The position numbers were made by a program, and so were the translations under genes. Positions 1 through 64,000 of a DNA stretch of 64,000 nt are shown here, one piece after another (the first letter of the stretch is position 1; each line of letters starts with the position of its first letter). Below the pieces are notes generated by a model, which did no database searches, had not been told where the DNA came from, and saw only the letters and a list, made by a program, of their open reading frames with translations. The DNA is from a virus. Its lineage: Duplodnaviria > Heunggongvirae > Uroviricota > Caudoviricetes. The stretch is taken from positions 34,232 to 98,231 of the IMG/VR virus record IMGVR_UViG_3300035655_000051. The stretch is one strand, 5' to 3'.

Positions 1-178
1 CAGTTTGACCAAGCTTGCTACATCGGCCCCTGATCAGGAGTGTGACTGCCTCGCTAATCCTGTTGCAAATTTCATTGATAATATCATTTGGGTCTGTGGA
101 TTTATCTCAGACGGAAAACGCATTATCAATCGGAGGGAATTATGAACTCAAATTCAATTATCAAATCAACTTGCACAT

Positions 179-253
179 TGGTGGTCCCGGCCTGAATTGA
201 ACAGGCGCACACGGAGCTTCAATCCGCTGCTCTACCGACTGAGCTACAGAACC
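179..253 (-). tRNA. tRNA-Phe (anticodon GAA)
   Basis: Reverse complement folds as a cloverleaf: acceptor GGTTCTG/CGGGACC with GU wobbles, D-arm GCTCAGTCGGTAGAGC, anticodon loop TTGAAGC, encoded CCA. Confidence 0.75.
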
Positions 254-259
254 ACGAAG

Positions 260-333
260 AGGTCCTAACCTGACTCGAACAGGTGACATAGAGATTAACA
301 GTCTCTCGTTCTAACCAACTGAACTATAGGACC
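260..333 (-). tRNA. tRNA-Asn (anticodon GTT)
   Basis: Acceptor GGTCCTA/TAGGACC is perfect; D-arm GTTCAGTTGGTTAGAAC; anticodon stem AGAGA/TCTCT with loop CTGTTAA; T-loop TTCGAGT. Confidence 0.8.
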
Positions 334-430
334 ATGATACCTTGCCTTTTTATGCCACTACTATGATTCTCGCGGGGTGCGCCTCCCTGCTACATAGGAC
401 AAGGAATAGCAGACATAATTTTGAAACGAG

Positions 431-505
431 TGGGGTTCGAACCCTGCATCTCTGGCGAATCGTAGCCGCCAGCACTTTTCCCTTTTAAGCTATCGCTCCA
501 TATAA
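431..505 (-). tRNA. tRNA-like element, atypical; possible Arg-ACG-type anticodon arm
   Basis: Perfect 6-bp stem CTGGCG/CGCCAG with loop containing ACG, plus a palindromic GGGTTCGAACCC T-arm-like motif. Acceptor and D-arm do not fold canonically by eye. Confidence 0.3.
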
Positions 506-640
506 ACGGCAGGTATTGTTACGCCCCTGCCAAGGCGCTCACCATCTACCAGCCATGTGGTAAACGACGGGACTTATGTAATCGATCCACAAACCATTGC
601 CCATGGATTTTATAAACCTTTGACCTGTATGCTTTGTTCT

Positions 641-715
641 TTGACCTTTAGTTAAGAATTTAAGCTTTAAGCTTTCAACCTTTAACCTTTAATCATAAAC
701 TTTAAGCTTTCCGAC
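641..715. repeat. Short tandem CTTTAAGC-like repeats (7-8 imperfect copies) between tRNAs
   Basis: Seen directly: ctttagttaagaatttaagctttaagctttcaacctttaacctttaatcataaactttaagctttcc. Confidence 0.5.
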
Positions 716-747
716 CATAGTTGAGCTAATATAGTGCTCAAATCTTC

Positions 748-818
748 TTCTGAATGTCGGATTCGAACCGACGTAACAACCTTGGCAAAGTCGTGTCTTA
801 CCTCTTGACCAATTCAGA
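748..818 (-). tRNA. tRNA-Gly (anticodon GCC)
   Basis: Perfect acceptor TCTGAAT/ATTCAGA, perfect T-arm GTCGG-TTCGAAT-CCGAC, anticodon loop TTGCCAA. Anticodon stem has wobble pairs. Confidence 0.6.
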
Positions 819-996
819 AACCCAAGTATCATCATATCATTACTTGAATTATGTCGGCTTATCAGGCCAGCTTTTTGAAGCGACTATTTGCTTTTTATTG
901 TTTGATTTCGCTCAAGCGATGCTGCCGCGAGCAAAGAGCGAACGATTACAGTTTGTCGTTTTCGATAGACAGTGAATATGCTTCGTTGATTAGGAA

Positions 997-1638
997 TCAG
1001 TATTCAATGGTGATCTCGGTGGTCGCATTGGATGCAGACAGAACCGCATCAACCTCGGCCTTGAACTTGCTGATTTTAGAAGTGATTTCGTCTCGAATCT
1101 TCTTGATGTCGATACCATCAATCAGGATCATAGTCTCGCGCTCAATATAACCGTCACGTGCGTCTCGAATAGCCTCAGGGTCCATGTTACTCTTTTCAGA
1201 AGCAGATGCAAGGCTCTTAGTGTAATCATCCGCACGATCACTCAGACGAGCATTTGCTGTTTCAATGTTGGCAATAGAATTCGAATACTGATAATCCAGC
1301 ATATTGAGCAGACGCTGCTTAAAATCGATGCCATGCTGATTCATATAAATTGCCTCAGCAACGGTATAGACAACACCGTTAATGGTCACAGTCGTCTTAG
1401 CATTGGACTCAGAAATTGCCCGCTTAATTGCATCATGACGGGCAATCAGGTCGTTGATGGAATCCAGAGAACTCTGTGCATCCTTCTTGTAATCCTCGAT
1501 AGGCACACCGTTCAGTTTCTTCATGCTCTGCTTAGCTGCTGCACAGAACTTAGCTTCGGAAATCGTCTTAAGGATTCGATTTTCCAGAACCTTCAGCTCG
1601 GCCAGACCACGATGGATTGTCATAGTTTCAGTAGTCAT
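997..1638 (-). CDS. hypothetical protein (about 213 aa)
   Basis: The ORF-track entry 997..1728 overlaps a tRNA. An internal ATG at 1638 follows an AGGAGA RBS and gives MTTETMTIHRG.... Confidence 0.5.
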   Translation of the reverse strand: MTTETMTIHRGLAELKVLENRILKTISEAKFCAAAKQSMKKLNGVPIEDYKKDAQSSLDSINDLIARHDAIKRAISESNAKTTVTINGVVYTVAEAIYMNQHGIDFKQRLLNMLDYQYSNSIANIETANARLSDRADDYTKSLASASEKSNMDPEAIRDARDGYIERETMILIDGIDIKKIRDEITSKISKFKAEVDAVLSASNATTEITIEY

Positions 1639-1689
1639 AATTATTCTCCTTTGTAATACATAATCTTTGATGCGGTCGCCCGCTGTTAA

Positions 1690-1764
1690 TGGAGCTGGTG
1701 GAGAATTTCGGAATCTCGACCCCGGCATTACAAGTACCGTGCTCTGCCTCTGAGCTACACCAGC
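1690..1764 (-). tRNA. tRNA-Thr (anticodon TGT), T-loop slightly atypical
   Basis: Perfect acceptor GCTGGTG/CACCAGC + T + CCA; D-arm GCTCAGAGGCAGAGC; anticodon stem CGGTA/TGCCG with loop CTTGTAA. Confidence 0.6.
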
Positions 1765-1767
1765 TTA

Positions 1768-2373
1768 TCAAGTGAGCATTTCTGCCCACGTATTTAAAAT
1801 GGATTCAATCGGATCTCTCTTCGCAAATCCATCTAGTTTTGATTCAGCGATCGTTTGATTCAGATATTCATGATAGATGTCTCTGTATTGCCACACACGA
1901 CCATGAGTATCATTTGTGTACTTACCACGTTTTATATACTTTTTATATGTACCCTCTCCCACCTGATATCGTAGGAGAGCTGCGGAGTCATTTCCTGTTG
2001 CATTTTTATGATAGGCAAGCAGGTGAACTCCACATCTAATTCCGACTCGATCATCCAACAGCTGATTCATTGATGTAATGCCGAGCGTTCTGTTCAAATA
2101 TTTGAAATTAACCTCATTGACTTGCATCAGCCCATAATCGATTGTGCCGTTTGAATTCATATGAGTCAGTCCGCTTTTAAATCGGCTTTCGTTATATATC
2201 ACGCCAAGAGCCAAACTATAATCGACGCCATATTCATCGCAGACTTGTGAAGTGTATTCTTTTAAATCCGGCTTCCAACTGTCGTATGTCCCAATTGGAT
2301 CATCAGCTGCAGCCGAAATAGTCACGCACGCAACCATAATCGTTGAGATACACGTCGCAATTATCCTCTTCAT
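1768..2373 (-). CDS. secreted lytic transglycosylase (SLT/lysozyme-like), probable endolysin or virion-associated muralytic enzyme
   Basis: N-terminal signal peptide (MKRIIATCISTIMVACVTISAAA). SLT motif E-S...GLMQVN (YNESRFKSG...DYGLMQVN). Preceded by RBS and the conserved promoter-like motif. Confidence 0.75.
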   Translation of the reverse strand: MKRIIATCISTIMVACVTISAAADDPIGTYDSWKPDLKEYTSQVCDEYGVDYSLALGVIYNESRFKSGLTHMNSNGTIDYGLMQVNEVNFKYLNRTLGITSMNQLLDDRVGIRCGVHLLAYHKNATGNDSAALLRYQVGEGTYKKYIKRGKYTNDTHGRVWQYRDIYHEYLNQTIAESKLDGFAKRDPIESILNTWAEMLT

Positions 2374-2392
2374 CTTATCACCTCCTTGCTGT

Positions 2393-2416
2393 AGATATAT
2401 TTAAGTCATGTTTGTG
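2393..2416 (-). promoter_or_regulatory. conserved promoter-like motif, copy 1 (minus-strand reading CACAAACATGACTTAAATATA)
   Basis: 22-nt motif found five times in the window. Here it lies about 20 nt upstream of the RBS/ATG of the 1768..2373 gene. Confidence 0.4.
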
Positions 2417-2453
2417 CATCGAAAGATAAAGAGCCTTTCGGCTCAATATCTTT

Positions 2454-3524
2454 TTAAATTTTTCGTGCTTTGGACGCCATCAAACAATACTCTCTATATA
2501 CCGTTTGCGGAACTGTATAATTACCATACTTTCCATCTATTATGTTTTCTTTTACAAATTCTAATCCGTACTTTTTTTCGTCCACTCTCATTTCGTGGAA
2601 CAGTTTTAATTTTGAAATGGTTGCGCCCTTTATAATAACATTTTTATACGGAGAATCTTCTGGAAGTTCTTTATTCGCTTTTCGTTCCACTTCCATAACC
2701 TTTTTTACGAACGAATACGGCACTTGCTGATCAGCTTCTTGTTCTTTTTTTCTTCCTCTTGAAGTATTTCTTAACAAGTATGGAGAATCAGCATAATACT
2801 CTATTCGATCATAATTTTTATTATTTCTTTCAAACGTTGTGCTATAACTATCAATGACTTTTGCACGATAAATAATATTAAATGCTGTTTCGTCATCGAT
2901 ATAAACATTTTGCACTGTATGTCCAGCGGCATCTACTTCTGTCTTTAATATTTTCGTTACAGCTGTAGATTCAAACTGATAGTAAAGCAAAATCATTAAC
3001 GCTGCCGGCATCGTATATTTTTCATGACCAAGCACAGTCGAAACATATTCTATAAAGGACTCCTTATCTTCAAAAATAAAGTCAGAGTCTAGAGAGTTTG
3101 TTTCGTTTTCGCTTGCAACCTCCATCTGTTTAATCAACATCGAAGACCAGACGTCGGTTTTGTTTGAGCTTCTAGATACTGTACTAGTCATATCATGACC
3201 ATAATACTGTTCGGCGTTGATATAATCGTTTTGATAACACCATTTAAGATAGGCTCTTAAAATAGATGTCATTCTTACTCTTCTTGTATCTGCCAAATTG
3301 TTAAGCCACAAAACACAAAGATCATTCATCTCTGTTGAGCCGCTTTTAAATTCACAGAAATCTTTATTGTATTTTGTTTCAACAATCGCAACCTTATTCA
3401 ACGCAGTTACTGCATCTCTTTGTCTGTACCTAGCGGCGTCTTCGTTTCTTCCACCGTTGATATAAAACTCCATGAAAGCAGCTTTGCGATCGTAGTTGTA
3501 CATCGTGCTGTCCATCATATTCAC
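2454..3524 (-). CDS. hypothetical protein (356 aa)
   Basis: Long protein-like ORF; no motif recognised. Confidence 0.6.
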   Translation of the reverse strand: MNMMDSTMYNYDRKAAFMEFYINGGRNEDAARYRQRDAVTALNKVAIVETKYNKDFCEFKSGSTEMNDLCVLWLNNLADTRRVRMTSILRAYLKWCYQNDYINAEQYYGHDMTSTVSRSSNKTDVWSSMLIKQMEVASENETNSLDSDFIFEDKESFIEYVSTVLGHEKYTMPAALMILLYYQFESTAVTKILKTEVDAAGHTVQNVYIDDETAFNIIYRAKVIDSYSTTFERNNKNYDRIEYYADSPYLLRNTSRGRKKEQEADQQVPYSFVKKVMEVERKANKELPEDSPYKNVIIKGATISKLKLFHEMRVDEKKYGLEFVKENIIDGKYGNYTVPQTVYREYCLMASKARKI

Positions 3525-3593
3525 TCCTTACATAGTGAGGGTGTTTTTATAATATTTTACACTATGTAAGGAGTTTTTTCAATAGACAATAAT

Positions 3594-4010
3594 TTATGCA
3601 ATTGTTAAAACAGGACTATCTGTTGATTCTTTTCTTAGGAAAGGGCACTGAACTTTCATTGCTTCCACAACGCGCTCCCAGTTTCCTTCCGTGAACTCGC
3701 CCACCGGTTCACTAAGCTGGCAATTTCGCAGCGTATCTCTTCCCTCAATGATCAGAGTGGAATCTTTGATTAACCCTCTTACCTCGCCCGCCTTATACTC
3801 AATGTGAACTGGATTGTACTTGCCGATCCGCTTTGTGGTGAACGGAATAACTTCGCACTGTCCAGAAGTCTTATTGTAAGTATTATTTGACACGACGAGA
3901 TACGGATGGACGCCAACGTATTTATGAGTACTTAGTCGGCTTTCATCGTCACTGGCATATCCAAAACGGATTTCGCCAATCTTCGGGATGCTCTTTCCAG
4001 CCACGAACAT
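3594..4010 (-). CDS. hypothetical protein (138 aa)
   Basis: ORF with strong RBS AAGGAGGT before the ATG; a consensus sigma70 promoter lies upstream. Confidence 0.6.
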   Translation of the reverse strand: MFVAGKSIPKIGEIRFGYASDDESRLSTHKYVGVHPYLVVSNNTYNKTSGQCEVIPFTTKRIGKYNPVHIEYKAGEVRGLIKDSTLIIEGRDTLRNCQLSEPVGEFTEGNWERVVEAMKVQCPFLRKESTDSPVLTIA

Positions 4011-4051
4011 ATTTATGACCTCCTTGTCTATGGCTTGTTCTCTATGGTACC

Positions 4052-4080
4052 ATTATATCACCTCAAACCTGACTTGTCAA
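4052..4080 (-). promoter_or_regulatory. sigma70-type promoter (TTGACA-17 nt-TATAAT)
   Basis: Minus strand reads cTTGACAagtcaggtttgaggtgaTATAATggtac: perfect -35 and -10 with 17-nt spacer, about 40 nt upstream of the 3594..4010 ATG. Confidence 0.55.
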
Positions 4081-4099
4081 GCGTTTTTATTCATTTTAT

Positions 4100-4123
4100 T
4101 TTTAAGTTATGTTTGTAAAATGA
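4100..4123 (-). promoter_or_regulatory. conserved promoter-like motif, copy 2 (partial: ACAAACATAACTTAAAAATA)
   Basis: Same motif family as 2393, 28896, 36493 and 50505. Here it sits just upstream of the sigma70-like promoter. Confidence 0.35.
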
Positions 4124-4445
4124 TTTTCATCAGTCCAGCCATCTCATCAGATTTTACAGCCACCTCATATCTAGCGCAATCTGTTTCAATGTTACACTGA
4201 AATTCATTGCCGTAAAGTATCAGCCCGCCCTCCTCGCAAAACATCGCTCCTTTCTGAGCGATCATGCAAGAGATCTCATACCCATTTTTTCTTTTCATGA
4301 TAGCAGCGCGTTTTGGATTTGTCCGAATAAACAATCCACTGTTTCCATCCGAACCGCACCATACATACATTTTTTCAAAAGACCGGATGTAGCTAAAAAA
4401 CTCCTCCGCAGTAAAAGTTTTTATCATCATGACCTCCAAATACAA
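4107..4445 (-). CDS. hypothetical protein (112 aa)
   Basis: ORF on the transcribed strand; no motif recognised. Confidence 0.45.
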   Translation of the reverse strand: MYLEVMMIKTFTAEEFFSYIRSFEKMYVWCGSDGNSGLFIRTNPKRAAIMKRKNGYEISCMIAQKGAMFCEEGGLILYGNEFQCNIETDCARYEVAVKSDEMAGLMKIILQT

Positions 4446-4543
4446 CCGAAATTCACATTGAATTCTGCGGCATTACTATTTTCAGTTGTTATTCTACCAT
4501 ATTATGTCTTAATATTCAACCCCCAATTTAAACTTCTTGGTTG

Positions 4544-4762
4544 TTATTTCAATATTGCAACTCGTAAGCTCTTTCGTACTTCCATAGCTTCCTCGTATCG
4601 ATCAATAGCTTCTTCAAGCGCCTCCTCCAATTCGCACAGGGCATCTTCTTCCGCTTCCCATTTATCATGGGTATCGCCGTCAGAATCAGGTTCTTCTCGT
4701 AATTTGGCATGATTCGCTTCAACGGTTCTAAGTACACCGGTTAATGCGTCATAAGCTTTCAT
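4544..4762 (-). CDS. hypothetical small acidic protein (72 aa)
   Basis: Acidic helical composition; chosen over the overlapping 4549..4737 frame. Confidence 0.4.
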   Translation of the reverse strand: MKAYDALTGVLRTVEANHAKLREEPDSDGDTHDKWEAEEDALCELEEALEEAIDRYEEAMEVRKSLRVAILK

Positions 4763-4776
4763 ATAATTACCACCTA

Positions 4777-5175
4777 TTACCGCAGCTTTCTCATATATGC
4801 TTGGGACGTTCTTTTCTGGCTCTCGTAGAAGGTAACGCCGGTAACATCGTCCACGACCAGATCATCATAAGGGATGCCCTTTTTGTTCAGATGATCAATG
4901 AACCAGCGCTTTTTTAGATAGCACCACGGGGTTCTGCTGAGGTCGCCGTAACTCGATGCAGGCCGCTCACATGCGTTGTAGGTTTTGCCGCAGATGCTCC
5001 ACCATTCTTTACGCACGCGCTCCCGCATTTGCAGAACCTCAGAGGTGCCATGAAGGCCATGCTCCTCGCCATACTGATAATCTGCCTTCTTGATTTTTGC
5101 GTTCTGTCCCGCGCTGACTGCACCAGCTGCACCAAGACCCAACATGCCTAAAAATAACGAAATAGCTCCACTCAT
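4777..5175 (-). CDS. hypothetical protein with N-terminal transmembrane segment
   Basis: Gly/Ala-rich hydrophobic N-terminus (MSGAISLFLGMLGLGAAGAVSAG) followed by a soluble domain. Confidence 0.5.
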   Translation of the reverse strand: MSGAISLFLGMLGLGAAGAVSAGQNAKIKKADYQYGEEHGLHGTSEVLQMRERVRKEWWSICGKTYNACERPASSYGDLSRTPWCYLKKRWFIDHLNKKGIPYDDLVVDDVTGVTFYESQKRTSQAYMRKLR

Positions 5176-5196
5176 GATAGTACTCCTTTATGTTTT

Positions 5197-5826
5197 TTAT
5201 TCAAACAAATCATTTCGAATACGCGGCATATAAGACCGCTTTTCAGATCGATCAAAAACTTTTTGCAGTTTCCCTGTGCCCCAATCTCCTCTGTCAAACT
5301 CCATAACACACTCGACAAGCACTTTTACATCTTTGCATTCTCGTCGTTTAAGCAACGCTTTTTGCAATTCTGTTTCAAGATAGCACTTTCTAACCGCATT
5401 CGCCTTTGCGAATTCAATGGCATGCTGAAGATCAATAATTTCGAGGCTTACATCGTTTAGCTCTTTACAAGCATCAACATATAATGACTGAATCGATCCA
5501 AGAGTCTCGTCTACAATCAACAGTGCCTGCTTCAGATTATGTAATGTCTCCCCTTCTTTGATTGGAATGCCAGCATCATACTGTTCCTGTTCAGCTCTTC
5601 CAACCTCAGCCATCACGGTCGTTTCTATCCGTCCAAGAATCTCTGAGACACTTTTTACTTTGAATCCTTTATCCTGTAATGCCTTTGGTAGACACGTGAT
5701 TGTCGCTTGTGCTTTTTCAGCCGGAAACAGCAATGCGTCACCAAGGCTGTCCGTTGCGACCAATAAGTTCTCGCTGTTTCTTTTAATGTAGCACGCACCG
5801 TTTGTAATAACACAGTTCATGCGCAT
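5197..5826 (-). CDS. hypothetical protein (209 aa)
   Basis: Protein-like ORF. Confidence 0.5.
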   Translation of the reverse strand: MRMNCVITNGACYIKRNSENLLVATDSLGDALLFPAEKAQATITCLPKALQDKGFKVKSVSEILGRIETTVMAEVGRAEQEQYDAGIPIKEGETLHNLKQALLIVDETLGSIQSLYVDACKELNDVSLEIIDLQHAIEFAKANAVRKCYLETELQKALLKRRECKDVKVLVECVMEFDRGDWGTGKLQKVFDRSEKRSYMPRIRNDLFE

Positions 5827-5858
5827 CCTCCTACCTTATTATAATAGGGGCTTGCAGA

Positions 5859-6467
5859 TCAATGCTCCCGCAGTACTACAGACTGCCCCTTTTTCAACAC
5901 CCAACAGTTCTTGCCGGCATATGCGCAATCTTCACAATGACCGCCACATTCGTTTGCGTCTGCCGGTGCATCGCAAACTCCATTTTTGAACGATACATAA
6001 GCAACTGGTAAATTATAGGTGTTATCCATATTATAACCCGGCCATTCTGAAAATAAAATATGTAAATTTTTGGGAATTTTCTTTTTCGCTGCCAAATACT
6101 GGTTAACGATTTTATACTGTTTTGTGAACGCCAGGAAGTGAGTATGCGGCAACTTACGAGCGACGCGGCACATCATCGCAAGATAATCCTGACTGATAAT
6201 GTCTCCACTGACATGCCACCTAAAATAAAAAGACCCGTAAGCTGCAGCAATTGCTTGCTGTTCGAAGCTGTCAGGGTCTGTCAACCAAAGATTCAGGTTG
6301 TTTTCATATGCGTTTTGTACCGTTCGTCGCCAATCGAAATGACTAACATAGCACGTCTTCGCACAAGGCACGTCAGGCGCACAAGTAACCACTCGTGGCA
6401 TAGAGATGGATTTAACATTACCCATCTTGCTGTTTGCGTTCGACACTGACAGCTTCAACATATTCAA
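5859..6467 (-). CDS. hypothetical Cys-rich protein (202 aa)
   Basis: Cys clusters CAPDVPCAKTCY and CGGHCEDCAYAGKNC suggest a metal-binding protein; family not recognised. Confidence 0.5.
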   Translation of the reverse strand: MNMLKLSVSNANSKMGNVKSISMPRVVTCAPDVPCAKTCYVSHFDWRRTVQNAYENNLNLWLTDPDSFEQQAIAAAYGSFYFRWHVSGDIISQDYLAMMCRVARKLPHTHFLAFTKQYKIVNQYLAAKKKIPKNLHILFSEWPGYNMDNTYNLPVAYVSFKNGVCDAPADANECGGHCEDCAYAGKNCWVLKKGQSVVLREH

Positions 6468-6684
6468 TTTTTACACCCTCACTTTAAGAGGGCGCACTCC
6501 TTCCTTATAATTATATCATCCTAATAGTACAATAAATTACACTTTCAAAACCGGCTCATCAGGCATTAAGGGTTCAAATTTCGATTCCACGTCCAGATCA
6601 TAATGATATGGGATGCCAAGACGATCTAATTCTTCCTTAAAAATTTCAGCCAATTCATCTGGCGAATAGTCTTCAATTTTCATT

Positions 6685-7140
6685 TTACACCACCTTTAGC
6701 GCCTGCTCATTGATAGTCATGGCTAACTCATTGACCTGTTTCATATCAACTCGGTCAGGCAGCTCTGTTTCTTTCTTGTCTGCCTGCAATCTTGCCTCAT
6801 AAATAGGAATCGTATGCTTGCGCAACTCTTCGTAGTCGTAGTCCCCGTTTCGAATCTGCATCAAAATATCGTGCTCAGCCCCACGATAAGTGTTGATCTC
6901 ACCTTTTTCTAAGATGTCAAACAACATATGATATAAGCGAATCACATTCATTACGATCTTATTGAAACGTTTTTCTCCACATGGAATATACGGTTTAACA
7001 TTTGGATTCACGCCAGATACTTCAACTTCATACAGGTACGCACGCCATTTAGCATCTGCTTCTTTAATTAACTTCCCTGCAAATCCACCAAATGAATAAA
7101 TCACACGCTTTGATAAAAACAAATTCTTATTATCGAACAA
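6685..7140 (-). pseudogene. possible downstream half of a frameshifted nucleotidyltransferase (or a separate gene with TTG start)
   Basis: The downstream ORF begins with TTG, has no ATG and overlaps the upstream NTase ORF by 40 nt in another frame. Read together they give about 275 aa, typical for this enzyme class. Confidence 0.35.
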
Positions 7141-7487
7141 CAGCTTGCGGTCGGGCTGTAAGTGATAACAAGCTCGTCTGGATTACCAAACTGTTCCAGC
7201 ATGTTTGGATTCCCGCTACACAATAACTTCGCAGCCTTGTTGAAGCTAAATACCGTTGTATCCGTCATCGTATCTACACGATGTTCAAACTCACCCAACC
7301 CGAGTAGATCCTCTTTGGAGTTCAAAGCGACACCGCGAATATCAACATCTGATCCTGCTACATTCGTTCCATAAGCATGGCTGCCGCCAATGGTCAGAAA
7401 CATCAAATGCTTGCCAAGGTGAGGATCAGTACGTAGAAAATCATAGGGTTCGCTATCAATGATACGTTGTAATTCTTCTCGTGTCAT
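7101..7487 (-). CDS. Pol-beta-superfamily nucleotidyltransferase, N-terminal catalytic part
   Basis: GGSHAYGTNVAGSDVDIRGV matches the GS...DxD NTase signature. The ORF ends only a few codons before an out-of-frame continuation. Confidence 0.6.
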   Translation of the reverse strand: MTREELQRIIDSEPYDFLRTDPHLGKHLMFLTIGGSHAYGTNVAGSDVDIRGVALNSKEDLLGLGEFEHRVDTMTDTTVFSFNKAAKLLCSGNPNMLEQFGNPDELVITYSPTASCCSIIRICFYQSV

Positions 7488-7613
7488 TTTACCACCTCTT
7501 TACGCTTTAGATTATTAACATCACAGCAATAAAACAAAATGCCCATGTCGGAACAATTAACCATGCCCAATCAAGGCAAAAATCAATAAATTGAGATAAT
7601 AAAATATAGTTCA

Positions 7614-8453
7614 TCATAACCCTGTTTGAACCGTATCAAATTCGATCGTCTCTCCTGTTTCTTTATTGACGCCATGTCCTACCACATGAACGATATAAGC
7701 CGGCCAGCGTTCTTTGTTTTCATCAATGGCGATACGAACAACACCTTTGAAATTTTTGATCCAAGTTGCACACCAAGGCTTTTCAAGATGATCATTATAT
7801 TTTGGATTAAACTTTAAGACAGAGACCAAATCAGCCACACATACCATACCGGCATCTGCACAGAATCCGCCCAGTTTAACATTCGTTTCGGGCACGAATG
7901 TAGTACAACGCCAATCACCGTAGTAAGTATTGGACTCTATTCCAATGATGCCATGATTGCTGATATCGCAACATTCAAATTTTCTCCGTTCGTCATTTGA
8001 CATATTATGAGACAGATAACATGGATCTGTAATGATAATATCTCCATCAAACTCCATAATACGATCTTCTGCTTCAAGATAACGATCTTTATATTCTAAG
8101 AATTCTTCATATTTTTTTGCCATATCTCGCAGTTTTTCAAATTCCTTCGAGATTTTCTTCAGCGCTTCATCGGAATCCGCACCCATTTCGATATCATGGT
8201 TAACATACCATTTCACAAAAAAGGAATCACTATCCGTTTCTGTGACCAATCTATGTACATCGAAACTGTCTGGTTCCTCGTTAAGCTTTGCAAGCGCCTC
8301 AAACAGTTTTATTTCGACATCAGCAACACGACGATCAATGGCGCTCTTAGCCCATTCAGGAATTCGATTCCATTCATCTACCAATGCCTGTGGATAATCT
8401 TTAAACTGTTCATGATATTCTTTATTTTTCTGTTCCACCCATTCGTGTGTCAT
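7614..8453 (-). CDS. hypothetical protein (279 aa)
   Basis: Protein-like ORF. Confidence 0.55.
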   Translation of the reverse strand: MTHEWVEQKNKEYHEQFKDYPQALVDEWNRIPEWAKSAIDRRVADVEIKLFEALAKLNEEPDSFDVHRLVTETDSDSFFVKWYVNHDIEMGADSDEALKKISKEFEKLRDMAKKYEEFLEYKDRYLEAEDRIMEFDGDIIITDPCYLSHNMSNDERRKFECCDISNHGIIGIESNTYYGDWRCTTFVPETNVKLGGFCADAGMVCVADLVSVLKFNPKYNDHLEKPWCATWIKNFKGVVRIAIDENKERWPAYIVHVVGHGVNKETGETIEFDTVQTGL

Positions 8454-8461
8454 AATTCACC

Positions 8462-9046
8462 TCAAATAATCAACTCATAAATCTGACCAAAGTAGCGGCA
8501 AAACTGTAAACCATCCAACGTCTCAATTGCTGAATCGAGCGCAAAGAAATGCACTTCGGTCGGATCAAATAAAAGCTGCTTGATGTTTTTCACATCAATA
8601 TCGTCATCTTCAAATCCAGCATCCAATCTATCTTGCTTAAATTCTTCATCAGATTCATATGTAAACATTACATCATTGTAGACTTTTTCCGTATCGAAAT
8701 CGATTGTTAGATCACCTTGCGACCAGTGCTCCAATTCTTCCATACCATCGTCCGTGATTGCAATCAAACCATAATTTCTGTCGATATCATCATTAAATGT
8801 TTCATTCGGATATTTTTTCTTGAACGTTTCTCGGTCGCGAATACTCACTCCACCACCGCATTTCTCAAGCTGTCTTGTAATGCGAAGAATAAGTTCGTCC
8901 TTGCTAGTAGAATTAAACCAATCTACATTGTCGATGATATCTTTTGCGTCCTGAAGGGCACTCGTAGTGTATGCAGACCAATGATAATAGATCTTAGCGA
9001 TATCTTCATCAAAAGCATGAATCGTAATAACTAATCTCTGTCCCAT
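8462..9046 (-). CDS. hypothetical protein (194 aa)
   Basis: Protein-like ORF. Confidence 0.55.
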   Translation of the reverse strand: MGQRLVITIHAFDEDIAKIYYHWSAYTTSALQDAKDIIDNVDWFNSTSKDELILRITRQLEKCGGGVSIRDRETFKKKYPNETFNDDIDRNYGLIAITDDGMEELEHWSQGDLTIDFDTEKVYNDVMFTYESDEEFKQDRLDAGFEDDDIDVKNIKQLLFDPTEVHFFALDSAIETLDGLQFCRYFGQIYELII

Positions 9047-9360
9047 TACTTTAATTCTCCTTTTTGATATAATCGTTTTTTATATTCTTCTGTACGTCGA
9101 TGTGCCAGTCGTTGAGATTCTGAGTCAAGAGCGTAAAACATCCAGTGGTCCTTTATGTATTGATCGTTTTTTGCTTTTGTTTCTGGATTCACAATCAACG
9201 CGATTGTTTTATGGCTCACATTGTATTCTCTAGCCAAACTTCTAAGCGAACATCCACCAGTTTGATATTTTCGTAGAATTTCCTTTTTCTTTTCGCTCGT
9301 AAGTTTTACTCGTCGATCTTGGATCTCTGAAAGCCGCACGTTTCTCCATTTATTTGACAT
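9046..9360 (-). CDS. small HTH DNA-binding protein
   Basis: Start moved to the internal ATG at 9360, which overlaps the upstream stop. Helix-turn-helix-like segment GCSLRSLAREYNVSHKTIALIV. Confidence 0.5.
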   Translation of the reverse strand: MSNKWRNVRLSEIQDRRVKLTSEKKKEILRKYQTGGCSLRSLAREYNVSHKTIALIVNPETKAKNDQYIKDHWMFYALDSESQRLAHRRTEEYKKRLYQKGELK

Positions 9361-9682
9361 CAACAGCCTCTTTTGCCTCACGAAGCTGTCGCATATTGTC
9401 CCAGATGATAAAATCGAACTCATCGTTTTCTGGAATATTGCAATCATAATCGTCTAAAAACTGCTCCGCAACATCTTCTGCGCAATCCAAAATTTCACTG
9501 TAAGTAACGCCATACTCTTCTTTGAACGCCTTTTCGTCGCAATCGCATGAATTGAACATGTCGTAAATGTGGCCCTTTGCGTCCTCAACTCGATATTTGA
9601 ATTCCTGATATCGATATGCTGCCTCAATTTGATCTTCAGTCATTTCGTATGTAATATCTGCCGTCGTACTTTTTACCTTCAT
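9350..9682 (-). CDS. hypothetical acidic protein (110 aa)
   Basis: Protein-like ORF. Confidence 0.5.
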   Translation of the reverse strand: MKVKSTTADITYEMTEDQIEAAYRYQEFKYRVEDAKGHIYDMFNSCDCDEKAFKEEYGVTYSEILDCAEDVAEQFLDDYDCNIPENDEFDFIIWDNMRQLREAKEAVDVK

Positions 9683-9826
9683 CAGTTAGCCTCCTCTATA
9701 ATTTTGATTCGATAATCATTGTCTTTGATTTTGTCGCGGACAATCATTCCATCTTTATCGAAATCTATAATTGACAGTCCAGCAAGAGCTAGTCCAGACT
9801 GAATCACATCATATAAATCATTAATG

Positions 9827-10027
9827 TCATTCATCATTTTCTCCATCAACTTCGATCGACATCAATTCGTCTTCATAATCGTTCATTTCATTCTCGTTAT
9901 ACATGATTTTTGCGATTCTTTCCGCTTCTTCTTTTGAGTCTGCCTCAATGACAGTCTCATAGTATCTAATTGCAGAAGCATATACCGTATATTTCATGCT
10001 ACACCTTAAATTCCATGCTTTAAACAA
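9827..10027 (-). CDS. hypothetical small protein (66 aa)
   Basis: Short ORF in the gene array. Confidence 0.35.
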   Translation of the reverse strand: MFKAWNLRCSMKYTVYASAIRYYETVIEADSKEEAERIAKIMYNENEMNDYEDELMSIEVDGENDE

Positions 10028-10254
10028 TAGTGTCCATAAGATAATCCTTCCGCGTCGGCCTTTCTTACAATATCCAGAAATGCTTCACGAGTTTTGTCTT
10101 TGGATTCTTTTTCTGCCCGCTTTTTCTGATTACAACGAGCAACCTTTTCTCTATTGACAATTCGTCGACACTCTTTGCAATATTTCATTCCACATTTGGG
10201 CCCATACCACGTAATTCCACATCTTTGACAGCTAAGTTCTCCATATGCAAGCAT
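10006..10254 (-). CDS. zinc-ribbon/zinc-finger small protein
   Basis: CQRCG...CGMKYCKEC...C cysteine pairs. Confidence 0.5.
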   Translation of the reverse strand: MLAYGELSCQRCGITWYGPKCGMKYCKECRRIVNREKVARCNQKKRAEKESKDKTREAFLDIVRKADAEGLSYGHYCLKHGI

Positions 10255-10256
10255 TT

Positions 10257-10820
10257 TTATACTCCTTCAATATGGCTTGCCATCATGTCTGCCGTGTGCG
10301 TCCAGAGCACGTTTGGATATTTTGCAATGGCGTTGCCATAATACTTCCACTCGTTTGTATCGGTCTCATATGCGCCCATGTGCCAGCGGATACAAGCGAT
10401 CTCCTCTTGGGTCAAGGTAACACAACTCGCCAGCATACAAATGGACTTTTCACCGTGATGACTGTAGATCGAATCATTTGTATAAACGTACTGATAATCA
10501 TTTTCTGTGCTAATCAGCTTGTATTGATCCATTTTGCAAACATCGTGTAGCAGGCCAACAATGAACGAAGAGCCGGGATTGTCCCACTTCAAATCAAGTT
10601 TCTCCGTTAACATCATAAGATTTTTTGCAACGGCCAAACTGTGTTCAGCTAAGCCGCCGGGGTAGTTACCGTGATATTTGGTAGAAGCCGGGGCGTCCCA
10701 GAATCCGTATGTATTAAGAAAATCCTTTACGATAATTGCTTTAGCTGGCATGAAATATTTATCAATCAGCTGATATGCTTCATTCTTAATGTTTTCCGCG
10801 TTCATTTTGCTCCACCTCAT
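10257..10820 (-). CDS. HD-domain phosphohydrolase
   Basis: H...HD signature (GGLAEHSLAV ... GLLHDVCK). Confidence 0.7.
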   Translation of the reverse strand: MRWSKMNAENIKNEAYQLIDKYFMPAKAIIVKDFLNTYGFWDAPASTKYHGNYPGGLAEHSLAVAKNLMMLTEKLDLKWDNPGSSFIVGLLHDVCKMDQYKLISTENDYQYVYTNDSIYSHHGEKSICMLASCVTLTQEEIACIRWHMGAYETDTNEWKYYGNAIAKYPNVLWTHTADMMASHIEGV

Positions 10821-11086
10821 TCTTCAATAATGTTTCCATCTTCAAAACGAATAGCAGCGACATAGTTTTCCTGCCCTTGCTGAAAACCAACCGTTTGGAT
10901 ATTTTTAAATGTAGAATTGTATTCGGTGATTGAAATCAGATCATTCCAATCAACTGTTTTTCCGTCTTTAGAGAAAAAGACACCAAGACCCGGATAATCG
11001 TCCGTGGCTCCAGTTGGTAAACATACAAAATATCCGTCAGGAATTGCAATCTTTGGAGTCGTTTCATCAATTACAAACATAATCAA
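10817..11086 (-). CDS. hypothetical protein (89 aa)
   Basis: ATGA-overlapped ORF in the array. Confidence 0.45.
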   Translation of the reverse strand: MIMFVIDETTPKIAIPDGYFVCLPTGATDDYPGLGVFFSKDGKTVDWNDLISITEYNSTFKNIQTVGFQQGQENYVAAIRFEDGNIIEE

Positions 11087-11496
11087 ATCTCCTCAAAACA
11101 GTCACAGTCAGAAACAATCTCGCTCGTAACATCTTTCTCGTATTTTTCAGAATCTCTGCAACAGCAATAATAGTGTTTTAGAAACGGATTTTTATCATCG
11201 ACATCAATCTTGTCATTGGGAAGCGGAAAACTGTATTTATCTCCAAGATAACCACAATCTGCACACTTCGTGACGGTATCTTTTTTAGTCCTGAGTTCAC
11301 CAATAACTCTCTTGGCCCAGTATTCAAAATCTGCCACAACATCATCATCCATTTCATATAGGTAATAGAAGTCGAGTTCACCGTAATTGTCGATACGATA
11401 CATTGCCTTTACAGTTCCGTATTCTGGATTGTGTCCGTCAATATATCCAATTCTATTATATCCATTGTGGGATTCTGTCTGAATAAGAGTCCACAT
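11083..11496 (-). CDS. hypothetical Cys-containing protein (137 aa)
   Basis: Protein-like ORF. Confidence 0.5.
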   Translation of the reverse strand: MWTLIQTESHNGYNRIGYIDGHNPEYGTVKAMYRIDNYGELDFYYLYEMDDDVVADFEYWAKRVIGELRTKKDTVTKCADCGYLGDKYSFPLPNDKIDVDDKNPFLKHYYCCCRDSEKYEKDVTSEIVSDCDCFEEI

Positions 11497-11605
11497 AATT
11501 CAATTCTCCTTTACAATTTTATTCTGGTAGCGGTTATGTCTACCCTAGTACCGCCAATCACCTAGCATTCGGACATTAGCCGAAAATAATAATCTCTTCC
11601 ATTGA

Positions 11606-11794
11606 TTACACCTCAATGTCAATATCAAAAGAAGAAGTTCCGTCTTCATTCTCCCGGTAGTTCATTTCAGCGAGAGAGTCCATACACTCCTTTAACTTCT
11701 TTTGCGTGTTCTCTACATCCGGATGGCTTAGAAGATACCGGAGTCGTTTTGCTCCATCAGCACTCAAAATAATATCTTCATTAACGTAGTGCAT
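11606..11794 (-). CDS. hypothetical small protein (62 aa)
   Basis: Short ORF. Confidence 0.35.
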   Translation of the reverse strand: MHYVNEDIILSADGAKRLRYLLSHPDVENTQKKLKECMDSLAEMNYRENEDGTSSFDIDIEV

Positions 11795-11795
11795 T

Positions 11796-12407
11796 TTATT
11801 CCTCGTTCACGATCTCGATCTGGCACATCTTCATAGCTGCCAGCGCATTCTTGTGGGACTCAGGAGTAACACCAGCGCAGCAGCTTGCATCCACAATGAT
11901 AGGAACCTCAGGTAGTGCTGCCTTAAGCAGAAGCGCGTTCGAAATGACACAGATATCCGTGCAAAGGCCGACCAGAGTGATGGAATTGATCTCAAAATCT
12001 GCCATTTCTCCAATTGTAGAGAAATGAGAGTCGCATAAATCTTCCATTAGCAATGTCGAACCGAAAGTTCTCTTTTCGTAAATTTTTGCTTGTGGATCTT
12101 TCATTTCCGGCAAAAGATCGTGTTCGATTTCATCAACAAATAACCAGCCCCTCGTATGTTCGATACAATGTTTTACAGGAAGATGTTTGCCTTCCTGAGT
12201 TTCGAGGTAGTTGTCATAATGCGTATCCTGCGTATACAGAATTTCACCATTCCAGTTCTTGATCTTCTCCATGACCTTTGGCACAATGGCCTGCGCTTCA
12301 GGAGTACCCAGCGAACCGGTGACAAAATCATTCTGCATATCGACAACGATCAGAATATCAACCTTTGTCTTTTCCATTACCAACTCCTCCTTGATTAGCC
12401 CCACCAA
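11796..12407 (-). CDS. isochorismatase-family cysteine hydrolase, nicotinamidase (PncA)-like
   Basis: LIVVDMQNDF (catalytic Asp region) and VGLCTDICV (catalytic Cys) match isochorismatase/PncA motifs. Confidence 0.7.
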   Translation of the reverse strand: MVGLIKEELVMEKTKVDILIVVDMQNDFVTGSLGTPEAQAIVPKVMEKIKNWNGEILYTQDTHYDNYLETQEGKHLPVKHCIEHTRGWLFVDEIEHDLLPEMKDPQAKIYEKRTFGSTLLMEDLCDSHFSTIGEMADFEINSITLVGLCTDICVISNALLLKAALPEVPIIVDASCCAGVTPESHKNALAAMKMCQIEIVNEE

Positions 12408-13159
12408 TTAAACAAGGTTGGGTCATACATAGGCATCGGCAAATCCTTAAACAAATTTGCCTCGTGCATCCGATCGATCTTGGCAGCAGTTGCAGTGTCT
12501 CCGCCAAACTCGCCAGTGCGAATATATTTGTCGAGGAAATCATAGGTGAAGCCGAAATTATCCTCGTCGGTCTTTCCAGTCAGCCCATCTGCAGGCGCTT
12601 TCTCGATGAACTTTTCAGGAAGACCCAACTCACGACCAACGGCTTTTACCTCAGTAACAGTCAGCTTACTGAGAGGACTGAACTGGCCAAATCCATCTCC
12701 TCCAACAGTTTGCCACCCGACGAAATTTTCTGAAGCGTTACAAGTGTTGGCCACTCGCCCATTCATACTCTGAGACACCATGAACAGAGTCGCCATACGA
12801 ATTCGTGCCGGCAGATTCACACGAGCCTGCTTGGAATCACATAGACCAGCTGCCCGTCCATTGGCCAGCAGCGCATTCACAGTCTCAGCGATATTGATCT
12901 CAAAGGACTTGATACCTAGATGCTTAACCAAATCCCGCGCTACATCGATGTCGTCCTGCACCCCTTGCGGCATCAGAACGCCGATCACTCGACCATTACC
13001 AAGCGCTTCACAGCACAGAGCTGCCACAATGCTGGAATCCTTGCCGCCAGAAATACCAACCACAGCATTGCAGTCAGGACCATTCTTGCGGAAATAATTC
13101 TGAATCCACGTAATGATTTCATCCTTTGTCTTTGCTGCATCAAATTCATACTTGCGCAT
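12395..13159 (-). CDS. nadE: NH3-dependent NAD+ synthetase
   Basis: PP-loop VVGISGGKDS; NLPARIRM and GDG/KLTVTEV stretches as in NadE; about 254 aa. Confidence 0.8.
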   Translation of the reverse strand: MRKYEFDAAKTKDEIITWIQNYFRKNGPDCNAVVGISGGKDSSIVAALCCEALGNGRVIGVLMPQGVQDDIDVARDLVKHLGIKSFEINIAETVNALLANGRAAGLCDSKQARVNLPARIRMATLFMVSQSMNGRVANTCNASENFVGWQTVGGDGFGQFSPLSKLTVTEVKAVGRELGLPEKFIEKAPADGLTGKTDEDNFGFTYDFLDKYIRTGEFGGDTATAAKIDRMHEANLFKDLPMPMYDPTLFNWWG

Positions 13160-13160
13160 A

Positions 13161-13649
13161 TTACTTCTCCTCCAGTTTCCATAGTTCTACGTCGACACCT
13201 TGAAATGTAGTATCGATTATTTTCTTAACTGTATTCCAATCAGCCCCACCACGACAACACCCAATCTTATATGGCATTGCTACTTTGAAGCCCTTGCTTC
13301 TTGCTTTTGTTGCGACAGTAGCGAAAGCGTGTTGTAGTGCAGCAAGATCTGTGTATTGTTTTCCATCATATCCGTAATTGTCTTGTGCAAAACAATTAAC
13401 GATACAACGATCATCAGACACCTTCACGAATTGAGCCGTACCCAAGAGAGTATGGTTGTGGTTCGTAATTGCGTTATAGCATCTTTTCAAATATGCGTAA
13501 TACACTTCTGGATAACGCTCGCGAACTTCTTTGGCAACACCTGACCCCATTACACCCTGACAATTCACCTGATGGCAAATAATGTCGGCATCGGAATCAA
13601 ATACGTTGCCTTCTTTGATTACAACAGCCATTAGAACTTCCCTCCCCAC
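13161..13649 (-). CDS. Macro-domain protein (ADP-ribose binding/processing)
   Basis: ICHQVNCQGVMGSGVAKEV matches the macro-domain VNAAN..L..GGGV motif. Confidence 0.65.
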   Translation of the reverse strand: MGREVLMAVVIKEGNVFDSDADIICHQVNCQGVMGSGVAKEVRERYPEVYYAYLKRCYNAITNHNHTLLGTAQFVKVSDDRCIVNCFAQDNYGYDGKQYTDLAALQHAFATVATKARSKGFKVAMPYKIGCCRGGADWNTVKKIIDTTFQGVDVELWKLEEK

Positions 13650-15109
13650 AGTCGGTCACGAACTTCTTTCAAACTGTACTCCTTGACCATCGCGCCATTA
13701 CGGAATACGGTTTGCAGCATGTTCCCGTCAGAATGAGCGGCGTGATCCATTAGGCCATCAGTACAAACCAGCTTTCCAGAATCATCCTTAGTGACATAAC
13801 ACATACCCTTCAGACTCTTCTTAAAGTGATCAGTGTCGGTCTTGGGGTCCTTGAAGATCTGAATCTCCTTGCCATTGACCACGCCATAAGTTGCCTTGAC
13901 TGCCATACCAAAAGTATCACGGGTGAACGGCTTCAACTGACCATTCTGCTCGATGCACTGCATGGAGAAAGAACCAACGCCGAGACTGACATTGTTGCAG
14001 GCGAAGCCGTGTGCTTTGAGTTCTGCATAAATCTTTTCGCAGCGCTGCACCGTAATGGAATCGCCATACAGAGCCTTTACATGAGGGTCTAGCACCTTAT
14101 AACCCTTACTGTTAACCGTGCCGCCGAAGATGTCCCACAGATGATAGACGGTCTGCGTAACGATTTCGACCGGATCGCCAGAGTCACCACGGATTAGCAG
14201 CGTACCATTATGAGCCATGATTTCATCCTTGAGCTGCGGCAGGATATTATCGACCAGATTCCAATAGTCGTAGGAATCAGATACCATGCTGAAGCTCATA
14301 TTGGGATACAACTCAGTCAGTGCCCGGCGGATGAAAGTGATCTCATCGCCATCGACTGCGAAGTTGGAACACATGACGCTATGCTCGGTACTAACAGCGC
14401 CAAACGCGACCGGCTCCTTAGTGCAATCACAGTGATACATCTCTTCCAGATACGGGACTGCAGGAACAGTGGCCGTATTCAAAAAGCTTAGACACCACCC
14501 AGCGCTGGATTTGACAGCAGACTGCATACACTCCTGACCACGGAAACTGAAATCGCCCAGAGCACGAGCATGAGGCACACCATCCTCGACGGTTTCATCG
14601 TAATACTTGTCCACGATATCACGATACAGAGTACCAACCGTCGCAGAAATCATCGGATGCCACAGCTCAGAACTCATAAATGATTCGAGGAACTGCGGAA
14701 CCCATGCAAAATCAGGATGCGTATTGCTCATCTCAAGGAACGGTACATGAATGGGGCAGCGAGTACCCTCGGGCAGTGCTTTGATCTCGACAGGAAGATA
14801 GCCCAGGTCATGCAGGGCAGCAATCTTATCGATATCATAAGCGTCCTTGCCAATGGTTGCGTCCAGGACACGCTGATAATTTGAGACAACCCACTCCTTT
14901 GGGAAATCAAAAAACCAACGTTTAAAATAATTCTGCAGATAATTCTTGCAGAACGCCTGAACACCAAACACAACGACTTCATCCACGCCATCCAGACGGC
15001 TCATGCGCGGAGTAAAATAACTGACCAGCTTAGTGGTGCCGGCCGGAAACTGCTTACTGTGAGTCGTCTTGTAGAAATCACATAGTAGCATCGGGTTAAT
15101 ATTGATCAT
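13631..15109 (-). CDS. nicotinamide phosphoribosyltransferase family protein (NadV/NAMPT-like; possibly a Namat-type nicotinamide ADP-ribose transferase)
   Basis: 492 aa, N-terminus PMLLCDFYKTTHSKQFP typical of the NAMPT family, directly downstream of a PRPP-synthetase-like gene. Confidence 0.8.
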   Translation of the reverse strand: MININPMLLCDFYKTTHSKQFPAGTTKLVSYFTPRMSRLDGVDEVVVFGVQAFCKNYLQNYFKRWFFDFPKEWVVSNYQRVLDATIGKDAYDIDKIAALHDLGYLPVEIKALPEGTRCPIHVPFLEMSNTHPDFAWVPQFLESFMSSELWHPMISATVGTLYRDIVDKYYDETVEDGVPHARALGDFSFRGQECMQSAVKSSAGWCLSFLNTATVPAVPYLEEMYHCDCTKEPVAFGAVSTEHSVMCSNFAVDGDEITFIRRALTELYPNMSFSMVSDSYDYWNLVDNILPQLKDEIMAHNGTLLIRGDSGDPVEIVTQTVYHLWDIFGGTVNSKGYKVLDPHVKALYGDSITVQRCEKIYAELKAHGFACNNVSLGVGSFSMQCIEQNGQLKPFTRDTFGMAVKATYGVVNGKEIQIFKDPKTDTDHFKKSLKGMCYVTKDDSGKLVCTDGLMDHAAHSDGNMLQTVFRNGAMVKEYSLKEVRDRLWGGKF

Positions 15110-15123
15110 TCTAAATATCTCCT

Positions 15124-15324
15124 TTATTTTACTGGGTCGTCTGGTCTAAAAAATGCGGGGCGCTTCACATTCGGATGCGCTTCATCGACATACGCCTCAT
15201 ACACTGCATTAAATTCAAATCCAAAATTATCTTTGATAAGAGGTATTTTAATATACAGTGTTGCATAATAATCTGACGAATCAAAAAAACGACCACCAAC
15301 CTCAATGTCTTTGAACTTTCTCAT
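15124..15324 (-). CDS. hypothetical small protein (66 aa)
   Basis: Short ORF. Confidence 0.35.
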   Translation of the reverse strand: MRKFKDIEVGGRFFDSSDYYATLYIKIPLIKDNFGFEFNAVYEAYVDEAHPNVKRPAFFRPDDPVK

Positions 15325-15333
15325 TCATGTTCC

Positions 15334-15567
15334 TCAGATATCAAGCTTTAGAAGAAAAACATCCACGATTTTTGAAACAACAGACTCATTACTCTTCCAA
15401 GCGTAAACGTCATCAGCGTTGATATAAGATCCATTTTCTGTGTACCAGCACTGTTTGTTGTGATCATAATGACCTTTTACGATATACTTCCCTGCCAGAT
15501 TCACCTTGAACATCACAACCTGACTGTTCATTGCAGGAAGTGCTTTATCTGTATCAATCCAAAACAT
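15334..15567 (-). CDS. hypothetical small protein (77 aa)
   Basis: Short ORF. Confidence 0.35.
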   Translation of the reverse strand: MFWIDTDKALPAMNSQVVMFKVNLAGKYIVKGHYDHNKQCWYTENGSYINADDVYAWKSNESVVSKIVDVFLLKLDI

Positions 15568-15569
15568 AT

Positions 15570-16397
15570 TTAGTCTTCATCCCACTTGTGTTCCAAAACA
15601 GTGATCTTGTCGTGATGGCCGGTGAAGATACTATCCGTGGTATAGACCATATGAATCAGCTCCGGGTCGTCAAACAGATGGCCGCGTTCCTGATTCAGAA
15701 TACTGTTCTCGCAGTGGCTGACATACATATCGATATCACCCGCACCCAGTTCCTTCAGCTTCTTGGCCGAATAGTACATAGTGCCGCCGTAAGAGCAGAT
15801 ATCATCGATCATCAGAACTTTGCCACCCTTGGGAGGATAACCGGTGACATCCAAGCCGAGAATCTTTCCGGTCTTCCAGTCACGCTTCTTGTCTCCGTGA
15901 ATGATATAAGCCTTACAACCCACACGATCGAGTGCCCAGTGAACAGTTTCCTCGTATCGTTTCATTGCGCCGGCATCCGGGAAGTAGATTACATCAGGCT
16001 TACTTTCTTCGATTGCCTGACAAATCTCACGAATCGGAGTGTGTACTTCACAACGATCGATCAGAGCCGGAGCCACATCGCTGTGAGGATCAAATACAAC
16101 AACGCGGTTAAATCCGCACCGATTGATCTCATCGGCAAACCACTTGAGAGTAAACACATCCTCATCGTGATAAGCGCGATCCATACGGGCGTTCGGAATA
16201 TACGGCATAAACAGCTCGACTTCTGCCCCGTTATCCTTTGCGTCCTTTGCGATCATAATGACTGTGGGGAGCTCTGCCATGGATTCAAACGTCCAGACGA
16301 TATTGATCGCATTGAGATAATTGATAGCTTTATCCTTCTTAATCAGCGGAGTGCCATCAGGGAAAGAACTGATTTCATAATAATTTGCTTTGACCAT
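15570..16397 (-). CDS. ribose-phosphate pyrophosphokinase (PRPP synthetase) family protein; possibly Adps-type ADP-ribose pyrophosphokinase
   Basis: 275 aa; PRTase-type PRPP-binding loop VLMIDDICSYGGTM; overall Prs-like layout. Confidence 0.75.
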   Translation of the reverse strand: MVKANYYEISSFPDGTPLIKKDKAINYLNAINIVWTFESMAELPTVIMIAKDAKDNGAEVELFMPYIPNARMDRAYHDEDVFTLKWFADEINRCGFNRVVVFDPHSDVAPALIDRCEVHTPIREICQAIEESKPDVIYFPDAGAMKRYEETVHWALDRVGCKAYIIHGDKKRDWKTGKILGLDVTGYPPKGGKVLMIDDICSYGGTMYYSAKKLKELGAGDIDMYVSHCENSILNQERGHLFDDPELIHMVYTTDSIFTGHHDKITVLEHKWDED

Positions 16398-16408
16398 ATT
16401 GAGCCTCC

Positions 16409-17512
16409 TTAGACCATGTAGTGAATGTCTCTTTCACGAGCACGAGAAATGATGACCTTTGCCACGCCATTATCCTTTTCAAAGGCTTCATAGCGATCTT
16501 TTTCATCCTCTACGTTCTTGGAATACGGATTGACCACATCAACCTTCTTGCCATCAATGAACTGCTCGCCGTTGGCGGGGTTATACTGGATATCCTCGGT
16601 GTTGATGTAGCAATCAGGCCAGAAGCCATCCTTCAGCTTGATCTCAAAATAGATACGCTGTGCACCATTGAACATATCAAAACGCTTGGTGCAGGATGTA
16701 CGGTAACCATCCTTGAATAGAACAGTGATCTTGTAACTGGTCTCGTTCATATTGATGATATTCAGATCCTTGATGGCCTCTGCGAATGGAGTGCCCAGAT
16801 TCAATTCAAAGGCAATAGACCGCAGGCAGTCGTAGTTCAGATCGATCTTGCCAGAAAAATCGACCACAGCTGGGATCTGATCGTAATACTTTTCTTCGAG
16901 CTTATCTTTGAGATAGGTTTCGACCTCGTCAGCGCCCGGGTAATCGAAGCGGAAGTGATAATGGAAGCGGCCGGGACGGTTGACCAGATAATCGTTCAGG
17001 CCATTGAGCTGGTTACAAGTGACAACGAAAAGCTTTTTGCCCGCGCTGGTGCCATCAAACAGACTCAGCATTGTATCCTGCGGATTTTCATTGTCCCGGG
17101 ACTTGAAGGTCTTATCAAACTCGTCAAACAGGATCATAACTTCCTGATTGATGGATTCGATAAAATTGGCGATACCGCCGATATAGCGGTTAGCCAGAAT
17201 TACAGGATAGCCCCGCTTAATGGCCTCGATTGCAATCATCTTAGCGGTCAGAGATTTGCCGATGCCTTTATTGCCGCTGAGAATGACACCCAAGTTGCGG
17301 TTGAACGCTTTGAACGAATTCAACACTTTAGCAACCTTGCCACTCTGGACACCATACACCTTTTCGTTGATGACCATATCAGGGCGGCGGGACAGATAGA
17401 AACCGGTCATCTCAGAACAGTGGATATCATAGGTACCCGCCGGGATCTTGTCATACGCCTTCATATCGTCGCCATACAGGAACAGATTGCTTGCGCTTTC
17501 AACAACTTTCAT
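16409..17512 (-). CDS. AAA+ ATPase
   Basis: Walker A GNKGIGKS, Walker B ILFDEFD, second region of homology NRPGRFHYHF. Confidence 0.7.
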   Translation of the reverse strand: MKVVESASNLFLYGDDMKAYDKIPAGTYDIHCSEMTGFYLSRRPDMVINEKVYGVQSGKVAKVLNSFKAFNRNLGVILSGNKGIGKSLTAKMIAIEAIKRGYPVILANRYIGGIANFIESINQEVMILFDEFDKTFKSRDNENPQDTMLSLFDGTSAGKKLFVVTCNQLNGLNDYLVNRPGRFHYHFRFDYPGADEVETYLKDKLEEKYYDQIPAVVDFSGKIDLNYDCLRSIAFELNLGTPFAEAIKDLNIINMNETSYKITVLFKDGYRTSCTKRFDMFNGAQRIYFEIKLKDGFWPDCYINTEDIQYNPANGEQFIDGKKVDVVNPYSKNVEDEKDRYEAFEKDNGVAKVIISRARERDIHYMV

Positions 17513-17529
17513 TTTTGATACTTCCCTTC

Positions 17530-17913
17530 TCAGTTCAGCTCTTCCAGCTTCTTCATCAACTGCTCGACATCCATATCTTCCAGTTCCTTGTCCTTCTTCT
17601 TTGCCACGATCTTCATAATCTTATCGCGCTGCGCCTTCTTCTCGGCAGCATTCACACGTGCCTCGGACTCAGCCAACTTGACAGATACGATATACTTGAC
17701 CAGCTCGATCTTGTTTGCCAGCTCAGTATCTTCGGCGCTCTTAACAGCCAGCAAAGAGTCCTCGTCTGCGGTCTTCTTCTGACGATTCAGAGTCTTAAAG
17801 ATTGCATCCAGAGCCTCAACATTCAGGTCCCACAGATCCTCAACAGTCATGACGCCCTTGTAGGTAAAACGGTAACGATTACGAGTTGCGATTTCAAACA
17901 GATTCTTTTCCAT
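17530..17913 (-). CDS. coiled-coil protein
   Basis: Start moved to the ATG after RBS GAAAGGGGA (MEKNLFEI...). K/E-rich heptad-like sequence. Confidence 0.5.
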   Translation of the reverse strand: MEKNLFEIATRNRYRFTYKGVMTVEDLWDLNVEALDAIFKTLNRQKKTADEDSLLAVKSAEDTELANKIELVKYIVSVKLAESEARVNAAEKKAQRDKIMKIVAKKKDKELEDMDVEQLMKKLEELN

Positions 17914-17933
17914 AATAATTTCCCCTTTCAAAA

Positions 17934-18206
17934 TTACAGTAACGACCGACAAACAAGACATTTTGCCGTGCCAACAAACATATCATCAGTCCAATGTTTA
18001 CTATGGTTGTCTTCTTCGATTCGGTAGTATTCTCCAACTTCAGCAATCGTCACAATTTTTCCAGCAAGTTTCATTCTTTCTTCTAATGACCACTTGACTG
18101 TTATAGTATATCCGGGATTGTTATTCCGATCTCGCATATGATACTCTTCGTATTGCACAAAATTATCGATTAAACACACCTTATCCCCAACTTTGTAACG
18201 AGCCAT
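17934..18206 (-). CDS. CKSLL-tail family member 1 (ends ...CLVCRSLL)
   Basis: YKVGDKV... N-terminal module shared with 20559, 20826, 21127, 22233 and 28934; conserved C-terminal tail. Confidence 0.65.
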   Translation of the reverse strand: MARYKVGDKVCLIDNFVQYEEYHMRDRNNNPGYTITVKWSLEERMKLAGKIVTIAEVGEYYRIEEDNHSKHWTDDMFVGTAKCLVCRSLL

Positions 18207-20278
18207 TAAATCACCACTTTCAGAACTCGCTCAGTAGCCCCCTGCACCTTAACAATGAAGGAATCATGCTTCGTCTCAGAGAAGCCAACGCCAGACAGCT
18301 GGTCATCTACCGACTGAACTGCCATCTGAGAACCGAGAGCCTCAAATACTCGCTTATGCTGTAGCAGTTCTGCCTTCAGGAATTCGTTGTAGAAACCATT
18401 GGGCTTTTCAGGATTGATACAATCCTTGAGCATGAAGAAGTAGTGACGGTTGCCATTACCAGTCTGCTCATCCCAATAGTTCGGAGAGTACATGGCCACA
18501 GAAACAGGCACAAACTGATTGGAGTTCACACCCCAGATCTCGCGGGTGCTAGTAGAACTGGGCAGCAGCTCTTTGATAGAGAACTTGCCATCCTTCAGCG
18601 TGACTTTTGCCACGGCGACATCCTGACCCTGATGCAGTGGCTTATCATAGTTAAACGAGTAGATGTTGCCGTCGAATTCAATCTCGGCACGGAAACCAGT
18701 TTTACCACCACGACTAGCAAAACATCTCACATAGAAGCTGTACTCGCCTTCCTTCATCTTTTTGATATCAGGCCATGTAATATTTTCGACCGCAGCTTTA
18801 CCCTGATTAGGACGAGTGATATCCACATCCAAGCGGCCATTAGTACGAGGATTCCAACAGTTGCCGAAGTAGATGTGATTCTTATCGGGTTCAATGCAAT
18901 GAGCATCCTCATCATTTGCATCGTACTCACCCGGCACATCGTTCCACTGAATCGAGAAACGCAGCACACCGTCCACTTTACCGCCAGCAGCCTTAACGTT
19001 TTCGCGAATATCACTGTCTGTCATATTACCGGTATACGCCCAACTGAAACCATTAGGCCACTTGAACATACTCGGCGCATTCTTATCCTGCGGAGCAATC
19101 AGAGACATCATATTCTTCTCGAAACGATTCTCCATGAATAGTTCCAGCCCAGTCGCAGTCGGCAACACATTTTTGATGAACTTGTCAATGCTGATTTCCT
19201 CTGCACGGTTAAACTTCTTGGGATCAATCGCAACAGTCTTAGCCATTGCCTCAAACGGATTTGTAGCACCAGCAATACGAGGAGCGGCATCACGGTTGCA
19301 GAACAGGATATTGTTTGCGGTGATATCGTCCAGAGTAGCAAACCGACGACCCAGACTGTTCATATAACCCAGCTCGGTGACAGTCTTCTGTGCATCTTCC
19401 AACATCTTCTTGGTGAAAATCGCCTTGGGACGCTTATAGTTTGCGGGAGCGACAACCTTCTCAAAAGCAGTCACAGCGGAATCCACATCCATGCCTTCGC
19501 TCAGATTGATAAGAAGGGCGCCGATAGCGGTGTTACGAATACGAAGCTGCGCCGCCGTAGCATATGTAGGAGCAAGCCATACAAAGGCAAGCTTTTCATT
19601 AACAGACAGCTTGTCATAATCAATCTTATCGTGCTTAAACTCCTTTACAGACCGCTCAAACTCCTTGCCGCGATACAGACTATTCTGAGCAATCAGCTCT
19701 AGCACAGTATCAACAGCCTCCATGGTTAGCTCTTCCAGAGAACGCTTAAACACGTTTGCGGAGTCACGCCACTGTGCCATCTTGGTAGCTACGTCATCTC
19801 CACTGGTAATAAAACGCTGCGGAATCTTTACTGCGAAATGATCCCAAGTATGTACATCCTTGTGGTTTTCATCGTACTCGTAGTTCATCTCGGTGCCGAA
19901 CATGTCCCCAGAACCGATCATATTGCGACTGACAAAGTACGGATTCACAATGGCGCGGCTCTTTACATAGGCGGCCAGTGCATCAACAACAGGCTGATAT
20001 TTGGCAGACTTTGCATCGAAATCCCAGATGGAAATCAAATTATAATTCTTGTCAAACGCCACCAACTTGCCGATATTCTTTACAAAACGGCGGCAGCAGG
20101 AACAATCGTACTCGCGCCGCTTACGGAACAGCTCATTCGTGCCAGCCGGGAAGCTGTCAAGATACAGATTGTACAGTTCATCCTCGTCAGCGTCAGTGAC
20201 AAACAGGGGATTCTCACTCTTCACCATCTCATTGAAGTGGTCCTGCAGCAGCGCACGAAATTTCTTGAAATCAGACAT
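18206..20278 (-). CDS. large hypothetical protein (690 aa)
   Basis: Uninterrupted protein-like ORF; no motif recognised by eye. Confidence 0.7.
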   Translation of the reverse strand: MSDFKKFRALLQDHFNEMVKSENPLFVTDADEDELYNLYLDSFPAGTNELFRKRREYDCSCCRRFVKNIGKLVAFDKNYNLISIWDFDAKSAKYQPVVDALAAYVKSRAIVNPYFVSRNMIGSGDMFGTEMNYEYDENHKDVHTWDHFAVKIPQRFITSGDDVATKMAQWRDSANVFKRSLEELTMEAVDTVLELIAQNSLYRGKEFERSVKEFKHDKIDYDKLSVNEKLAFVWLAPTYATAAQLRIRNTAIGALLINLSEGMDVDSAVTAFEKVVAPANYKRPKAIFTKKMLEDAQKTVTELGYMNSLGRRFATLDDITANNILFCNRDAAPRIAGATNPFEAMAKTVAIDPKKFNRAEEISIDKFIKNVLPTATGLELFMENRFEKNMMSLIAPQDKNAPSMFKWPNGFSWAYTGNMTDSDIRENVKAAGGKVDGVLRFSIQWNDVPGEYDANDEDAHCIEPDKNHIYFGNCWNPRTNGRLDVDITRPNQGKAAVENITWPDIKKMKEGEYSFYVRCFASRGGKTGFRAEIEFDGNIYSFNYDKPLHQGQDVAVAKVTLKDGKFSIKELLPSSTSTREIWGVNSNQFVPVSVAMYSPNYWDEQTGNGNRHYFFMLKDCINPEKPNGFYNEFLKAELLQHKRVFEALGSQMAVQSVDDQLSGVGFSETKHDSFIVKVQGATERVLKVVI

Positions 20279-20549
20279 TGTTATTATTCTCCTTTAATTT
20301 TTCAATTTTATTTGTAACTTCAAAACTATGCCAAACCCAACTGTATTTATCCGTCCATACCTCGCCAGTCGGTTCCCCGTCAACGATATCGGTCATTCTA
20401 TCAGCCCCGGGTAAATCTGCCATATTGAAAAGACATTCCTTTGTCTCTTCCTCAATAAATGCAGCCGCTTCTTCCTTTGAAGTAAAAAAATCAGGCTGAA
20501 AGATTTCGCCATCTGAACTGCATTCGATCACGCACCAGATTTCATTCAT
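20271..20549 (-). CDS. hypothetical acidic protein (92 aa)
   Basis: Protein-like ORF. Confidence 0.5.
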   Translation of the reverse strand: MNEIWCVIECSSDGEIFQPDFFTSKEEAAAFIEEETKECLFNMADLPGADRMTDIVDGEPTGEVWTDKYSWVWHSFEVTNKIEKLKENNNNV

Positions 20550-20558
20550 ACAATCACC

Positions 20559-20816
20559 TCACAACAATGATTTGCAGCAAAGCGGTTTAGCCGGCTCAAG
20601 CATTTCATCACTCCATGACCAAAGACCGAATCCTTCTAAAACATATGTAATGTAGCAATGTGAAACCGTTGTAATCTTACCAGCGTAACTACACATAGCA
20701 CTATTAACTCCGGGACTAAATCCCCATCTTGTTCCACTTACCATTTTGTAACTTCCGGACTCATGAAGATCTGGGCGGACTCTAACTTTGTCGCCGGGTT
20801 TATACTTGTATTCCAT
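20559..20816 (-). CDS. CKSLL-tail family member 2 (ends ...PAKPLCCKSLL)
   Basis: N-terminus MEYKYKPGDKVRVRPDL... and conserved tail. Confidence 0.65.
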   Translation of the reverse strand: MEYKYKPGDKVRVRPDLHESGSYKMVSGTRWGFSPGVNSAMCSYAGKITTVSHCYITYVLEGFGLWSWSDEMLEPAKPLCCKSLL

Positions 20817-20825
20817 TTCAAATCC

Positions 20826-21110
20826 TCACAACAAACTTTTGCAAATCAAGTTCTTTGGACGATCAAACATTTCATCTGTGTAATAATATGTTTTTCCATC
20901 CTCAAGAATTTTGTATCGACCGTTTGCCTTGTGAGAAATATGTACAATTTGTCCACGATAACCTACTTGCCCACGTCCACTCCATGACGTCTCAATGCCA
21001 TTGGCATCCGGTTCTGGACCAGATCTCATGTAATAAACTGTTCCAGATTGAAGATCTTCCCTGACGCGAATTGCTTCTCCATTTTTATATTTGTATTTGC
21101 TTTTCGACAC
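20826..21110 (-). CDS. CKSLL-tail family member 3 (ends ...RPKNLICKSLL)
   Basis: N-terminus KYKYKNGEAIRVREDL... and conserved tail. Confidence 0.65.
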   Translation of the reverse strand: MSKSKYKYKNGEAIRVREDLQSGTVYYMRSGPEPDANGIETSWSGRGQVGYRGQIVHISHKANGRYKILEDGKTYYYTDEMFDRPKNLICKSLL

Positions 21111-21126
21111 GTTCTTTTACCTCTTT

Positions 21127-21399
21127 TCATAATAGACTTTTACATGTAAACGGTTTTTTAGATTCTTCGAACATTTCATCTGTCCAATATCTGGAGCTTT
21201 CTTTTACCCTGTAACACATTACATTCCCACAACAATCATAACTCTCGATTGTTACTTGTTTCCCTCGAAGATTTTCCATAGAATGAATAGCAATAATGTC
21301 ATCATATGGAGTTTCTCCTGACAACATCTTGTATATTTTACGATCTGATAAATCTTTTCTAACCGTCACTTTATCTCCGGGTTTAAACTTATAGTTCAT
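21127..21399 (-). CDS. CKSLL-tail family member 4 (ends ...SKKPFTCKSLL)
   Basis: N-terminus MNYKFKPGDKVTVRKDL..., YWTDEMF, and conserved tail. Confidence 0.65.
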   Translation of the reverse strand: MNYKFKPGDKVTVRKDLSDRKIYKMLSGETPYDDIIAIHSMENLRGKQVTIESYDCCGNVMCYRVKESSRYWTDEMFEESKKPFTCKSLL

Positions 21400-21402
21400 A
21401 GT

Positions 21403-22218
21403 TTATTCTCCTTCAAACCAGTCGGAAACATTCTCAGCGACTTCATCAAGTTTTTCCTGATCCATTTTGATATATCTCATCGTAATACGTTGGTCGCTGT
21501 GATTAAATTTTGTTTGAAGAATATTCAAGATGTTCGCTCCATCAACTGTACCCTCGGCGCTTTGTAATGCTGCCATAGCATAAGTTTTACGCATACTATG
21601 AGTGGATAGCTCAATGTCCAAACCGCACGCCTTACCAGCTTTCTTCAAAAGGTTGCTCACCGATCTAACGTTAAGCTGTCCACCTTTCTTGCTCTGAAAA
21701 AGAAGCGTGTCACGGTCAATTCGAAAACTAATTGCCTGATAATATTCTCTTAAAGCTTCTTTTGCCATATGAGAAATTTTACACACGTTTCGCTTGCCGG
21801 TCTTCTGCTCGATCAGCTCAACATGATCTTTTACATGAGCGTTCTCATAATAAACATCAGCCGTTTTAAGCTTCAACAAATCGCCGCATCGAACACCAAT
21901 TGAACAGCCGAGAATAAACATCGTTTTGTTTCTAAGCGCGATTTCTTCAGATCCGTTAGACCCAAGGTACTCAACAATCTTCTTGAAATCTTCCTTTGAC
22001 TTGATAGGATCTGCCGGGGTTGGCTTTCTGCGCCCATCCTTGAGATAAAGACTATCCGTCCGACGAGGTTTCCGTGCTTTTTTCGTTGCAGTGGCACTTT
22101 TAACTGCCTGCTGAATAATTCGTTCAATATCGTCCTCTGTAACGACGAGTTTTGCAGGCCGATCTTCAACTGGGAAAAGAATGGTTTTTTGTGCCACTTT
22201 CTTTGCGGTTTCTGCCAT
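21403..22218 (-). CDS. tyrosine site-specific recombinase (phage integrase family)
   Basis: C-terminal catalytic region ...ELSTHSMRKTYAMAA...MRYIKMD has the R...HxxR...Y arrangement; 271 aa. Confidence 0.75.
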   Translation of the reverse strand: MAETAKKVAQKTILFPVEDRPAKLVVTEDDIERIIQQAVKSATATKKARKPRRTDSLYLKDGRRKPTPADPIKSKEDFKKIVEYLGSNGSEEIALRNKTMFILGCSIGVRCGDLLKLKTADVYYENAHVKDHVELIEQKTGKRNVCKISHMAKEALREYYQAISFRIDRDTLLFQSKKGGQLNVRSVSNLLKKAGKACGLDIELSTHSMRKTYAMAALQSAEGTVDGANILNILQTKFNHSDQRITMRYIKMDQEKLDEVAENVSDWFEGE

Positions 22219-22232
22219 TAAAATTCACTCCT

Positions 22233-22496
22233 TTACAAAAGACTTTTACATGTAAGTGGTTTTGGAGACTCGAACATCGTGTCAGTCCAATAATGGCTAT
22301 CCTCACAGAGCGTATAAACACCGCAGATTTGGCATTCGATTGTCATAAGTTGACCACGGTGTCTTTCCATATCTTTATTAACTCCCGGATCGCAGCCATA
22401 ACTTTCTCCGCTTTGCATTGGATATTCTGCGCCGGCTGTCAAGTCTTTCCGAATTCTTACTTTTTGTCCAATTTTATATTTGTAATCCATAATCAA
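22233..22496 (-). CDS. CKSLL-tail family member 5 (ends ...SPKPLTCKSLL)
   Basis: N-terminus DYKYKIGQKVRIRKDL..., HYWTDTMF, and conserved tail. Confidence 0.65.
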   Translation of the reverse strand: MIMDYKYKIGQKVRIRKDLTAGAEYPMQSGESYGCDPGVNKDMERHRGQLMTIECQICGVYTLCEDSHYWTDTMFESPKPLTCKSLL

Positions 22497-22771
22497 TCTC
22501 TTTTCTAAATTGTGAGTAACAGTTTGGCTGGAAGAACATTTGCGAGATAATTTGGAGGGATCTTTGATCCCGGAAGCATTGTCGAGTAAATGTTCTGATG
22601 GCCAATGAGTCGCAGTGATTGCAGCCGCGATCTCCAGCTCTGCTGGGATTAGGCTGCAGAACGGAGACTCCGCACTTGCGAACTAATTTGATCCATAGCT
22701 CAGGAGGGCGAGGCTGCCAACCTCAGGCAGCCCATGGAGCCCGTATGAGCGTGCTATGGTATTCTTCATAA

Positions 22772-22788
22772 CCGTCGGTCATCCGGCA
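22772..22788 (+). repeat. hairpin motif copy B (CGTCGGTCATCCGGCAG)
   Basis: 7-bp stem CUGUCGG/CCGGCAG with a 4-nt loop on the plus strand. Three copies in the window (22772, 24638, 36978). Confidence 0.5.
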
Positions 22789-22836
22789 GCTCGCGACGTA
22801 AAACGCCCGATATTCAAAAGAGATTACAATATATAA

Positions 22837-23175
22837 TTACTTGGATTCTTTGTCCTGTTTTCGCAGTTCATCAACAAGACATTCCAAACAGCTCTGTAGA
22901 GCGTCGTGTCCGGCCTCAAGCATTGCCTGATGAATATTCACTTCAAAATCACACAAGAGATCTGCACATAAGCTCATATCCTCTGCATCGATTTCTTTGA
23001 TGCCAAGCTCCTTGATTGCGCTTGCAACGTCGGAAGGCCCCCAATAGACCATTGCTCTGTGGTCGTCGATATCCAACAGGTCAACTGGACACCCGATGGA
23101 TTCCTCTACGACACTTGCCGCTTGATCGAGCAATTCAACTGGAGTGCCGCCATCTCTACACATCATTTCAATCAT
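22837..23175 (-). CDS. small acidic protein co-transcribed with the RT (112 aa)
   Basis: Its start overlaps the RT stop (ATGA); acidic and Cys-containing; no motif recognised. Confidence 0.5.
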   Translation of the reverse strand: MIEMMCRDGGTPVELLDQAASVVEESIGCPVDLLDIDDHRAMVYWGPSDVASAIKELGIKEIDAEDMSLCADLLCDFEVNIHQAMLEAGHDALQSCLECLVDELRKQDKESK

Positions 23176-24410
23176 TAGAAAACAACTCCTTCTTTTGGTT
23201 TTAAGTCAGCTTTGAGCATTGCCATCATATCAACATGATACTTTTCGTTGTACCGAGAAATCACCGTGTCGACCGATTCTTTTTCTACCATACGGTAGTA
23301 ATTCAGCCTGCCATTAAACTGCTGCAGGTCTTCAAGATCCCACGTTTTTCCTTCTTTCTTGCAGACGATGTAATTAGATGCCATCTTCTTAAAGTCCTTA
23401 AAATTGCGCCATCCGACTGTGATATCGTTATTGGCATTCCACATCAGACCGAGCATCCAGTTTTCGCTCGAATGCCGATTACCATAATGCGTTTTTTCTT
23501 CATTCAAAGTAAACGGAGCATTGATTGCATCCAACATCTCTTTGATGATATCCTGCATTTCCATCGGGTCAAAACTCAAATAGCAGCTGATGGTGATATC
23601 GTCTGCATATCTGGTGTATGTAAAAGTGCGAGAAATGCCGTCTTTCATGGTATATTTGTAAGAAAGCTTCTTATTTAACATATAATCAAACGGGATCATC
23701 ATAACGTTCGTGATCCACGGACTGATTGGCGTTCCCTGCGGAAGACCGCCGTTCAAGAAGCACAGGCGCATCGCTTTAGTCAGCTGGTTGTATCCATTTC
23801 GATCCTTCATAATGAGAGAAAACGGATAAATCTTGCTGAACATGCCGTAGATAAACTCAGGAGTGGAGCTCGGGAAGAATCCATGAAAGTCAAACTTGAC
23901 AGCCCAGTTGTTTTCATAGGTGACGATCTTTTCTTTCCCAGTCTCACGATCTTTTACTGTATATCTGTGTCCCGCCTGATGCTTTTTAATTGCACTCAGA
24001 GTGCCGCGCCCATTGATATATGCGTGTGCTGCCGTGTGATAATCAGCAATCATGAAACTTTTTAACAGCGTCCGCAACTCAACCAACGCATCGCTCAGTT
24101 CATTGTTCGGTGCATCAATTGGACGAACGCCACCAGTCTTCTTAGGAATTTCGAAGTGATAGTAATGCGTCGACAGGTCACGTACCGCTTCAAGACGGGC
24201 GTATTTCTGATTGAATTCCGTAAGCCGTGTAATCATATTGGTAACGTTTGTAATGGCTACGAGACGATCATTCAACCCATTACGCTGTACAGTTCGAGTA
24301 GAAGTTTCATCGCCAGCATATTTTAACTGGTTCACGTCAACGACTCCGCTAAGGATTTCATCAAACGTAATCTGCCTTGTTCTCGGCGGATTCCAATAAG
24401 TAACGTACAT
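23175..24410 (-). CDS. reverse transcriptase (retron/group-II-like, YADD type)
   Basis: RT motifs FEIPKKTGGVRPIDAP (1/2), LPQGTPISP (4), TYTRYADDITIS (5), FTLNEEKTHYG (6/7). 411 aa, no endonuclease domain. Confidence 0.85.
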   Translation of the reverse strand: MYVTYWNPPRTRQITFDEILSGVVDVNQLKYAGDETSTRTVQRNGLNDRLVAITNVTNMITRLTEFNQKYARLEAVRDLSTHYYHFEIPKKTGGVRPIDAPNNELSDALVELRTLLKSFMIADYHTAAHAYINGRGTLSAIKKHQAGHRYTVKDRETGKEKIVTYENNWAVKFDFHGFFPSSTPEFIYGMFSKIYPFSLIMKDRNGYNQLTKAMRLCFLNGGLPQGTPISPWITNVMMIPFDYMLNKKLSYKYTMKDGISRTFTYTRYADDITISCYLSFDPMEMQDIIKEMLDAINAPFTLNEEKTHYGNRHSSENWMLGLMWNANNDITVGWRNFKDFKKMASNYIVCKKEGKTWDLEDLQQFNGRLNYYRMVEKESVDTVISRYNEKYHVDMMAMLKADLKPKEGVVF

Positions 24411-24435
24411 ATGTTTACCTCTTCTAAATCGTGAT

Positions 24436-24679
24436 CTAAATGGTGGTTTGTATGCTCAGGGAGGTGCCTTCGACGGGACGTCTTCCTGCGAGTTTGCGTT
24501 TTGAGCTCATTTCCGGTACGTGTCTACGTTGATTATTTTGATCGACGAATCAGCATACCTGCAGAGTCGACGTACGCCGCATGCGATCACACGCCTCGGT
24601 TTTCCGGTGGGATGTGTATGATCTTACCTTTACGAACCTGTCGGTCATCCGGCAGGACTGTATATTTCAACAGTAATTC
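24436..24679 (-). ncRNA. candidate retron-like msr/msd non-coding RNA upstream of the RT
   Basis: About 245 nt of non-coding DNA bounded by a 9-nt inverted repeat (ATCACGATT at 24680-24688 and AATCGTGAT at 24427-24435). The second repeat sits just before the RT RBS, as a1/a2 repeats do in retrons. Contains palindromes around gcatgcggcgtacgtcgac. Confidence 0.3.
24638..24655 (+). repeat. hairpin motif copy A (CTGTCGGTCATCCGGCAG)
   Basis: Same 18-nt hairpin as at 22772 and 36978. Copies A and C share about 100 nt of extended similarity. Confidence 0.5.
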
Positions 24680-24702
24680 ATCACGATTTTTTTATTTATT
24701 CT

Positions 24703-25377
24703 TTATGCAGCCGTAACGTTAAAAGTGTACGGATTTGCAACGATCATTTTCTTCAAAGGTGCGATATTGGTCGCGAAATTGATAAAGTTCGTAACCGCCA
24801 AACAACACACGAAACGAACAGTCGGGGCGAGACCTTGAACGATGCCACATGCAGAAACCGGAGTGCCAGCCTGCGCATCTTCATGAGAGAAGTTCATAGA
24901 ATTCCATAAATTCTCTCGGTCTTTTTCCTTGCTCCAATCCGCTGCCCAGCACTGTGCATCATGGAATCCAGTGCGGACATCAAACACGCCCTTGATGTTC
25001 GGGTTGTACTTGTTCGCTTCCATGAACTGCTTGCGAATTTCGATGTTGTCGACCGCGAGGAACACATAACCGCGAATCATCTCGCCCTGCCAACCATTCG
25101 GCTTCAGAACGATTTCATCTTTGGCATCAGGATTGATGGCACAGATAATATCGCGAACCGCCTCGACTTTTGGAGCTTCAATATTGTTGGCGAAGAACAT
25201 CTGGTTGACGATATTCTTGCTTTCAACCTCGTCCATATCCCACAGCGTGAAATTCTTCAGACCATACCGTGCGAGAAGTTCCGCCACGGTAGAGCCAACC
25301 GAACCACAACCAATAATGTGGATCTGGCCGCTGATATCATCGGGGTTGAATACCATTTCAAGCTTACTCAGATTCAT
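24703..25377 (-). CDS. E1-like (ThiF/MoeB-family) ubiquitin-activating-type enzyme
   Basis: IHIIGCGSVGSTVAELLARYG (GxGxxG Rossmann), DMDEVESKNIVNQ and KVEAVRDIICAINP match the ThiF/E1 adenylation-domain pattern. Confidence 0.75.
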   Translation of the reverse strand: MNLSKLEMVFNPDDISGQIHIIGCGSVGSTVAELLARYGLKNFTLWDMDEVESKNIVNQMFFANNIEAPKVEAVRDIICAINPDAKDEIVLKPNGWQGEMIRGYVFLAVDNIEIRKQFMEANKYNPNIKGVFDVRTGFHDAQCWAADWSKEKDRENLWNSMNFSHEDAQAGTPVSACGIVQGLAPTVRFVCCLAVTNFINFATNIAPLKKMIVANPYTFNVTAA

Positions 25378-25392
25378 TTTGTAGTCCTTTCT

Positions 25393-26289
25393 TTAATTGT
25401 CATACGGAAAACAGCTGGAATTCCAGCACGTATCAAGATCTTCTGGATTCTCCTTGTAATAATTGACCAATGGATATCGAGTCTCAGACACTTCATTGAC
25501 TTTCGGAGCCGCTGCACCAGTTACCGTCTTGATTTGCGGCACTGGCGTTTGCGTGGCAACTGTTTGCGGGTACGTTTTTTGCGGCGTAACTGCTTTACCA
25601 TAGTAGGTGCCTGCTCCATAAGCTCCGTAATTTGCGACTGTGCTTGCGACATATACAGGGCGCTTTCGAACCGTTTTGTCTGCATCTTCGAGAAATCGAG
25701 TCGAGTCAAAATCTCCAACAGTAACCTTGACATCGGCTCCCTCATAGATGACATTGTCGGCCAGATCAATGACGCGAACATTGTACTGCCGCTTCTTGTT
25801 CCAGATCATAAAAATCTGATAACTCGTCGGCTTGAGTCCGTCAATGAATCGCCACTGATCCTCCATATCGCGGCTGCTCGGCGTTACACCGAAATCGACA
25901 TGGCTGTGTCCCTGAAATCTCAGGTTGCGAATCGTTTCAACAGGCAGCGCCTGAAACCACTTTGAAAATTCTTCCTGATCGGTGTCTACGGTGGTGCCAG
26001 TTACAGTCTGAGGATACAGCAGAATTTTGGTAATCTGAAAATGCGTCTTATCGATACGATTCACGATGCCGCGCCATGCAACCTCACAATCGAAGTGATC
26101 AATCAACGCAAACATCTGAGAATACGCTTCATAGGTGAAATTCACCTCGACAGCATCCTTCTTAACAGACGCAAAATTCTTCTTGTATGAGAAAGAATCC
26201 GTCTTAACCCTACCGGTCTTATACAGCTCCTGAACAAATTCACGTGCCATATCTGCTACAACCTGCTCCGTGATATTAATGGGTTTCAT
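25393..26289 (-). CDS. JAB/JAMM (MPN+) metalloprotease-domain protein
   Basis: QGHSHVDFGVTPSSRDMED matches the JAMM motif HxH-x7-S-xx-D; 298 aa with a Thr/Pro/Gln-rich C-terminal half. Confidence 0.65.
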   Translation of the reverse strand: MKPINITEQVVADMAREFVQELYKTGRVKTDSFSYKKNFASVKKDAVEVNFTYEAYSQMFALIDHFDCEVAWRGIVNRIDKTHFQITKILLYPQTVTGTTVDTDQEEFSKWFQALPVETIRNLRFQGHSHVDFGVTPSSRDMEDQWRFIDGLKPTSYQIFMIWNKKRQYNVRVIDLADNVIYEGADVKVTVGDFDSTRFLEDADKTVRKRPVYVASTVANYGAYGAGTYYGKAVTPQKTYPQTVATQTPVPQIKTVTGAAAPKVNEVSETRYPLVNYYKENPEDLDTCWNSSCFPYDN

Positions 26290-27793
26290 CTTCAGCGACC
26301 TCCTTCTTTACTGCTTCTGCTGGTGCTGCTGCGTCCTTTTCGTTCTTGAGAATGTCAAACACTTCTGCCACCGTGTACAGATTACCCGCGTTATCCTCGA
26401 TACACTTGCGAGTTTTGATATAGGATTCGTCAAACAAATCATACATGAGATCGCTTACAACGGTGCCATCCTTCCAGTTGATGGATGCGCTTGAACCAAT
26501 AATCGTAGTCAGGACGCCAATGTAATCGTGTTTTACACTAAGCGCATTGAGCATCTCTCGATAACCGCTATAGCACGCATGCCGATCGATATGAGGCTGA
26601 CGAATACGATCCTTCATCAAATCAGAGCGACCTTGCATATCAGAACCACGAACTGCTTCAACCTTGCAGCTGGAATACAGTCGCCATTCACAGTAGGTGC
26701 GAATAGCGAACCGATGTGTCTTCCAAATTGACACAAAGAAATCTTTCGTAAGTTCCGTGTCATACGGCGAACGCTGAAAAATGTAGCTTCGACTATTTGC
26801 CTTTTTCTCAACACAAGTGCGGAACTCGCCCTCATCACAATCGTTCAGCGTGCCAACATAACCAATAGAGATTCGATCACTGTTGGAGTCAAGATAAACC
26901 AGCGTCTTGCAGCGCTTCAGGAAATTAACAATTGCAGCTTCGTCATCCTCAGTGCAGCAAGCACGGTCCATGATCATAGTGAGTTTAAATTGAGCTTCTT
27001 CAAGACTTTTATTTCTCTCACGGATATCGTTATATTTACTTTCAATATCATCTTGAATACTACGAATGTATCGTTCCTGCCGAGAAATTTCGTTGGCGTA
27101 ATCCTTCTTGCAAAATCCCTTCAGAGCACCACGCAACTTCTTACCATAGAAATCGCCGGTCTCGTATGCCTTCTCCATGTATTTGCCGAAAGCTTTGTTG
27201 TCCTGATCATAAAGAGTACGCAGCATCGCCTTCTCATCATCAGTCAGCGGCTGATCAGCGAAAAACCACGGCATCAGGTTTGGCAAACAACTCGCTGCCA
27301 TGTGCATGGCCTGAATCAGATTCTTCTTAGCACAAACAACGACAACACCCTGCTTCTTTTCATTCTGATATACATAGACATTGCCATTCTTATCGATGTA
27401 CTTAGCTGCGACATCCATGATCTTCCAACCGGCAGCTTCGTAATCCGCATTGTACTTCTTGAACTCAGAAATAATGGCGTCTGCTTTCTTATCGTCGATC
27501 GTCTGAAACATGATGCCAAATTTCATCTGATTGAAAGCGTTATCTTCATGAACGAACATGTCCTTAGTGAACTTTTCGTCGTCGCCCATATAGAAATGTT
27601 GGCAATCAATAATTGACTGAATGCGATGTCCTCCCGAAATAGAATGCTTGATACGGTCATCATTGATCAGTACGCGCAGTACGGACAACATCACATTATC
27701 GTTGAGATTGCTATTGTCGCAATTCAGAATCAACGGATATGCTTCGTCGCAATCTCTCGAACCGATCTTGCTGGAATAAGCTGTGAAAGCCAT
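26276..27793 (-). CDS. large hypothetical protein (505 aa) in the E1/JAB operon
   Basis: Protein-like ORF overlapping the JAB gene start; function unknown (could be an E2-like or target component). Confidence 0.6.
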   Translation of the reverse strand: MAFTAYSSKIGSRDCDEAYPLILNCDNSNLNDNVMLSVLRVLINDDRIKHSISGGHRIQSIIDCQHFYMGDDEKFTKDMFVHEDNAFNQMKFGIMFQTIDDKKADAIISEFKKYNADYEAAGWKIMDVAAKYIDKNGNVYVYQNEKKQGVVVVCAKKNLIQAMHMAASCLPNLMPWFFADQPLTDDEKAMLRTLYDQDNKAFGKYMEKAYETGDFYGKKLRGALKGFCKKDYANEISRQERYIRSIQDDIESKYNDIRERNKSLEEAQFKLTMIMDRACCTEDDEAAIVNFLKRCKTLVYLDSNSDRISIGYVGTLNDCDEGEFRTCVEKKANSRSYIFQRSPYDTELTKDFFVSIWKTHRFAIRTYCEWRLYSSCKVEAVRGSDMQGRSDLMKDRIRQPHIDRHACYSGYREMLNALSVKHDYIGVLTTIIGSSASINWKDGTVVSDLMYDLFDESYIKTRKCIEDNAGNLYTVAEVFDILKNEKDAAAPAEAVKKEVAEDETH

Positions 27794-27936
27794 ATGTATT
27801 TCCTCCTATTTAATTTCAAAGCCCAGATACTGGACACATATAAGGCAGACTTTAACCGGCCTGCCAGCGGCTGCAGTGTTTAGAATATCGTTGTAACCAA
27901 TAACGAATTCAGCGGTTTATTTTCAAATTAGTGCGA

Positions 27937-28176
27937 TTAGTTCATACCAGTCGCATTGTCGTGCTTGGAGATGGAGGCCAGATACACCTCATCGCCGACG
28001 CCCAGCTCAGACAGCGGAGTGTTCAGCTGTGCCACCGTCAGAATGCAGCCATCCAGAGTGCTCTGGCCATTGGCGTAGTTCACGCCATGCTTTGCGAACA
28101 CGTCCTTCGGGGTCATGCTGGTAGCAACAACGTCCTCGATCTTGTCGTCATTAGTGGTAACCCAAATCTTAATCAT
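27937..28176 (-). CDS. small protein (79 aa), candidate beta-grasp/ubiquitin-like component
   Basis: MIKIWVTT... small protein at the head of the E1/JAB operon; ends ...NATGMN. Ubl assignment is speculative. Confidence 0.4.
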   Translation of the reverse strand: MIKIWVTTNDDKIEDVVATSMTPKDVFAKHGVNYANGQSTLDGCILTVAQLNTPLSELGVGDEVYLASISKHDNATGMN

Positions 28177-28273
28177 AGTATGTACTCCTTTTTAATTTGA
28201 AAAATATCGTTTACTCGTTAAAATGCCGGACGTATTGCGCAGGAACATCCGGCGTGGAACCTCGGCGGCGCTC

Positions 28274-28696
28274 TTACTCGGCGTCTGCGTCCTCACCATC
28301 GATAGTGATTGCAGCATTCATGGCAGCCTCATCAGCGTTGATGGACTCCATAGCGGCTGCGATCTGCTCCTCGATCTTGGTGCCGCGAACAATGGTCAGA
28401 CCAATCATGTCGCGAACCCACTCCTTGATCTCTGCCTCAGACTTCATGCCAGCAGGAACAGGACGGCTCAAAACGGCAACCTTATCGCCAGTGACTGCAT
28501 CCTGAGCAAAAGCCACGCCGAACTTGCTGATATCATCCTTAGAAGCAACAGCAATGGCGCTCACAAGCTTCTTCTCCTTGCCCTCGCCCTCATACAGCTT
28601 CAAAGCCTCGGGACGGAACTTCTCGACCTTCTTCAGGGTAGCGACATCGTATGCGGAAGTGACGAACAGGTTGTTGAACTTAACGATTGCTTTCAT
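28274..28696 (-). CDS. hypothetical protein (140 aa), probably highly expressed
   Basis: Start moved to the ATG after RBS AAAGGAGAAAAC (MKAIVKF...); acidic C-terminus. Confidence 0.55.
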   Translation of the reverse strand: MKAIVKFNNLFVTSAYDVATLKKVEKFRPEALKLYEGEGKEKKLVSAIAVASKDDISKFGVAFAQDAVTGDKVAVLSRPVPAGMKSEAEIKEWVRDMIGLTIVRGTKIEEQIAAAMESINADEAAMNAAITIDGEDADAE

Positions 28697-28741
28697 AATG
28701 TTTTCTCCTTTGTAATTAAAGATTGATATGTAAACGGGCAA

Positions 28742-28873
28742 TCACCCGTTGTACCTTATGCGGTTTGCAGTAGCTCCTTCATATCATCCAGAGCTTCATC
28801 CCATGTATCGGCCGACTGAATAAACTGACCACTATCCGCCGATACGATTTCATAGTGGCCGTCAACATACTTG
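28742..28873 (-). CDS. micro-ORF (43 aa, MVIKYVDGHYEIVSAD...)
   Basis: Below the ORF-track threshold, but preceded by RBS AAAGGAG and by copy 3 of the conserved promoter-like motif. Confidence 0.4.
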
Positions 28874-28895
28874 ATAACCATTTCTTCACTCCTTT

Positions 28896-28921
28896 ATATA
28901 TTTAAGTTATGTTTGTATGGT
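28896..28921 (-). promoter_or_regulatory. conserved promoter-like motif, copy 3 (CCATACAAACATAACTTAAATATATA)
   Basis: About 23 nt upstream of the micro-ORF ATG. Confidence 0.4.
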
Positions 28922-28933
28922 CAAAAAATAAAA

Positions 28934-29158
28934 TCACAGAAGTGATTTGCAGGTAAGTTTTACTGGACACGGCTCCCAAAATCTTTGCGGGCACCAAGTA
29001 ATCGTTGTTTCTCCACTTGTAAATGGGTCTAACATCTCTACAACTGGGTAAGCTCCATCAAATCTTACGATGCGCCCTCTTTTGTTGCGATTCACATCGT
29101 TTTCAGACACTTCATTGCCGATTCTAACTAATTGCCCAACATGTAAATCGTATTTCAT
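28934..29158 (-). CDS. CKSLL-tail family member 6 (ends ...CPVKLTCKSLL)
   Basis: Start taken at MKYDLHVGQLVRIGNE (ATGA overlap with the upstream gene); conserved tail. Confidence 0.6.
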   Translation of the reverse strand: MKYDLHVGQLVRIGNEVSENDVNRNKRGRIVRFDGAYPVVEMLDPFTSGETTITWCPQRFWEPCPVKLTCKSLL

Positions 29159-29412
29159 ACAACTGTCTCCTCTGTAATTGTCCATGTGTGACGATAACCA
29201 GCAGGAACGTCTGCAACACGCGCTCCCCAATCGTCAATATAGCTATCTCGCATACTTTCTGAATCATTTACGTCGTGTTCGTTCAAACACTCTAAGAACA
29301 AATCCTGCATCCTATCTGCCGCGTCTGCATGATTCGCATAAACGTGTTCAACACAAGCGAACGCCCATTCGTAAGAATTTTCGACACAGTCATGAAGAAC
29401 ATAAACCTTCAT
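29155..29412 (-). CDS. hypothetical protein (85 aa)
   Basis: Start at MKVYVLHD...; the long ORF-track version 29155..29679 overlaps a neighbour. Confidence 0.45.
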   Translation of the reverse strand: MKVYVLHDCVENSYEWAFACVEHVYANHADAADRMQDLFLECLNEHDVNDSESMRDSYIDDWGARVADVPAGYRHTWTITEETVV

Positions 29413-29428
29413 ACTGTCACCCCCCCAA

Positions 29429-29695
29429 TCAAAGCATTTCACAAAACTCGCCAAGCTTGATCCACAACCAATATGTAGACTGATCCATCCGAACAACATC
29501 AGGAACACCGCGAATAAGCGCCCACTCATGCGCCATCTTAAACAATCTTGCACACGCTGCTTGTTCCTGTTTGGTAAACTGTTCGTTCCAGAGCCTACGG
29601 CGAGTGCCACTGTTCCAACGAGCGCCTTCCCGAGTTTCGCAAACAAACATAAACGGAATTGTCTCGAGAACCTCCTCATGTGACATGGTGATCAT
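29429..29695 (-). CDS. hypothetical protein (88 aa)
   Basis: Protein-like ORF. Confidence 0.5.
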   Translation of the reverse strand: MITMSHEEVLETIPFMFVCETREGARWNSGTRRRLWNEQFTKQEQAACARLFKMAHEWALIRGVPDVVRMDQSTYWLWIKLGEFCEML

Positions 29696-29700
29696 AATGT

Positions 29701-30090
29701 TTAGCTCCTTTCATTTCCAGTTGTAGGGCTGAGTTCTTTTACTTTGTCGACTGCATAGTCGATTACATCAGTGACATATTCAGTGGCGTTGTTGATGTTA
29801 TCTTGTGTAAACATATCAGCAGCGAGCATTTTATAACAGGTATTGGAAGAAGGAGTAAAGACAAGAATCGCTAAGCTCACAATTGCCGCAATTGACATCT
29901 TTACAACAATCTTGCGCTCTCTTAAAACATCTTCATCCTTTTCTCCATAACGAGCGAAATCATGCAACCAATCAAACCACAAAAAACCAGAGATGGCAAC
30001 AAAACCAATAGAAGCGAAAAGCGCCAAAATCTGAATGGTGTCAGCCATGCCAATCAGATAAAACACCCACGGACTAATAATCGAATTCAT
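29701..30090 (-). CDS. small membrane protein with 3 predicted TM helices (holin-like candidate)
   Basis: Three hydrophobic segments (WVFYLIGMADTIQILALFASIGFVAISGFLWF..., AAIVSLAILVF). Holin role is inferred from size and topology only. Confidence 0.5.
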   Translation of the reverse strand: MNSIISPWVFYLIGMADTIQILALFASIGFVAISGFLWFDWLHDFARYGEKDEDVLRERKIVVKMSIAAIVSLAILVFTPSSNTCYKMLAADMFTQDNINNATEYVTDVIDYAVDKVKELSPTTGNERS

Positions 30091-30335
30091 ACGGCTGCGC
30101 CCTCCTCTTCAATTGCTTCCAAGAGCTTTTTCTTAATTGCATCGCATAGATCGGACATAACATTCTTCTTGTTTTCCATCGTAAGGGTTTCGTCTTTAAG
30201 AATATAAAAACGAATGATAGCAAGAAACCCGTTTACAGCACAATCAATGATCGTATCGTTTTCGGTATTCTCTCCATCGTCAGCATAAACACCGGCTACG
30301 TATTTATCGTCCTTAGTTTCAATAATAATCTTCAT
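30087..30335 (-). CDS. hypothetical protein (82 aa)
   Basis: Protein-like ORF. Confidence 0.5.
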   Translation of the reverse strand: MKIIIETKDDKYVAGVYADDGENTENDTIIDCAVNGFLAIIRFYILKDETLTMENKKNVMSDLCDAIKKKLLEAIEEEGAAV

Positions 30336-30378
30336 ATTGCTTAGCTCCTTTCATTTTTGTGTGTGGATATTTGAACAG

Positions 30379-30464
30379 TGGTGCGCCCGGCGGGACTTGA
30401 ACCCGCACGCCATCTCTGGCAGAAGATCTTAAGTCTCCTGTGTCTGCGATTCCACCACGGGCGC
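30379..30464 (-). tRNA. tRNA-Leu (anticodon TAA), type II
   Basis: Acceptor GCGCCCG/CGGGCGC + A + CCA, anticodon loop CTTAAGA, long variable arm, T-arm GCGGGTTCAAGTCCCGC. Confidence 0.8.
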
Positions 30465-30772
30465 ATATAAAAGAAAATCAGAAACAGCCAACATTCGTTT
30501 TACGTTCCAGTTTACTGGCTACCTGAAGGGTATTCGTCCGACAGCTACTCGGCTTGCACCTTATTCCCCTTCCTATTTGGCTCAGTATCATTTACCGGTG
30601 TGATACCTGTCGTTTGCCAATGAACGGCCAATCCCCGATCTAGCTGGAACAACTGATTTTCTATTCCTCATTTAGTTAGAGACCTAATGAGTAAAGATGT
30701 CTACCTACACCGGTTGTGGACGGACTTACCCGGCTGGATTTCTATGTAGGAGTCTCAAACCGTCGCACACAA

Positions 30773-30847
30773 TGGAGCAGCGAATGGGAGTCGAACCCAC
30801 GCCATCGACTTGGAAGGACGATGTACTAGCCGTTATACGACCGCTGC
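30773..30847 (-). tRNA. tRNA (probable Gly, anticodon TCC; one anticodon-stem mismatch)
   Basis: Acceptor GCAGCGG/TCGCTGC + CCA, T-arm GTGGG-TTCGACT-CCCAT, anticodon loop CTTCCAA. Confidence 0.55.
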
Positions 30848-30966
30848 ATATAAACCCGGCTTACTAAGCCTTATTGCCACAGCATACGCCATGGAGCCGG
30901 GAATAACAAGGAAGAAAAGAGGTAAAGCCCGAATAGGAGGAATGAGACCCTATAAGCGGGCATCGG

Positions 30967-31035
30967 AGTGACTGGTTGGACTTGAACCAACGGCGCGCAG
31001 TTAGCTTGCTGCTCTACCATCTGAGCTACAGTCAC
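30967..31035 (-). tRNA. atypical short tRNA-like gene (68 nt, anticodon arm and variable loop about 4 nt too short)
   Basis: Perfect acceptor GTGACTG/CAGTCAC, canonical D-arm GCTCAGATGGTAGAGC and T-arm GTTGG-TTCAAGT-CCAAC. Only 19 nt remain for the anticodon arm plus variable loop, with a possible GCAG/CTGC stem and 8-nt loop. Confidence 0.4.
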
Positions 31036-31188
31036 ATAAAATACTCGGCTTACAAAGGTCAACTGCACTCTTTCAAGTGAGCCGAGAATAATTGACGAAG
31101 AAGTATAAAAATGAACTCCCCCTTTCGGGGTGGTATCTCGCACAGGCGCGGCCGGATCTGACCGCTAAAGATCCTACCCATACGAGAT

Positions 31189-31275
31189 TGGTGCTCACAA
31201 GAAGACTCGAACTTCCACGTCATAAAAGACAAGGGACCCTAAAACCCTCGCGGCTGCCAGTTTCGCCATGTGAGC
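31189..31275 (-). tRNA. tRNA-Leu (anticodon TAG), type II
   Basis: Acceptor GCTCACA/TGTGAGC + A + CCA, D-arm GGCGAAACTGGCAGCCGC, anticodon loop TTTAGGG, long variable arm, T-arm TGGAAGTTCGAGTCTTCT. Confidence 0.6.
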
Positions 31276-31412
31276 ATATCAAGAGCAGGGTTGCGTACCT
31301 GCTACGACTTGTTCAGTCACGGTTGTCTTATGTTTGGAGGGACACGAAAACAACTAATCCGATATAAAGGAGAAATATGAGAATACGAGGGACGCAATGA
31401 CCAAACGCCCCA

Positions 31413-31498
31413 TGGTGCAGCTAGTCGGATTTGAACCGACACGGATTTTCACCAGCAGATTTTGAGTCTGCCGCGCCTGCCTATTACGCCATAGCTGC
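31413..31498 (-). tRNA. tRNA-Leu (anticodon CAA), type II
   Basis: Acceptor GCAGCTA/TAGCTGC + A + CCA, anticodon stem GCAGA/TCTGC with loop CTCAAAA, long variable arm, T-arm CGGTTCAAATCCG. Confidence 0.8.
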
Positions 31499-31537
31499 AT
31501 ATTGCTCGTCTTTCCGAGCCGCCACTGCTTGCGCAGG

Positions 31538-32449
31538 TTACTTCATATCGTTCAGTACAGGGATGCTGGCATCACCGCCGACATAAGTAGGAAGCTTACC
31601 ATCCCACTTTTCATACATCTGCTGCTGAATCAGCCGGTCGCTCAGAGACTCAGAGATGATTTTATTCGCCTCGGCTTCTGCGTTCGCCTTGGAAATCTTG
31701 GTCTGGTTCTCAATCTCCTGCGCCTCGTCATTGCGCTCGGCCACAAAGGACTTGTTAATAGCAGCCTGAACAGATGCATCGTCGTACTCAATGCCATCCT
31801 TCATGCCAAGGACAGTAATCGTGATACCGCGCTCTGCAAAATACTCAGTCACATCCTTGCGTACATACTCCATGATCTCGGCCTTCTTCTCAAGGATCTC
31901 ATTCATGGTGTACTTAGCGCACATTTCAACAAAGTCAGCTTCAACACGAGCACGGATTTCAGTATCCATAATCTCGGAGAGCTGCTTGTTGTTGTAGGAA
32001 TACAGGAACTTGACTGCATCATTTTCAGTATAGATCTGAGCAGAACAGTTCATACCGACGGAGAAGCCAATAGACTCCTTGCTTTCGGCAGAGATGGACT
32101 GGTTGATAGTGCTGGTGCCACTATCCTTGCCCTCGGACCATTCACGAGTAACAGGAGTTCTATTGACGACAACCAACATGTTATCCGGAACCCAAGTACC
32201 AATGATGTCAGTCGGCGACAGATGTCGCTTCGAGTAAGTAATGTACACCTGCTTGGCTGCAACCTTTGCCTCGGCGAGCATTTCCTCACTCTCAAAGGAC
32301 GCCTGTTTTCCCCCGCCCTCAGAGAGTGAAATCAGAAATGCAGTTTCATGAGGTTCGATTGTATACACCTCTTTCTTGGTGCATCCCGTAAATGTCAGCG
32401 CCATCACAATTGCACACGAAACCACGAAAATCTTTTTGAACTTCTTCAT
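31538..32449 (-). CDS. SPFH/band-7 (prohibitin-like) domain lipoprotein
   Basis: Signal peptide plus lipobox (LTFTGCT), then an SPFH-like core with a coiled-coil, Ala/Glu-rich C-terminal half. Confidence 0.6.
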   Translation of the reverse strand: MKKFKKIFVVSCAIVMALTFTGCTKKEVYTIEPHETAFLISLSEGGGKQASFESEEMLAEAKVAAKQVYITYSKRHLSPTDIIGTWVPDNMLVVVNRTPVTREWSEGKDSGTSTINQSISAESKESIGFSVGMNCSAQIYTENDAVKFLYSYNNKQLSEIMDTEIRARVEADFVEMCAKYTMNEILEKKAEIMEYVRKDVTEYFAERGITITVLGMKDGIEYDDASVQAAINKSFVAERNDEAQEIENQTKISKANAEAEANKIISESLSDRLIQQQMYEKWDGKLPTYVGGDASIPVLNDMK

Positions 32450-32461
32450 TCGTTCCTCCTT

Positions 32462-32686
32462 TTAATTTTTGAATAGAATATATACCACAGCTCCAATCGC
32501 AAGCGACAGAGCTACAGACACCGAAAGAGCCAATTCGCTGACACGTCCGTAAAGAGAACTTATACTTCCTGTTGCCATTTGAACAAGCGAGATGTGCCGT
32601 AGAAGTTTCTCAAAAATGTCATCGAGACTCAAAAACGAAACAGCCGATGCGCAGGCTGCCAGCAATAAATCTTTATGTTTTTTCAT
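32462..32686 (-). CDS. small membrane protein (74 aa)
   Basis: Two hydrophobic segments. Confidence 0.45.
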   Translation of the reverse strand: MKKHKDLLLAACASAVSFLSLDDIFEKLLRHISLVQMATGSISSLYGRVSELALSVSVALSLAIGAVVYILFKN

Positions 32687-32757
32687 AACTTACCACCTCA
32701 GAATCCTGTCTCAGCTTTTTGCCACAAATTGGGTCGTGATGACAAAACTCACACATT

Positions 32758-32943
32758 TTATTCGTCCTCGACTTCTTCGTCATCTACTACGTAAATCGCG
32801 TCAATTTCCTCATTGTCATCTGGGCTAATTTCTTCAGAATTATAAGCCTCTTCCGCAATCTCTTTTGCCTGTTCTTCAGACTCCGCTGGAACCCACATGG
32901 CATAAGACTGTCGTGTCCAAACGCTTACAAGGTATCGCTTCAT
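32758..32943 (-). CDS. small acidic protein (61 aa)
   Basis: Short ORF ending DDEEVEDE. Confidence 0.4.
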   Translation of the reverse strand: MKRYLVSVWTRQSYAMWVPAESEEQAKEIAEEAYNSEEISPDDNEEIDAIYVVDDEEVEDE

Positions 32944-32947
32944 GAAA

Positions 32948-33265
32948 TCACTCCTCTACCTTAAATACCATGTAGTACATGTGATTATCTTCACCGTTAT
33001 CAACCGCAGCTCCGATAGCATACTCGGGATACGGACACAAAGCACACCCACAGAAATCTGCATAAGAATCAGTGTTAATTCGCGTTGCGTTTTCATACCG
33101 TGCAGCTTCATCGCTTGGCATATTATCAAAGAAGCTCTGATAACTACGAGCAGCAAAATCAATCGCATCACTTCTCGACTGAAATGCTTTATCGAAACTT
33201 ACTGATTTGTAGATGTCAACTTTTTCGTTGGTATAATCGCTTACGACAATGTACATCTGAATCAC
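32948..33265 (-). CDS. hypothetical protein (105 aa)
   Basis: Protein-like ORF. Confidence 0.5.
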   Translation of the reverse strand: MIQMYIVVSDYTNEKVDIYKSVSFDKAFQSRSDAIDFAARSYQSFFDNMPSDEAARYENATRINTDSYADFCGCALCPYPEYAIGAAVDNGEDNHMYYMVFKVEE

Positions 33266-33933
33266 TCCTTCTCAAAGATATCAGTGTACTTGATGTACAG
33301 CTTACCGTTATGATAGTAGGTGTTGTATTCGCACTGGGTCACATACCACCAAGCCTTTTTATGCCCCGCCAGCAGGAGGTCGTGCAGATGATAAGTTTCT
33401 TTGTAGTTTTCATCTACATACTGCCGGAATGTAAGCTCGTCGATATCGTCGCTTTCTTGAACAATAGCTGAAATCTTGCTAACTTCGTATTCGTCCATAG
33501 AATCGTCCACAACGAATACCACTCGAACGATTTCTTTACCCCGGCGACAAATCTTGTAAAGCTCCTCTGCACAATGCAAATGATACACAACTCTATCAAA
33601 CTGTTCGAATGGAAACATTAAAATTCCATCATCATGATCAAAATCATAATAGCTCGTATGCAACTCAATCTTGCGACCAAGCTCTTTACACACCGAAAAG
33701 AATCCTGTCCACCACGCCTGATGTTCCCACCAGTGATAAAGTGGGTCACCGCCACCAGACACAGATACCCAATTGCAGTCATTACATTCGTTTTTCAGAA
33801 CATGCTCCAACTGCATATAAGAAGAATACTCGTCTGTCGGCGTCATCTTGAGCTTGTTATTGCGGACGATACACTCAGGGCAGCTGTAATGGCAACCAAA
33901 GTTCGTGATGATGCTGAGATATTTGTCATCCAT
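33262..33933 (-). CDS. radical SAM enzyme (small, activase/QueE-like)
   Basis: NFGCHYSCPECIVRNN gives the CxxxCxxC cluster-binding motif; SGGGDP glycine-rich SAM motif; 223 aa. Confidence 0.65.
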   Translation of the reverse strand: MDDKYLSIITNFGCHYSCPECIVRNNKLKMTPTDEYSSYMQLEHVLKNECNDCNWVSVSGGGDPLYHWWEHQAWWTGFFSVCKELGRKIELHTSYYDFDHDDGILMFPFEQFDRVVYHLHCAEELYKICRRGKEIVRVVFVVDDSMDEYEVSKISAIVQESDDIDELTFRQYVDENYKETYHLHDLLLAGHKKAWWYVTQCEYNTYYHNGKLYIKYTDIFEKE

Positions 33934-33939
33934 TTTGAT

Positions 33940-34194
33940 TTACTCCTTGTTAATGGTAAGCTGAATAGACCAATAATCTCTGTCGTTTCCAGTGTAAATC
34001 AAAGAGTCCAAAACTTCTGAGTGCCGATCGCACTCGTGATAGATTTCTGGACCATGGCTCTGAAGCCATCCAGACTCCACTCCGAACTTTTTAACGATTT
34101 CTCCTTCATCAATGACTGCGATGCCATCGGAAGCCTTATCTTTCGCTTCTTCAATCATCCATTCAACGATTTCTTTGATATTCAGATTTGCCAT
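33940..34194 (-). CDS. hypothetical protein (84 aa)
   Basis: Protein-like ORF. Confidence 0.5.
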   Translation of the reverse strand: MANLNIKEIVEWMIEEAKDKASDGIAVIDEGEIVKKFGVESGWLQSHGPEIYHECDRHSEVLDSLIYTGNDRDYWSIQLTINKE

Positions 34195-34218
34195 GATTCA
34201 TACCTTCTTTCAAAATGT

Positions 34219-34296
34219 TACTAAAAAATGGTGGGCCAGGAGGGATTTGAACCCCCGATCAAGCAGTTATGAGCTGCCGGCTTTAACCAGACTAAG
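34219..34296 (-). tRNA. tRNA-Met/fMet (or lysidine-modified Ile) (anticodon CAT)
   Basis: Acceptor GGGCTAG/CTGGCCC + A + CCA, D-arm GCTTAGTCTGGTTAAAGC, anticodon stem GGCAG/CTGCT with loop CTCATAA, T-arm GGGGG-TTCAAAT-CCCTC. Confidence 0.8.
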
Positions 34297-34675
34297 CTAC
34301 TAGCCCAAGAGAGGAGGATTTAACCATGTAACGACACCAGCTGAGTACATTGCATTCGACTTACGAACTTTGCGAAATGCAACTTACAGCATCAGTGGAT
34401 ACAACCAAAGCGTCTTAACATCCTGTCCTTTGGTGTCCATCCTCAAAGACTGCCCTTTTAAATTCACTCTCCGCCAGCTTGGGCACCAACTGACTAGACC
34501 ACTTTCGCAGGTCATCCATTCGCCTACTCATGTTGTCACCAGACCTTCACTCCACGAGGAGCTACCCCGTCGCAGTCTGTTCGCACAATTTCGGTCAAAG
34601 CGTTATGAATGCATTGCATCCACGGTGGAATTGCGCCACCCCAGCGACCTCGCACTACACTACGCTGCCACATCG

Positions 34676-34725
34676 AACCTAGCTGGAACCCAACAGAATC
34701 GAACTGTTGTACGACCATCGGCTCC
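34676..34725 (-). ncRNA. tRNA-like minihelix (acceptor plus T-arm only)
   Basis: Minus strand GGAGCCG-ATGGTCGTAC-AACAG-TTCGATT-CTGTT-GGGTTCC-A: canonical T-arm and a 6/7-paired acceptor stem, but no D-arm or anticodon arm. Confidence 0.35.
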
Positions 34726-34829
34726 ATATAAAGCAGGGTTATCGTACCTGCTCGGCATTTTCAGCCACGCGGTTTCGCCTAATGGAAACCGTTTTTATAC
34801 ACACAATAGGCACAGGTAGAAAGGAAAGA

Positions 34830-34906
34830 CCCTGTACCATGGTCGAGCATGAGGGATTTGAACCCTCGACTTCTTGCGCCCAAAGCAAGCGCCCTTCCAA
34901 ACTGGG
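34830..34906 (-). tRNA. tRNA-Pro (anticodon TGG)
   Basis: Acceptor CGAGCAT/ATGCTCG + A + CCA, D-arm GCCCAGTTTGGAAGGGC, anticodon stem CTTGC/GCAAG with loop TTTGGGC, T-arm GAGGG-TTCAAAT-CCCTC. Confidence 0.8.
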
Positions 34907-34974
34907 CTAATGCTCGATATATGCCGGTCTTTCCCGGCTGTCAGTCCCAAGGACAATGGAGGAAAGTAGATAGC

Positions 34975-36477
34975 TTAGATAGCTGCCGCCACAATCTTTG
35001 CGGCTTCCTTAAACACTTTCATATTCTTATCAGAATGTTGGAAAATATCAGGAGTAGCCTTGGGCGGCTTATTATGAGAACGTACATACGCCTTGCGCAT
35101 CCGATCCATCTTTACAGTGCCGATCGTGTCATAGATCTTTGCATAGGTAACCCAATACCCAATCGTCTTATCACCCAGCTTTTTTGCAATGGGTTCAACG
35201 ATCGGAAGTGTGATACTTGGCTTGTAGTAATAGTATTTCTTTTTCTTCTCTTTGACCGCAGGAGCTTCAGCCACCGGCGTTTCAATCGCTGGATCTTCAA
35301 CTTCAACCGCCTGAGCCTCTGCTACAACCTTGATATCATTGCCGCCCGGATTTTCGGGAGACAACACACTCGGAAGATCTTCAACCTTATGCCGTGTAGG
35401 AATCATGCTGGCAGGGATCATCGGCGGATTTCGCTTGCTCACATGCGGCTGCCTCTTTGCTTCCTCGGGATCAAAAAGATCGTTCTCGTAGCGATCCTTG
35501 AGTCGGCAATAGAAACTTGACCGAATATTATCGTTGGCCATCTCCACAATATCAATGAGCGGGATCGAATAAACATCCGAAATATCCTTTTTCTTCGCGT
35601 AGAGCTTTCGTTCTTCGTATACCGACCATCCGAACTCTTTCTCGAAGGTTTTGTACATGCCGTTAAAGATGTCTTTTTGGGGCACACCCTCAATGTGGGA
35701 GATTTTTCTCACCATCTCCTTAACGTCATGTTTCCACGAAGTTTCTGCTGGCTGAATGTAAGTCTTACGCGGAGTATAAGAACCATTCTGATAAGTCGGT
35801 TGCTGGATAGTCATTGCCAGCTGCTTCTTGATCTGTTCAATTGTGGAGATAATGATGTCGCTCTTGCTCACAATGCGTTCTGCCTTCTCAAGGTCTGCTT
35901 TTGTGAAATGAATCAAGTTCTCAAGAGCTTCCCTGTCCTGCCGGCGCTTTTCTTCCATCTCGGCCATCTGAGAACAAAGCTGGTTCTGAGACTGGCGAAG
36001 TTCCTCGATGCCTTGCGTCATGATTTCAAAGCGTGCCTGTCGCCGTGATTTCGCGTCGGTCATCTTCTCTCTGTTCAGAGATACGGTTTCGCCCTGCATC
36101 AGAGCTGTCATCACGTCCCAGCAAAAATCAATGAAGGCGTTCGCTTTGGGCTGGGTGCTGAACCGGCAGATTTCCATAACGCCACGCAAGCTATAACACA
36201 CAACTTCACGCATCTGCGTATGATTCCCGACCTCGACTAACATTTTGTTAGCCGAGCTCAGTTGATCAAGACGAGCCTTGTTACGCTTGTGAATCATGGT
36301 AATTGAAACTACGGGGTCTTTATATTCCAGCGCCGTACCAATCTGCTCCCGAGTCATCCAGAAATCATCCTGCGCCCTGCTGTGACCGACCGCCGGATTC
36401 TCGTAGACCTGAATCTCAAGCTCGCCGAACTTCCTTGTGGTCGCCAGCTGCATTGCTACGTTTTCATTCTCATTCAC
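34975..36477 (-). CDS. Bro-N domain protein (phage antirepressor/BRO family), 500 aa
   Basis: N-terminal FGELEIQVYENPAVGHSRAQDDFWMTREQIGTALEY matches the Bro-N fold signature. Long coiled-coil and Pro/Glu-rich linker. Confidence 0.65.
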   Translation of the reverse strand: MNENENVAMQLATTRKFGELEIQVYENPAVGHSRAQDDFWMTREQIGTALEYKDPVVSITMIHKRNKARLDQLSSANKMLVEVGNHTQMREVVCYSLRGVMEICRFSTQPKANAFIDFCWDVMTALMQGETVSLNREKMTDAKSRRQARFEIMTQGIEELRQSQNQLCSQMAEMEEKRRQDREALENLIHFTKADLEKAERIVSKSDIIISTIEQIKKQLAMTIQQPTYQNGSYTPRKTYIQPAETSWKHDVKEMVRKISHIEGVPQKDIFNGMYKTFEKEFGWSVYEERKLYAKKKDISDVYSIPLIDIVEMANDNIRSSFYCRLKDRYENDLFDPEEAKRQPHVSKRNPPMIPASMIPTRHKVEDLPSVLSPENPGGNDIKVVAEAQAVEVEDPAIETPVAEAPAVKEKKKKYYYYKPSITLPIVEPIAKKLGDKTIGYWVTYAKIYDTIGTVKMDRMRKAYVRSHNKPPKATPDIFQHSDKNMKVFKEAAKIVAAAI

Positions 36478-36492
36478 TTGTTTTTCCTCCCT

Positions 36493-36522
36493 TATGTATA
36501 TTTAAGTCCTGTTTGTGAAATG
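36493..36522 (-). promoter_or_regulatory. conserved promoter-like motif, copy 4 (CATTTCACAAACAGGACTTAAATATACATA)
   Basis: About 25 nt upstream of the RBS GGGAGG / ATG of the Bro-N gene. Confidence 0.4.
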
Positions 36523-36977
36523 ATGATAACACATTTTCTCTGCGTCGTCAATTGTTATTATAAACAGAACTTAAACATACTTTTTGTACTATTTTTGTCG
36601 ACTACCTTATTTATAATAGGCGTTAGGCAGCGCCTCAATTAGCTATGCATAAATCATTGTATATTATTCATCCTTTCTGCATATTTATGCATTATTATTC
36701 ATCGAGATCTAAATGATGTTGTTGCTCTTTTAAGCTCTCAAGAATTGATCTTAAAAAGGTCCCGAAGTTGATCAGTACCCGTCCAACTCGCGTTGATTGA
36801 GTTCAATTGATGAGCTTCTGTCGAACTTTGATGAGTTACTTCGTTGAGTTTCGGGCGTTTTGCAACCAAATCGCCTTGCTCGGCGTTCAGTGGTTCTGGG
36901 TCTGACGTCCGTCGACTCGTTCGGAGGCTGAAGGCAGGCCCCTCCGCCCCGGGATACCTCATCCTACCTTTGCGTAA

Positions 36978-36995
36978 CTGTCGGTCAACCGGCAG
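36978..36995 (+). repeat. hairpin motif copy C (CTGTCGGTCAACCGGCAG), with about 100 nt of flanking similarity to copy A
   Basis: cctttgcgtaactgtcggtcaaccggcag...attcatctcgatgttttta aligns with cctttacgaacctgtcggtcatccggcag...attcatcacgattttttta at 24626-24700. Confidence 0.5.
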
Positions 36996-37262
36996 CCGTA
37001 ACTGAAATACGTATTCATCTCGATGTTTTTACGATAACCTCAACGATGTTTTCCTAAGACGTGTTATCGGACGCGGTCATAATATCACCTCATTTCACAC
37101 CTTCGACCGTCTATGTAATTCTTGTTTTTTCGTTTCGCACGCTCTCCGTGACGGCTAGGAAGCCCCGCAACGGCTTTTCTGTGCTTCGTAATGAAATTCC
37201 ATTACAACGCATCAAAACCGCGTATAGTGCCATCTATGCCGTTCTGGCGACGTGTGCCGGCA

Positions 37263-37622
37263 TCAACTGCGTTCCGCGACATCTTTATCTGCCCACATCG
37301 AAACATAAAACACAGCTTCACCGAGATCCGACTTAAGATACCCCTCCAAGCCGCCAATAGTGTTTTTAATCTCGAAGGTCACCTTGTCGCCATTGATCTC
37401 GAACAGATGACCATCTCGCTTACGCTTGTTACGACAAGTGATAAAGTCCTCACCAGCCGCACCCTGCTCAAGCTTGACCCACTTGGTAGGAACCCGAATC
37501 AGAACGAACGACGAATCGTCACCGCTCCGAATCGAGAACTGATCGTACTGTTGGACAAGCCCGACGAACTTATCGAGGGTGAATTCATATCGACCGGGCT
37601 CAAAATTAGTCATATTGGTCAT
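37263..37622 (-). CDS. hypothetical protein (119 aa) with long purine-rich 5' leader
   Basis: ORF preceded on its own strand by RBS GGGAAGGAGAAAAC and an about 170-nt polypurine tract. Confidence 0.55.
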   Translation of the reverse strand: MTNMTNFEPGRYEFTLDKFVGLVQQYDQFSIRSGDDSSFVLIRVPTKWVKLEQGAAGEDFITCRNKRKRDGHLFEINGDKVTFEIKNTIGGLEGYLKSDLGEAVFYVSMWADKDVAERS

Positions 37623-37905
37623 AAAAGTTTTCTCCTTCCCTGCTTTCTTCTCCGCTGCTTCTTCGCTTTCGCTTCCTTCTCTCCGTTCTCCCTGATGGTT
37701 CTTTTTCCCTTAACAATCCTTTTAACTCCTATAATCCTCTTACTACACAACCATCACTATCACATCATCATCACTACATCAAACATCCTATTCTTTTTCT
37801 AAATTTTTTCGCCGTCACTCGCTCATCGCTCGCCACGGCTTCAAATCAGAGACGCTTCGCGATTGGACTTTGCCCAAACCCATTCGTTATTTCGTTTCTG
37901 ATTTT

Positions 37906-37940
37906 TTGAATTGTGAATTGAATGATTGAATAATTGAATA
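37906..37940. repeat. five closely spaced TTGAAT/GTGAAT repeats
   Basis: ttgaattgtgaattgaatgattgaataattgaata in a 480-nt ORF-free intergenic region; operator-like. Confidence 0.4.
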
Positions 37941-38105
37941 AATATACATTTCGTTGCATATTGACCAATTCGCCCAAACTGATCAAAATATATAGCTCTT
38001 CAGCTTCTATTATACAACAGTATGATGTTACAGTCAAGTGAATCTGCGTAGCTTTTTGAAGATTTTACAACTGTATAGGGTGAATTAAGTAACACTTAAA
38101 GAAGT

Positions 38106-38525
38106 TTAACTAATGCGAATCAGCCCTGCTCCAACACCCATTTTCACGCCGATTGAACCAAACTCGGAAAATTCTGGTGTATTGTAATTGACAGCATAGA
38201 TACAAGGACACATATTTTCAATGTCGCCCCAATCCCACGGCCATTCATCTTTCTCGTCGCTGACATAAAGCAGATTGTCAATGACGCCGAGCTCCTGATG
38301 GAATGACCGGATCACACTGTAAACAAGTCCGCCGTACTCTTCTTCAAATTCGTGGACGGCCGCTTTCTGTTGATCGTTCAGAGCGTAAAATGCACCCCAA
38401 GGCGGCTCACTGGACAGTGGAGTACCATTCTTCTCAAACAGTTTGACCGTATCAGAAAAGAATCCAAACGCTTTCATTCGCTTGATAGCTTCGGCACGCT
38501 TCTCTTCGATTGATACTTTCATCAC
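38106..38525 (-). CDS. hypothetical protein (139 aa)
   Basis: Protein-like ORF. Confidence 0.5.
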   Translation of the reverse strand: MMKVSIEEKRAEAIKRMKAFGFFSDTVKLFEKNGTPLSSEPPWGAFYALNDQQKAAVHEFEEEYGGLVYSVIRSFHQELGVIDNLLYVSDEKDEWPWDWGDIENMCPCIYAVNYNTPEFSEFGSIGVKMGVGAGLIRIS

Positions 38526-38528
38526 TTA

Positions 38529-38822
38529 TCACCTCCCACAATAGAGAGTCGGCGCTCCCTCAGAAATCACTTCGATCGTTTTGATTGAGCCCGGCGAAAA
38601 ACTCCGCCCACGAAGCTCTTCCAGCTTCGACAGGAAATCGAGAAGCGTATGCCAGCTAGTTGGCTTGTACCTCTGTTTTGCTCCTACACTCAGAGTTGCT
38701 TGAAGTTCGCCAACGATATAATCATCAAGGAAGTCCAGTCGAGCACCCGCCTCGCCGTCTTCCCAGCGACTTGTTTCGCTATTCCACTTAGCGACGTCAT
38801 ATGTAACTTCGATCGATTTCAT
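38529..38822 (-). CDS. hypothetical protein (97 aa)
   Basis: Protein-like ORF. Confidence 0.45.
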   Translation of the reverse strand: MKSIEVTYDVAKWNSETSRWEDGEAGARLDFLDDYIVGELQATLSVGAKQRYKPTSWHTLLDFLSKLEELRGRSFSPGSIKTIEVISEGAPTLYCGR

Positions 38823-39190
38823 TATACTTCACCCCTTTCAATCAACATTCTCGCCGCTTCTTTCAGGATGCAGACGCCCTGTGCACAACTCGCCACATCG
38901 ATATCGTTTTGTTTATACAGCATCCAAATCCCGCCAAAGAAACATATCGGGTCGCCAGCAGTATAACCAGCTGCATTCTGCCATAAACCCAGACCAGTAT
39001 TATTGAACAGCTTGTCCTTCTTGTAGGCTCGCCGCAGCTCTTTCAGTGAAATAGGAATGTACTGTTTGACCTTATCCAGACCGCCCAGATAGTCGATATA
39101 ACGAGCATAAATTTCACGATGATCGAGTTCTCTGCCAGTCCGCTTATCGATAGTATTGCAAACGATGCCGCATGCCTGTTCGAGTGTCAC
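38822..39190 (-). CDS. hypothetical protein (122 aa)
   Basis: Protein-like ORF with overlapping stop/start. Confidence 0.5.
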   Translation of the reverse strand: MTLEQACGIVCNTIDKRTGRELDHREIYARYIDYLGGLDKVKQYIPISLKELRRAYKKDKLFNNTGLGLWQNAAGYTAGDPICFFGGIWMLYKQNDIDVASCAQGVCILKEAARMLIERGEV

Positions 39191-39204
39191 AACTGCGTCC
39201 CTCC

Positions 39205-39579
39205 TTACTTGTTAGACTTGCATTGATATTTTCGCTCGATCATTTCGGCTTCCACCAAAGTCATGCCGTGCTTCCACCGAATATCAACAACGGATTCAAC
39301 CCAGTTCCCGGTCTTACGATTTTTTACGACACGAACTTCCTCAACATCTTTGTGAATCTGTGTGCCGGGTTTCGGGAGATAAGTCAAAACAGTTTCTTCA
39401 GAATGTTCCAAATCGTAAGAGCCAACAAATGTACAATCACGTTTGATCAGATCAAAGATCTTTTTGCGGTTCTGTTTAGATAGGTTTCTCACGACTGCGT
39501 CACCTCCCCTGGCACTTTCATAATCGACCAGCTTTTGAATTCTTTTAACGTTTTGATTCTTGCAGAATATGTGTGACAA
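39205..39579 (-). CDS. hypothetical protein (124 aa)
   Basis: Protein-like ORF. Confidence 0.45.
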   Translation of the reverse strand: MSHIFCKNQNVKRIQKLVDYESARGGDAVVRNLSKQNRKKIFDLIKRDCTFVGSYDLEHSEETVLTYLPKPGTQIHKDVEEVRVVKNRKTGNWVESVVDIRWKHGMTLVEAEMIERKYQCKSNK

Positions 39580-39770
39580 ATAGACAGCGGCTTATCATTG
39601 AGATTAGATCCGCAATCCATCCAAAGATCATTTGCTTCTTTCAAATCGTGGTCAAAATCGGCATTCATAATTTTCTGAAGCTCTTCCACATTGTTTGATA
39701 CATGGATATTGCCAACGTATGCAGAAACATTATTGGCCACAATTTCAGTCAAGACAAACATATCTTACTC

Positions 39771-40106
39771 CTACTCTTCGAGTGTGATATCATCGTGGCC
39801 AGCATCTTCAAGCGGTTCATCCGATGCCAGCGCAATGATCTCGTCAATGTTGTTTTCGATCAGATATTTGACATCTTCCAGTCGCTGATCCAGAATTTCT
39901 TTCATCTGGGTTCTGACTGCTGTTTCGCCGATATATGCGTAGTTGCATTTCAGAGCCAGAATCAGATCATCAAACGTGACGGGATCAAGAATTGTATCGC
40001 TGGGAATCATGTCCTTACCGAGTTTCCAACGTCCTGCATCACTCATATAATGTCTCCTTATAAAAATCCAAGAGTTCGGAAAGCTCTTGTTCGTATAATT
40101 GATCAT
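39771..40106 (-). CDS. hypothetical acidic protein (111 aa)
   Basis: Protein-like ORF. Confidence 0.45.
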   Translation of the reverse strand: MINYTNKSFPNSWIFIRRHYMSDAGRWKLGKDMIPSDTILDPVTFDDLILALKCNYAYIGETAVRTQMKEILDQRLEDVKYLIENNIDEIIALASDEPLEDAGHDDITLEE

Positions 40107-40267
40107 AATATTGATCTAAATATTTCTGTTCATAATCTCGAATTTCATTTTCGAGGTTTTGCTTTTCTTCTTTGAGTCTTTGTTTTTCTTCAAAGAAATC
40201 ATCGATTCCTTCTTCGATAGGATTATCTCTTAATGGTTTCATTAGGGACCCCTTACACGCTACGGCG

Positions 40268-40606
40268 TTAAAACCTCCTGAACTTTACGAACTTGCCGTT
40301 GCTATCGTAGCATGGCGAATAACAGTTGATTTTCTTGAGTTCTCCCTTGCATGCATTGACAAAAGTATATACGAAAATGGGTTCGCCCTGAACAATAATT
40401 GCATCAATACTATCCGTTCCAAATTGGTGCATAATATTCTGTTCGGTTTCTACCGCCATACCCTGAACGTAAATCGTATTGTCCTGCGGAAGAATCGTGG
40501 GTAACTCATAGCCACGAATGACACCATCGGTACACATCCTACAAGCCGCTTTGAGCTGTTCCGGCGACCAGTTCATAATGGGAAGTTCCGTCATATTGAT
40601 AACCAT
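40268..40606 (-). CDS. hypothetical protein (112 aa)
   Basis: Protein-like ORF. Confidence 0.45.
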   Translation of the reverse strand: MVINMTELPIMNWSPEQLKAACRMCTDGVIRGYELPTILPQDNTIYVQGMAVETEQNIMHQFGTDSIDAIIVQGEPIFVYTFVNACKGELKKINCYSPCYDSNGKFVKFRRF

Positions 40607-40834
40607 ATTTATATCTCCTTCAATAATGGAAGAACGTATTCACGCTGCGAGCTTTAGAATCATTGTGCATCGCATTGGCAGCCCACCGTCGCGCCTCGTC
40701 ATAGCTTGCAAATTCACGACAGATCGTTTTGAATGGTTGGAATCCAAAAGAGTCACGATACAGAACGATATCATACTTGCGGAGTGTGTCGCTGTATGCG
40801 CCGCCGGATACATCGTTCATACTGCATGCGCTGC

Positions 40835-41251
40835 TCATACTGCGCCGCCTTCTTTTAACGGATATTCTTCAATGAACATGTTCTGCCGAAGCACTGCATA
40901 ACCATCGTCGGAACTGTTGAACTTCCACAGGTCAGTCAGATAAGCGCCGAGGACACAAAACTCCACACCCGGCTTGAACGCCTTGATTTCGATCCAGATA
41001 TCGAGGTTGCCGCTGCCATTGAAATAATCGTCGTTTGCCCGCTCATTCTTTGCGAGCAGAATCTGACCAGAATAAACATGACAAGAACTATCAAGACCAA
41101 CAGCACCAAGCATCATCTTGTGATAGTCTTCAACATATTCGTCGAAAATGGCTCGATTCATAGCCCCGAGCTTTTCGCCCTCTGCGATAGTGAGAATGTT
41201 CTTCATATCATCAGAAATAATTGCGGTCATATTGCGTAGCGCTCCTTTCAT
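40835..41251 (-). CDS. hypothetical protein (138 aa)
   Basis: Protein-like ORF. Confidence 0.5.
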   Translation of the reverse strand: MKGALRNMTAIISDDMKNILTIAEGEKLGAMNRAIFDEYVEDYHKMMLGAVGLDSSCHVYSGQILLAKNERANDDYFNGSGNLDIWIEIKAFKPGVEFCVLGAYLTDLWKFNSSDDGYAVLRQNMFIEEYPLKEGGAV

Positions 41252-41628
41252 TTCACTTCTCTTGATTCAATCTGGATATAGCGTTCGAGCTCATCACCGC
41301 TCCAGTTTTTCCAACGATAACGAAGATTGCCATCAAATTCAACGTCATAACACTCTGGGTCTGCACTCACCGATTTTGCCATTTCGGCCAACGTTTTCAT
41401 AGCACGCTCACGACTGCCATAAACATCCCCATTGTAATGATTGAACATCACCCACGGTTGTCCCTTGACTCGTTTGGAATAGGAATTATCTAAGATAAAC
41501 ACCATCATTGTTTTGCCATCCTCCTTTTTTACCCGCTGCGTTCTCTGCGGATTATACATAACAGCGCTCATACCATGTAGAAGTAAGAATGCTTGATTTC
41601 GGGAGTGTATTTGTCCTGAGTGACACAC
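41248..41628 (-). CDS. hypothetical protein (about 126 aa)
   Basis: Protein-like ORF. Confidence 0.45.
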   Translation of the reverse strand: MCHSGQIHSRNQAFLLLHGMSAVMYNPQRTQRVKKEDGKTMMVFILDNSYSKRVKGQPWVMFNHYNGDVYGSRERAMKTLAEMAKSVSADPECYDVEFDGNLRYRWKNWSGDELERYIQIESREVK

Positions 41629-42539
41629 TCCAAACCAATGATATGCTTGTTGCTTTGTAGGAGCGCCTTCTGACCCGGCGACAAGATACAGTCAAGCAGC
41701 ACTCGCATTGCAGGCTTACCACCCTTCAAGATAACATCCTGATACTCGATCACGTGGCTTTTGATCCTTGGCGGGAGGGATTCAATCAACTTCGCGGTGT
41801 TCATGTTAATTTCCTCTTTTCTTTCTGCGTGTGTATCTTATTGTATTGGATGTGGTTACGTCTGCCCCGGTACCACCAGTCGCCCGGTTTCTGAAAGCTT
41901 CTTTACATACGTTTAACTTGTCCGTTCGAGAATCACCCAGACCCGCATTATAGCGAACCTTATGGGTCGATTACGTCTATTTGCGACTACCGCTAAACTC
42001 GTATGTATGATGCGAACTTATGCTCGGATGCGTCGAGCACATTGCAACGTCATTCTATTTAATTTGAAAATTTCAGTTAGATGTTAAAACAGTTTGTATC
42101 GCCATCCCATGAAAATTTTCTCATTGAAGTAAGACGCGACCCTTGCACCAAATGCTGCGCCCACCGATTGCGGGCTAAAAATTTTACAATTCAAGCTATA
42201 AACCCTCCTTTCGTTTAGTTTCGCTCACTTCAAGTAACACCCTCTAGTTTACTTTTATCATTGATTTATCAGCGTGGCCTTTGCGTCAAAATCAAATCAA
42301 ATTTCACTAAAGCGGTGGAGCGCCCTTCTGTTTATGCAACCGCTTCGATCGTGACGCTATGTGCCCCACTTGCGATTGCATTTCTGGGCTTGGGACCAGT
42401 ACCAGTTCTGCAGAACCAGTAGCCGCATTAAACCCCGGCAGCACAGCTGTTGCACTACCGGAGTTCCCTCTGCGAATATTTTTTGTTATGATATCATCCG
42501 CGACTGTGTTATGTATATAGGGAATTTCTGGGAATTGCT

Positions 42540-42965
42540 TTACTTGTTCGCCGCAGCCGCATCGTTCTTTTTCGGAACCGGCAACTTAAATCGAACCAAG
42601 ATTGTGGTCGGCCGAACGCTAGAATTAGTCGACAGATGGCTCTTATATGACCGTCTGTCCTTCAAACGAGAAATCACTTCTTTCTGTGCGTCCTTAGACA
42701 AAGGTTCCGGTTTCGACACTGCTTCTGCCGACTTGATATTAGCATCAAAATTCGCCACACGGAAACAGCCCTGCCGATGTGTTTGGGTTTGCTTGATTTC
42801 AACAGGCTCCAAATAATTTCTGTTCAGATTCATCTTGACGACTTCTTTTTCAGTGAACAGCTCGTCGGCAATGTAGATAGACCATGCTTCTTCGTTTGCC
42901 TTACGCCCTTTGCCGCGATACATGGGTTTGTTGTTGGCACTCCTCTTGGTACGATAGTAAAGCAT
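42540..42965 (-). CDS. hypothetical basic protein (141 aa)
   Basis: Protein-like ORF after a 730-nt ORF-free spacer. Confidence 0.5.
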   Translation of the reverse strand: MLYYRTKRSANNKPMYRGKGRKANEEAWSIYIADELFTEKEVVKMNLNRNYLEPVEIKQTQTHRQGCFRVANFDANIKSAEAVSKPEPLSKDAQKEVISRLKDRRSYKSHLSTNSSVRPTTILVRFKLPVPKKNDAAAANK

Positions 42966-43010
42966 TTTTGTTACCTCTCTCTTTTTATTGAATTGTGTGT
43001 AGCAGCGCTC

Positions 43011-43289
43011 TTAAATGAATGCTGCCGCTTTATTTATCGCAACAGCAACAATCACAATCACTGCTGTGCTATACAAAACGAATTCGAACGGACCATCTTG
43101 ATAGACAGATACGATACCGCTCACTAAATTTTTTACCGCACGATACAAGCCCCGACAAATTCGATTGAATCGCGGGAATGCATCTAGGTAATAAAACCCA
43201 CGACAAATCTGAATCCCAGCATATGGAACAACAAAGATTCCAACTGTGACCCAGATGGCGTGGCTACAAAGCTCTTGCCATTCAAGCAT
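43011..43289 (-). CDS. small membrane protein (92 aa)
   Basis: Two hydrophobic segments. Confidence 0.45.
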   Translation of the reverse strand: MLEWQELCSHAIWVTVGIFVVPYAGIQICRGFYYLDAFPRFNRICRGLYRAVKNLVSGIVSVYQDGPFEFVLYSTAVIVIVAVAINKAAAFI

Positions 43290-43910
43290 TTTCTGATCTC
43301 CTTAGATTCAGATTCTGATGAAATCGTCGATATAGTGGCGCTGCCCACCCAGATTGAAGTACGGACGCCCACTTGACGTATATTTGACTTGGCGTGTCCC
43401 ACAGTCCTCGATCGTATCGCCGTTGTTGATACCTACATGAATGCGCTCATCGTCACATTCGTAGATTTCATAACCGCCGAAATTCGAAATAGGATACACT
43501 ACGATTGCTTTAGGCGAGCTGGGTTGCTTTGCGACAGTAATTGGCTCGACTGTGAATTGTTCCACCATAGTTGGCACCTCCGTTGTATCTGCGGTCGTAA
43601 TTCATTCGAGCTCTCTTGCCGAACATCTTTCGACTGCTGCGTGTCATATCGTGATCGCCATGTACAATGAAGCCGTGACAGTTTGTGATAGTCGCCACCA
43701 GACGGCAGTTCGATTCAATACGCCGCCACATCACTTTCTTTGGCAACGAATCATACGAATGCTCGGCCGGAAATCCCATTCTTGCTCGCCGAAAAAAATC
43801 AGGCGTGAGTTCGTGGTCGTTAATTTTGACAATCCGAATGATTTTGATATCCTCATTCAGAACTACACCATAGAGGTCGCCCGTCATGGTTTCATAGATT
43901 TCGCTGACGA

Positions 43911-44246
43911 TCATACGACTGCGCCCCTTTCAATCATGCTTGCAAACAACTTGCGACCTGCTTTGCCCATATCTTCGGGATACAGAATCGGCTCACGACC
44001 ATTGATCTCGGCGATGATTTCTGCACCCATAATGTCGAGTTCGGCAAGAAATGCGGTCATGCTCAACCCGCCGTAATTTTCGGGGTTATACTCATCAGCA
44101 AACGGCCAGCCACTGTCGCAGGAGTCCATCACAGATTCGATACTTTCATCGCCACGTAGATGCACAACATTGATGAGATCGTCGCGATAGTAGACAAACA
44201 CAAAGATATCCCCCACATTGTCCTCGTAAAAGTAGTTGAAATACAT
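43911..44246 (-). CDS. hypothetical acidic protein (111 aa)
   Basis: Protein-like ORF. Confidence 0.45.
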   Translation of the reverse strand: MYFNYFYEDNVGDIFVFVYYRDDLINVVHLRGDESIESVMDSCDSGWPFADEYNPENYGGLSMTAFLAELDIMGAEIIAEINGREPILYPEDMGKAGRKLFASMIERGAVV

Positions 44247-44257
44247 CGCAACGCCTC

Positions 44258-44749
44258 TCAGTCTCGCTCGTATGCTTTTACGACGGTGTTCTTGTGGGTC
44301 ATGGTCATACGAGAAAGATTCGACTGAGCAACTCCCCTATCCAGCATCCGGATTGTTTCGTATGCCTTGCGGGCGATGTCCTCATGAGAGAATCGGGATA
44401 CGGTTTCGCTGCCATCCTTGTATCGGATTGCGACAGTCCACTTAGTACCGTCATCCACGATACGTCCGGCAGTGGGGCGCTCCTGCTGTGACGTTTTCTC
44501 CTGCTGTGCCTGCTGTGCTCTTGCGGCCTGCTCCTGCTTGCGCTGCTTTTCAGCCTCGGCACGGAGACGCTTTTCTTCTGCATCAATCATGACGCCGATT
44601 TCTTTGACGTCATTCATGACTTTGTTCGCCATTTCACGTGCCATCTCGCCAGTCTTTTCGCCAGTGAACTTGTCGGCAAGCCCATCATAAAGCCACCACT
44701 TGTCCATAGCGGCTGCCTGTGCATACTGAAGTACTTTCAATTGATTCAT
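44258..44749 (-). CDS. hypothetical protein with Gln/Ala/Glu-rich coiled-coil (163 aa)
   Basis: Low-complexity RAEAEKQRKQEQAARAQQAQQEK segment. Confidence 0.5.
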   Translation of the reverse strand: MNQLKVLQYAQAAAMDKWWLYDGLADKFTGEKTGEMAREMANKVMNDVKEIGVMIDAEEKRLRAEAEKQRKQEQAARAQQAQQEKTSQQERPTAGRIVDDGTKWTVAIRYKDGSETVSRFSHEDIARKAYETIRMLDRGVAQSNLSRMTMTHKNTVVKAYERD

Positions 44750-44885
44750 AATAGATTACCTCTCTTCTTTCTGGGACGTGCGATAGTCTCTTACAAGCCG
44801 TTCGTAGTCGTCAATATTGGAACGCCAGCCGCCTTCGTACAGAGCGGCCGCAATAGACAGCATATCAAATTTCATAGAATCCATT

Positions 44886-45440
44886 TCAGTCTACCTCGTC
44901 TTCGCTCCACAAGATGTCATCGATAGAATCATCTGAGAATTTGTCAGGTGTGCCGTTGCTATTCATAATGAGGACAACGTGCTCTCCCTTCTGTTTGGGG
45001 CAAAATCCGTTCCAGAACCATAAAGATCCGTAAGAATCTCGCACCCAGCAGCTGAGGCAGTTCGTGTTATCAGTCGCAATCCATCCATCAACAACGTAGT
45101 AGCCAAAGGGGCCAACGATGTCGCTTTCATAGTCACGCCACATAGGAGACACGGCAATGAGAACATCGTCGTAGATATTGTCTGGGGTTCCCACGTCTGA
45201 CATAGTCATCTCGACGTACTGCCCGACAACGTAGTCACAAACGTCGGCGGTGAAACACCACAACTCGCCAGCATCATCGAGTACTTGGTACTCGCCGGCG
45301 CTTTCGCTCCAGATCGTGCCGGATTGGACATAGGTCGTGGGCTCTGCCGCCTTGACAGGCATTGTGAAGATTGTGGCTGCGAGCATGACGCTTGCGATAA
45401 CGACCGCCATACCCCGAACGGATTCCGAAATTGATTTCAT
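44886..45440 (-). CDS. secreted protein (signal peptide), 184 aa
   Basis: N-terminal signal MKSISESVRGMAVVIASVMLAATIFTMPVKAAEP. Confidence 0.5.
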   Translation of the reverse strand: MKSISESVRGMAVVIASVMLAATIFTMPVKAAEPTTYVQSGTIWSESAGEYQVLDDAGELWCFTADVCDYVVGQYVEMTMSDVGTPDNIYDDVLIAVSPMWRDYESDIVGPFGYYVVDGWIATDNTNCLSCWVRDSYGSLWFWNGFCPKQKGEHVVLIMNSNGTPDKFSDDSIDDILWSEDEVD

Positions 45441-45763
45441 GATGATACTTCCTTTCTGTGTGCTCTGCGAGGGACGCTGTTAGTGGGGACGCCGCTGGTG
45501 GAATAGCTCTTTGATTGCGAGCTGAATCGATACGGCGAATCCGATACCGACAACGATACCGCAGAAGAAAATCGTTTCGCTGCTGAAGTAGTCCATAATA
45601 ATGCTCCTTTCGTTATGCCCAGCACTTAGCATGGCTTTCATAGTGGACACCCGCTTCTTCAAGGGCTTCGGTGTAAATCTCCGCAAGCTCTTTGTCGCCA
45701 AACATAATCGCGACATCGAGGGCGGATTCGATTGCGATAATAGTCATGATGTTACACCTCTTT

Positions 45764-46090
45764 TTAGCAGGGACGGCTCAGGCTCTTGCATCCGATAACA
45801 TGGCCAGCTTCATCACGAACTTGTCGCCCGGGAATTCGAAGATCCTTGCGATTCTTGCACGCATTTGCCACGAGGGCAGACACGACCAGAATTGTTTCGG
45901 GCTCTTCTGCTGGAAGTCCTTCGACATCACCATACACAGTGATTTCATCAGGGATACCGTCAACAGTGGCCGCTACCGTGTAAGAGGTAGCCACACGAGG
46001 CAGGATTCCGCTTGCAGGAATTGTACGGATGATGTCGCCGTTATCGACAACAAAAGAAATCTCGTGAGGTGTGCAGTTGATAACTTTCAT
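45764..46090 (-). CDS. hypothetical protein (108 aa)
   Basis: Protein-like ORF. Confidence 0.45.
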   Translation of the reverse strand: MKVINCTPHEISFVVDNGDIIRTIPASGILPRVATSYTVAATVDGIPDEITVYGDVEGLPAEEPETILVVSALVANACKNRKDLRIPGRQVRDEAGHVIGCKSLSRPC

Positions 46091-46310
46091 TTTCTTGTCC
46101 TTTCGTGTGTGTGTGTAAATGCCCGTTGAGGGGCGTATCGGTAGCGGTATACTATCTTCCCCGTGACCGCCAATCGCACGGCATCGCTCCTTTTGGAGCA
46201 GAGAAAAGAGGTAAAAAGAAAACGCCAGCCGAATTTAATCGAATGACGTTGGGGTTGACTAATTGATTTTATTAAAAGTTTAAACTATAATCTAGCTAAG
46301 AGGTGATACT

Positions 46311-46568
46311 ATGAAACCGAAATTGACTTGTTATAGACCTAAATGTAATAACCCAGTTTTTCAAGATGGATTATGTTATAAGCATTTATGTAACAAACGA
46401 CAAGGAATTGCGAAAAAGAATGGAACATTTATTAAAGTTCGGTTTACGCCAAAAGAACTCAAACAGCTTCAATCCGATAAAATCACTTGCTTAAACTCAA
46501 ATTTGGGAAATGATTCAAGTCCCAAATTAGGTGCAGACGGTCAGTGGAATCACGGTAACAATAAATAA
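46311..46568 (+). CDS. small Cys-rich (zinc-finger-like) protein on the opposite strand
   Basis: CYRPKCNNPVFQDGLCYKHLC; preceded by RBS AGAGGTGAT; the only plus-strand gene inside the leftward block. Confidence 0.45.
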   Translation: MKPKLTCYRPKCNNPVFQDGLCYKHLCNKRQGIAKKNGTFIKVRFTPKELKQLQSDKITCLNSNLGNDSSPKLGADGQWNHGNNK

Positions 46569-46592
46569 CTCATTAACGCTTTCCGCTTTTGA

Positions 46593-47162
46593 TTAAATAG
46601 CCGGATTTAATGGCCTTCTGTCTCTGTTATCAAAAGAAGGACTCATGCCAGTTCCATCCATATATGTCTGCATAGAGCGGTTCAGCTTTTTCTGCTTTCC
46701 GTTCATCTCAATGGATTCGCCGTAAAGAGCGCAGCTAAGTTCAGAGTATCCGTAGCCACTCATAGACGATTGACGATATTTTAGTTTATACTTTTTACGT
46801 CGGATACAGTCAGGATTAGAGGCTTCTTTATGCCAAATAGAAGCCTCTTTTTTCATTTCGTCATGGTTGGGATTTACCATTTTGGTTTCCCACTTGTAAA
46901 GCTTGATACATCCAACCTTTGCCGCTTCGATAACATGACAAACAATAGCTCTATCGGGGATATCGTCCCATCTGGATTTTGTTTTCATGTCACGATGCTT
47001 GAGTCGCATCTCTCCGGTTTTCACGTTCAGACGAGGCTCCGCGACAAATTCCTTGCCATTGAGCGTGCCGTACAGTCCCATATATGGAACTTTGCAGCCA
47101 TTGTACGTCATTCCTTTACGATTGACGCACTGGATAACTATGCCATTTTTGTCTTTAAACAT
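46593..47162 (-). CDS. hypothetical basic protein (189 aa)
   Basis: Protein-like ORF; no confident motif. Confidence 0.5.
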   Translation of the reverse strand: MFKDKNGIVIQCVNRKGMTYNGCKVPYMGLYGTLNGKEFVAEPRLNVKTGEMRLKHRDMKTKSRWDDIPDRAIVCHVIEAAKVGCIKLYKWETKMVNPNHDEMKKEASIWHKEASNPDCIRRKKYKLKYRQSSMSGYGYSELSCALYGESIEMNGKQKKLNRSMQTYMDGTGMSPSFDNRDRRPLNPAI

Positions 47163-47324
47163 TTAGCGCATTACCTCTCTTTTCTTTCAGAATCTTAGTT
47201 TAAAGCCCCCGCGCCACGTCAAGGCGTTCTGAATTTGCGGGAGTGAGCAGTTTAACGTCATGCTCGGGACACTAGATATTATTTTTGATTTCATACCCGG
47301 TGGATTCCTTTCTGATTTTATTAT

Positions 47325-48014
47325 TTAGAACGTGAAGTAGACGGAGCATTCATGGATAAGTTTTCCGTCCTTATTGCTATAAAATTTTGCAAACAGGATT
47401 CGTTTGGTTCTAGTCCAGTTCGACTGCTTATTGATAAACATGTTCTGAATATCTCTCATTGCGTTTTCAAAGCCTACTTTATCCAGCTCATAGCAGAGAG
47501 TTTCAAAACTGTTTGTTTCCTTGTTATGCACTCTTGCTTCCAGAACAAATGGCGCTTTGAATCCGACTTCATCAATGGCTGCATTCGTCACGATGGGATG
47601 AGGATACGTCCAGTACGCGCTTGTGGTGCTCTTGTTTGCTCTGGTGATATCGCCGACTTTTTTGACGACAGGCTTGCACTCAGGACGAGAGTACATGATA
47701 TACCCATCCCTTGCGTTCTCAATATGCAGAACAGGCAGACCAGCAGACAGCATCTTGAACACTGTCTCATCGTCCACATCGGAAAGTCTTTCACCACTTT
47801 CCATGATGACGTTGTACAGAGTGCGAGTGATAATCTCGACATCTGCGTCTGCAAAGTCGTGGGTCAGGTCGTAGGTCAGTTCGTCAAGCTGGTAATAACC
47901 ATGCTCACGGACGTGGTCGGCGTCAATGGTTTCTCTTATGACATAAGGGCAAGACATAGTGATAACCTCTTTTCTGAGTGTACAAAATGCGCCACACTCT
48001 TGAGCGCTACGCAT
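47325..48014 (-). CDS. hypothetical protein (up to 229 aa)
   Basis: Protein-like ORF. Confidence 0.5.
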   Translation of the reverse strand: MRSAQECGAFCTLRKEVITMSCPYVIRETIDADHVREHGYYQLDELTYDLTHDFADADVEIITRTLYNVIMESGERLSDVDDETVFKMLSAGLPVLHIENARDGYIMYSRPECKPVVKKVGDITRANKSTTSAYWTYPHPIVTNAAIDEVGFKAPFVLEARVHNKETNSFETLCYELDKVGFENAMRDIQNMFINKQSNWTRTKRILFAKFYSNKDGKLIHECSVYFTF

Positions 48015-48076
48015 ACCGCGTTGGAAAGAGGCCGCTTTGAACGGTGCGACCTCGAAAGGGTATCCGTTAGTGCGTG

Positions 48077-48928
48077 TTACTGCTCAGCCTTGGCAAAGAA
48101 CTTGCTCTTGCTTGCAAAGTCGTACTTCGAGGAACGCGCCTTGCCATCAAAAGACAGACCCTTGGAGATGGTGACAACAATCTCGTCAATCATGGCCTTG
48201 TCGCCGATGCCCTTGACAGAGCCCTGTTTTGCGCGGTTTGCTGCAATCTTGAGATATTTGACGTCACAAGACAGCGCGGTGCAAGTTGCAGACAGTTCCT
48301 CGGGGAGCATGGCGTTCCAAATGGCCTGGAGCTGAGCAAGACGCTTGCCCTTGTTGATAGGACCGATAAAGCAGTCCAAACCCATATCTTTGAGAGTCTC
48401 CTCGACCTTAGTGCTACGAACCATCTTGGCCGCGTTGAGTTCGGTTGCAGTCTCCTCAGAGAGCATACCGTTGAACAGCATAATCAGCTTTTCGTAACGG
48501 CCATCGGAGCAGAGAGAAACCGCCTTGTTGGGCATAGGCTCTCCCTTGTCGTTGGTTTCAACAGCGTTCAGGGTCTGGTAATACTTTTCGAGGGTCTTGA
48601 ACTTGATAAGCATCTTTGCATCCTGGGTGGACAGAACCATAGTCTTGGGGTCAGTGGTGATCTTCACGCCGGCGTAGTAGGGGTTAGGAGCGTAGGAGCG
48701 CCACATTTCAGCGCGTTCCATAGCACAGAACTCAGCACACTTTGCATCACAGGCGGCCTTGTTGGAATTTTCGACTGCCTTGTTGAGCGTAGCGGTGACG
48801 TTCTGAGACTGCTCAGCGGTCAGAACGGTTTTCTGGTCGTTCAAGAACTTTACCAGTTCAGGGATGGTCAGTTCGTTCAGCTTGCCCGCCTTAGCAATGG
48901 CATCGTAGTCAGCATAAACTTTCAGCAT
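48077..48928 (-). CDS. hypothetical protein (283 aa), first gene of the leftward block
   Basis: Protein-like ORF immediately leftward of the divergent control region. Confidence 0.55.
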   Translation of the reverse strand: MLKVYADYDAIAKAGKLNELTIPELVKFLNDQKTVLTAEQSQNVTATLNKAVENSNKAACDAKCAEFCAMERAEMWRSYAPNPYYAGVKITTDPKTMVLSTQDAKMLIKFKTLEKYYQTLNAVETNDKGEPMPNKAVSLCSDGRYEKLIMLFNGMLSEETATELNAAKMVRSTKVEETLKDMGLDCFIGPINKGKRLAQLQAIWNAMLPEELSATCTALSCDVKYLKIAANRAKQGSVKGIGDKAMIDEIVVTISKGLSFDGKARSSKYDFASKSKFFAKAEQ

Positions 48929-50310
48929 AATAGTTACCTCTTATCTTATAAAAACTTGCACTAAACCGGATTGTTTAGCGCTCTGGTACGGTACGCTTTT
49001 GGAGAGTGCATACCGATGACCGTCTCTTTTATGTAAAGCCACACTTGTAGCTTATATGCTTTTGGGAATGTGCTTTTCTCTAGGCCATTGCACTGTTGCC
49101 CGTGTTCCATTATGGCACGGACTTATACAGCCCGTGTGCTGTCCATCGTGCGTTAGTTAGTCTTGGCGCACTTTACCCATCTGGAACTAATGGTGTTCTT
49201 TTGCTTGCACCCTTGCCCGCTATTCTAGCTTATAGTAGGGGTGGTACAAGAGCTTTTTTCTCCTCTAGGCGGTTCTACGCCATCAAACAACCGTTGCTAT
49301 CTTTGGAATTGTATCTATTGTCGCCAGCTCTGGCCTTGGCGTTTTCTACAAAACTATGCTTACGCATAACAGTCCCCGTGGTGTTATCTTAGGTTCTGCC
49401 TTTTGTTCAGTTTTCAAGGTACTCCGCCCCCCGCACTTCTCCCACGTTCTTGGGAATTATGCCGGTAATGTTTGGCCATCGGGGTTTGGGCGCACTAATT
49501 GCTCAGATAGGAGACCCATGTTTTGAAATGGCAAGGCATAAACCTTGACCGGATACCCGGCGCGGTATAAACCGCCCACATGGGAAAATCCAAACTTTGC
49601 AATTTTCAAGGTGCGACTACTCCCCGGGGTGCGGGTGCCGTTCCGGTGTTTCCCGCTCCCCTTGGAGTGACTATACAATACCATATCCAGATTTTTTGTA
49701 AAGCAATAGTCTATGCGCCAAAATCCACCGCCCACAAAAACGGAATGGAAGTCGCCTATATATAAATAGGTATAAATTCCGTATTCAGGGACTACCTAAT
49801 CCCACCTTTTAACAAAAGGTCATATTAGCCGAAAAACCGCATGAATCCTAGAAATAACGGATGATTGACAGGGCAAGAGGGGGGCAGGTTGAAAATCCGG
49901 GGTCAGCCCGCGCGAAGCCCGAAGGGCTTAGTTGTTTCATCTCCCCATCACGTCCCAAATCTCCCGAGCTCGCTACTGCGTTCACAACATTTCTACATCC
50001 ATCTGTGCAGCACCTCACTTCCCAATTTTAATCTCAACAGCCATGTCAACCACCGCTCTGCAGCCCCTATTTCCACCCATCAAGATCGCACAGCTGTCGC
50101 CTACAACACCACACGCCGCCATACCACAGTACATTGCTGCGTAGCCAAAAAACGTCCCGAAGCCTCACCCGGTAAACAACGTATTATCGTTCAAATTTAC
50201 ATGGTATTATATTGTTACAAATTGCGCCTATCATCGTAATTTCATCCCGCTAGTATCCCATAAAGACCAAAATTCACTTCCCTGATCGCTCAAATTTCGC
50301 TCATTTTTTG

Positions 50311-50381
50311 ATCAAAAACGTTAAATTTTGCCCTAAAAACGCTAAAAATGCCACTAAAAACGCACATTTCACGCATAAACG
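50311..50381. repeat. phased CTAAAAACG iteron-like repeats (5 copies at about 10-bp spacing)
   Basis: gatcaaaaacg...ccctaaaaacgctaaaaatgccactaaaaacgcacatttcacgcataaacg in the divergent intergenic region; candidate origin or regulator-binding array. Confidence 0.4.
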
Positions 50382-50465
50382 CTGTTAAACACTCCATTAA
50401 GCAGCTGTCCTGCGCAGCATCGCTAAAAAACAACGTATCGCCCCGGAAAATATATGCAATTTCGC

Positions 50466-50494
50466 TTGCAAATAACAAAAATTTGGTGTATAAT
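50466..50494 (+). promoter_or_regulatory. sigma70-type promoter (TTGCAA-17 nt-TGTGTATAAT, extended -10) for the rightward block
   Basis: Seen directly: cTTGCAAataacaaaaatttgGTGTATAATat. Confidence 0.5.
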
Positions 50495-50504
50495 ATAGGT
50501 ATGA

Positions 50505-50528
50505 TATATTTAAGTCCCGTTTGTGCTG
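50505..50528 (-). promoter_or_regulatory. conserved promoter-like motif, copy 5, facing the ORF-free 48.9-50.3 kb region
   Basis: atatatttaagtcccgtttgtgctg in the same orientation as the other four copies. Here no protein-coding gene follows on the minus strand. Confidence 0.35.
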
Positions 50529-50652
50529 CTGAGAGCATTTCTCGCCCGCTATGTTCTGGCAGCTCAAAATTTCGCCCTTACAAACAGTACTTAAACATAT
50601 TAACCGTAAACGATATCCAATACATCCTTATCAAGGAGGACAATGATCCACT

Positions 50653-51999
50653 ATGAAATTCTATGATACCTCTGCCCTACTAGATCTCCCGCCTGATACT
50701 CTTCTGGCAGAGCCGTTCCTAATTGCTGACATCACTCTCTATGAGCTGGAAGACATCAAGACTAGTGGCAAGAAGGATGAAGCCACCAAAGCTAAGGCAC
50801 GCACCGTCACTCGCCTGCTCGCCGAACATCCAGCAGCGTACACAGTAGTATCTATTGATTACCATCAGCTATTCTCGATCCTGAATGATGTCCCAGTCAA
50901 AGACAACAACGACGGAACGATTATGGCTGCTGCTCGATGGTATCTGAATGAACTGATTGAAAAGAAAGAAGACGCAGAGAAGATTCAGACCAGAACAGGA
51001 GTGTTTGAAAAGTCGGCCGCAGATGAACTTGTAGCCAAGACGACTGCTGATGTTGATTCCTTCTGTTTTGTTACCAGTGACCTAAGCTGCTTCAATCTTG
51101 CGCAGCGGGTTATGAAACTGCCCTGTGAGTTATCTCTTGACTCCTGCGGTGCTCACAATGACTACACTGGCTGGACAGAGGTTGCCCTAGAAGATAGCGG
51201 CGAAGAAGCATTGGCAATGGCCTACTCCAAAGACGTCGAGCAGAAGAACCTGTTTGATACGCCCACGAACGGTTATGTCTTGATTCCAAATGCCGACGCT
51301 GATGGTAACACAGCTGGACTTCGCTGGGATGGCTCGCATTATGTACCTATTAAGTATAAGAATCTGAATACCGCATACTCTGGTAAGATCAAACCACTCA
51401 ACAATCAGCAAAAACTTGCCTTTGACCTACTTCAGAATGACGATATTACAATCAAACTGCTTCTTGGTGTGTATGGCAGCGGCAAGGACTTCCTGATGGT
51501 TAATCATGCTGTTGATCTGATCGAAAAGGGCAAGTATGACAAGATCGTCTGGGTTCGCAACAATATTGAGGTCAAGGACACAAAAGAAATTGGCTTCCTG
51601 CCCGGCTCTATGCTTGAAAAGGTATATCCGTTCGCGGCGAATCTGGCCGATTGTCTTGGCGGCGAGGTTGCATTGGAGCGAGCTATCACTGATGGATGGG
51701 TAGAGATTCAGCCGCTCGGCTTTATTCGTGGACGCAGCTTCAATCGATCTATAATTTATTGCAGTGAAGCGGAAAACCTCACCAAGCAGCATATTCAGTT
51801 ATTGATTGGTCGAGTTGGTGAGGGCAGCACACTGTGGATTAACGGTGATTTGAGACAGATTGACGATGTAGCTTTCGAACGAAATAACGGCATTCAGAAG
51901 TTGATTGATAAACTGGCAGGAAATGAACGCTTTGGAACGGTTTACTTCCCTATTACGGAACGTTCTGAGACAGCCCGTCTAGCTGACATGCTTGATTGA
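50653..51999 (+). CDS. phoH: PIN-domain plus PhoH-like ATPase (PhoH2-type)
   Basis: N-terminal PIN-like MKFYDTSALLDLP...; C-terminal PhoH signatures GFIRGRSFNRSIIYCSEAENLT and LLIGRVGEGSTLWINGDLRQID; Walker A variant GVYGSGKD. Confidence 0.75.
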   Translation: MKFYDTSALLDLPPDTLLAEPFLIADITLYELEDIKTSGKKDEATKAKARTVTRLLAEHPAAYTVVSIDYHQLFSILNDVPVKDNNDGTIMAAARWYLNELIEKKEDAEKIQTRTGVFEKSAADELVAKTTADVDSFCFVTSDLSCFNLAQRVMKLPCELSLDSCGAHNDYTGWTEVALEDSGEEALAMAYSKDVEQKNLFDTPTNGYVLIPNADADGNTAGLRWDGSHYVPIKYKNLNTAYSGKIKPLNNQQKLAFDLLQNDDITIKLLLGVYGSGKDFLMVNHAVDLIEKGKYDKIVWVRNNIEVKDTKEIGFLPGSMLEKVYPFAANLADCLGGEVALERAITDGWVEIQPLGFIRGRSFNRSIIYCSEAENLTKQHIQLLIGRVGEGSTLWINGDLRQIDDVAFERNNGIQKLIDKLAGNERFGTVYFPITERSETARLADMLD

Positions 52000-52408
52000 G
52001 GAGTCGCGCAAGATGATGGAAGTAAAAATAAGCGGCCTGAAAGTAGCGGACTACTGGTCTCCTACCGACGGATGGAACTATGACGCCATTGATAGTCTTG
52101 CAAAAGAATTGTGTGACCGCTATCGAGAAGCTGAAGCCGAACTGACAGTAGAGTTATTCAAAAACTACATGGAAGAACAAGTTGGGTGGATGATTCGACC
52201 GTTTGTTCGTCGAGGTATGAAAACCAGCGAACGAATGTTTATAGACGCCATAGCTTATCAAGCCATAGAAAAGATACTTACTTCTGATATTGACAAATTG
52301 GTCACACTAAATGAAATGCGAAAAGAGTTAGAAGACGTAGCCTTGCATCGATATTTGATTACGCCGTTTGGTAAATTACATAAAGCTGCGCAAGCAGTAG
52401 GAGAATGA
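51992..52408 (+). CDS. hypothetical protein (138 aa)
   Basis: Protein-like ORF. Confidence 0.5.
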   Translation: MIEESRKMMEVKISGLKVADYWSPTDGWNYDAIDSLAKELCDRYREAEAELTVELFKNYMEEQVGWMIRPFVRRGMKTSERMFIDAIAYQAIEKILTSDIDKLVTLNEMRKELEDVALHRYLITPFGKLHKAAQAVGE

Positions 52409-53181
52409 ATATGACTGACATTATTTTATCTGTCGAAAACAATGAAGCAGTGGTATCCAGCCGCCAGATTGCTGAAAATTTTGGAAAACGGCATAACGAT
52501 GTGATGGAAGCAATTCGTAGTATTTTAGCTACGGAAAATTCCGTAACTAAATTTTTTCACGAGTCAACGTTTGAATATAGAGGCCAAACTTTTCCGATGT
52601 ATTTAATGAATCGTGACGGATTTAGTTTACTCGTTATGGGGTTTACTGGTAAATCAGCGCTGGAATGGAAAGTCAAATACATCACAGCATTCAATGAGAT
52701 GGAGAAGCAGCTTACCCAACCAAAGCAGTTATCCAAAACAGAGATTTTATCTCAGGCACTTTTGATTGCTCATGAAGAACTTGAAGAAAGCAAAAAGCAA
52801 ATCACAGCCTTAACGGCAAAAAATGCAGAGCTTATCCCAAAAGCAGAATTCGCAGACGCAATTAGCGCGTCGAAGGCAAGTGTTCTTATTGGTAGTTTCG
52901 CTATTGTGCTAAAGCAGGATGGTTGCGACATTGGCCAAAACCGCCTGTTCAGATATTTACGTGAAAACGGATATCTCATCTCGCAAAAGGGCGATAGATA
53001 CAACACGCCAACACAATGGGCTATGGAGATGGGATTGTTCGAGGTTGAGACTACCCTTTTTACCACAGCTTATGGTAATGCAAAAATTTCTTACACCACA
53101 CGAATCACTCCAAAAGGACAGCAACATCTCATTAATAAACTTGTAAAAAAGTGCGATTCGAATTTGATGGATGTCGTATGA
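52405..53181 (+). CDS. phage regulatory protein Rha N-domain fused to antirepressor KilA-C-type C-domain
   Basis: N-terminus ...VVSSRQIAENFGKRHNDVMEAIRSI... (Rha pattern); C-terminal half ...GSFAIVLKQDGCDIGQNRLFRYLRENGYLISQ... (ANT/KilA-C pattern). Confidence 0.65.
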   Translation: MNMTDIILSVENNEAVVSSRQIAENFGKRHNDVMEAIRSILATENSVTKFFHESTFEYRGQTFPMYLMNRDGFSLLVMGFTGKSALEWKVKYITAFNEMEKQLTQPKQLSKTEILSQALLIAHEELEESKKQITALTAKNAELIPKAEFADAISASKASVLIGSFAIVLKQDGCDIGQNRLFRYLRENGYLISQKGDRYNTPTQWAMEMGLFEVETTLFTTAYGNAKISYTTRITPKGQQHLINKLVKKCDSNLMDVV

Positions 53182-53663
53182 TAGAGGCTTTACAAAATAT
53201 GGAAAAATTTATCGCCCCACGCGGCAGTGGCCGCACCTATCAAATATGTAAATACGCAATTGAAAATGACTGTGACATTATTGTGCCAACGATAAATCAG
53301 TTTAACTACATTGTTGACACAATACAAAAAATATGTTCTGCCTCTGATGGAGAATGGATTTATTGTGGCATTGATAAGCCTGCAGCCACGGTTAACGTTG
53401 CAGTATGGAATGGTCAGCGGCAAATAAAAATTTATGACGCTGGAATTCTTACTATTGCATATTTTATGCATAGTACAAAACCAGTTGTGATCGATGATAT
53501 TGATAAATGTATGGACTACATTGTTGGTAATCGCATGATAGCCGCCTGCTCTATAGCTACGTATGACCCGTCTGATGTCGCATTTCACCCTGAAATCACA
53601 GATGCAGATGATACGGCCATAGGAAGACCAACGCTGCAACTAACCTGTAGGAGTTTGCTATGA
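53151..53663 (+). CDS. CKSLL-tail family member 7 (170 aa, ends ...LQLTCRSLL)
   Basis: Unrelated N-terminal region with the conserved C-terminal tail. Confidence 0.6.
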   Translation: MRFEFDGCRMIEALQNMEKFIAPRGSGRTYQICKYAIENDCDIIVPTINQFNYIVDTIQKICSASDGEWIYCGIDKPAATVNVAVWNGQRQIKIYDAGILTIAYFMHSTKPVVIDDIDKCMDYIVGNRMIAACSIATYDPSDVAFHPEITDADDTAIGRPTLQLTCRSLL

Positions 53664-54004
53664 CAACAGATATTTTTGGAATGACTAATTACAAGAAGAA
53701 TGAGAAAGAAATATTAGAACTCGCAAGTAAGGAAATCTGTGAACAGCTTAGCGAAGAGCTTAATAAAAAAATAGATTCTATTGTAATTCATGTCGATGTA
53801 GACCGCAGATACATACATTATGATCCTCCGTCATCTTTTATGATAAATTCAATGGAGATCTTTAAAGTTGATATCATGTCCGGGTCGCATTTGGAGACAA
53901 TCGAGGGGAAGGCTGCAGAAAGTATTTATAAGCGATATCTTGAATTGGTTGGCAAATATGCGTTGCAATTCAAAAAACCGTTTACCTGTAAGAGCCTATT
54001 ATAA
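53660..54004 (+). CDS. CKSLL-tail family member 8 (114 aa, ends ...FKKPFTCKSLL)
   Basis: Conserved tail; ATGA overlap with the upstream gene. Confidence 0.6.
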   Translation: MTTDIFGMTNYKKNEKEILELASKEICEQLSEELNKKIDSIVIHVDVDRRYIHYDPPSSFMINSMEIFKVDIMSGSHLETIEGKAAESIYKRYLELVGKYALQFKKPFTCKSLL

Positions 54005-54030
54005 ACTCAACAGTTGGAGGACCCCATGGT

Positions 54031-54294
54031 ATGACACGAGAAGAAATTATAAAAGAAGCGATGGGTTACGCACAAATTGGACGCTTCGGTTACTACAAAG
54101 GAACTTACGATGAGATGTTAGCTGTTTTAAAATGTTTTGCTGATACTGATGCAGAATACGTGAATTTTCAAGATATGCGATGGCACTTAGATGAGAAAAA
54201 CGGAAGACTCTATTATGAACGCTTGTTTGATCAATGGGAGCCAAAACCAACGCCATGGTATCAAAAGCCATTTACCTGTAGGAGTTTATTATGA
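54031..54294 (+). CDS. CKSLL-tail family member 9 (87 aa, ends ...YQKPFTCRSLL)
   Basis: Conserved tail. Confidence 0.6.
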   Translation: MTREEIIKEAMGYAQIGRFGYYKGTYDEMLAVLKCFADTDAEYVNFQDMRWHLDEKNGRLYYERLFDQWEPKPTPWYQKPFTCRSLL

Positions 54295-54503
54295 ATCACA
54301 CTGTAACTGCCAGAGTCGCAATGCTGACTTCTGCAAATTATGACGCCAAAAACGGAATCTATGTCCCATTAAGTGACAACAACATGGTGTGGGTCATGCC
54401 ATTCAAATCGTATCGCGATCTTAGAGCGTGGTATTTAAGAGCAAACGATGGTTCAAAAATATTTCATTAGATATGGTTTGGACCCGGGTATACATATAAT
54501 TCC

Positions 54504-54710
54504 ATGAGCGATGTAGCGACACGACTTGCGAAAGAGTTTGATCAGCTTAATGATGTGGATTATTGCAGACTTGCCAATAAAGATGGCATTTTAGATTTGT
54601 TCCATCCTATTGAACTTGACTATACATGGACTTGGGACCATGTCGTAAAAATCAAAGCACCATGGTATGAACGGAATAAAAAGAATCTAGTATGCCACAG
54701 TTTATTATAA
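54504..54710 (+). CDS. CKSLL-tail family member 10 (68 aa, ends ...NKKNLVCHSLL)
   Basis: Variant tail (His in place of Lys/Arg). Confidence 0.55.
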   Translation: MSDVATRLAKEFDQLNDVDYCRLANKDGILDLFHPIELDYTWTWDHVVKIKAPWYERNKKNLVCHSLL

Positions 54711-54741
54711 GTGCGCAGCAGCGCCGCAGAGGGAACTCGCA

Positions 54742-55152
54742 ATGAGAGTATTATTCGTAAAACCAGAAAACTACCAAGCAGTATGTAACTGGTATGACAG
54801 ATTAAAAGAAGTAAAAAATCATCCAAAGACAACTGTAATATGTCAGAGCCCAGAAGAGTTCCGCGCACAGTTCGACAAAGATAAATTTGGAGTCAGATAT
54901 ACTACTTTCTATTTCGATGAAGAATTTGGAATGATCAACACTGTAAAATGTTTCAAAGAATTTGTGAGACTATATGGCGATGAGGATGCGCGTTATATAT
55001 CTGCAACAATGAAAATGAGAACCATCAACATTGACCGATTATTATGGGCTGGTGATTTCAATGTATTTAAAGGATTTTGTATTGAGCCCGACTGTATTGA
55101 TGATGTTATCAGAAGCGCGAAAAGACCGTTGTCATGTAAGAGTCTGTTGTAA
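54742..55152 (+). CDS. CKSLL-tail family member 11 (136 aa, ends ...AKRPLSCKSLL)
   Basis: Conserved tail. Confidence 0.6.
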   Translation: MRVLFVKPENYQAVCNWYDRLKEVKNHPKTTVICQSPEEFRAQFDKDKFGVRYTTFYFDEEFGMINTVKCFKEFVRLYGDEDARYISATMKMRTINIDRLLWAGDFNVFKGFCIEPDCIDDVIRSAKRPLSCKSLL

Positions 55153-55167
55153 TAGGAGATTAACAAA

Positions 55168-55389
55168 ATGGATGTTATTGACTTAGATCTTATTGGGAAT
55201 CCAGAGAACCCTTATCGTTATTGGATATCAAACGATTTAGCAAAAAATGCAACCATTACTATTCCAAAAGAACAGCCTGTAAAAGAATCAGCATGGGATA
55301 GAATAAAAACCATAGAAGAACAAATCGCAGATATTTACGACCAATTAGATAAACTAAAGAAGCCACTTCGGTGCAAATCGCTTCTATAA
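55168..55389 (+). CDS. CKSLL-tail family member 12 (73 aa, ends ...LKKPLRCKSLL)
   Basis: Conserved tail. Confidence 0.6.
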   Translation: MDVIDLDLIGNPENPYRYWISNDLAKNATITIPKEQPVKESAWDRIKTIEEQIADIYDQLDKLKKPLRCKSLL

Positions 55390-55679
55390 GGAGGATTATT
55401 ATGAAAGAAGAAGAATTTTCAAAACAGGATATTTTTAATATTGGATTCGCCGTAGTTGATGCGGTGCGTAATTATAGTGTCACAGTAGATAATATTATTG
55501 ACGCTATTCAAGTATACGCGGACTGGCAGGAAGTTATTGGCGATGCTTCACTGTATGACACGCTTTGGATGGAAGATTATACGCCTATGTCCCCTTCTTT
55601 GACCCGATATTTATATCATAAGCTATATGGGTTGGAAGAATACGACAACGACAGCGAGGAGGATTACGGCGATGAGTGA
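55371..55679 (+). CDS. hypothetical acidic protein (102 aa)
   Basis: Protein-like ORF. Confidence 0.45.
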   Translation: MQIASIRRIIMKEEEFSKQDIFNIGFAVVDAVRNYSVTVDNIIDAIQVYADWQEVIGDASLYDTLWMEDYTPMSPSLTRYLYHKLYGLEEYDNDSEEDYGDE

Positions 55680-55848
55680 CCGCAAGCGAGATAAGAATTC
55701 TAAGAGTACATATATGAGAGCAGCCCGCAAACAACGCATGATTGAAAACCAGTTTATGCAGGAGATTGAAAAAGCACAGGAAGCTCCGGCGTCTAAATAT
55801 AATAAAAAGTCCCACAAGCAACGCCGCGAGTGGGATGATGAAGAGTAA
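55675..55848 (+). CDS. small basic protein (57 aa)
   Basis: Start at MSDRKRDKN (ATGA overlap with the upstream gene). Confidence 0.4.
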   Translation, partial: SDRKRDKNSKSTYMRAARKQRMIENQFMQEIEKAQEAPASKYNKKSHKQRREWDDEE

Positions 55849-55862
55849 GGAGGAATGTAACA

Positions 55863-56201
55863 GTGGATAAAGATCCTAAGAAGCCCGACGATCTGCAAGA
55901 CGAAAACTGTCAGCATGGCATGATGAGTACAAATATTCCTTTGACTATTGCGGTATCGGCTTTTATCAATAGCAAAAACTGGTTTGATTGGATACTGCAC
56001 GCTGCTGAGACACTGGTAATCTTCTACTTGACCTATCAGATTATTGGCAAAGTGTTATTCGTTGCGCTGGTTATTACTCCCCTTCTTGTATTTTATATCA
56101 GCAGTGCAATTGATTGTTACTACGCTGTGTGCGATGGCGAGTGGGATGACAGCGACGATGACTCTGGCGATGAAGACGATTTCCACAACAAATTAAAGTA
56201 A
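55863..56201 (+). CDS. membrane protein with acidic C-terminus (112 aa)
   Basis: Two hydrophobic helices then DDSDDDSGDEDD. Confidence 0.45.
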   Translation: MDKDPKKPDDLQDENCQHGMMSTNIPLTIAVSAFINSKNWFDWILHAAETLVIFYLTYQIIGKVLFVALVITPLLVFYISSAIDCYYAVCDGEWDDSDDDSGDEDDFHNKLK

Positions 56202-56217
56202 AGGAGAATTGATATAG

Positions 56218-58767
56218 ATGTTTTCTCCTCCATTGTATAGCGTTTTAAAGTTTCCTCTTAACTATATTATTACCCATGATTATAATTTCAAACTAACTGA
56301 CGAAGAACTTATTCATTTCACTGTGTTACAGGGAGATAATATGATGTTCCGCCAAATTCGTATGATATCTATGAATGACGATAAGTTTCAGAAATTTGTT
56401 GTTTTTGTTGACGCTACAGGTGGATACAACAAACCAAAAGCTCTTGAACGCCTTGTAAAACACGGATTTAAAATCAATGGAGAAACGTATTTGTTTAGTG
56501 AACGCAGTGCAAGTATGGTTCGTCAAAGCATGCTCAGCTTTGTTGAGCGTCATATTGCACCAGAACTTGATAGGCGAATTAGTATGGGGCTTGATTTTTC
56601 TGAAACGCCAACTGTTCTTAGCAAATATTATGCTTATCGTGGTTTGAATCTGTCGTCTGCTTTTTGCTTACCGGAATGGGAACCTAAAATTTGTATCGTT
56701 GATGATTACGAGAACACAATTAAAGACCAAATGGTTGAATATCTATACGATAAAACAACAGAATTCATTGATAAAGCGGGTAACAAAAGAAGTTGGACAC
56801 AAAAAGATGTTGCTGTAAAGAAAGCCGATATCACTATTAACTGCTTCGATGGTGCAGGTATTTGTCACCCAGAAATCATGCGCCAGATTGAACGCAAAAT
56901 AAATACTGATGAACATATTAACAGTTGTATTATTCGCGCACCATATATCAAAGGATGCATGCACGAGATTGATTATGAATCATTTTATGCGGAGCGTGGC
57001 GTTACAAAAATCAAAGATATTTGGGGGCAAGAATATGATGTAACTCCCGGCAGCGAACCACTTATGATTCTTACCGTCAGCCTTTATAAAGGATATAAAT
57101 ATTTCAAGAAAGACGGCACATATAAAGACTGGGAGAGATATTGGGAATGGTTTCGTAAAACAAAAAGCTGCTTTGCTATTGCGAAATGGAATTATAGTGC
57201 TGAACGAGAAAATTTAACCACAAAATGCAATTATCAAATTTTGCAAAATATAGACCTAGAATTCGATGATTTCAAACACTTCGCTGACATGTCTGTAGAT
57301 TTTTATGAAAAGGTCACAAGTGATGATATTTTTTACACTGATTGTTTCCTTGGATTAATGGCTGACGATGTCAATCCTTTGAATCACTATATTGCTGCAT
57401 TAGCACGTAATCAAGAAATGATTCACGAGCCATGCGTTAAAGAGTACGTCCATTCCTTACTTGATAAAACTCGTGATGGATTTAAATGTGGGAAACTCTG
57501 GATGAATGCAACATTTAAATTTTGGGTACCAGATCTTGTTGCTCTAATGGAATGGGCTGGCGGGCTCCCTGTTGTTGGAGCGTTAAAGGCTGGTGAGATT
57601 TATACTTTTGATCGTCGTGGCGTTGCACTTGGAGACCGCATTTGTGAACGAAACCCCCATATATCAAGATCAGAGCACCTGCTTGTTAGCGCCGTCGATA
57701 ATGAATTGACTCAAAAATATTTTCATGGACTTGTAAATTGTTGTTTCACTTCGATTTATGACATTAACGCACCTCGGCTCAATGGTTCCGATTTTGACGG
57801 CGACCTCGTCCTTGTTATTGATGAACCTTCCATGATTCCTGGAGTACATACAGATATTCCTATTACGTTGGATCTTGAGGACAAAAAGACTGCTCTTGCT
57901 GAAACTGATACCCTTGACAATAAATTTGCTTGTACTCTTCGTGGTCTTAAAAGTCAAATTGGCGAGATTTCAAATTTAAGCACTGTCTATCAAAACAAAG
58001 TTCCTAAGACTGAAAAGACAAAACAAGAATATTTGAAATATGTTTCTCTTTTGTCCGTCGCAAATGGAAAGGAAATCGATAGAGCTAAAACTGGCTGCGG
58101 ATATAAGATTCCTAGAAATATACAGAAATATGGTACTGGTCCTAAGAGTACGCCATATTTTATGAAATATGCAGGCCCTTACTATGCACGTTTACATAAT
58201 CTTAGCAAGGCACACAGCAATATGAATTTACTCTGTATGAGCCTCGAGCGCTGGGAGCGTGGAGTCCGTTGGCATAAAGAGCCTGCTGGTAGTTTTGATT
58301 GGCACATAATGTACGATTCGGAAATTGGCTATGATCAGGCTGTATTTAATGAGATTGAAGCAATCTTTCTGGACTTTAATAAATATCGCAAGCAGCAGTT
58401 GGAGCTTGAAAAGAAAGCCAAAAATTGGAAACTTTATCGTAAAGAGCTTGAAGGTATCATGACGAAAGAAGAAGCAAAGACCTATGAAACCAACTGGCAA
58501 GCAATTTATAACGTGTATCGTAATAAGTGCAAGCTGATCTGTCCTGATGTTCGTGAGTTGGCTAATATTCTAGTCGTGTTGTGCTATGAAAAATATCCCA
58601 ACAAATTTAAAAAGTTCCTATGGCACATGGCTGGTGCTGGTGTGGTTGAAAATATCAAACCAGTTCCTGTGCAGTTACCAATTCACGACCCGAACGGCGA
58701 GTATGAATATCTTGGTCAGAGATACAGTCTGGCTGAGCCGAGAACCTATGAAGCGAGGGTGAAGTAA
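56218..58767 (+). CDS. large protein with the DFDGD metal-binding motif: candidate YonO-like single-subunit (two-barrel) DNA-dependent RNA polymerase
   Basis: 849 aa. NGSDFDGDLVLVIDEP recalls the universally conserved NADFDGD catalytic loop of multisubunit RNAP beta-prime and of the SPbeta prophage RNAP YonO. Size is similar to YonO. Confidence 0.45.
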   Translation: MFSPPLYSVLKFPLNYIITHDYNFKLTDEELIHFTVLQGDNMMFRQIRMISMNDDKFQKFVVFVDATGGYNKPKALERLVKHGFKINGETYLFSERSASMVRQSMLSFVERHIAPELDRRISMGLDFSETPTVLSKYYAYRGLNLSSAFCLPEWEPKICIVDDYENTIKDQMVEYLYDKTTEFIDKAGNKRSWTQKDVAVKKADITINCFDGAGICHPEIMRQIERKINTDEHINSCIIRAPYIKGCMHEIDYESFYAERGVTKIKDIWGQEYDVTPGSEPLMILTVSLYKGYKYFKKDGTYKDWERYWEWFRKTKSCFAIAKWNYSAERENLTTKCNYQILQNIDLEFDDFKHFADMSVDFYEKVTSDDIFYTDCFLGLMADDVNPLNHYIAALARNQEMIHEPCVKEYVHSLLDKTRDGFKCGKLWMNATFKFWVPDLVALMEWAGGLPVVGALKAGEIYTFDRRGVALGDRICERNPHISRSEHLLVSAVDNELTQKYFHGLVNCCFTSIYDINAPRLNGSDFDGDLVLVIDEPSMIPGVHTDIPITLDLEDKKTALAETDTLDNKFACTLRGLKSQIGEISNLSTVYQNKVPKTEKTKQEYLKYVSLLSVANGKEIDRAKTGCGYKIPRNIQKYGTGPKSTPYFMKYAGPYYARLHNLSKAHSNMNLLCMSLERWERGVRWHKEPAGSFDWHIMYDSEIGYDQAVFNEIEAIFLDFNKYRKQQLELEKKAKNWKLYRKELEGIMTKEEAKTYETNWQAIYNVYRNKCKLICPDVRELANILVVLCYEKYPNKFKKFLWHMAGAGVVENIKPVPVQLPIHDPNGEYEYLGQRYSLAEPRTYEARVK

Positions 58768-58768
58768 T

Positions 58769-58957
58769 ATGTTCAATAAACTCTGTGCTGTTTGTGCTAA
58801 ATATAACGAATGCACATGGATGCAAATAAAAGCACTTAATAGTCCAATTGTTGATTTAGAAAGTATTATTGGATCAGGTTATTGGACGAGAACATGTTGT
58901 AAATATTTTGTTTATGATTCTACCAAAGAAGAACCAAGGGTAAATGATGAAGTTTAA
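58769..58957 (+). CDS. small Cys-containing protein (62 aa)
   Basis: CAVCAKYNEC...CC. Confidence 0.4.
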   Translation: MFNKLCAVCAKYNECTWMQIKALNSPIVDLESIIGSGYWTRTCCKYFVYDSTKEEPRVNDEV

Positions 58958-59150
58958 GATATTAGAATTGAGACTTTTTGATATGAAAGGAAACGATATC
59001 ACAGAAGTTGGAATTCGTTGTATGAAATGTGGGTGGTATCATAGTATAGCACAATATAAATGGGACGAAATAAAAAACGATACGCGATTTATCTTTTGTA
59101 AAGAATGTGGAGAAGAAACACCACACAGACTGGAGGCTCTTAATGTTTAA
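58944..59150 (+). CDS. zinc-ribbon protein (68 aa)
   Basis: CMKCGW...CKECGEETPH. Confidence 0.45.
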   Translation: MMKFKILELRLFDMKGNDITEVGIRCMKCGWYHSIAQYKWDEIKNDTRFIFCKECGEETPHRLEALNV

Positions 59151-59403
59151 TCTATTCAAGAAAAAGAAACCACAACAGGAGGAAGATCCACAGCAGATGG
59201 AATGCCCCAAGTGTGGCGGGACAATGACGCTGACAAGCGGGCTGACATATAAATTCCACTGCCGGGGGCAGGAACTCGAAGCCTCAAATGTTACCGCCAT
59301 GAAATGTGCGAATTGTGGTGAGATGATGTTTAGTTGGGACGAAGCTCAACGTATCCAAAAATTCGCTCATGAATCTGTTAGCTGGGAGGATAAAACAGAA
59401 TGA
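59146..59403 (+). CDS. zinc-ribbon protein (about 85 aa)
   Basis: CPKCGG...CANCGE; start taken at the ATG overlapping the upstream stop. Confidence 0.45.
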   Translation, partial: FNLFKKKKPQQEEDPQQMECPKCGGTMTLTSGLTYKFHCRGQELEASNVTAMKCANCGEMMFSWDEAQRIQKFAHESVSWEDKTE

Positions 59404-59675
59404 AGAGGGTTTTTGTTATATTGATTTCCATCTGTTTGATAGGATGTTTGCTGACTGGCTGCGGTACAAAAGAAGACCAATATGGTAATTGGGCCGACAA
59501 TTATAGTGACAATTTTTATCATATTTTAAATACTTCTATCGTGTACGCCAAGGATACAAAAGTCATGTATTATTACATTAATGGTGGTGCAGGAGCGAGC
59601 TATATGGCTCCATACTATAATGAACATGGACAGCTTTGTCGTTACGTTGATGGCAATATTGTACCAATCGAGTAA
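59400..59675 (+). CDS. small lipoprotein
   Basis: Signal peptide plus lipobox (LLTGCG). Confidence 0.5.
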   Translation: MKRVFVILISICLIGCLLTGCGTKEDQYGNWADNYSDNFYHILNTSIVYAKDTKVMYYYINGGAGASYMAPYYNEHGQLCRYVDGNIVPIE

Positions 59676-59684
59676 GGAGGTTAA

Positions 59685-60497
59685 ATGGCTTATACGACAT
59701 TTTATTGCAACGAAAATATGCTTCTTGACAATTGGAAATATTATAACGAGTCAAACCTGATGCTGCGTAATTTATTAAAGCGGACAAGCCTCTCCCCTAT
59801 TGAATGTGCCACGATTTATTATGAACGAATGCGAAACCCCGAGTCTGTCAGTTATGATCGCAGCCATCTGATCCAAACATTCAGCCGAGGGCGCAAAAAT
59901 AACGCACCAATACTTGACGTACATCAAGTTGTTTTATATCAGAAAGATTTAGATTATATCACCGACGCTCGCCGCCGCTATCACATCAACTGGGCACAGC
60001 TTAGAGTCTTGCTTGGAATTATCTTCTTCTGCAGACTATATGGCAGTGACACGGTGGCATTAGACACTGATTTTAAAATGAAGCGGTTTGGAAAATGTTT
60101 TGATGAACAGACCGAAATCATGTATCACGGTGGACCCAACTGGGACGATGGATACAACACAGTACGCGGCATGTACGAACTGTCTGACGTGCATCATCTA
60201 CTCTATCGAACTGGAACAGACGATATTGGCTGCTTATATACATATCCGAATTTTACACTTGATAAAGATGACGTAATTGCGTACACGTTCAATGTAACAC
60301 CTGAGAACAATCGATTGAATCTTAGTAAAGTGGCACGGGAATTGTTTGATCCCAAAGAATGCTATTGTACTGTTTGTGGTGAAAAATATATCGCAAAGAG
60401 ACCGAATGCCAGTCTATATTGCAAAGAGTGTGCAGTAGACAAAGAGAAGGCACGTATCGCAAAGAAGAATGCAAATAGAGTTAATGACCGAAATTGA
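59685..60497 (+). CDS. hypothetical protein (270 aa) with C-terminal Cys cluster
   Basis: CYCTVCGEKYIAKRPNASLYCKECAV. Confidence 0.55.
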   Translation: MAYTTFYCNENMLLDNWKYYNESNLMLRNLLKRTSLSPIECATIYYERMRNPESVSYDRSHLIQTFSRGRKNNAPILDVHQVVLYQKDLDYITDARRRYHINWAQLRVLLGIIFFCRLYGSDTVALDTDFKMKRFGKCFDEQTEIMYHGGPNWDDGYNTVRGMYELSDVHHLLYRTGTDDIGCLYTYPNFTLDKDDVIAYTFNVTPENNRLNLSKVARELFDPKECYCTVCGEKYIAKRPNASLYCKECAVDKEKARIAKKNANRVNDRN

Positions 60498-60566
60498 CTT
60501 TATTTTCTTAATATATGAAAGGGTATAGCTCTTTCAACTTTAAATTTAAAAGGAGATTTAATACAT

Positions 60567-60764
60567 ATGATTGAAATTACTAAGAACGAAGCAACTTACC
60601 TGCGGAAGATCATCCCCAATGTGCACATTACTCGCACTACTCATAAGTGGTACGCGGAAGAAATCAAGTCTGTTCTAACCCAGCTGCCCGGCAATGTTGA
60701 AGCCGAGGAGGCATTGCGCGAGCTAAATCGCACTCATCGCACCAACTCTAATTTTGAGATCTGA
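60567..60764 (+). CDS. hypothetical small protein (65 aa)
   Basis: ORF preceded by RBS AAAAGGAGA. Confidence 0.45.
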   Translation: MIEITKNEATYLRKIIPNVHITRTTHKWYAEEIKSVLTQLPGNVEAEEALRELNRTHRTNSNFEI

Positions 60765-60772
60765 GGTGCAGA

Positions 60773-61972
60773 ATGGACGAAATTAAAAAGAATGAATTCA
60801 GAAAGACGGATGACGAATCCTTTGACGAGTACATGATGCGTATTGGCAATGCATGCTCTGAGCGAAAATTAACATGGGATCAAGCAGCCGTAGTTTTGAA
60901 CGAAGCTACAAATTCCAATTTTGGGGAATGTGCTTATCGAAAAAAGTACAAGTCGTGGAAAGCCGGCTACGACTACGCGCTTGAACATATGTGCGGTAGC
61001 ACTGTGGCCGACGAGCTGCAGCGGCTAAAGATAGAACAGGTCAAGATGCGAGACGAGCGGGCGGCAACAAACAAGGTTTATCGTGATATTGCGCGTGCTG
61101 AATCCATCAAGGAAATGATCGCAAGTGCTGTTGTGCCCTACGACAAGAATGATTTCCTGAATATCGTACAGTACGAAGGTAGCGGACATGACTTAATTGT
61201 GTGCCTATCTGACTTACATACAGGCGCTGGCATTGACTCCGCGTGGAACAAGTTTGATAAGGAAATTTTAAAGGCAAGGCTGGAAAGCTATGTCACTCAG
61301 GTATTTAACATCGTTGAGCGACATGCCGCTGAAAAAATCCATGTGCTGTTGCTTGGTGATCTTATCAATGGTCATATTCATATCAACACTCGAGTTCAGA
61401 ACAATGAAAATAGTATCGAACAGGTTATGACGGCCGCAGAGTTAGTGAGCAACTTTGTAGCAGAACTGTACGAAGTATGCCAACATATTGATGTGTATTC
61501 GGTCAGCGGCAATCATTCACGGGTTTTCCCCAACAAGGAAGAACAAGTTGCCGGAGACGAACTCGAAGCGCTGATTCCGTTCTATATGAAGGCACGGCTA
61601 CAGAATCTGGCTGGCATTGAAGTAAAAACAGAGAAACTTGATCCTACGTTTGGTGGATTTAAGGCTCGTAATAGTCTGGTGATGTATGCACATGGAGACA
61701 AAGACTCCCCTGCTAACGTCGTCGAACACTTGACCATGATGGTAAAACAGCCGATTGATCTGGTTTTCCTCGGACATCGCCACACAAACGGAATGACAAC
61801 TGTGCACGGGACAAAAGTTATTGAAAGCGGCTGCGTATGCGGCACTGATAGTTATGCCGTTGGTATTCGTAAGAATGATATCCCACAGCAGGCCGTAGCT
61901 GTTATTGCTGATGATGGTTTGACTTGTCTGTATGATGTGAAGCTGGAAAAGCCAGCAAAGATAGTAATTTAA
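60773..61972 (+). CDS. calcineurin-like metallophosphoesterase (SbcD/Mre11-type fold)
   Basis: Ordered motifs LSDLHTG (DxH), LLGDLINGH (GDxxxxH), SGNHSRV (GNH), GHRHTNG (GHxH). Confidence 0.7.
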   Translation: MDEIKKNEFRKTDDESFDEYMMRIGNACSERKLTWDQAAVVLNEATNSNFGECAYRKKYKSWKAGYDYALEHMCGSTVADELQRLKIEQVKMRDERAATNKVYRDIARAESIKEMIASAVVPYDKNDFLNIVQYEGSGHDLIVCLSDLHTGAGIDSAWNKFDKEILKARLESYVTQVFNIVERHAAEKIHVLLLGDLINGHIHINTRVQNNENSIEQVMTAAELVSNFVAELYEVCQHIDVYSVSGNHSRVFPNKEEQVAGDELEALIPFYMKARLQNLAGIEVKTEKLDPTFGGFKARNSLVMYAHGDKDSPANVVEHLTMMVKQPIDLVFLGHRHTNGMTTVHGTKVIESGCVCGTDSYAVGIRKNDIPQQAVAVIADDGLTCLYDVKLEKPAKIVI

Positions 61973-62149
61973 ACATTGTAATTCATAGAGATTTTTAGAC
62001 GCTCTGGGCTTGACCGCTCAGGGCGTTTTTATATGTCGCAGGTGACAGCGCCGGTGTGCTGACTTGGCTCATAACCAAAGACAGATGCGTTCGACTCGCA
62101 TACCTGTACCCATGAAATTAAATTGTAAAGGAGGTTCCAGAATTCAAAG

Positions 62150-62410
62150 ATGGAAGAAAAATTTCATAAAGATTTAGGAGGCGATTACTTCTACTGCTAT
62201 TCCCGCCGTTGTGCATTCTTTATTCGTGCAATGGGAATTTTCTATGAAGAGATTGGCGAGCATCCAACTACGGGCTCTGTATATACAAAGTTCCATAAAA
62301 CAAAAAAGCTCAATGAAATTTTAAAGCTATGGGATGATATCAAGTATCGCTTCGACAATATGTCAGATGACGGAACGGTGGTGAAGGACTATGGCCAGAA
62401 CTGCCGTTGA
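62150..62410 (+). CDS. hypothetical protein (86 aa)
   Basis: Protein-like ORF. Confidence 0.45.
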   Translation: MEEKFHKDLGGDYFYCYSRRCAFFIRAMGIFYEEIGEHPTTGSVYTKFHKTKKLNEILKLWDDIKYRFDNMSDDGTVVKDYGQNCR

Positions 62411-63389
62411 AAAGAAACCGCCACGCATTAAGGTTCCTGCCTCATGGAGTGGTGGCAAATGTATGTGCTGCGGAAAGATCTATGATGTGCGCAAAGGAAA
62501 TTTCTCAAAGACGCAAAGTCAGTGGTTTATGGGAAACGATGGATATCTGCCGTGGTGCAATGAATGCAAAGAAGAAATGTTTAACTTCTATGTAAAGAAA
62601 TACGGAGACGAAAACGAAGCAATTAAGCGATTAGCTATGCTGTTTGATATGTTTTATTGTGATGGGCTTCTTGAGGCAGCAGAGCACTCTACTCCCGGTT
62701 CTCCAAAAATCAATACATACATGGGACGGCTCAATATGCGCCAGCACGCTGGAAAGTCTTATGACGATACATTGGATCAGGAGAAGAAGGACGCGCTGGC
62801 TGCCGGTCGTACTGGTAACACAAAAGTCACTCAGAAGATGATTAGATTCTGGGGTGATGGATTTGATGAACGTGATTATTTATTCCTTGAGGATCATTAT
62901 CAAAATTGGATCACTCGTCAAGAATGTAAAACTGTTTCACAGGAGACTTTGTTTAAGCAAATTGCAAAAGCAGAACTCAACTCTGAAAAAGCATACGCGA
63001 CTGGTGATACAAAGAAAATTAAAGAAGCAACTGACAATTTATTGAACTTGATGACTTCTGCCAATGTTAAACCTAATCAGACAAATGATAATGCATTAGC
63101 AGAATCAAACACATTTGGAACACTGATTCAAAAATGGGAAGAAGAAGAACCAATCCCAGAACCAGCACCCGAATGGCAAGATGTAGACGGTATCGGCAAG
63201 TATTTTAGGGTGTGGGTATTAGGTACTCTATTGAAGATGTTTAATCTGCCTAATCCTTATCAAGAAGAGTTTGATAAAGAAATGGAAAGATACACAGCTC
63301 ATAAACCATCGACTACTGAAGATGACTCGGCTGACGGCAGTTTACGAGAGACGATTTTCGGTCCTGGCGAAGGCGGTGGTTCGTCTTGA
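62391..63389 (+). CDS. hypothetical protein (332 aa); possible terminase small subunit by position
   Basis: Lies immediately upstream of the terminase large-subunit gene. N-terminal Zn-ribbon-like CMCCGK...CNECKEE and a Gly-rich C-terminus. TerS assignment is positional only. Confidence 0.35.
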   Translation: MARTAVEKKPPRIKVPASWSGGKCMCCGKIYDVRKGNFSKTQSQWFMGNDGYLPWCNECKEEMFNFYVKKYGDENEAIKRLAMLFDMFYCDGLLEAAEHSTPGSPKINTYMGRLNMRQHAGKSYDDTLDQEKKDALAAGRTGNTKVTQKMIRFWGDGFDERDYLFLEDHYQNWITRQECKTVSQETLFKQIAKAELNSEKAYATGDTKKIKEATDNLLNLMTSANVKPNQTNDNALAESNTFGTLIQKWEEEEPIPEPAPEWQDVDGIGKYFRVWVLGTLLKMFNLPNPYQEEFDKEMERYTAHKPSTTEDDSADGSLRETIFGPGEGGGSS

Positions 63390-63442
63390 GTAATGAAAAA
63401 TTGACAGATAAAGAAGTTGCCAATTCGAAATCAGAAAAGATA

Positions 63443-64000
63443 ATGAATACTGTTGCCGTTCGGTGTTCGTTCTATAGGGCCAATCCGCAGCGATTCGCAA
63501 AAGACTGTTTGAATTTAAACTTAAAACCATTTCAGCAGTTGCTTTTATTTTTGATGGTCCGATGCACAGGCTTTACATTCATCGCTGCCCGTGGCATTGG
63601 AAAGTCCTTTTTGACTGCCGTATTTTGTGTGATCACCTGTATTCTTTGGCCCGAAAGCAAAGTATGTATCGCGTGTAAAGTCCGAACGCAGTCTATAAAT
63701 ATTCTTGATGAGAAAATCATGAAGGAAATATATCCAAACAGTCCATTACTGCGATCAGAAATAAAAAAATGGGAAATCAATAATCAGAAGGCAGAAATCT
63801 TGTTTAAGAATGGTAGCTATATTAAAGTTGTCACTGCAAATGATAGTTCGCGCGGTTCTCGTGCCACTGTTCTTGTCTGTGATGAGTATCGCTTACTTTC
63901 TAAAGATGTTATCGATCTGATTCTGAAAAAGTTCCTAAATATTGTTCGTCATCCTGGCTATCTTAATAAACCGGAATATGAGCACATGGCTGAACGAAAC
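63443..64000 (+). CDS. terL: terminase large subunit, N-terminal ATPase part (runs off the window end)
   Basis: Walker A IAARGIGKSF and Walker B VLVCDEY in an open frame that continues past position 64000. Start could also be the TTG at 63386. Confidence 0.7.
   Translation, partial: MNTVAVRCSFYRANPQRFAKDCLNLNLKPFQQLLLFLMVRCTGFTFIAARGIGKSFLTAVFCVITCILWPESKVCIACKVRTQSINILDEKIMKEIYPNSPLLRSEIKKWEINNQKAEILFKNGSYIKVVTANDSSRGSRATVLVCDEYRLLSKDVIDLILKKFLNIVRHPGYLNKPEYEHMAERN

Follow-up and report, generated by a model that had tools for sequence, protein, structure and literature searches.

Short linear docking motifs are, to our knowledge, barely charted in phages, whereas in eukaryotes and the viruses of eukaryotes they are familiar. 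The described systems include the ssrA tag, which is recognised by SspB and ClpX, and the non-polar C-terminal degrons recognised by Tsp, FtsH or ClpXP. These ssrA-type degrons are short, disordered and transferable C-terminal tags whose end is non-polar and whose carboxylate is free, and they follow a two-part logic in which an invariant end is preceded by a part that can be read by an adaptor. Class I PDZ motifs ([S/T]-x-Φ-COOH) likewise depend on a free C-terminus, with Ser or Thr at P-2, a hydrophobic residue at P0 and a position P-1 that is usually free. Bacterial PDZ proteases are mostly extracytoplasmic. Clamp-binding motifs, which include QLSLF and QMSLL (the latter being the motif of E. 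coli MutS), bring unrelated proteins to one hub. The internal proteins of T4 are many small, diverse proteins sharing one tag, and encapsulin cargo peptides send the cargo of one shell to a common destination. Finally, Cap2 and Cap3 of the CBASS systems are an E1-E2 fusion and a JAB peptidase, respectively, and both target a cGAS-like enzyme at its C-terminal tail.

The peptide described here ends proteins of a clade of SPβ-like human-gut phages with genomes of about 150 kb. Like the ssrA-type tags, it is short, disordered and transferable, with a non-polar end (Leu-Leu-COOH at the extreme C-terminus of at least 19 bodies), and it combines an invariant end with an upstream part that an adaptor could read. 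It differs from them in being gene-encoded instead of added by tmRNA, in ending S-L-L instead of L-A-A and in occurring in three lineage-specific forms, here called dialects, on a dozen or more phage proteins. The Ser at P-2, the Leu at P0 and the obligatory free C-terminus are those of a class I PDZ ligand, and the alternating hydrophobic positions are consistent with β-strand addition. However, Leu is also invariant at P-1, and the tail proteins have, as judged by eye, no signal peptides that would take them to where most bacterial PDZ proteases are found. A full-text literature search for "CKSLL" returned nothing relevant, and no description was found in the literature on shared C-terminal tags of phage early proteins or on YonO-type gut phages.

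Tail genes in the 64-kb window

The stretch of DNA that was analysed, hereafter the window, is 64,000 nucleotides long and contains 12 open reading frames (ORFs) ending in C[KRH]SLL-stop, six on the plus strand and six on the minus strand. Based on the amino-acid frequencies of the window, the chance of such an end is 9e-7 per ORF, which gives an expectation of about 0.002 if, as we estimate, there are roughly a couple of thousand six-frame ORFs in the window. The preliminary description had reported a common CKSLL-type end on six plus-strand genes (53151-55389) and a tag on 12 proteins in 64 kb; both observations are confirmed and are far above chance, and the case is stronger than was described there. 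Roughly one tenth of the window genes carry the label.

The tail genes are arranged in tightly packed runs together with genes for a YonO-like RNA polymerase (RNAP), PhoH and anti-repressors, and are surrounded by repressor-like and anti-defence-like genes. No tail ORFs are present in 20 kb of the structural module (head genes) or in the part of the replication module that was scanned. Judged by this gene order and by analogy with SPβ, the tail genes are probably expressed early. Relatives of the DUF8224 gene in reference genomes, which are mostly of Lachnospiraceae and of other Firmicutes, are only about 55% identical.

Five of the six minus-strand tail proteins are paralogs. The first, encoded at 17934-18206, resembles the SH3-like domains of Mib/Herc2 and YorP and ends in KCLVCRSLL. 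It is followed by three tandem SH3-like tail paralogs (20559-20816, 20826-21110 and 21127-21399, minus strand) and by another one at 22233-22496 (minus strand), which ends in KPLTCKSLL. The body encoded by the sixth minus-strand ORF (28934-29230; ending in VKLTCKSLL), whose start is uncertain, is distantly SH3-like at most.

On the plus strand, tail gene 1 (53199-53663) encodes a protein of 154 aa with a RecA-like/ASCE P-loop body, a disordered linker of about 30 aa and the tail LQLTCRSLL. Its start is probably at 53199, in agreement with the gene calls on matching public contigs, and not at the GTG at position 53151, which would give 170 aa; a PDB sequence search with the 170-aa protein gave no match. 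Genes 2 (53660-54004, 114 aa) and 3 (54031-54294, 87 aa) end in KPFTCKSLL and KPFTCRSLL, respectively. Gene 4 (54291-54710), ending in KNLVCHSLL, is a 139-aa gene in relatives but is split in the window by an in-frame TAA at 54468-54470, where the relatives have a Gln codon. The sizes of 68-170 aa given originally therefore need correction at both ends, because the 68-aa ORF (54504-54710) is the 3' part of this 139-aa gene and the 170-aa protein probably has 154 aa. Gene 5 (54742-55152, 136 aa) ends in RPLSCKSLL, and gene 6 (55168-55389, 73 aa) combines a coiled-coil-like body with the tail KPLRCKSLL.

BLASTP detected no similarity of the plus-strand bodies to one another or to the minus-strand set, in line with the earlier view that they are mutually unrelated and unrelated to the minus-strand paralogs. 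Two bodies were modelled, and their confident folds differ: one is an SH3-like barrel, the other a RecA-like ATPase domain. Both models show the tail as disordered, one with a pLDDT of 53 and one with a value under 50. Searches of Pfam, PHROGs and NCBIfam with the tail proteins yielded no matches other than to PHROG families that have no known function.

The bodies show a third-codon-position excess, and the nucleotide sequences of the tails are not conserved. Within the window the tail codons differ synonymously (AGT, AGC, TCG and TCA for Ser; CTA, TTA, TTG, CTT and CTG for Leu), and among 382 unique 3' ends the Ser is encoded 172 times by AGY and 210 times by TCN, while Leu is encoded by every one of its six codons. 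With the full set of six codons in use for both Ser and Leu, it is the peptide on which selection acts. The proposal of a modular tag on unrelated, translated proteins is thus borne out by the codon variety, the third-position excess and the two folds. The preliminary description had also named an outcome that would speak against it, namely that the genes are duplications of one 3' fragment with untranslated upstream parts, and this is ruled out by the codons, the coding bodies and the folds.

Tail dialects in related phages

When the C-terminal motif was searched for in other sequences, as the preliminary description had proposed, 926 tail ORFs were found on 95 contigs of related SPβ-like gut phages, distributed over at least 19 unrelated body families. 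Across these phages the core of the tail is [C/F]-x-S-L-L-COOH, and the residues at positions -9 to -6 and -4 vary with the phage lineage. The pattern [KR]P[LF]xC[KRH]SLL, with which the tail was originally described, is indeed present in the window but is too narrow for the family as a whole. The stop codon follows immediately. In the sets of all three lineages (A, B and C) the residue at -3 is always S and that at -1 always L, an invariance that is partly built in since these sets were selected with the pattern [CF].SLL. Homologues that were found without using the tail mostly have the same ending, with a few cases of SML, NLL, NLI or SLI.

Dialect A, that of the window, is basic (K-P-[LF]-x-C-[KRH]-SLL), dialect B is acidic and Cys-rich (N-E-C-x-C-[ED]-SLL), and dialect C has Phe in place of Cys (G-Φ-x-F-x-SLL). 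Whereas S-L-L is constant across the three, positions -4 and -9 to -6 differ; the Cys at -7 in B corresponds to Leu or Phe in A, and all 12 tails of the single dialect-C lineage have Phe at -5. Orthologous bodies carry an A, B or C tail in different phages. For instance, the family of gene 2, with 72 loci, has an A or a B tail depending on the genome, and the orthologues of gene 5 have A-type or B-type tails. When dialects are compared, DNA homology stops at the linker between body and tail. The charge of the whole protein moves together with the dialect.

Each genome uses one dialect. The two tail clusters, which are about 35 kb apart, agree in 42 of 42 contigs, and only one of the 926 tails deviates, even though the genes between the clusters reassort freely. 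No dialect-discriminating columns were found in the genes from NAMPT to DUF8224, in PhoH or in the RNAP, but the tail gene at 17934-18206 has seven of them while neither of its flanking genes has dialect-linked columns. The uniformity of the variant among the copies of a genome points to one shared binding partner. The common partner or fate that had been suggested for the tail proteins is now strongly suggested by the agreement between clusters, by the single deviant and by the dialect changes on orthologous bodies.

A proposed receptor for the tail

A modular tail on at least 19 unrelated proteins, tuned to a single receptor and existing in three dialects that have changed in concert, either is seen directly in these data or follows closely from them. 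We hold with moderate confidence that the tail works as a transferable docking peptide at the C-terminus, recognised by one receptor that co-evolves with it. The peptide has the pattern Φ(-7)-x-[C/F](-5)-x-S-L-L-COOH and is predicted to be intrinsically disordered, and in each genome all of its copies would be matched to one trans-acting receptor, which either the phage or the host could encode. Given that hydrophobic positions alternate and that a free C-terminus is obligatory, the tail may bind as an extended strand. The carboxylate and the S-L-L end could then occupy an invariant pocket, as in recognition by PDZ class I domains, ClpX or TPR domains, and positions -9 to -4 could be read by a variable part, belonging either to this receptor or to an adaptor.

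As to the outcome of docking, our leading guess, which is a tentative one, is a two-part C-degron/adaptor tag. Early proteins, possibly still holding their host targets, would be handed to one unfoldase/protease and so share a common, timed fate. The analogy is based on the non-polar C-terminus, the early genes and a two-part pattern like that of the ssrA tag with SspB and ClpX; lineage dialects are not expected for a general host degron, which counts against it.

Candidate receptors were looked for in several ways. No PDZ domain, protease or ClpX-like gene is among the 25 of 31 Pfam families listed for the 85 window proteins, and no PDZ family is present in the annotated flanks. Comparison of columns between the three lineages, perfect A-versus-B association in five tiles of related genomes and tests for complementary charge did not yield a convincing candidate in the regions covered, which amount to the ~150-kb phage genome less about 77 kb. 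Dialect-linked islands are located at 9.0-10.0, 20.5-29, 38.8-39.2 and 43.3-45.4 kb, at 55672-55848, and in a YonB-like gene and its neighbour. All of them are of unknown function and without charge complementarity, and none of the dialect-linked proteins shows complementary charge reversals. The SH3 bodies were also considered as the receptor, and were rejected because they have no dialect-specific conserved residues.

Possible other roles for the tail

Instead of a degradation signal, the tail might be a tag for virion loading, which would dock inside the procapsid (on capsid, scaffold or portal) so that the proteins are packaged into the virion and injected together with the DNA. Having one tag on numerous small and diverse proteins of anti-defence type is reminiscent of the T4 internal proteins, and the dialect columns of the structural tile concentrate in the YonB-like 331-aa protein (15 columns) and the next gene of 177 aa (16-17 columns), several neighbours of the YonB-like gene having none. 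From gene order and size, the YonB-like protein is possibly the major capsid protein; compared with the A reference, it is at least 91% identical on contigs typed A and about 81-85% identical on those typed B or C. We nevertheless consider this role unlikely. The tail genes lie in early-type runs with the phage RNAP gene and not in the late structural block, the 20 kb of head genes being free of tail ORFs, the differences in the YonB-like protein are conservative and without charge complementarity, and nothing suggests a cleavage site. The comparison with known cargo tags leads to the same point. The T4 capsid-targeting sequence and the encapsulin cargo peptides are, like the tail, single short modular peptides that give unrelated proteins of one virus, or the cargo of one shell, a common destination, and the encapsulin peptide is also C-terminal and disordered with a small hydrophobic core. 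However, the T4 tag comprises about 10 aa at the N-terminus and is removed by the prohead protease, whereas no conserved N-terminal motif was seen here, and encapsulin cargo genes adjoin the gene of the HK97-fold shell, whereas the tail genes form early-type clusters at a distance of at least about 14 kb from the YonB-like gene and have only a weak association with the capsid.

Somewhat less probable still is that the tails pair with one another as β-strands, possibly bridged by a metal through their Cys residues, or that their partner is a hub protein of the host, for example the sliding clamp. The uniformity of the dialect throughout a genome would also be expected of a self-recognising motif or a host-specific hub, and the charge shift of whole proteins with dialect points in the same direction. 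Yet specific self-assembly is rare for nine-residue peptides, and metal bridging cannot be general because Cys is absent in dialect C. Clamp motifs (QL[SD]LF, QLxLxL; the gp45-binding tails of T4) are similarly short and often C-terminal, occur on unrelated proteins that share one hub, and have an S-L-[FL] end resembling that of the tail. Those motifs, however, call for Gln as the first residue and for hydrophobic residues as the second, fourth and fifth, while the tail has C or F at -5 in place of the Gln and, at -4, K/R/H, E/D or a variable residue in place of the hydrophobic second one, and comes in dialects. No clamp gene was found among the replication-module genes scanned.

A module with similarity to the CBASS enzymes adjoins the minus-strand tail cluster: a ThiF-like E1 (24703-25377), a JAMM-motif, JAB-like protein (25393-26289) and a Ubl-like protein of 79 aa (27937-28176), which ends in K-x-D-N-A followed by 0-4 residues. 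The tail could in principle be a handle for these enzymes, with the E1 adenylating the C-terminal Leu for conjugation and the JAB protein reversing it, or a motif read non-covalently by the Ubl. Extended C-terminal tails are known ligands of E1 and JAB enzymes. The block is dialect-linked, with 9-36% discriminating columns against none in the adjacent DUF8224 gene, and the E1/JAB pair is present in 14 of 14 A, 34 of 37 B and 1 of 1 C full-length tail loci. As in CBASS, E1-like and JAB-like genes are found beside proteins with an exposed C-terminal tail, and the tail and not the fold would be what is recognised. Against this, known E1 substrates have Gly or another small residue at the C-terminus, whereas the tails have bulky Leu-Leu ends; the module has its own Ubl, a likelier E1 substrate; and about 30 kb separate the module from half of the tail genes. 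Moreover, the same Ubl-505aa-JAB-ThiF-RT module is also found in phages (loci L208-L210) that are more distant, are about 111 kb in size and have no tail ORFs in the surrounding 17-19 kb, and this occurrence without tails weakens the case for the E1/JAB pair as an obligatory partner. The A1/A2/B column patterns are roughly star-like and charge complementarity is absent; the Ubl even gains acidic residues in the lineage with acidic tails. Taken together, we regard such a handle as improbable. A PDB sequence search with the JAB-like protein gave no match, and the fold of the ThiF-RT spacer, inspected for a retron RNA, was not significant (z = -1.5).

Chemical modification of the tail is very improbable, whether as a RiPP-like radical-SAM crosslink, a CaaX-type lipidation or a five-residue thiolactone like that of autoinducing peptides (AIPs). 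The Cys at -5 would give the ring size of the staphylococcal AIPs, dialect B is Cys-rich, and a small radical-SAM-like gene is present at 33262-33933. However, Phe replaces Cys in all 12 dialect-C tails, also on orthologous bodies, which argues against a RiPP, a lipid anchor and a thiolactone alike, and the second Cys of dialect B, at -7, is Leu or Phe in A. The Cys is at -5 instead of the -4 of CaaX boxes and is followed by a charged residue. The bodies are folded domains of 70-170 aa and not leader peptides, and nothing follows the five residues, whereas AgrD has an N-terminal amphipathic leader and, after the ring residues, a C-terminal recognition tail. The only invariant residue with reactive chemistry is the Ser, and the radical-SAM-like gene, at least 4 kb away, has eight dialect-discriminating columns (3.6%) without a charge pattern pointing there. 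The RiPP-like modified Cys that had been mentioned as a weaker possibility is therefore not borne out.

Last, a DNA or RNA element (terminator, promoter or recombination site) or a recently duplicated 3' fragment with an untranslated upstream part would account for the regular position at gene ends and for the many tails ending in TTATGA or CTATGA, which overlap the next start codon, but it is refuted by the codon usage of the non-conserved tail nucleotides and is contradicted by the third-position excess and the two folds, and a promoter/terminator scan found no excess of terminator-like sites over shuffled sequence.

On a bolder reading, which we regard as unlikely, these phages would possess a previously undescribed address-label system in which one hub receptor, co-evolving in three dialects, controls 12-20 unrelated early proteins together. 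In its most interesting form, the labelled proteins would be viral degraders: each body would grip a different host target, involved in defence or housekeeping, and the common tail would deliver the pair to a protease. If true, this would be the bacterial-virus counterpart of the hijacking of degradation machinery by eukaryotic viruses. Identifying the receptor would tie an entire group of proteins of unknown function to one common fate and would tell whether phages rely on addressing of the degron or the cargo kind at this scale. It would also provide a transferable tag, in three variants that may not cross-react, for use in gut Firmicutes. What can be seen already is that one phage clade keeps all copies of a label in step as the label drifts.

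Twelve proteins with a common C-terminal tail

Six open reading frames (ORFs) on the plus strand (53151-55389) end in C[KRH]SLL followed immediately by a stop codon, and the same sequence directly precedes the stop codon of six ORFs on the minus strand (17934-18206, 20559-20816, 20826-21110, 21127-21399, 22233-22496 and 28934-29230). These results of ORF listing and a six-frame pattern search confirmed the preliminary description, which had reported the tail on six plus-strand ORFs and twelve times in the window. Because the probability of C[KRH]SLL, given the amino-acid composition of the window, is 9e-7 per ORF end, twelve tails are far beyond chance. The plus-strand genes had been described as encoding proteins of 68-170 aa. 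All six tail ends stand, but gene calls on public contigs with the same genes place the start of the first gene at 53199 (154 aa), and the 68-aa ORF (54504-54710) makes up the 3' portion of a 139-aa gene (54291-54710) that an in-frame TAA at 54468-54470, a Gln codon in relatives, splits into ORFs of 59 and 68 aa. This split is also present in public contig L204; the copy in contig L205 is intact.

When the bodies were compared by BLASTP after removal of the last 10 residues, those of the plus strand showed no similarity to each other or to the minus-strand set, as had been proposed. Five of the minus-strand proteins, the SH3-like paralogs, share 27-45% identity, and the sixth is a distant relative at most. 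In the window, the tail Ser is encoded by AGT, AGC, TCG or TCA, and the tail Leu residues by TTA, CTA, TTG, CTT or CTG; because the codons differ between tails, the tail is conserved as a peptide and not as DNA. Orthologues differ mainly at third codon positions, which indicates that the bodies are real coding sequences. The proposal of a transferable tag, as opposed to a duplicated 3' fragment with untranslated upstream parts, therefore held, and an artefact at the DNA level is excluded.

At the two tail Leu positions, TTA (24-34%) and CTA (18-21%) are enriched compared with the genes of the window (13% and 8%), and CTC hardly occurs. TTATGA and CTATGA overlaps of the stop codon with the next start codon account for part of the enrichment. 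The window contains 11-12 tRNA genes (179-1764, 30379-31498 and 34229-34916, minus strand), three of which are tRNA-Leu genes with anticodons UAA, UAG and CAA.

Three tail dialects in related phages

A profile of the SH3-like paralogs matched 232 homologs. Of these, 120 were listed, and all but one, a truncated protein, end in C-x-SLL; x is K or R in 118 of them and T in one. Related contigs were then sampled as five 20-kb tiles (around the RNA polymerase gene, around DUF8224, head genes, mid-window and left flank), which yielded 926 tail-bearing ORFs on 95 contigs. The bodies of 866 tail ORFs, taken from the first two tiles, a few extra loci and the window, cluster into at least 19 families. 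No tails were found in the head tile, in the left (replication) tile or in the flanks of the window (10 kb each). The tail is carried by many unrelated proteins of the early region; that the tail-cluster genes are early or middle genes is inferred from their position and the analogy with SPβ. More distant phages with DUF8224 at 82-93% identity and its 143-aa neighbour form 23 tail-less loci (among L091-L159, e.g., L096 and L120), in which the 20 kb fetched around DUF8224 contain no tail genes, SH3-like paralogs, E1/JAB module or NAD block.

Three variants of the tail, or dialects, exist: A, K(-9)-[PQSN]-[LF](-7)-x-C(-5)-[KRH](-4)-S-L-L; B, N(-9)-E(-8)-C(-7)-[YVIC]-C(-5)-[ED or variable]-S-L-L; and C, [ND]-G-Φ(-7)-x-F(-5)-x-S-L-L, counting back from the last Leu (-1). 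S-L-L is invariant in these sets, which were chosen by that pattern; homologues found by their bodies include only a few deviating ends (SML, NLL, NLI and SLI). Each genome uses a single dialect: the two clusters, ~35 kb apart, agree in all 42 contigs for which both were fetched, and one of the 926 tails is deviant. From phage to phage, orthologous bodies differ in dialect, most clearly the 154-aa protein, whose conserved body ends in ...QLTCRSLL, ...TECVCASLL or ...PAAFRSLL, with nucleotide homology ending at the linker.

This uniformity is more than linkage. The genes at 10.2-20.3 kb common to both lineages (NAD-salvage genes, an AAA ATPase and DUF8224) have no perfectly A/B-discriminating alignment columns; the one exception is the tail gene 17934-18206, with seven such columns although two of these genes flank it. 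Such columns are also absent from PhoH, the RNA polymerase and most head genes.

Several of the tail-bearing families compared, namely four SH3-like paralogs and the 136-aa protein, are ~5-8 charge units more acidic in dialect-B than in dialect-A phages (related loci L080-L159 and L003-L079; window counterparts at 20559-22496 and 54742-55152), of which the tail accounts for only ~4 units. A YonG-like protein (62391-63389), whose dialect linkage is not strict, shifts by ~+11 units in the opposite direction.

Gene neighbourhood and candidate partners

The window derives from a phage of ~150 kb from human-gut metagenomes, with matching contigs of ~85-150 kb in IMG/VR, ENA and Logan. The gene content is that of an SPβ-like phage: a YonO-type RNA polymerase whose fold is RdRP-like (56218-58767) is followed by YonJ-, YonG-, terminase-, portal-, YonD-, YonB-, YomW- and YomV-like genes, and the replication module lies left of the window. 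The host is probably a gut Firmicute, because the closest reference-genome relatives of DUF8224 (~55% identity) are mostly from Lachnospiraceae and other Firmicutes. The plus-strand tail cluster is inside a tightly packed run of PhoH, anti-repressor, tail and RNA polymerase genes; that of the minus strand lies among a recombinase-like gene, a retron-type reverse transcriptase (RT), a ThiF-like E1, DUF8224 and an NAD-salvage block.

The NAD-salvage block (11796-15109, minus strand; isochorismatase/nicotinamidase-like protein, NAD synthase, macro domain and NAMPT) is 89-98% conserved across dialects and resembles phage pathways that rebuild NAD+. A ~355-aa protein (2454-4010, minus strand), whose gene adjoins that of a PemK/MazF-like toxin, weakly matches the N-terminal domain of MrpR, the SPβ master repressor. 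An Rfam match to the Twister-P5 ribozyme (42384-42474, minus strand; 46.5 bits, gathering score 37.6) is located in the ORF-poor stretch at 41.6-43.3 kb. A small radical-SAM-like protein of 223 aa with a CX3CX2C motif (33262-33933, minus strand) matches phrog_17662, and only weakly NrdG and cyclophane-forming maturases. In the replication module, a 372-aa protein without a Pfam match (L368:11107-12225) ends in ...EEDDGIDTLF, resembling the acidic C-terminal tip of bacterial SSB, another C-terminal docking peptide.

A conserved module at 22837-28741 (minus strand), also present in the more distant phages L208-L210, encodes, in order, a 155-aa protein, a 79-aa Ubl-like protein, a 505-aa protein with invariant RAC...QPHID...CEW motifs, a 298-aa JAMM protein, the ThiF-like E1, the retron-type RT, a 112-aa protein and the recombinase-like protein. 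The JAMM motif (E...HSH-x7-S-x2-D) was read by eye; sequence searches of Pfam, NCBIfam and PDB gave no match for this protein. Together these genes resemble a ubiquitin-like system of a phage, coupled to an RT.

Among the 25 families listed, out of 31 Pfam families matched by the 85 window proteins, there is no PDZ domain and no protease or unfoldase with specificity for C-termini. Alleles do follow the dialect in a block at 20.5-29 kb (9-36% discriminating columns), which comprises the recombinase-like gene and those of the 112-aa protein, RT, ThiF, JAB-like, 505-aa, Ubl-like and 155-aa proteins. Small genes at 9.0-10.0 kb (9046-10027), 38.8-39.2 kb (38822-39190) and 43.3-45.4 kb (43308-45440), and that of a very basic 58-aa protein ending in WDDEE (55672-55848), track the dialect perfectly (11-42% discriminating columns), as most of their neighbours do not; one of the small genes encodes a 133-aa HTH protein. 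They could be partners of the tail system, or no more than long-standing markers of lineage. Linkage is weaker for the YonB-like head protein and the 177-aa gene that comes after it. A partner of basic versus acidic tails is expected to show complementary charge changes; none were seen in any dialect-linked gene of the five tiles, and the SH3 bodies contain no dialect-specific residues.

Possible roles of the tail

The tail is a C-terminal module on which selection acts strongly at the peptide level, and it changes in concert across each genome. It is disordered, and AlphaFold models of two bodies with unrelated folds (an SH3-like barrel and a RecA-like ATPase domain) put it on an extension that is flexible. 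With hydrophobic residues at -7, -5 and -1, a Ser at -3 and a carboxylate that must be free, its conserved pattern formally fits a class I PDZ ligand and looks like an extended strand docking into a groove. On balance, we lean towards the tail being a docking tag that would bring all tagged proteins to one co-evolving receptor. Recognition may be in two parts, as suggested by the contrast of an invariant S-L-L-COOH with an upstream half that varies. Within this docking-tag reading, a degron or adaptor function is the leading, although tentative, guess.

Loading of proteins into the virion by the tail seems unlikely, and tail-tail assembly, or binding to a host hub such as the clamp, less probable still. 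We regard as a longer shot that the E1/JAB enzymes use the tail as a handle. Because enzymes of this type bind C-terminal tails, the module adjoining the tail genes is an attractive neighbour; however, 17-19 kb around the same module in the ~111-kb phages (L208-L210) contain no tail-bearing ORFs, and the module's own Ubl, which ends in K-x-D-N-A plus 0-4 residues (exactly DNA in distant phages), would be the natural substrate. Chemical modification of the tail, including the RiPP-like modified Cys/Ser/Thr core once considered, is very improbable. In dialect C, position -5 is always Phe in place of Cys, and where B has Cys at -7, A has Leu or Phe. The Cys residues thus behave like small hydrophobic side chains with no need for thiol chemistry, which argues against a RiPP-type crosslink, CaaX-like lipidation and an AIP-like thiolactone.

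Returning to the docking tag, transferable targeting or docking peptides are known as a general kind (the ssrA tag, PDZ ligands, the T4 capsid-targeting sequence, encapsulin cargo peptides and clamp-binding motifs). Each specific family that could be tested has defining features that the tail does not show. We found no account in the literature of the motif, nor of any similar C-terminal label used phage-wide. What is new is the scale, with a dozen or more tail genes per genome, the confinement of the tail to early-region genes, and the three dialects that evolve in concert.

Follow-up and report, generated by a model that had tools for sequence, protein, structure and literature searches.

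A YonO relative with a proposed late-operon role in an SPbeta-like temperate phage of gut Clostridia

Among living enzymes, YonO-type polymerases come closest to picturing a single-chain ancestor of all cellular RNA polymerases, and to our knowledge YonO of the Bacillus subtilis prophage SPbeta is the only characterised prokaryotic member of its family. An 849-codon gene with a DFDGD motif in the tailed-phage record IMGVR_UViG_3300035655_000051 raises two questions: whether its product is such an enzyme, and which phage genes it would transcribe. The window analysed here is the whole 64,000-nucleotide stretch from positions 34,232 to 98,231 of that record, and all coordinates refer to it. The gene most likely encodes a YonO-type single-chain two-barrel RNA polymerase of an SPbeta-like temperate siphophage of human-gut Clostridia, with a proposed role in late-operon transcription; from comparative evidence, this reading is given a probability of roughly 0.8.

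Sequence, fold and kinship of the 849-residue protein

56218 to 58767, + strand: gene for the predicted YonO-like two-barrel single-subunit RNA polymerase (ATG start, 849 residues in the list of open reading frames)
56662 to 57087, + strand: first beta-rich barrel, a beta-subunit-like double-psi beta-barrel (DPBB), approximately residues 149 to 290 (from the strand pattern of the model, with boundaries read from secondary structure)
57496 to 57819, + strand: second, beta-prime-like DPBB, approximately residues 427 to 534, with the catalytic loop at its end (from model strands, boundaries inferred)
57790 to 57804, + strand: codons for D525-F-D527-G-D529, the predicted Mg-binding aspartate triad (invariant in 38 homologues and supported by alignments with YonO and QDE-1)

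The open reading frame reported by the sequence-only reading is recovered exactly, and its product matches the Pfam family RdRP (PF05183) with 53.2 bits against a curated cut-off of 23.8 (E = 2.8e-14). The match spans residues 66 to 651 and profile positions 50 to 558 of 582. We take PF05183 to be the two-barrel family of cellular RNA-dependent RNA polymerases (RdRPs) and YonO. It is the sole Pfam family matched at E ≤ 1, with no match to a T7-type RNA polymerase (RNA_pol, PF00940), in keeping with the earlier remark that T7-like motifs are absent. BLASTP against SPbeta YonO gives E = 1e-19 at 23% identity and aligns residues 74 to 814 with YonO residues 124 to 790, over about 740 residues, while tblastn matches YonO with E = 2e-13 and 87% coverage. 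In total 331 homologues were found, many of them on contigs of 100 to 150 kb, and 114 of the 120 homologues listed carry a precomputed PF05183 match. Homology was found to YonO and PF05183 and to no unrelated enzyme family. Judged by its sequence, the protein is a genuine YonO relative, a new member of an already known family.

The segment LNGSDFDGDLVLVIDEP, residues 521 to 537, contains the loop that had been singled out as catalytic. Within it, an alignment of 38 homologues (42–68% identity) shows no variation at G523, D525, D527, G528 or D529, and DFDGD pairs with DNDGD of SPbeta YonO in a pairwise alignment and with DYDGD of QDE-1. Because the loop is invariant in homologues and matched to the YonO DNDGD, it is not a chance pentapeptide. 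The first barrel holds DGxG (residues 211–214) and RxPxxKG (residues 240–246; nucleotides 56935–56955), of which D211, G212, G214, R240, K245 and G246 are invariant in a six-sequence alignment that includes YonO; the same residues, together with P242, are invariant in the 38-sequence alignment. R478, P480 and H481 of the second barrel, IGExSN (residues 581–586) and D621/K624/T625 are likewise invariant with YonO included. All six family motifs (DGxG, RxPxxKG, RxPH, DxDGD, IGExSN and DxxKT) are thus common to YonO and invariant in the 38 homologues. The conserved basic residues of the beta-like barrel, in the R240/K245 region, presumably bind substrate, by analogy with the family.

The predicted structure is of high confidence, and its whole-chain fold, DPBB domains included, resembles that of solved two-barrel members. 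In the model, the catalytic loop is flanked by strands 427–438, 460–465, 472–477, 488–492, 508–511 and 530–534. Its best structural matches are two-barrel polymerases without exception, with RDR2 and QDE-1 as the closest solved structures and no T7-type structure among the fold matches, so the model answers the concern that a double-psi beta-barrel might be missing. A sequence search of PDB chains with the polymerase returned no match, a profile search returned only a weak QDE-1 match (E = 0.35), yet one placed on the catalytic loop, and the searched copy of the PDB yielded no solved YonO structure. The enzymes matched best by fold bear RNA-dependent names, and sequence does not reveal which template is preferred.

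The protein resembles YonO (Forrest et al. 2017, PMC5467207) in length (849 against 839 residues) and in the six family motifs, including DxDGD. It differs in its low identity, just 23%, and in its N-terminal 70–120 residues, which remain unaligned. Neurospora QDE-1 and plant RDR2, also of PF05183, share approximately 13–16% identity with it. Eukaryotic RdRPs take RNA or ssDNA as template in RNA silencing and possess extra head and neck domains; their RNAi context is absent in a phage. Other phage two-barrel single-subunit RNA polymerases are P23-45 gp64 and P74-26 gp62 of Thermus phages, the tape-measure-fused P23-45 gp96 and gp66 of the crAss-like phage phi14:2. The P23-45, P74-26 and phi14:2 enzymes are virion-packaged or middle/late, belong to lytic phages and have different domain additions. 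The window protein has no detectable sequence similarity to any of these and belongs to the PF05183 branch.

Gene neighbourhood and a repeated element of the early arm

60773 to 61972, + strand: YonJ-like metallophosphoesterase/exonuclease (Pfam YonJ_N on an identical product; PHROG 284 exonuclease, E = 2e-57)
62150 to 63389, + strand: first late-operon genes, an 86-residue open reading frame (62150–62410) and a YonG-like gene (62391–63389; Pfam YonG_N/C)

The polymerase gene lies upstream of, and is co-oriented with, the structural/late operon, in a rightward operon with the order PhoH, Ant, small open reading frames, RNA polymerase and YonJ-like gene. Past the window end, the late operon continues with terminase, portal and YonD-like genes; the remainder of the late region was assessed through locus L003 (+10 kb) and through counts of the motif on each IMG/VR contig. 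The downstream products match YonJ_N, YonG_N/C, Terminase_6N and YonD_N (Pfam, products of identical contigs). Since homologues of yonJ, yonG, terminase and yonD follow it, as in SPbeta, the gene is the positional counterpart of yonO. The sequence-only reading, which proposed a YonO-like single-subunit DPBB polymerase from size and phage context, is therefore borne out by the above-cut-off profile, the homology to YonO, the structural matches of the model and this late-operon synteny.

Thomasclavelia phage TR-TP1 has the same gene layout. Relatives occur as prophages in the genomes of Diplocloster and Anaerolentibacter isolates, and a search of GTDB genomes revealed no close relative, an alignment-based search yielding relatives of 39–52% only. 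The host of the window phage is a gut Clostridium-class bacterium, unlike the Bacillus host of SPbeta. A diversity-generating retroelement was sought around the reverse transcriptase, and no template/variable repeat pair was found there. Upstream of the polymerase, 12 small open reading frames have the peptide tail C(K/R/H)SLL in common; as the tail uses differing synonymous codons, these conserved ends were dropped as an explanation of the 22-nt DNA motif noted earlier.

That motif, here motif A, has the form ACAAAC-N3-ACTTAAATAT, and the sequence-only reading suggested that it might be the promoter from which the polymerase transcribes. The sites relevant to this proposal are:

2397 to 2415, − strand: motif A copy flanked by the terminator that follows the MrpR-like gene and by the RBS of an SLT transglycosylase gene (same place in L193 and L194)
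2454 to 3524, − strand: MrpR-like protein, 356 residues, candidate master repressor for motif A (near-cut-off Pfam match)
4098 to 4116, − strand: motif A copy lying 17 nt 5′ of a sigma-70 promoter (12/12 consensus) of the PemK/MazF and MrpR-like operon
28898 to 28916, − strand: motif A copy with a terminator hairpin on one side and, on the other, the RBS of the open reading frame at 28274–28741
36498 to 36578, no strand assigned: second inverted pair of motif A (36498–36516 and 36560–36578), the first copy 7 nt past the −10 of TTGACG-17-TATCAT
50466 to 50494, + strand: sigma-70-type promoter-like site TTGCAA-17-TATAAT with TG before the −10, heading the rightward PhoH-to-YonJ-like operon (conserved in L116)
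50506 to 50598, no strand assigned: inverted pair of motif A (50506–50524 and 50580–50598) just downstream of the 50466–50494 promoter, candidate operator for the polymerase operon

Seven copies of motif A occur in the window, against 0.01 expected for six matches. A promoter function, with the early and accessory genes and the polymerase's own operon as targets, would fit several of its properties. The element is compact (approximately 19–22 nt) and co-oriented with the downstream gene at every site. Between terminator and RBS at 2397 and 28898 nothing else is conserved, and no sigma-70-like site lies within 150 nt; phage single-subunit RNA polymerase promoters often have this look. In IMG/VR, multi-copy exact motif A is found solely on contigs whose polymerase is 99–100% identical. 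The distribution of the motif argues against this function. It is confined to the early/accessory arm, the head of the polymerase operon included, and no exact copy occurs in the 10 kb past the polymerase gene, a stretch that takes in terminase, portal and the head of the late operon. No contig, even among those reaching 150 kb, has more than four exact copies, the number present in the window, so none falls outside the window's arm, and phages with a 92% identical polymerase have no motif A (≤ 2 mismatches) within 10 kb on either side. In the whole TR-TP1 genome and around yonO in SPbeta, only chance-level matches with 2–3 mismatches were found.

The surroundings of the motif point the same way. 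At 3/5 loci it lies over or beside sigma-70-type promoters, and L116 retains the sigma-70 elements of its PhoH-operon promoter but has a different repeat in place of motif A. The motif is present with 87% MrpR-like alleles and missing at the same place with 34–40% alleles. In SPbeta, the counterpart element SPBRE is the operator of MrpR (YopR), and one copy precedes yonP-yonO (Kohm et al. 2023, PMC10516654). Motif A shares with SPBRE a length of about 20 bp, roughly 7–10 repeats, intergenic positions by early genes, co-orientation with the downstream gene and one site at the head of the polymerase-containing operon, which in SPbeta is likewise headed by a repeated element. Both start with ACAAA(T/C) and differ in their remaining sequence, SPBRE as derived from L001 being ACAAATACAAAtAATATGTATA. 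A possible counterpart of MrpR in the window is a putative tyrosine-recombinase-like protein with a candidate MrpR-type N-terminus, whose match to MrpR_N_CB (PF22822; E = 1.9e-5, 25.7 bits) is slightly below the cut-off of 27. Four homologues of this protein (P0122, P0123, P0125 and P0126) have a precomputed PF22822 match, and the best 19 PDB matches of its model (pLDDT 66.5) are all tyrosine recombinases, with weak E-values of 0.035–0.65. Motif A is probably a repressor site, an SPBRE-type operator, and it is improbable that it serves as the promoter of the polymerase; the suggestion that the polymerase transcribes the motif-bearing genes is not supported. Motif A was also considered as a sigma-70 promoter in itself and rejected, no legally spaced −35/−10 pair being conserved inside it or at its edges.

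Template and role of the polymerase

YonO is a processive DNA-dependent RNA polymerase whose aspartate triad is essential, as judged from a 3D>3N mutation (PMC5467207). In SPbeta, 37 late genes expressed from one start site need YonO, and deletion of yonO silences the late genes specifically (PMC5467207). An enzyme that instead uses transcripts of the phage or the host as templates for antisense or double-stranded RNA is highly improbable here. The name of the Pfam family, the closest structures RDR2 and QDE-1, and the GenBank label "RNA-dependent RNA polymerase" on the TR-TP1, PMBT24 and Perkons homologues would favour such an enzyme; YonO itself is DNA-dependent, QDE-1 likewise has DNA-dependent activity (PMC9508822), the position of the gene at the head of the late genes is that of yonO, and the GenBank names are carried over from the Pfam name. 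Phage records routinely mislabel YonO-like genes in this way, and these genes could be renamed YonO-like DNA-directed RNA polymerases. There is only the faintest chance that an active two-barrel polymerase serves a non-late role, such as primer synthesis for phage DNA replication or production of a specific small RNA, as PhoH and an exonuclease-like YonJ homologue in its operon might hint, given that the relative TR-TP1 has its own DnaG-type primase and helicase and that yonO deletion specifically silences late genes (PMC5467207).

Under the favoured reading, a DNA-dependent polymerase of the late operon, host RNA polymerase would transcribe the rightward operon (PhoH, anti-repressor, small open reading frames, polymerase and YonJ-like gene) from the 50466–50494 promoter, which would be guarded by copies of motif A, probably occupied by the MrpR-like repressor in the lysogen. 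Host transcription would end at a terminator at 61997–62028. In the polymerase so produced, the D525/D527/D529 triad is predicted to hold the catalytic Mg2+, with the R240/K245 region of the other barrel holding the substrate. Homology to YonO, a shown DNA-dependent RNA polymerase, suggests that it makes RNA on double-stranded phage DNA. It would then transcribe a single late operon past the terminator, comprising an invariant block, a tRNA-Met-like leader and the YonG-like, terminase, portal and YonD-like genes. This late-operon role follows from synteny with SPbeta, where a single YonO-dependent late transcript begins 5′ of a non-coding RNA.

The head of the late operon and allele swaps of the polymerase

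61997 to 62028, + strand: strong intrinsic terminator (13-pair stem and T run) closing the polymerase-containing operon
62030 to 62061, + strand: invariant single-copy block TATATGTCGCAGGTGACAGCGCCGGTGTGCTG at the late-operon head
62037 to 62112, + strand: tRNA-Met(CAT)-like cloverleaf with encoded CCA, the late-operon leader (relaxed ARAGORN and covariation)
58168 to 58767, + strand: C-terminal helical part of the polymerase, approximately residues 651 to 849, inherited with the downstream late region and separately from the catalytic 650 residues

A terminator of variable sequence lies directly 5′ of a conserved block in every relative. The block TATATGTCGCAGGTGACAGCGCCGGTGTGCTG is the same in 23 distinct variants, which come from phages with polymerase alleles of 61–100% identity, and 82 IMG/VR contigs each contain its first 18 bases exactly once. 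The late promoter may lie at this block. The cloverleaf at 62037–62112 is called as tRNA-Met(cat) by ARAGORN only at -ps80; default ARAGORN calls no tRNA there, and Rfam gives no RF00005 match at E ≤ 1. Its 19 pairs are paired in 99.7% of cells, as against 15–41% in slid controls, and six of the pairs show compensatory changes on both sides. As in SPbeta, the late genes are apparently one operon with a non-coding RNA-like element first; the leader here is a tRNA-like cloverleaf, whereas the yonN-yonK gap of SPbeta contains the DUF3800-VIII RNA (Rfam). The YonJ-like gene precedes the proposed late-operon start in the window phage and follows it in SPbeta. The proposed operon boundary may be wrong, because the YonJ-like gene precedes the terminator and tRNA-like block while yonJ of SPbeta lies inside the YonO-dependent transcript.

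A repeat of SPbeta, TCATTTATGA(A/G)GGT, located near the YonO start-site primers, was compared with window positions 60510–60530. The likeness was dropped because the loose pattern is unenriched (three matches in the window), its bases form a hairpin stem and distant relatives do not have it.

The polymerase alleles of L102, L116 and L121 were compared in blocks of 50 residues, tabulated for residues up to 800 of 849. Blocks up to residue 650 are 42–88% identical, while those over residues 651–800 are mostly 92–100% identical, with one block of 68% (residues 701–750) in L102 and L121. The first 650 residues have been exchanged between phages with an identical late-operon head, so tight promoter specificity in the catalytic part fits poorly. 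A tentative and rather unlikely proposal is that 62030–62112, the block together with the tRNA-Met-like leader, could be the element, long sought, for recognition or initiation by YonO-type polymerases, with the polycistronic late RNA matured by tRNA-processing enzymes and specificity residing in the C-terminal approximately 200 residues, the part co-inherited with the block. The polymerase would in that case start at, or be recruited through, a tRNA-like sequence right after the terminator that stops the host enzyme. The YonO family is common in large temperate phages of human-gut Clostridia, and it supplies a confident structural model, natural alleles in which the catalytic 650 residues change while the late-operon head stays constant, and one sharply bounded, single-copy candidate region for promoter hunting.

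The YonO-like polymerase gene and its surroundings

The 849-aa reading frame with a DFDGD motif singled out by the sequence-only reading was confirmed as an ORF with an ATG start (56218-58767, plus strand). The peptide quoted there corresponds to residues 521-537, and the DFDGD codons occupy nt 57790-57804. Genes run leftward before ~50.5 kb of the window and rightward beyond, and base composition and strand skew shift near the same position. The sole Pfam family matched is PF05183 ('RdRP', the two-barrel family of cellular RdRPs and YonO), with a score of 53.2 bits (curated cut-off 23.8) over residues 66-651. In PHROGs, the protein matches phrog_8308 (E 5e-92), which has no given function, and weakly a family annotated as RdRP. 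Direct BLASTP against YonO, the 839-aa single-peptide RNA polymerase of the Bacillus subtilis prophage SPbeta, gave E 1e-19 across residues 74-814, with DFDGD aligned on the DNDGD of YonO. A tblastn search of phage records retrieved uncultured human-gut phages (62% identity), Thomasclavelia phages TR-TP1/TP2 (39%), Enterocloster, Psychrobacillus and Clostridium phages, and yonO of SPbeta and its relatives (22-23% identity, 87% coverage, E 2e-13 to 4e-19).

A large protein collection contained 331 homologues (E<=1e-5). Six motifs are invariant in an alignment of 38 sequences (42-68% identity), namely DGxG 211-214, RxPxxKG 240-246, RNPH 478-481, DxDGD 525-529, IGExSN 581-586 and DxxKxG 621-626, and they are retained in YonO too, except N479 and G626. 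They are the counterparts of the signature motifs of eukaryotic RDR/QDE-1 enzymes. The AlphaFold model built from this alignment is confident (mean pLDDT 91.3, pTM 0.86) and points to a double-psi beta-barrel around DFDGD, and homology to an unrelated enzyme family was not found. Its top Foldseek matches in the PDB are all two-barrel polymerases: the best are RDR2 of maize and Arabidopsis together with QDE-1 (E ~1e-21, TM ~0.5, ~900 columns), followed by a P23-45-type phage RNA polymerase (8f72, E 5e-6) and crAss-like phi14:2 gp66, and then by beta-prime/RPB1 subunits.

The co-oriented products 3′ of the gene match Pfam families that take their names from SPbeta late genes (YonJ_N, YonG_N/YonG_C, Terminase_6N and YonD_N), and the SPbeta gene order yonO ... 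yonJ, yonG, yonF, yonE, yonD is the order seen here. TR-TP1 has a matching layout: its polymerase gene opens a ~47-kb stretch of co-oriented lysis and structural genes, and its opposite strand holds replication genes, an 'integrase' and MazF. The identical protein is carried by many contigs of 100-300 kb. More distant relatives (39-52% identity) occur in isolate genomes and MAGs, mainly of Clostridia (Diplocloster, Anaerolentibacter, Lachnospiraceae and Oscillospiraceae). By position, the gene therefore corresponds to yonO, and the phage is a temperate, SPbeta-like one that infects gut Clostridia. Family match, YonO homology, fold and gene position bear out the proposed YonO-like single-subunit RNA polymerase, and we infer with good grounds (probability about 0.8) that it acts as a late-gene DNA-dependent RNA polymerase.

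YonO is a processive DNA-dependent RNA polymerase with an essential aspartate triad; 37 late SPbeta genes need it and are transcribed from a single start, which lies before an unannotated non-coding RNA and yonK (PMC5467207). Bioinformatic work that Forrest et al. cite (PMC5467207) had already described YonO-like proteins in Firmicutes prophages. In sequenced gut phages, homologues already carry an annotation, namely 'RNA-dependent RNA polymerase', and the PMBT24 paper leaves its homologue undiscussed. The main value of this phage clade is as material for finding a YonO-type promoter.

Motif A and a candidate MrpR-like repressor

The polymerase had also been proposed to transcribe genes carrying a repeated 22-nt motif, probably ACAAAC-N3-ACTTAAATAT (motif A), with these copies:

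2397-2415, leftward
4098-4116, leftward
28898-28916, leftward
36498-36516, leftward
36560-36578, rightward
50506-50524, leftward
50580-50598, rightward

A search of the window allowing three mismatches recovered six of the seven, against 0.01 expected. Every copy is co-oriented with the gene after it, and two divergent regions each hold a pair arranged as an inverted repeat. The copy at 36498 begins 7 nt past the -10 of TTGACG-17-TATCAT, the copy at 50506 begins 11 nt past TTGCAA-17-(TG)TATAAT, and the one at 4098 ends 17 nt ahead of a perfect TTGACA-17-TATAAT; beside such sigma-70-type promoters, these are operator positions.

In SPbeta, the master repressor MrpR has an operator, SPBRE, repeated in early-gene promoters, with sites that include yonP, the gene immediately before yonO (PMC10516654). 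The element recovered from the yonX, yonT and yonP regions is ACAAATACAAAtAATATGTATA, which, like motif A, starts with ACAAA(T/C) and is co-oriented with the gene after it. An ORF with motif A on both sides (2454-3524, minus strand) matches Pfam MrpR_N_CB at 25.7 bits, slightly below the cut-off of 27, and four of its homologues carry the match. Its model is moderate (pLDDT 66.5), and the 19 best PDB matches, although weak, are all tyrosine recombinases. PemK/MazF, the MrpR-like gene and SLT form a conserved cassette, in which the two syntenic sites retain motif A when the MrpR-like allele is 87% identical and lack it when the allele is 34-40% identical. On these sequence comparisons, motif A probably behaves like SPBRE, with the MrpR-like protein as candidate repressor, and we somewhat favour its being an SPBRE-like operator for that protein. 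A pure operator model leaves the copies at 2397 and 28898 unexplained, where motif A is the only conserved element between terminator and RBS.

That motif A is instead the promoter of the polymerase is improbable, and the proposed link is probably wrong. Besides the operator-type positions, the repressor candidate between two copies and the SPbeta precedent, its distribution argues against this: copies are restricted to the early/accessory arm or the head of the polymerase's own operon, and none lies in the 10 kb after the polymerase gene, late-operon head, terminase and portal included. Motif A is missing from the 10 kb on each side of the polymerase gene in phages where that protein is 92% identical, and in the relative locus L116 the PhoH-operon promoter keeps its sigma-70 elements with a different repeat in place of motif A. 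Same-phage IMG/VR contigs (<=150 kb) hold at most four exact copies, the window's own number; because the motif-bearing contigs all represent one phage species, co-occurrence of motif and polymerase cannot tell polymerase from repressor.

L093 is a relative whose polymerase is 92% identical. Its PhoH-operon promoter region (3900-4205) is unrelated in sequence to that of the window and has a sigma-70-type promoter, then a terminator-like hairpin where motif A would be, so that this operon may be under another regulatory module there.

Gene mosaicism and the proposed late-operon head

Phages with near-identical neighbouring genes (YonJ-like 83-96%, 86-aa ORF 83-100%) carry polymerase alleles that are 61-70% identical. 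Between the window and the relative loci L102, L116 and L121, divergence is confined to residues 1-650 (42-88% identical), whereas the 50-residue blocks that span residues 651-800 mostly reach 92-100% identity, one block falling to 68% in L102 and L121; together with the genes 3′ of the polymerase, these blocks are mostly 83-100% identical. This contrast places a recombination joint inside the polymerase gene, with the C-terminal helical part travelling with the late region.

The proposed start of the late operon is marked by the following elements:

61997-62028, plus strand, strong terminator after the YonJ-like gene
62030-62061, plus strand, invariant block (TATATGT and the first 25 nt of the cloverleaf)
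62037-62112, plus strand, tRNA-Met(CAT)-like cloverleaf of 76 nt with encoded CCA, starting 8 nt after the terminator

The block is identical in every relative with a 61-100% identical polymerase, despite varying upstream inserts, and a search for its first 18 bases finds a single occurrence in each of 82 IMG/VR viral contigs. The cloverleaf, with a C1xA72 mismatch, anticodon loop CTCATAA and T loop TTCGACT, is uncalled by Rfam and by ARAGORN at default settings and is called by relaxed ARAGORN. Across 17 variants, some with a long variable arm, 99.7% of cells are paired versus 15-41% in slid controls, and the anticodon and T stems contain six pairs with compensatory changes on both sides. A covariance model found similar uncalled elements in the relative loci L135 and L174, just past the yonJ-like block, and in L179 a genuine tRNA-Met at the same place, heading a tRNA array. 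With a terminator followed by a single-copy invariant block and a tRNA-like element at its start, the late-operon head would therefore be the natural place to seek the polymerase's promoter.

SPbeta (L001) has a gap of 1.7 kb between yonN and yonK, where Rfam finds a DUF3800-VIII RNA (47.5 bits, 10033-10098) ~260 nt before yonK, and primer-extension primer positions put the YonO start >1.1 kb upstream of yonK. The repeat TCATTTATGA(A/G)GGT occurs twice in this gap (8907-8925 and 9064-9082), around the published primers for that start. Either the repeat or the RNA could bear on the YonO promoter or leader.

Other features of the window

A set of twelve short reading frames, 77-174 codons long from stop to stop, end in ...(K/P)(P/N)(L/F)xC(K/R/H)SLL, directly followed by a stop:

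17934-18230, 20559-20825, 20826-21116, 21127-21402, 22233-22682 and 28934-29233, minus strand
53139-53663, 53651-54004, 53992-54294, 54471-54710, 54691-55152 and 55156-55389, plus strand

Synonymous codons vary among the copies of this tail, so the peptide is conserved and not the DNA. Six of the frames immediately precede the polymerase gene, and 10/12 match no Pfam family. The common C-terminal tag might be a targeting, packaging, degradation or modification signal.

Further genes include:

23175-24410, minus strand, retron-type reverse transcriptase
24703-25377, minus strand, adjoining protein with an E1/ThiF-like stretch
1768-2373, SLT transglycosylase (auxiliary)
13631-15109, nicotinamide phosphoribosyltransferase (auxiliary)
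50653-51999, PhoH-like ATPase (auxiliary)

The reverse transcriptase matches PADLOC RT_II-A (E 2e-37), and no DGR-type template/variable repeat was found near it; with its E1/ThiF-like neighbour, it may form a defence or counter-defence module carried by the phage. The leftward arm carries eleven tRNA genes (179-1764 and 30379-34916, minus strand), for Phe, Asn, Arg, Gly (two), Thr, Leu (three), Met and Pro.
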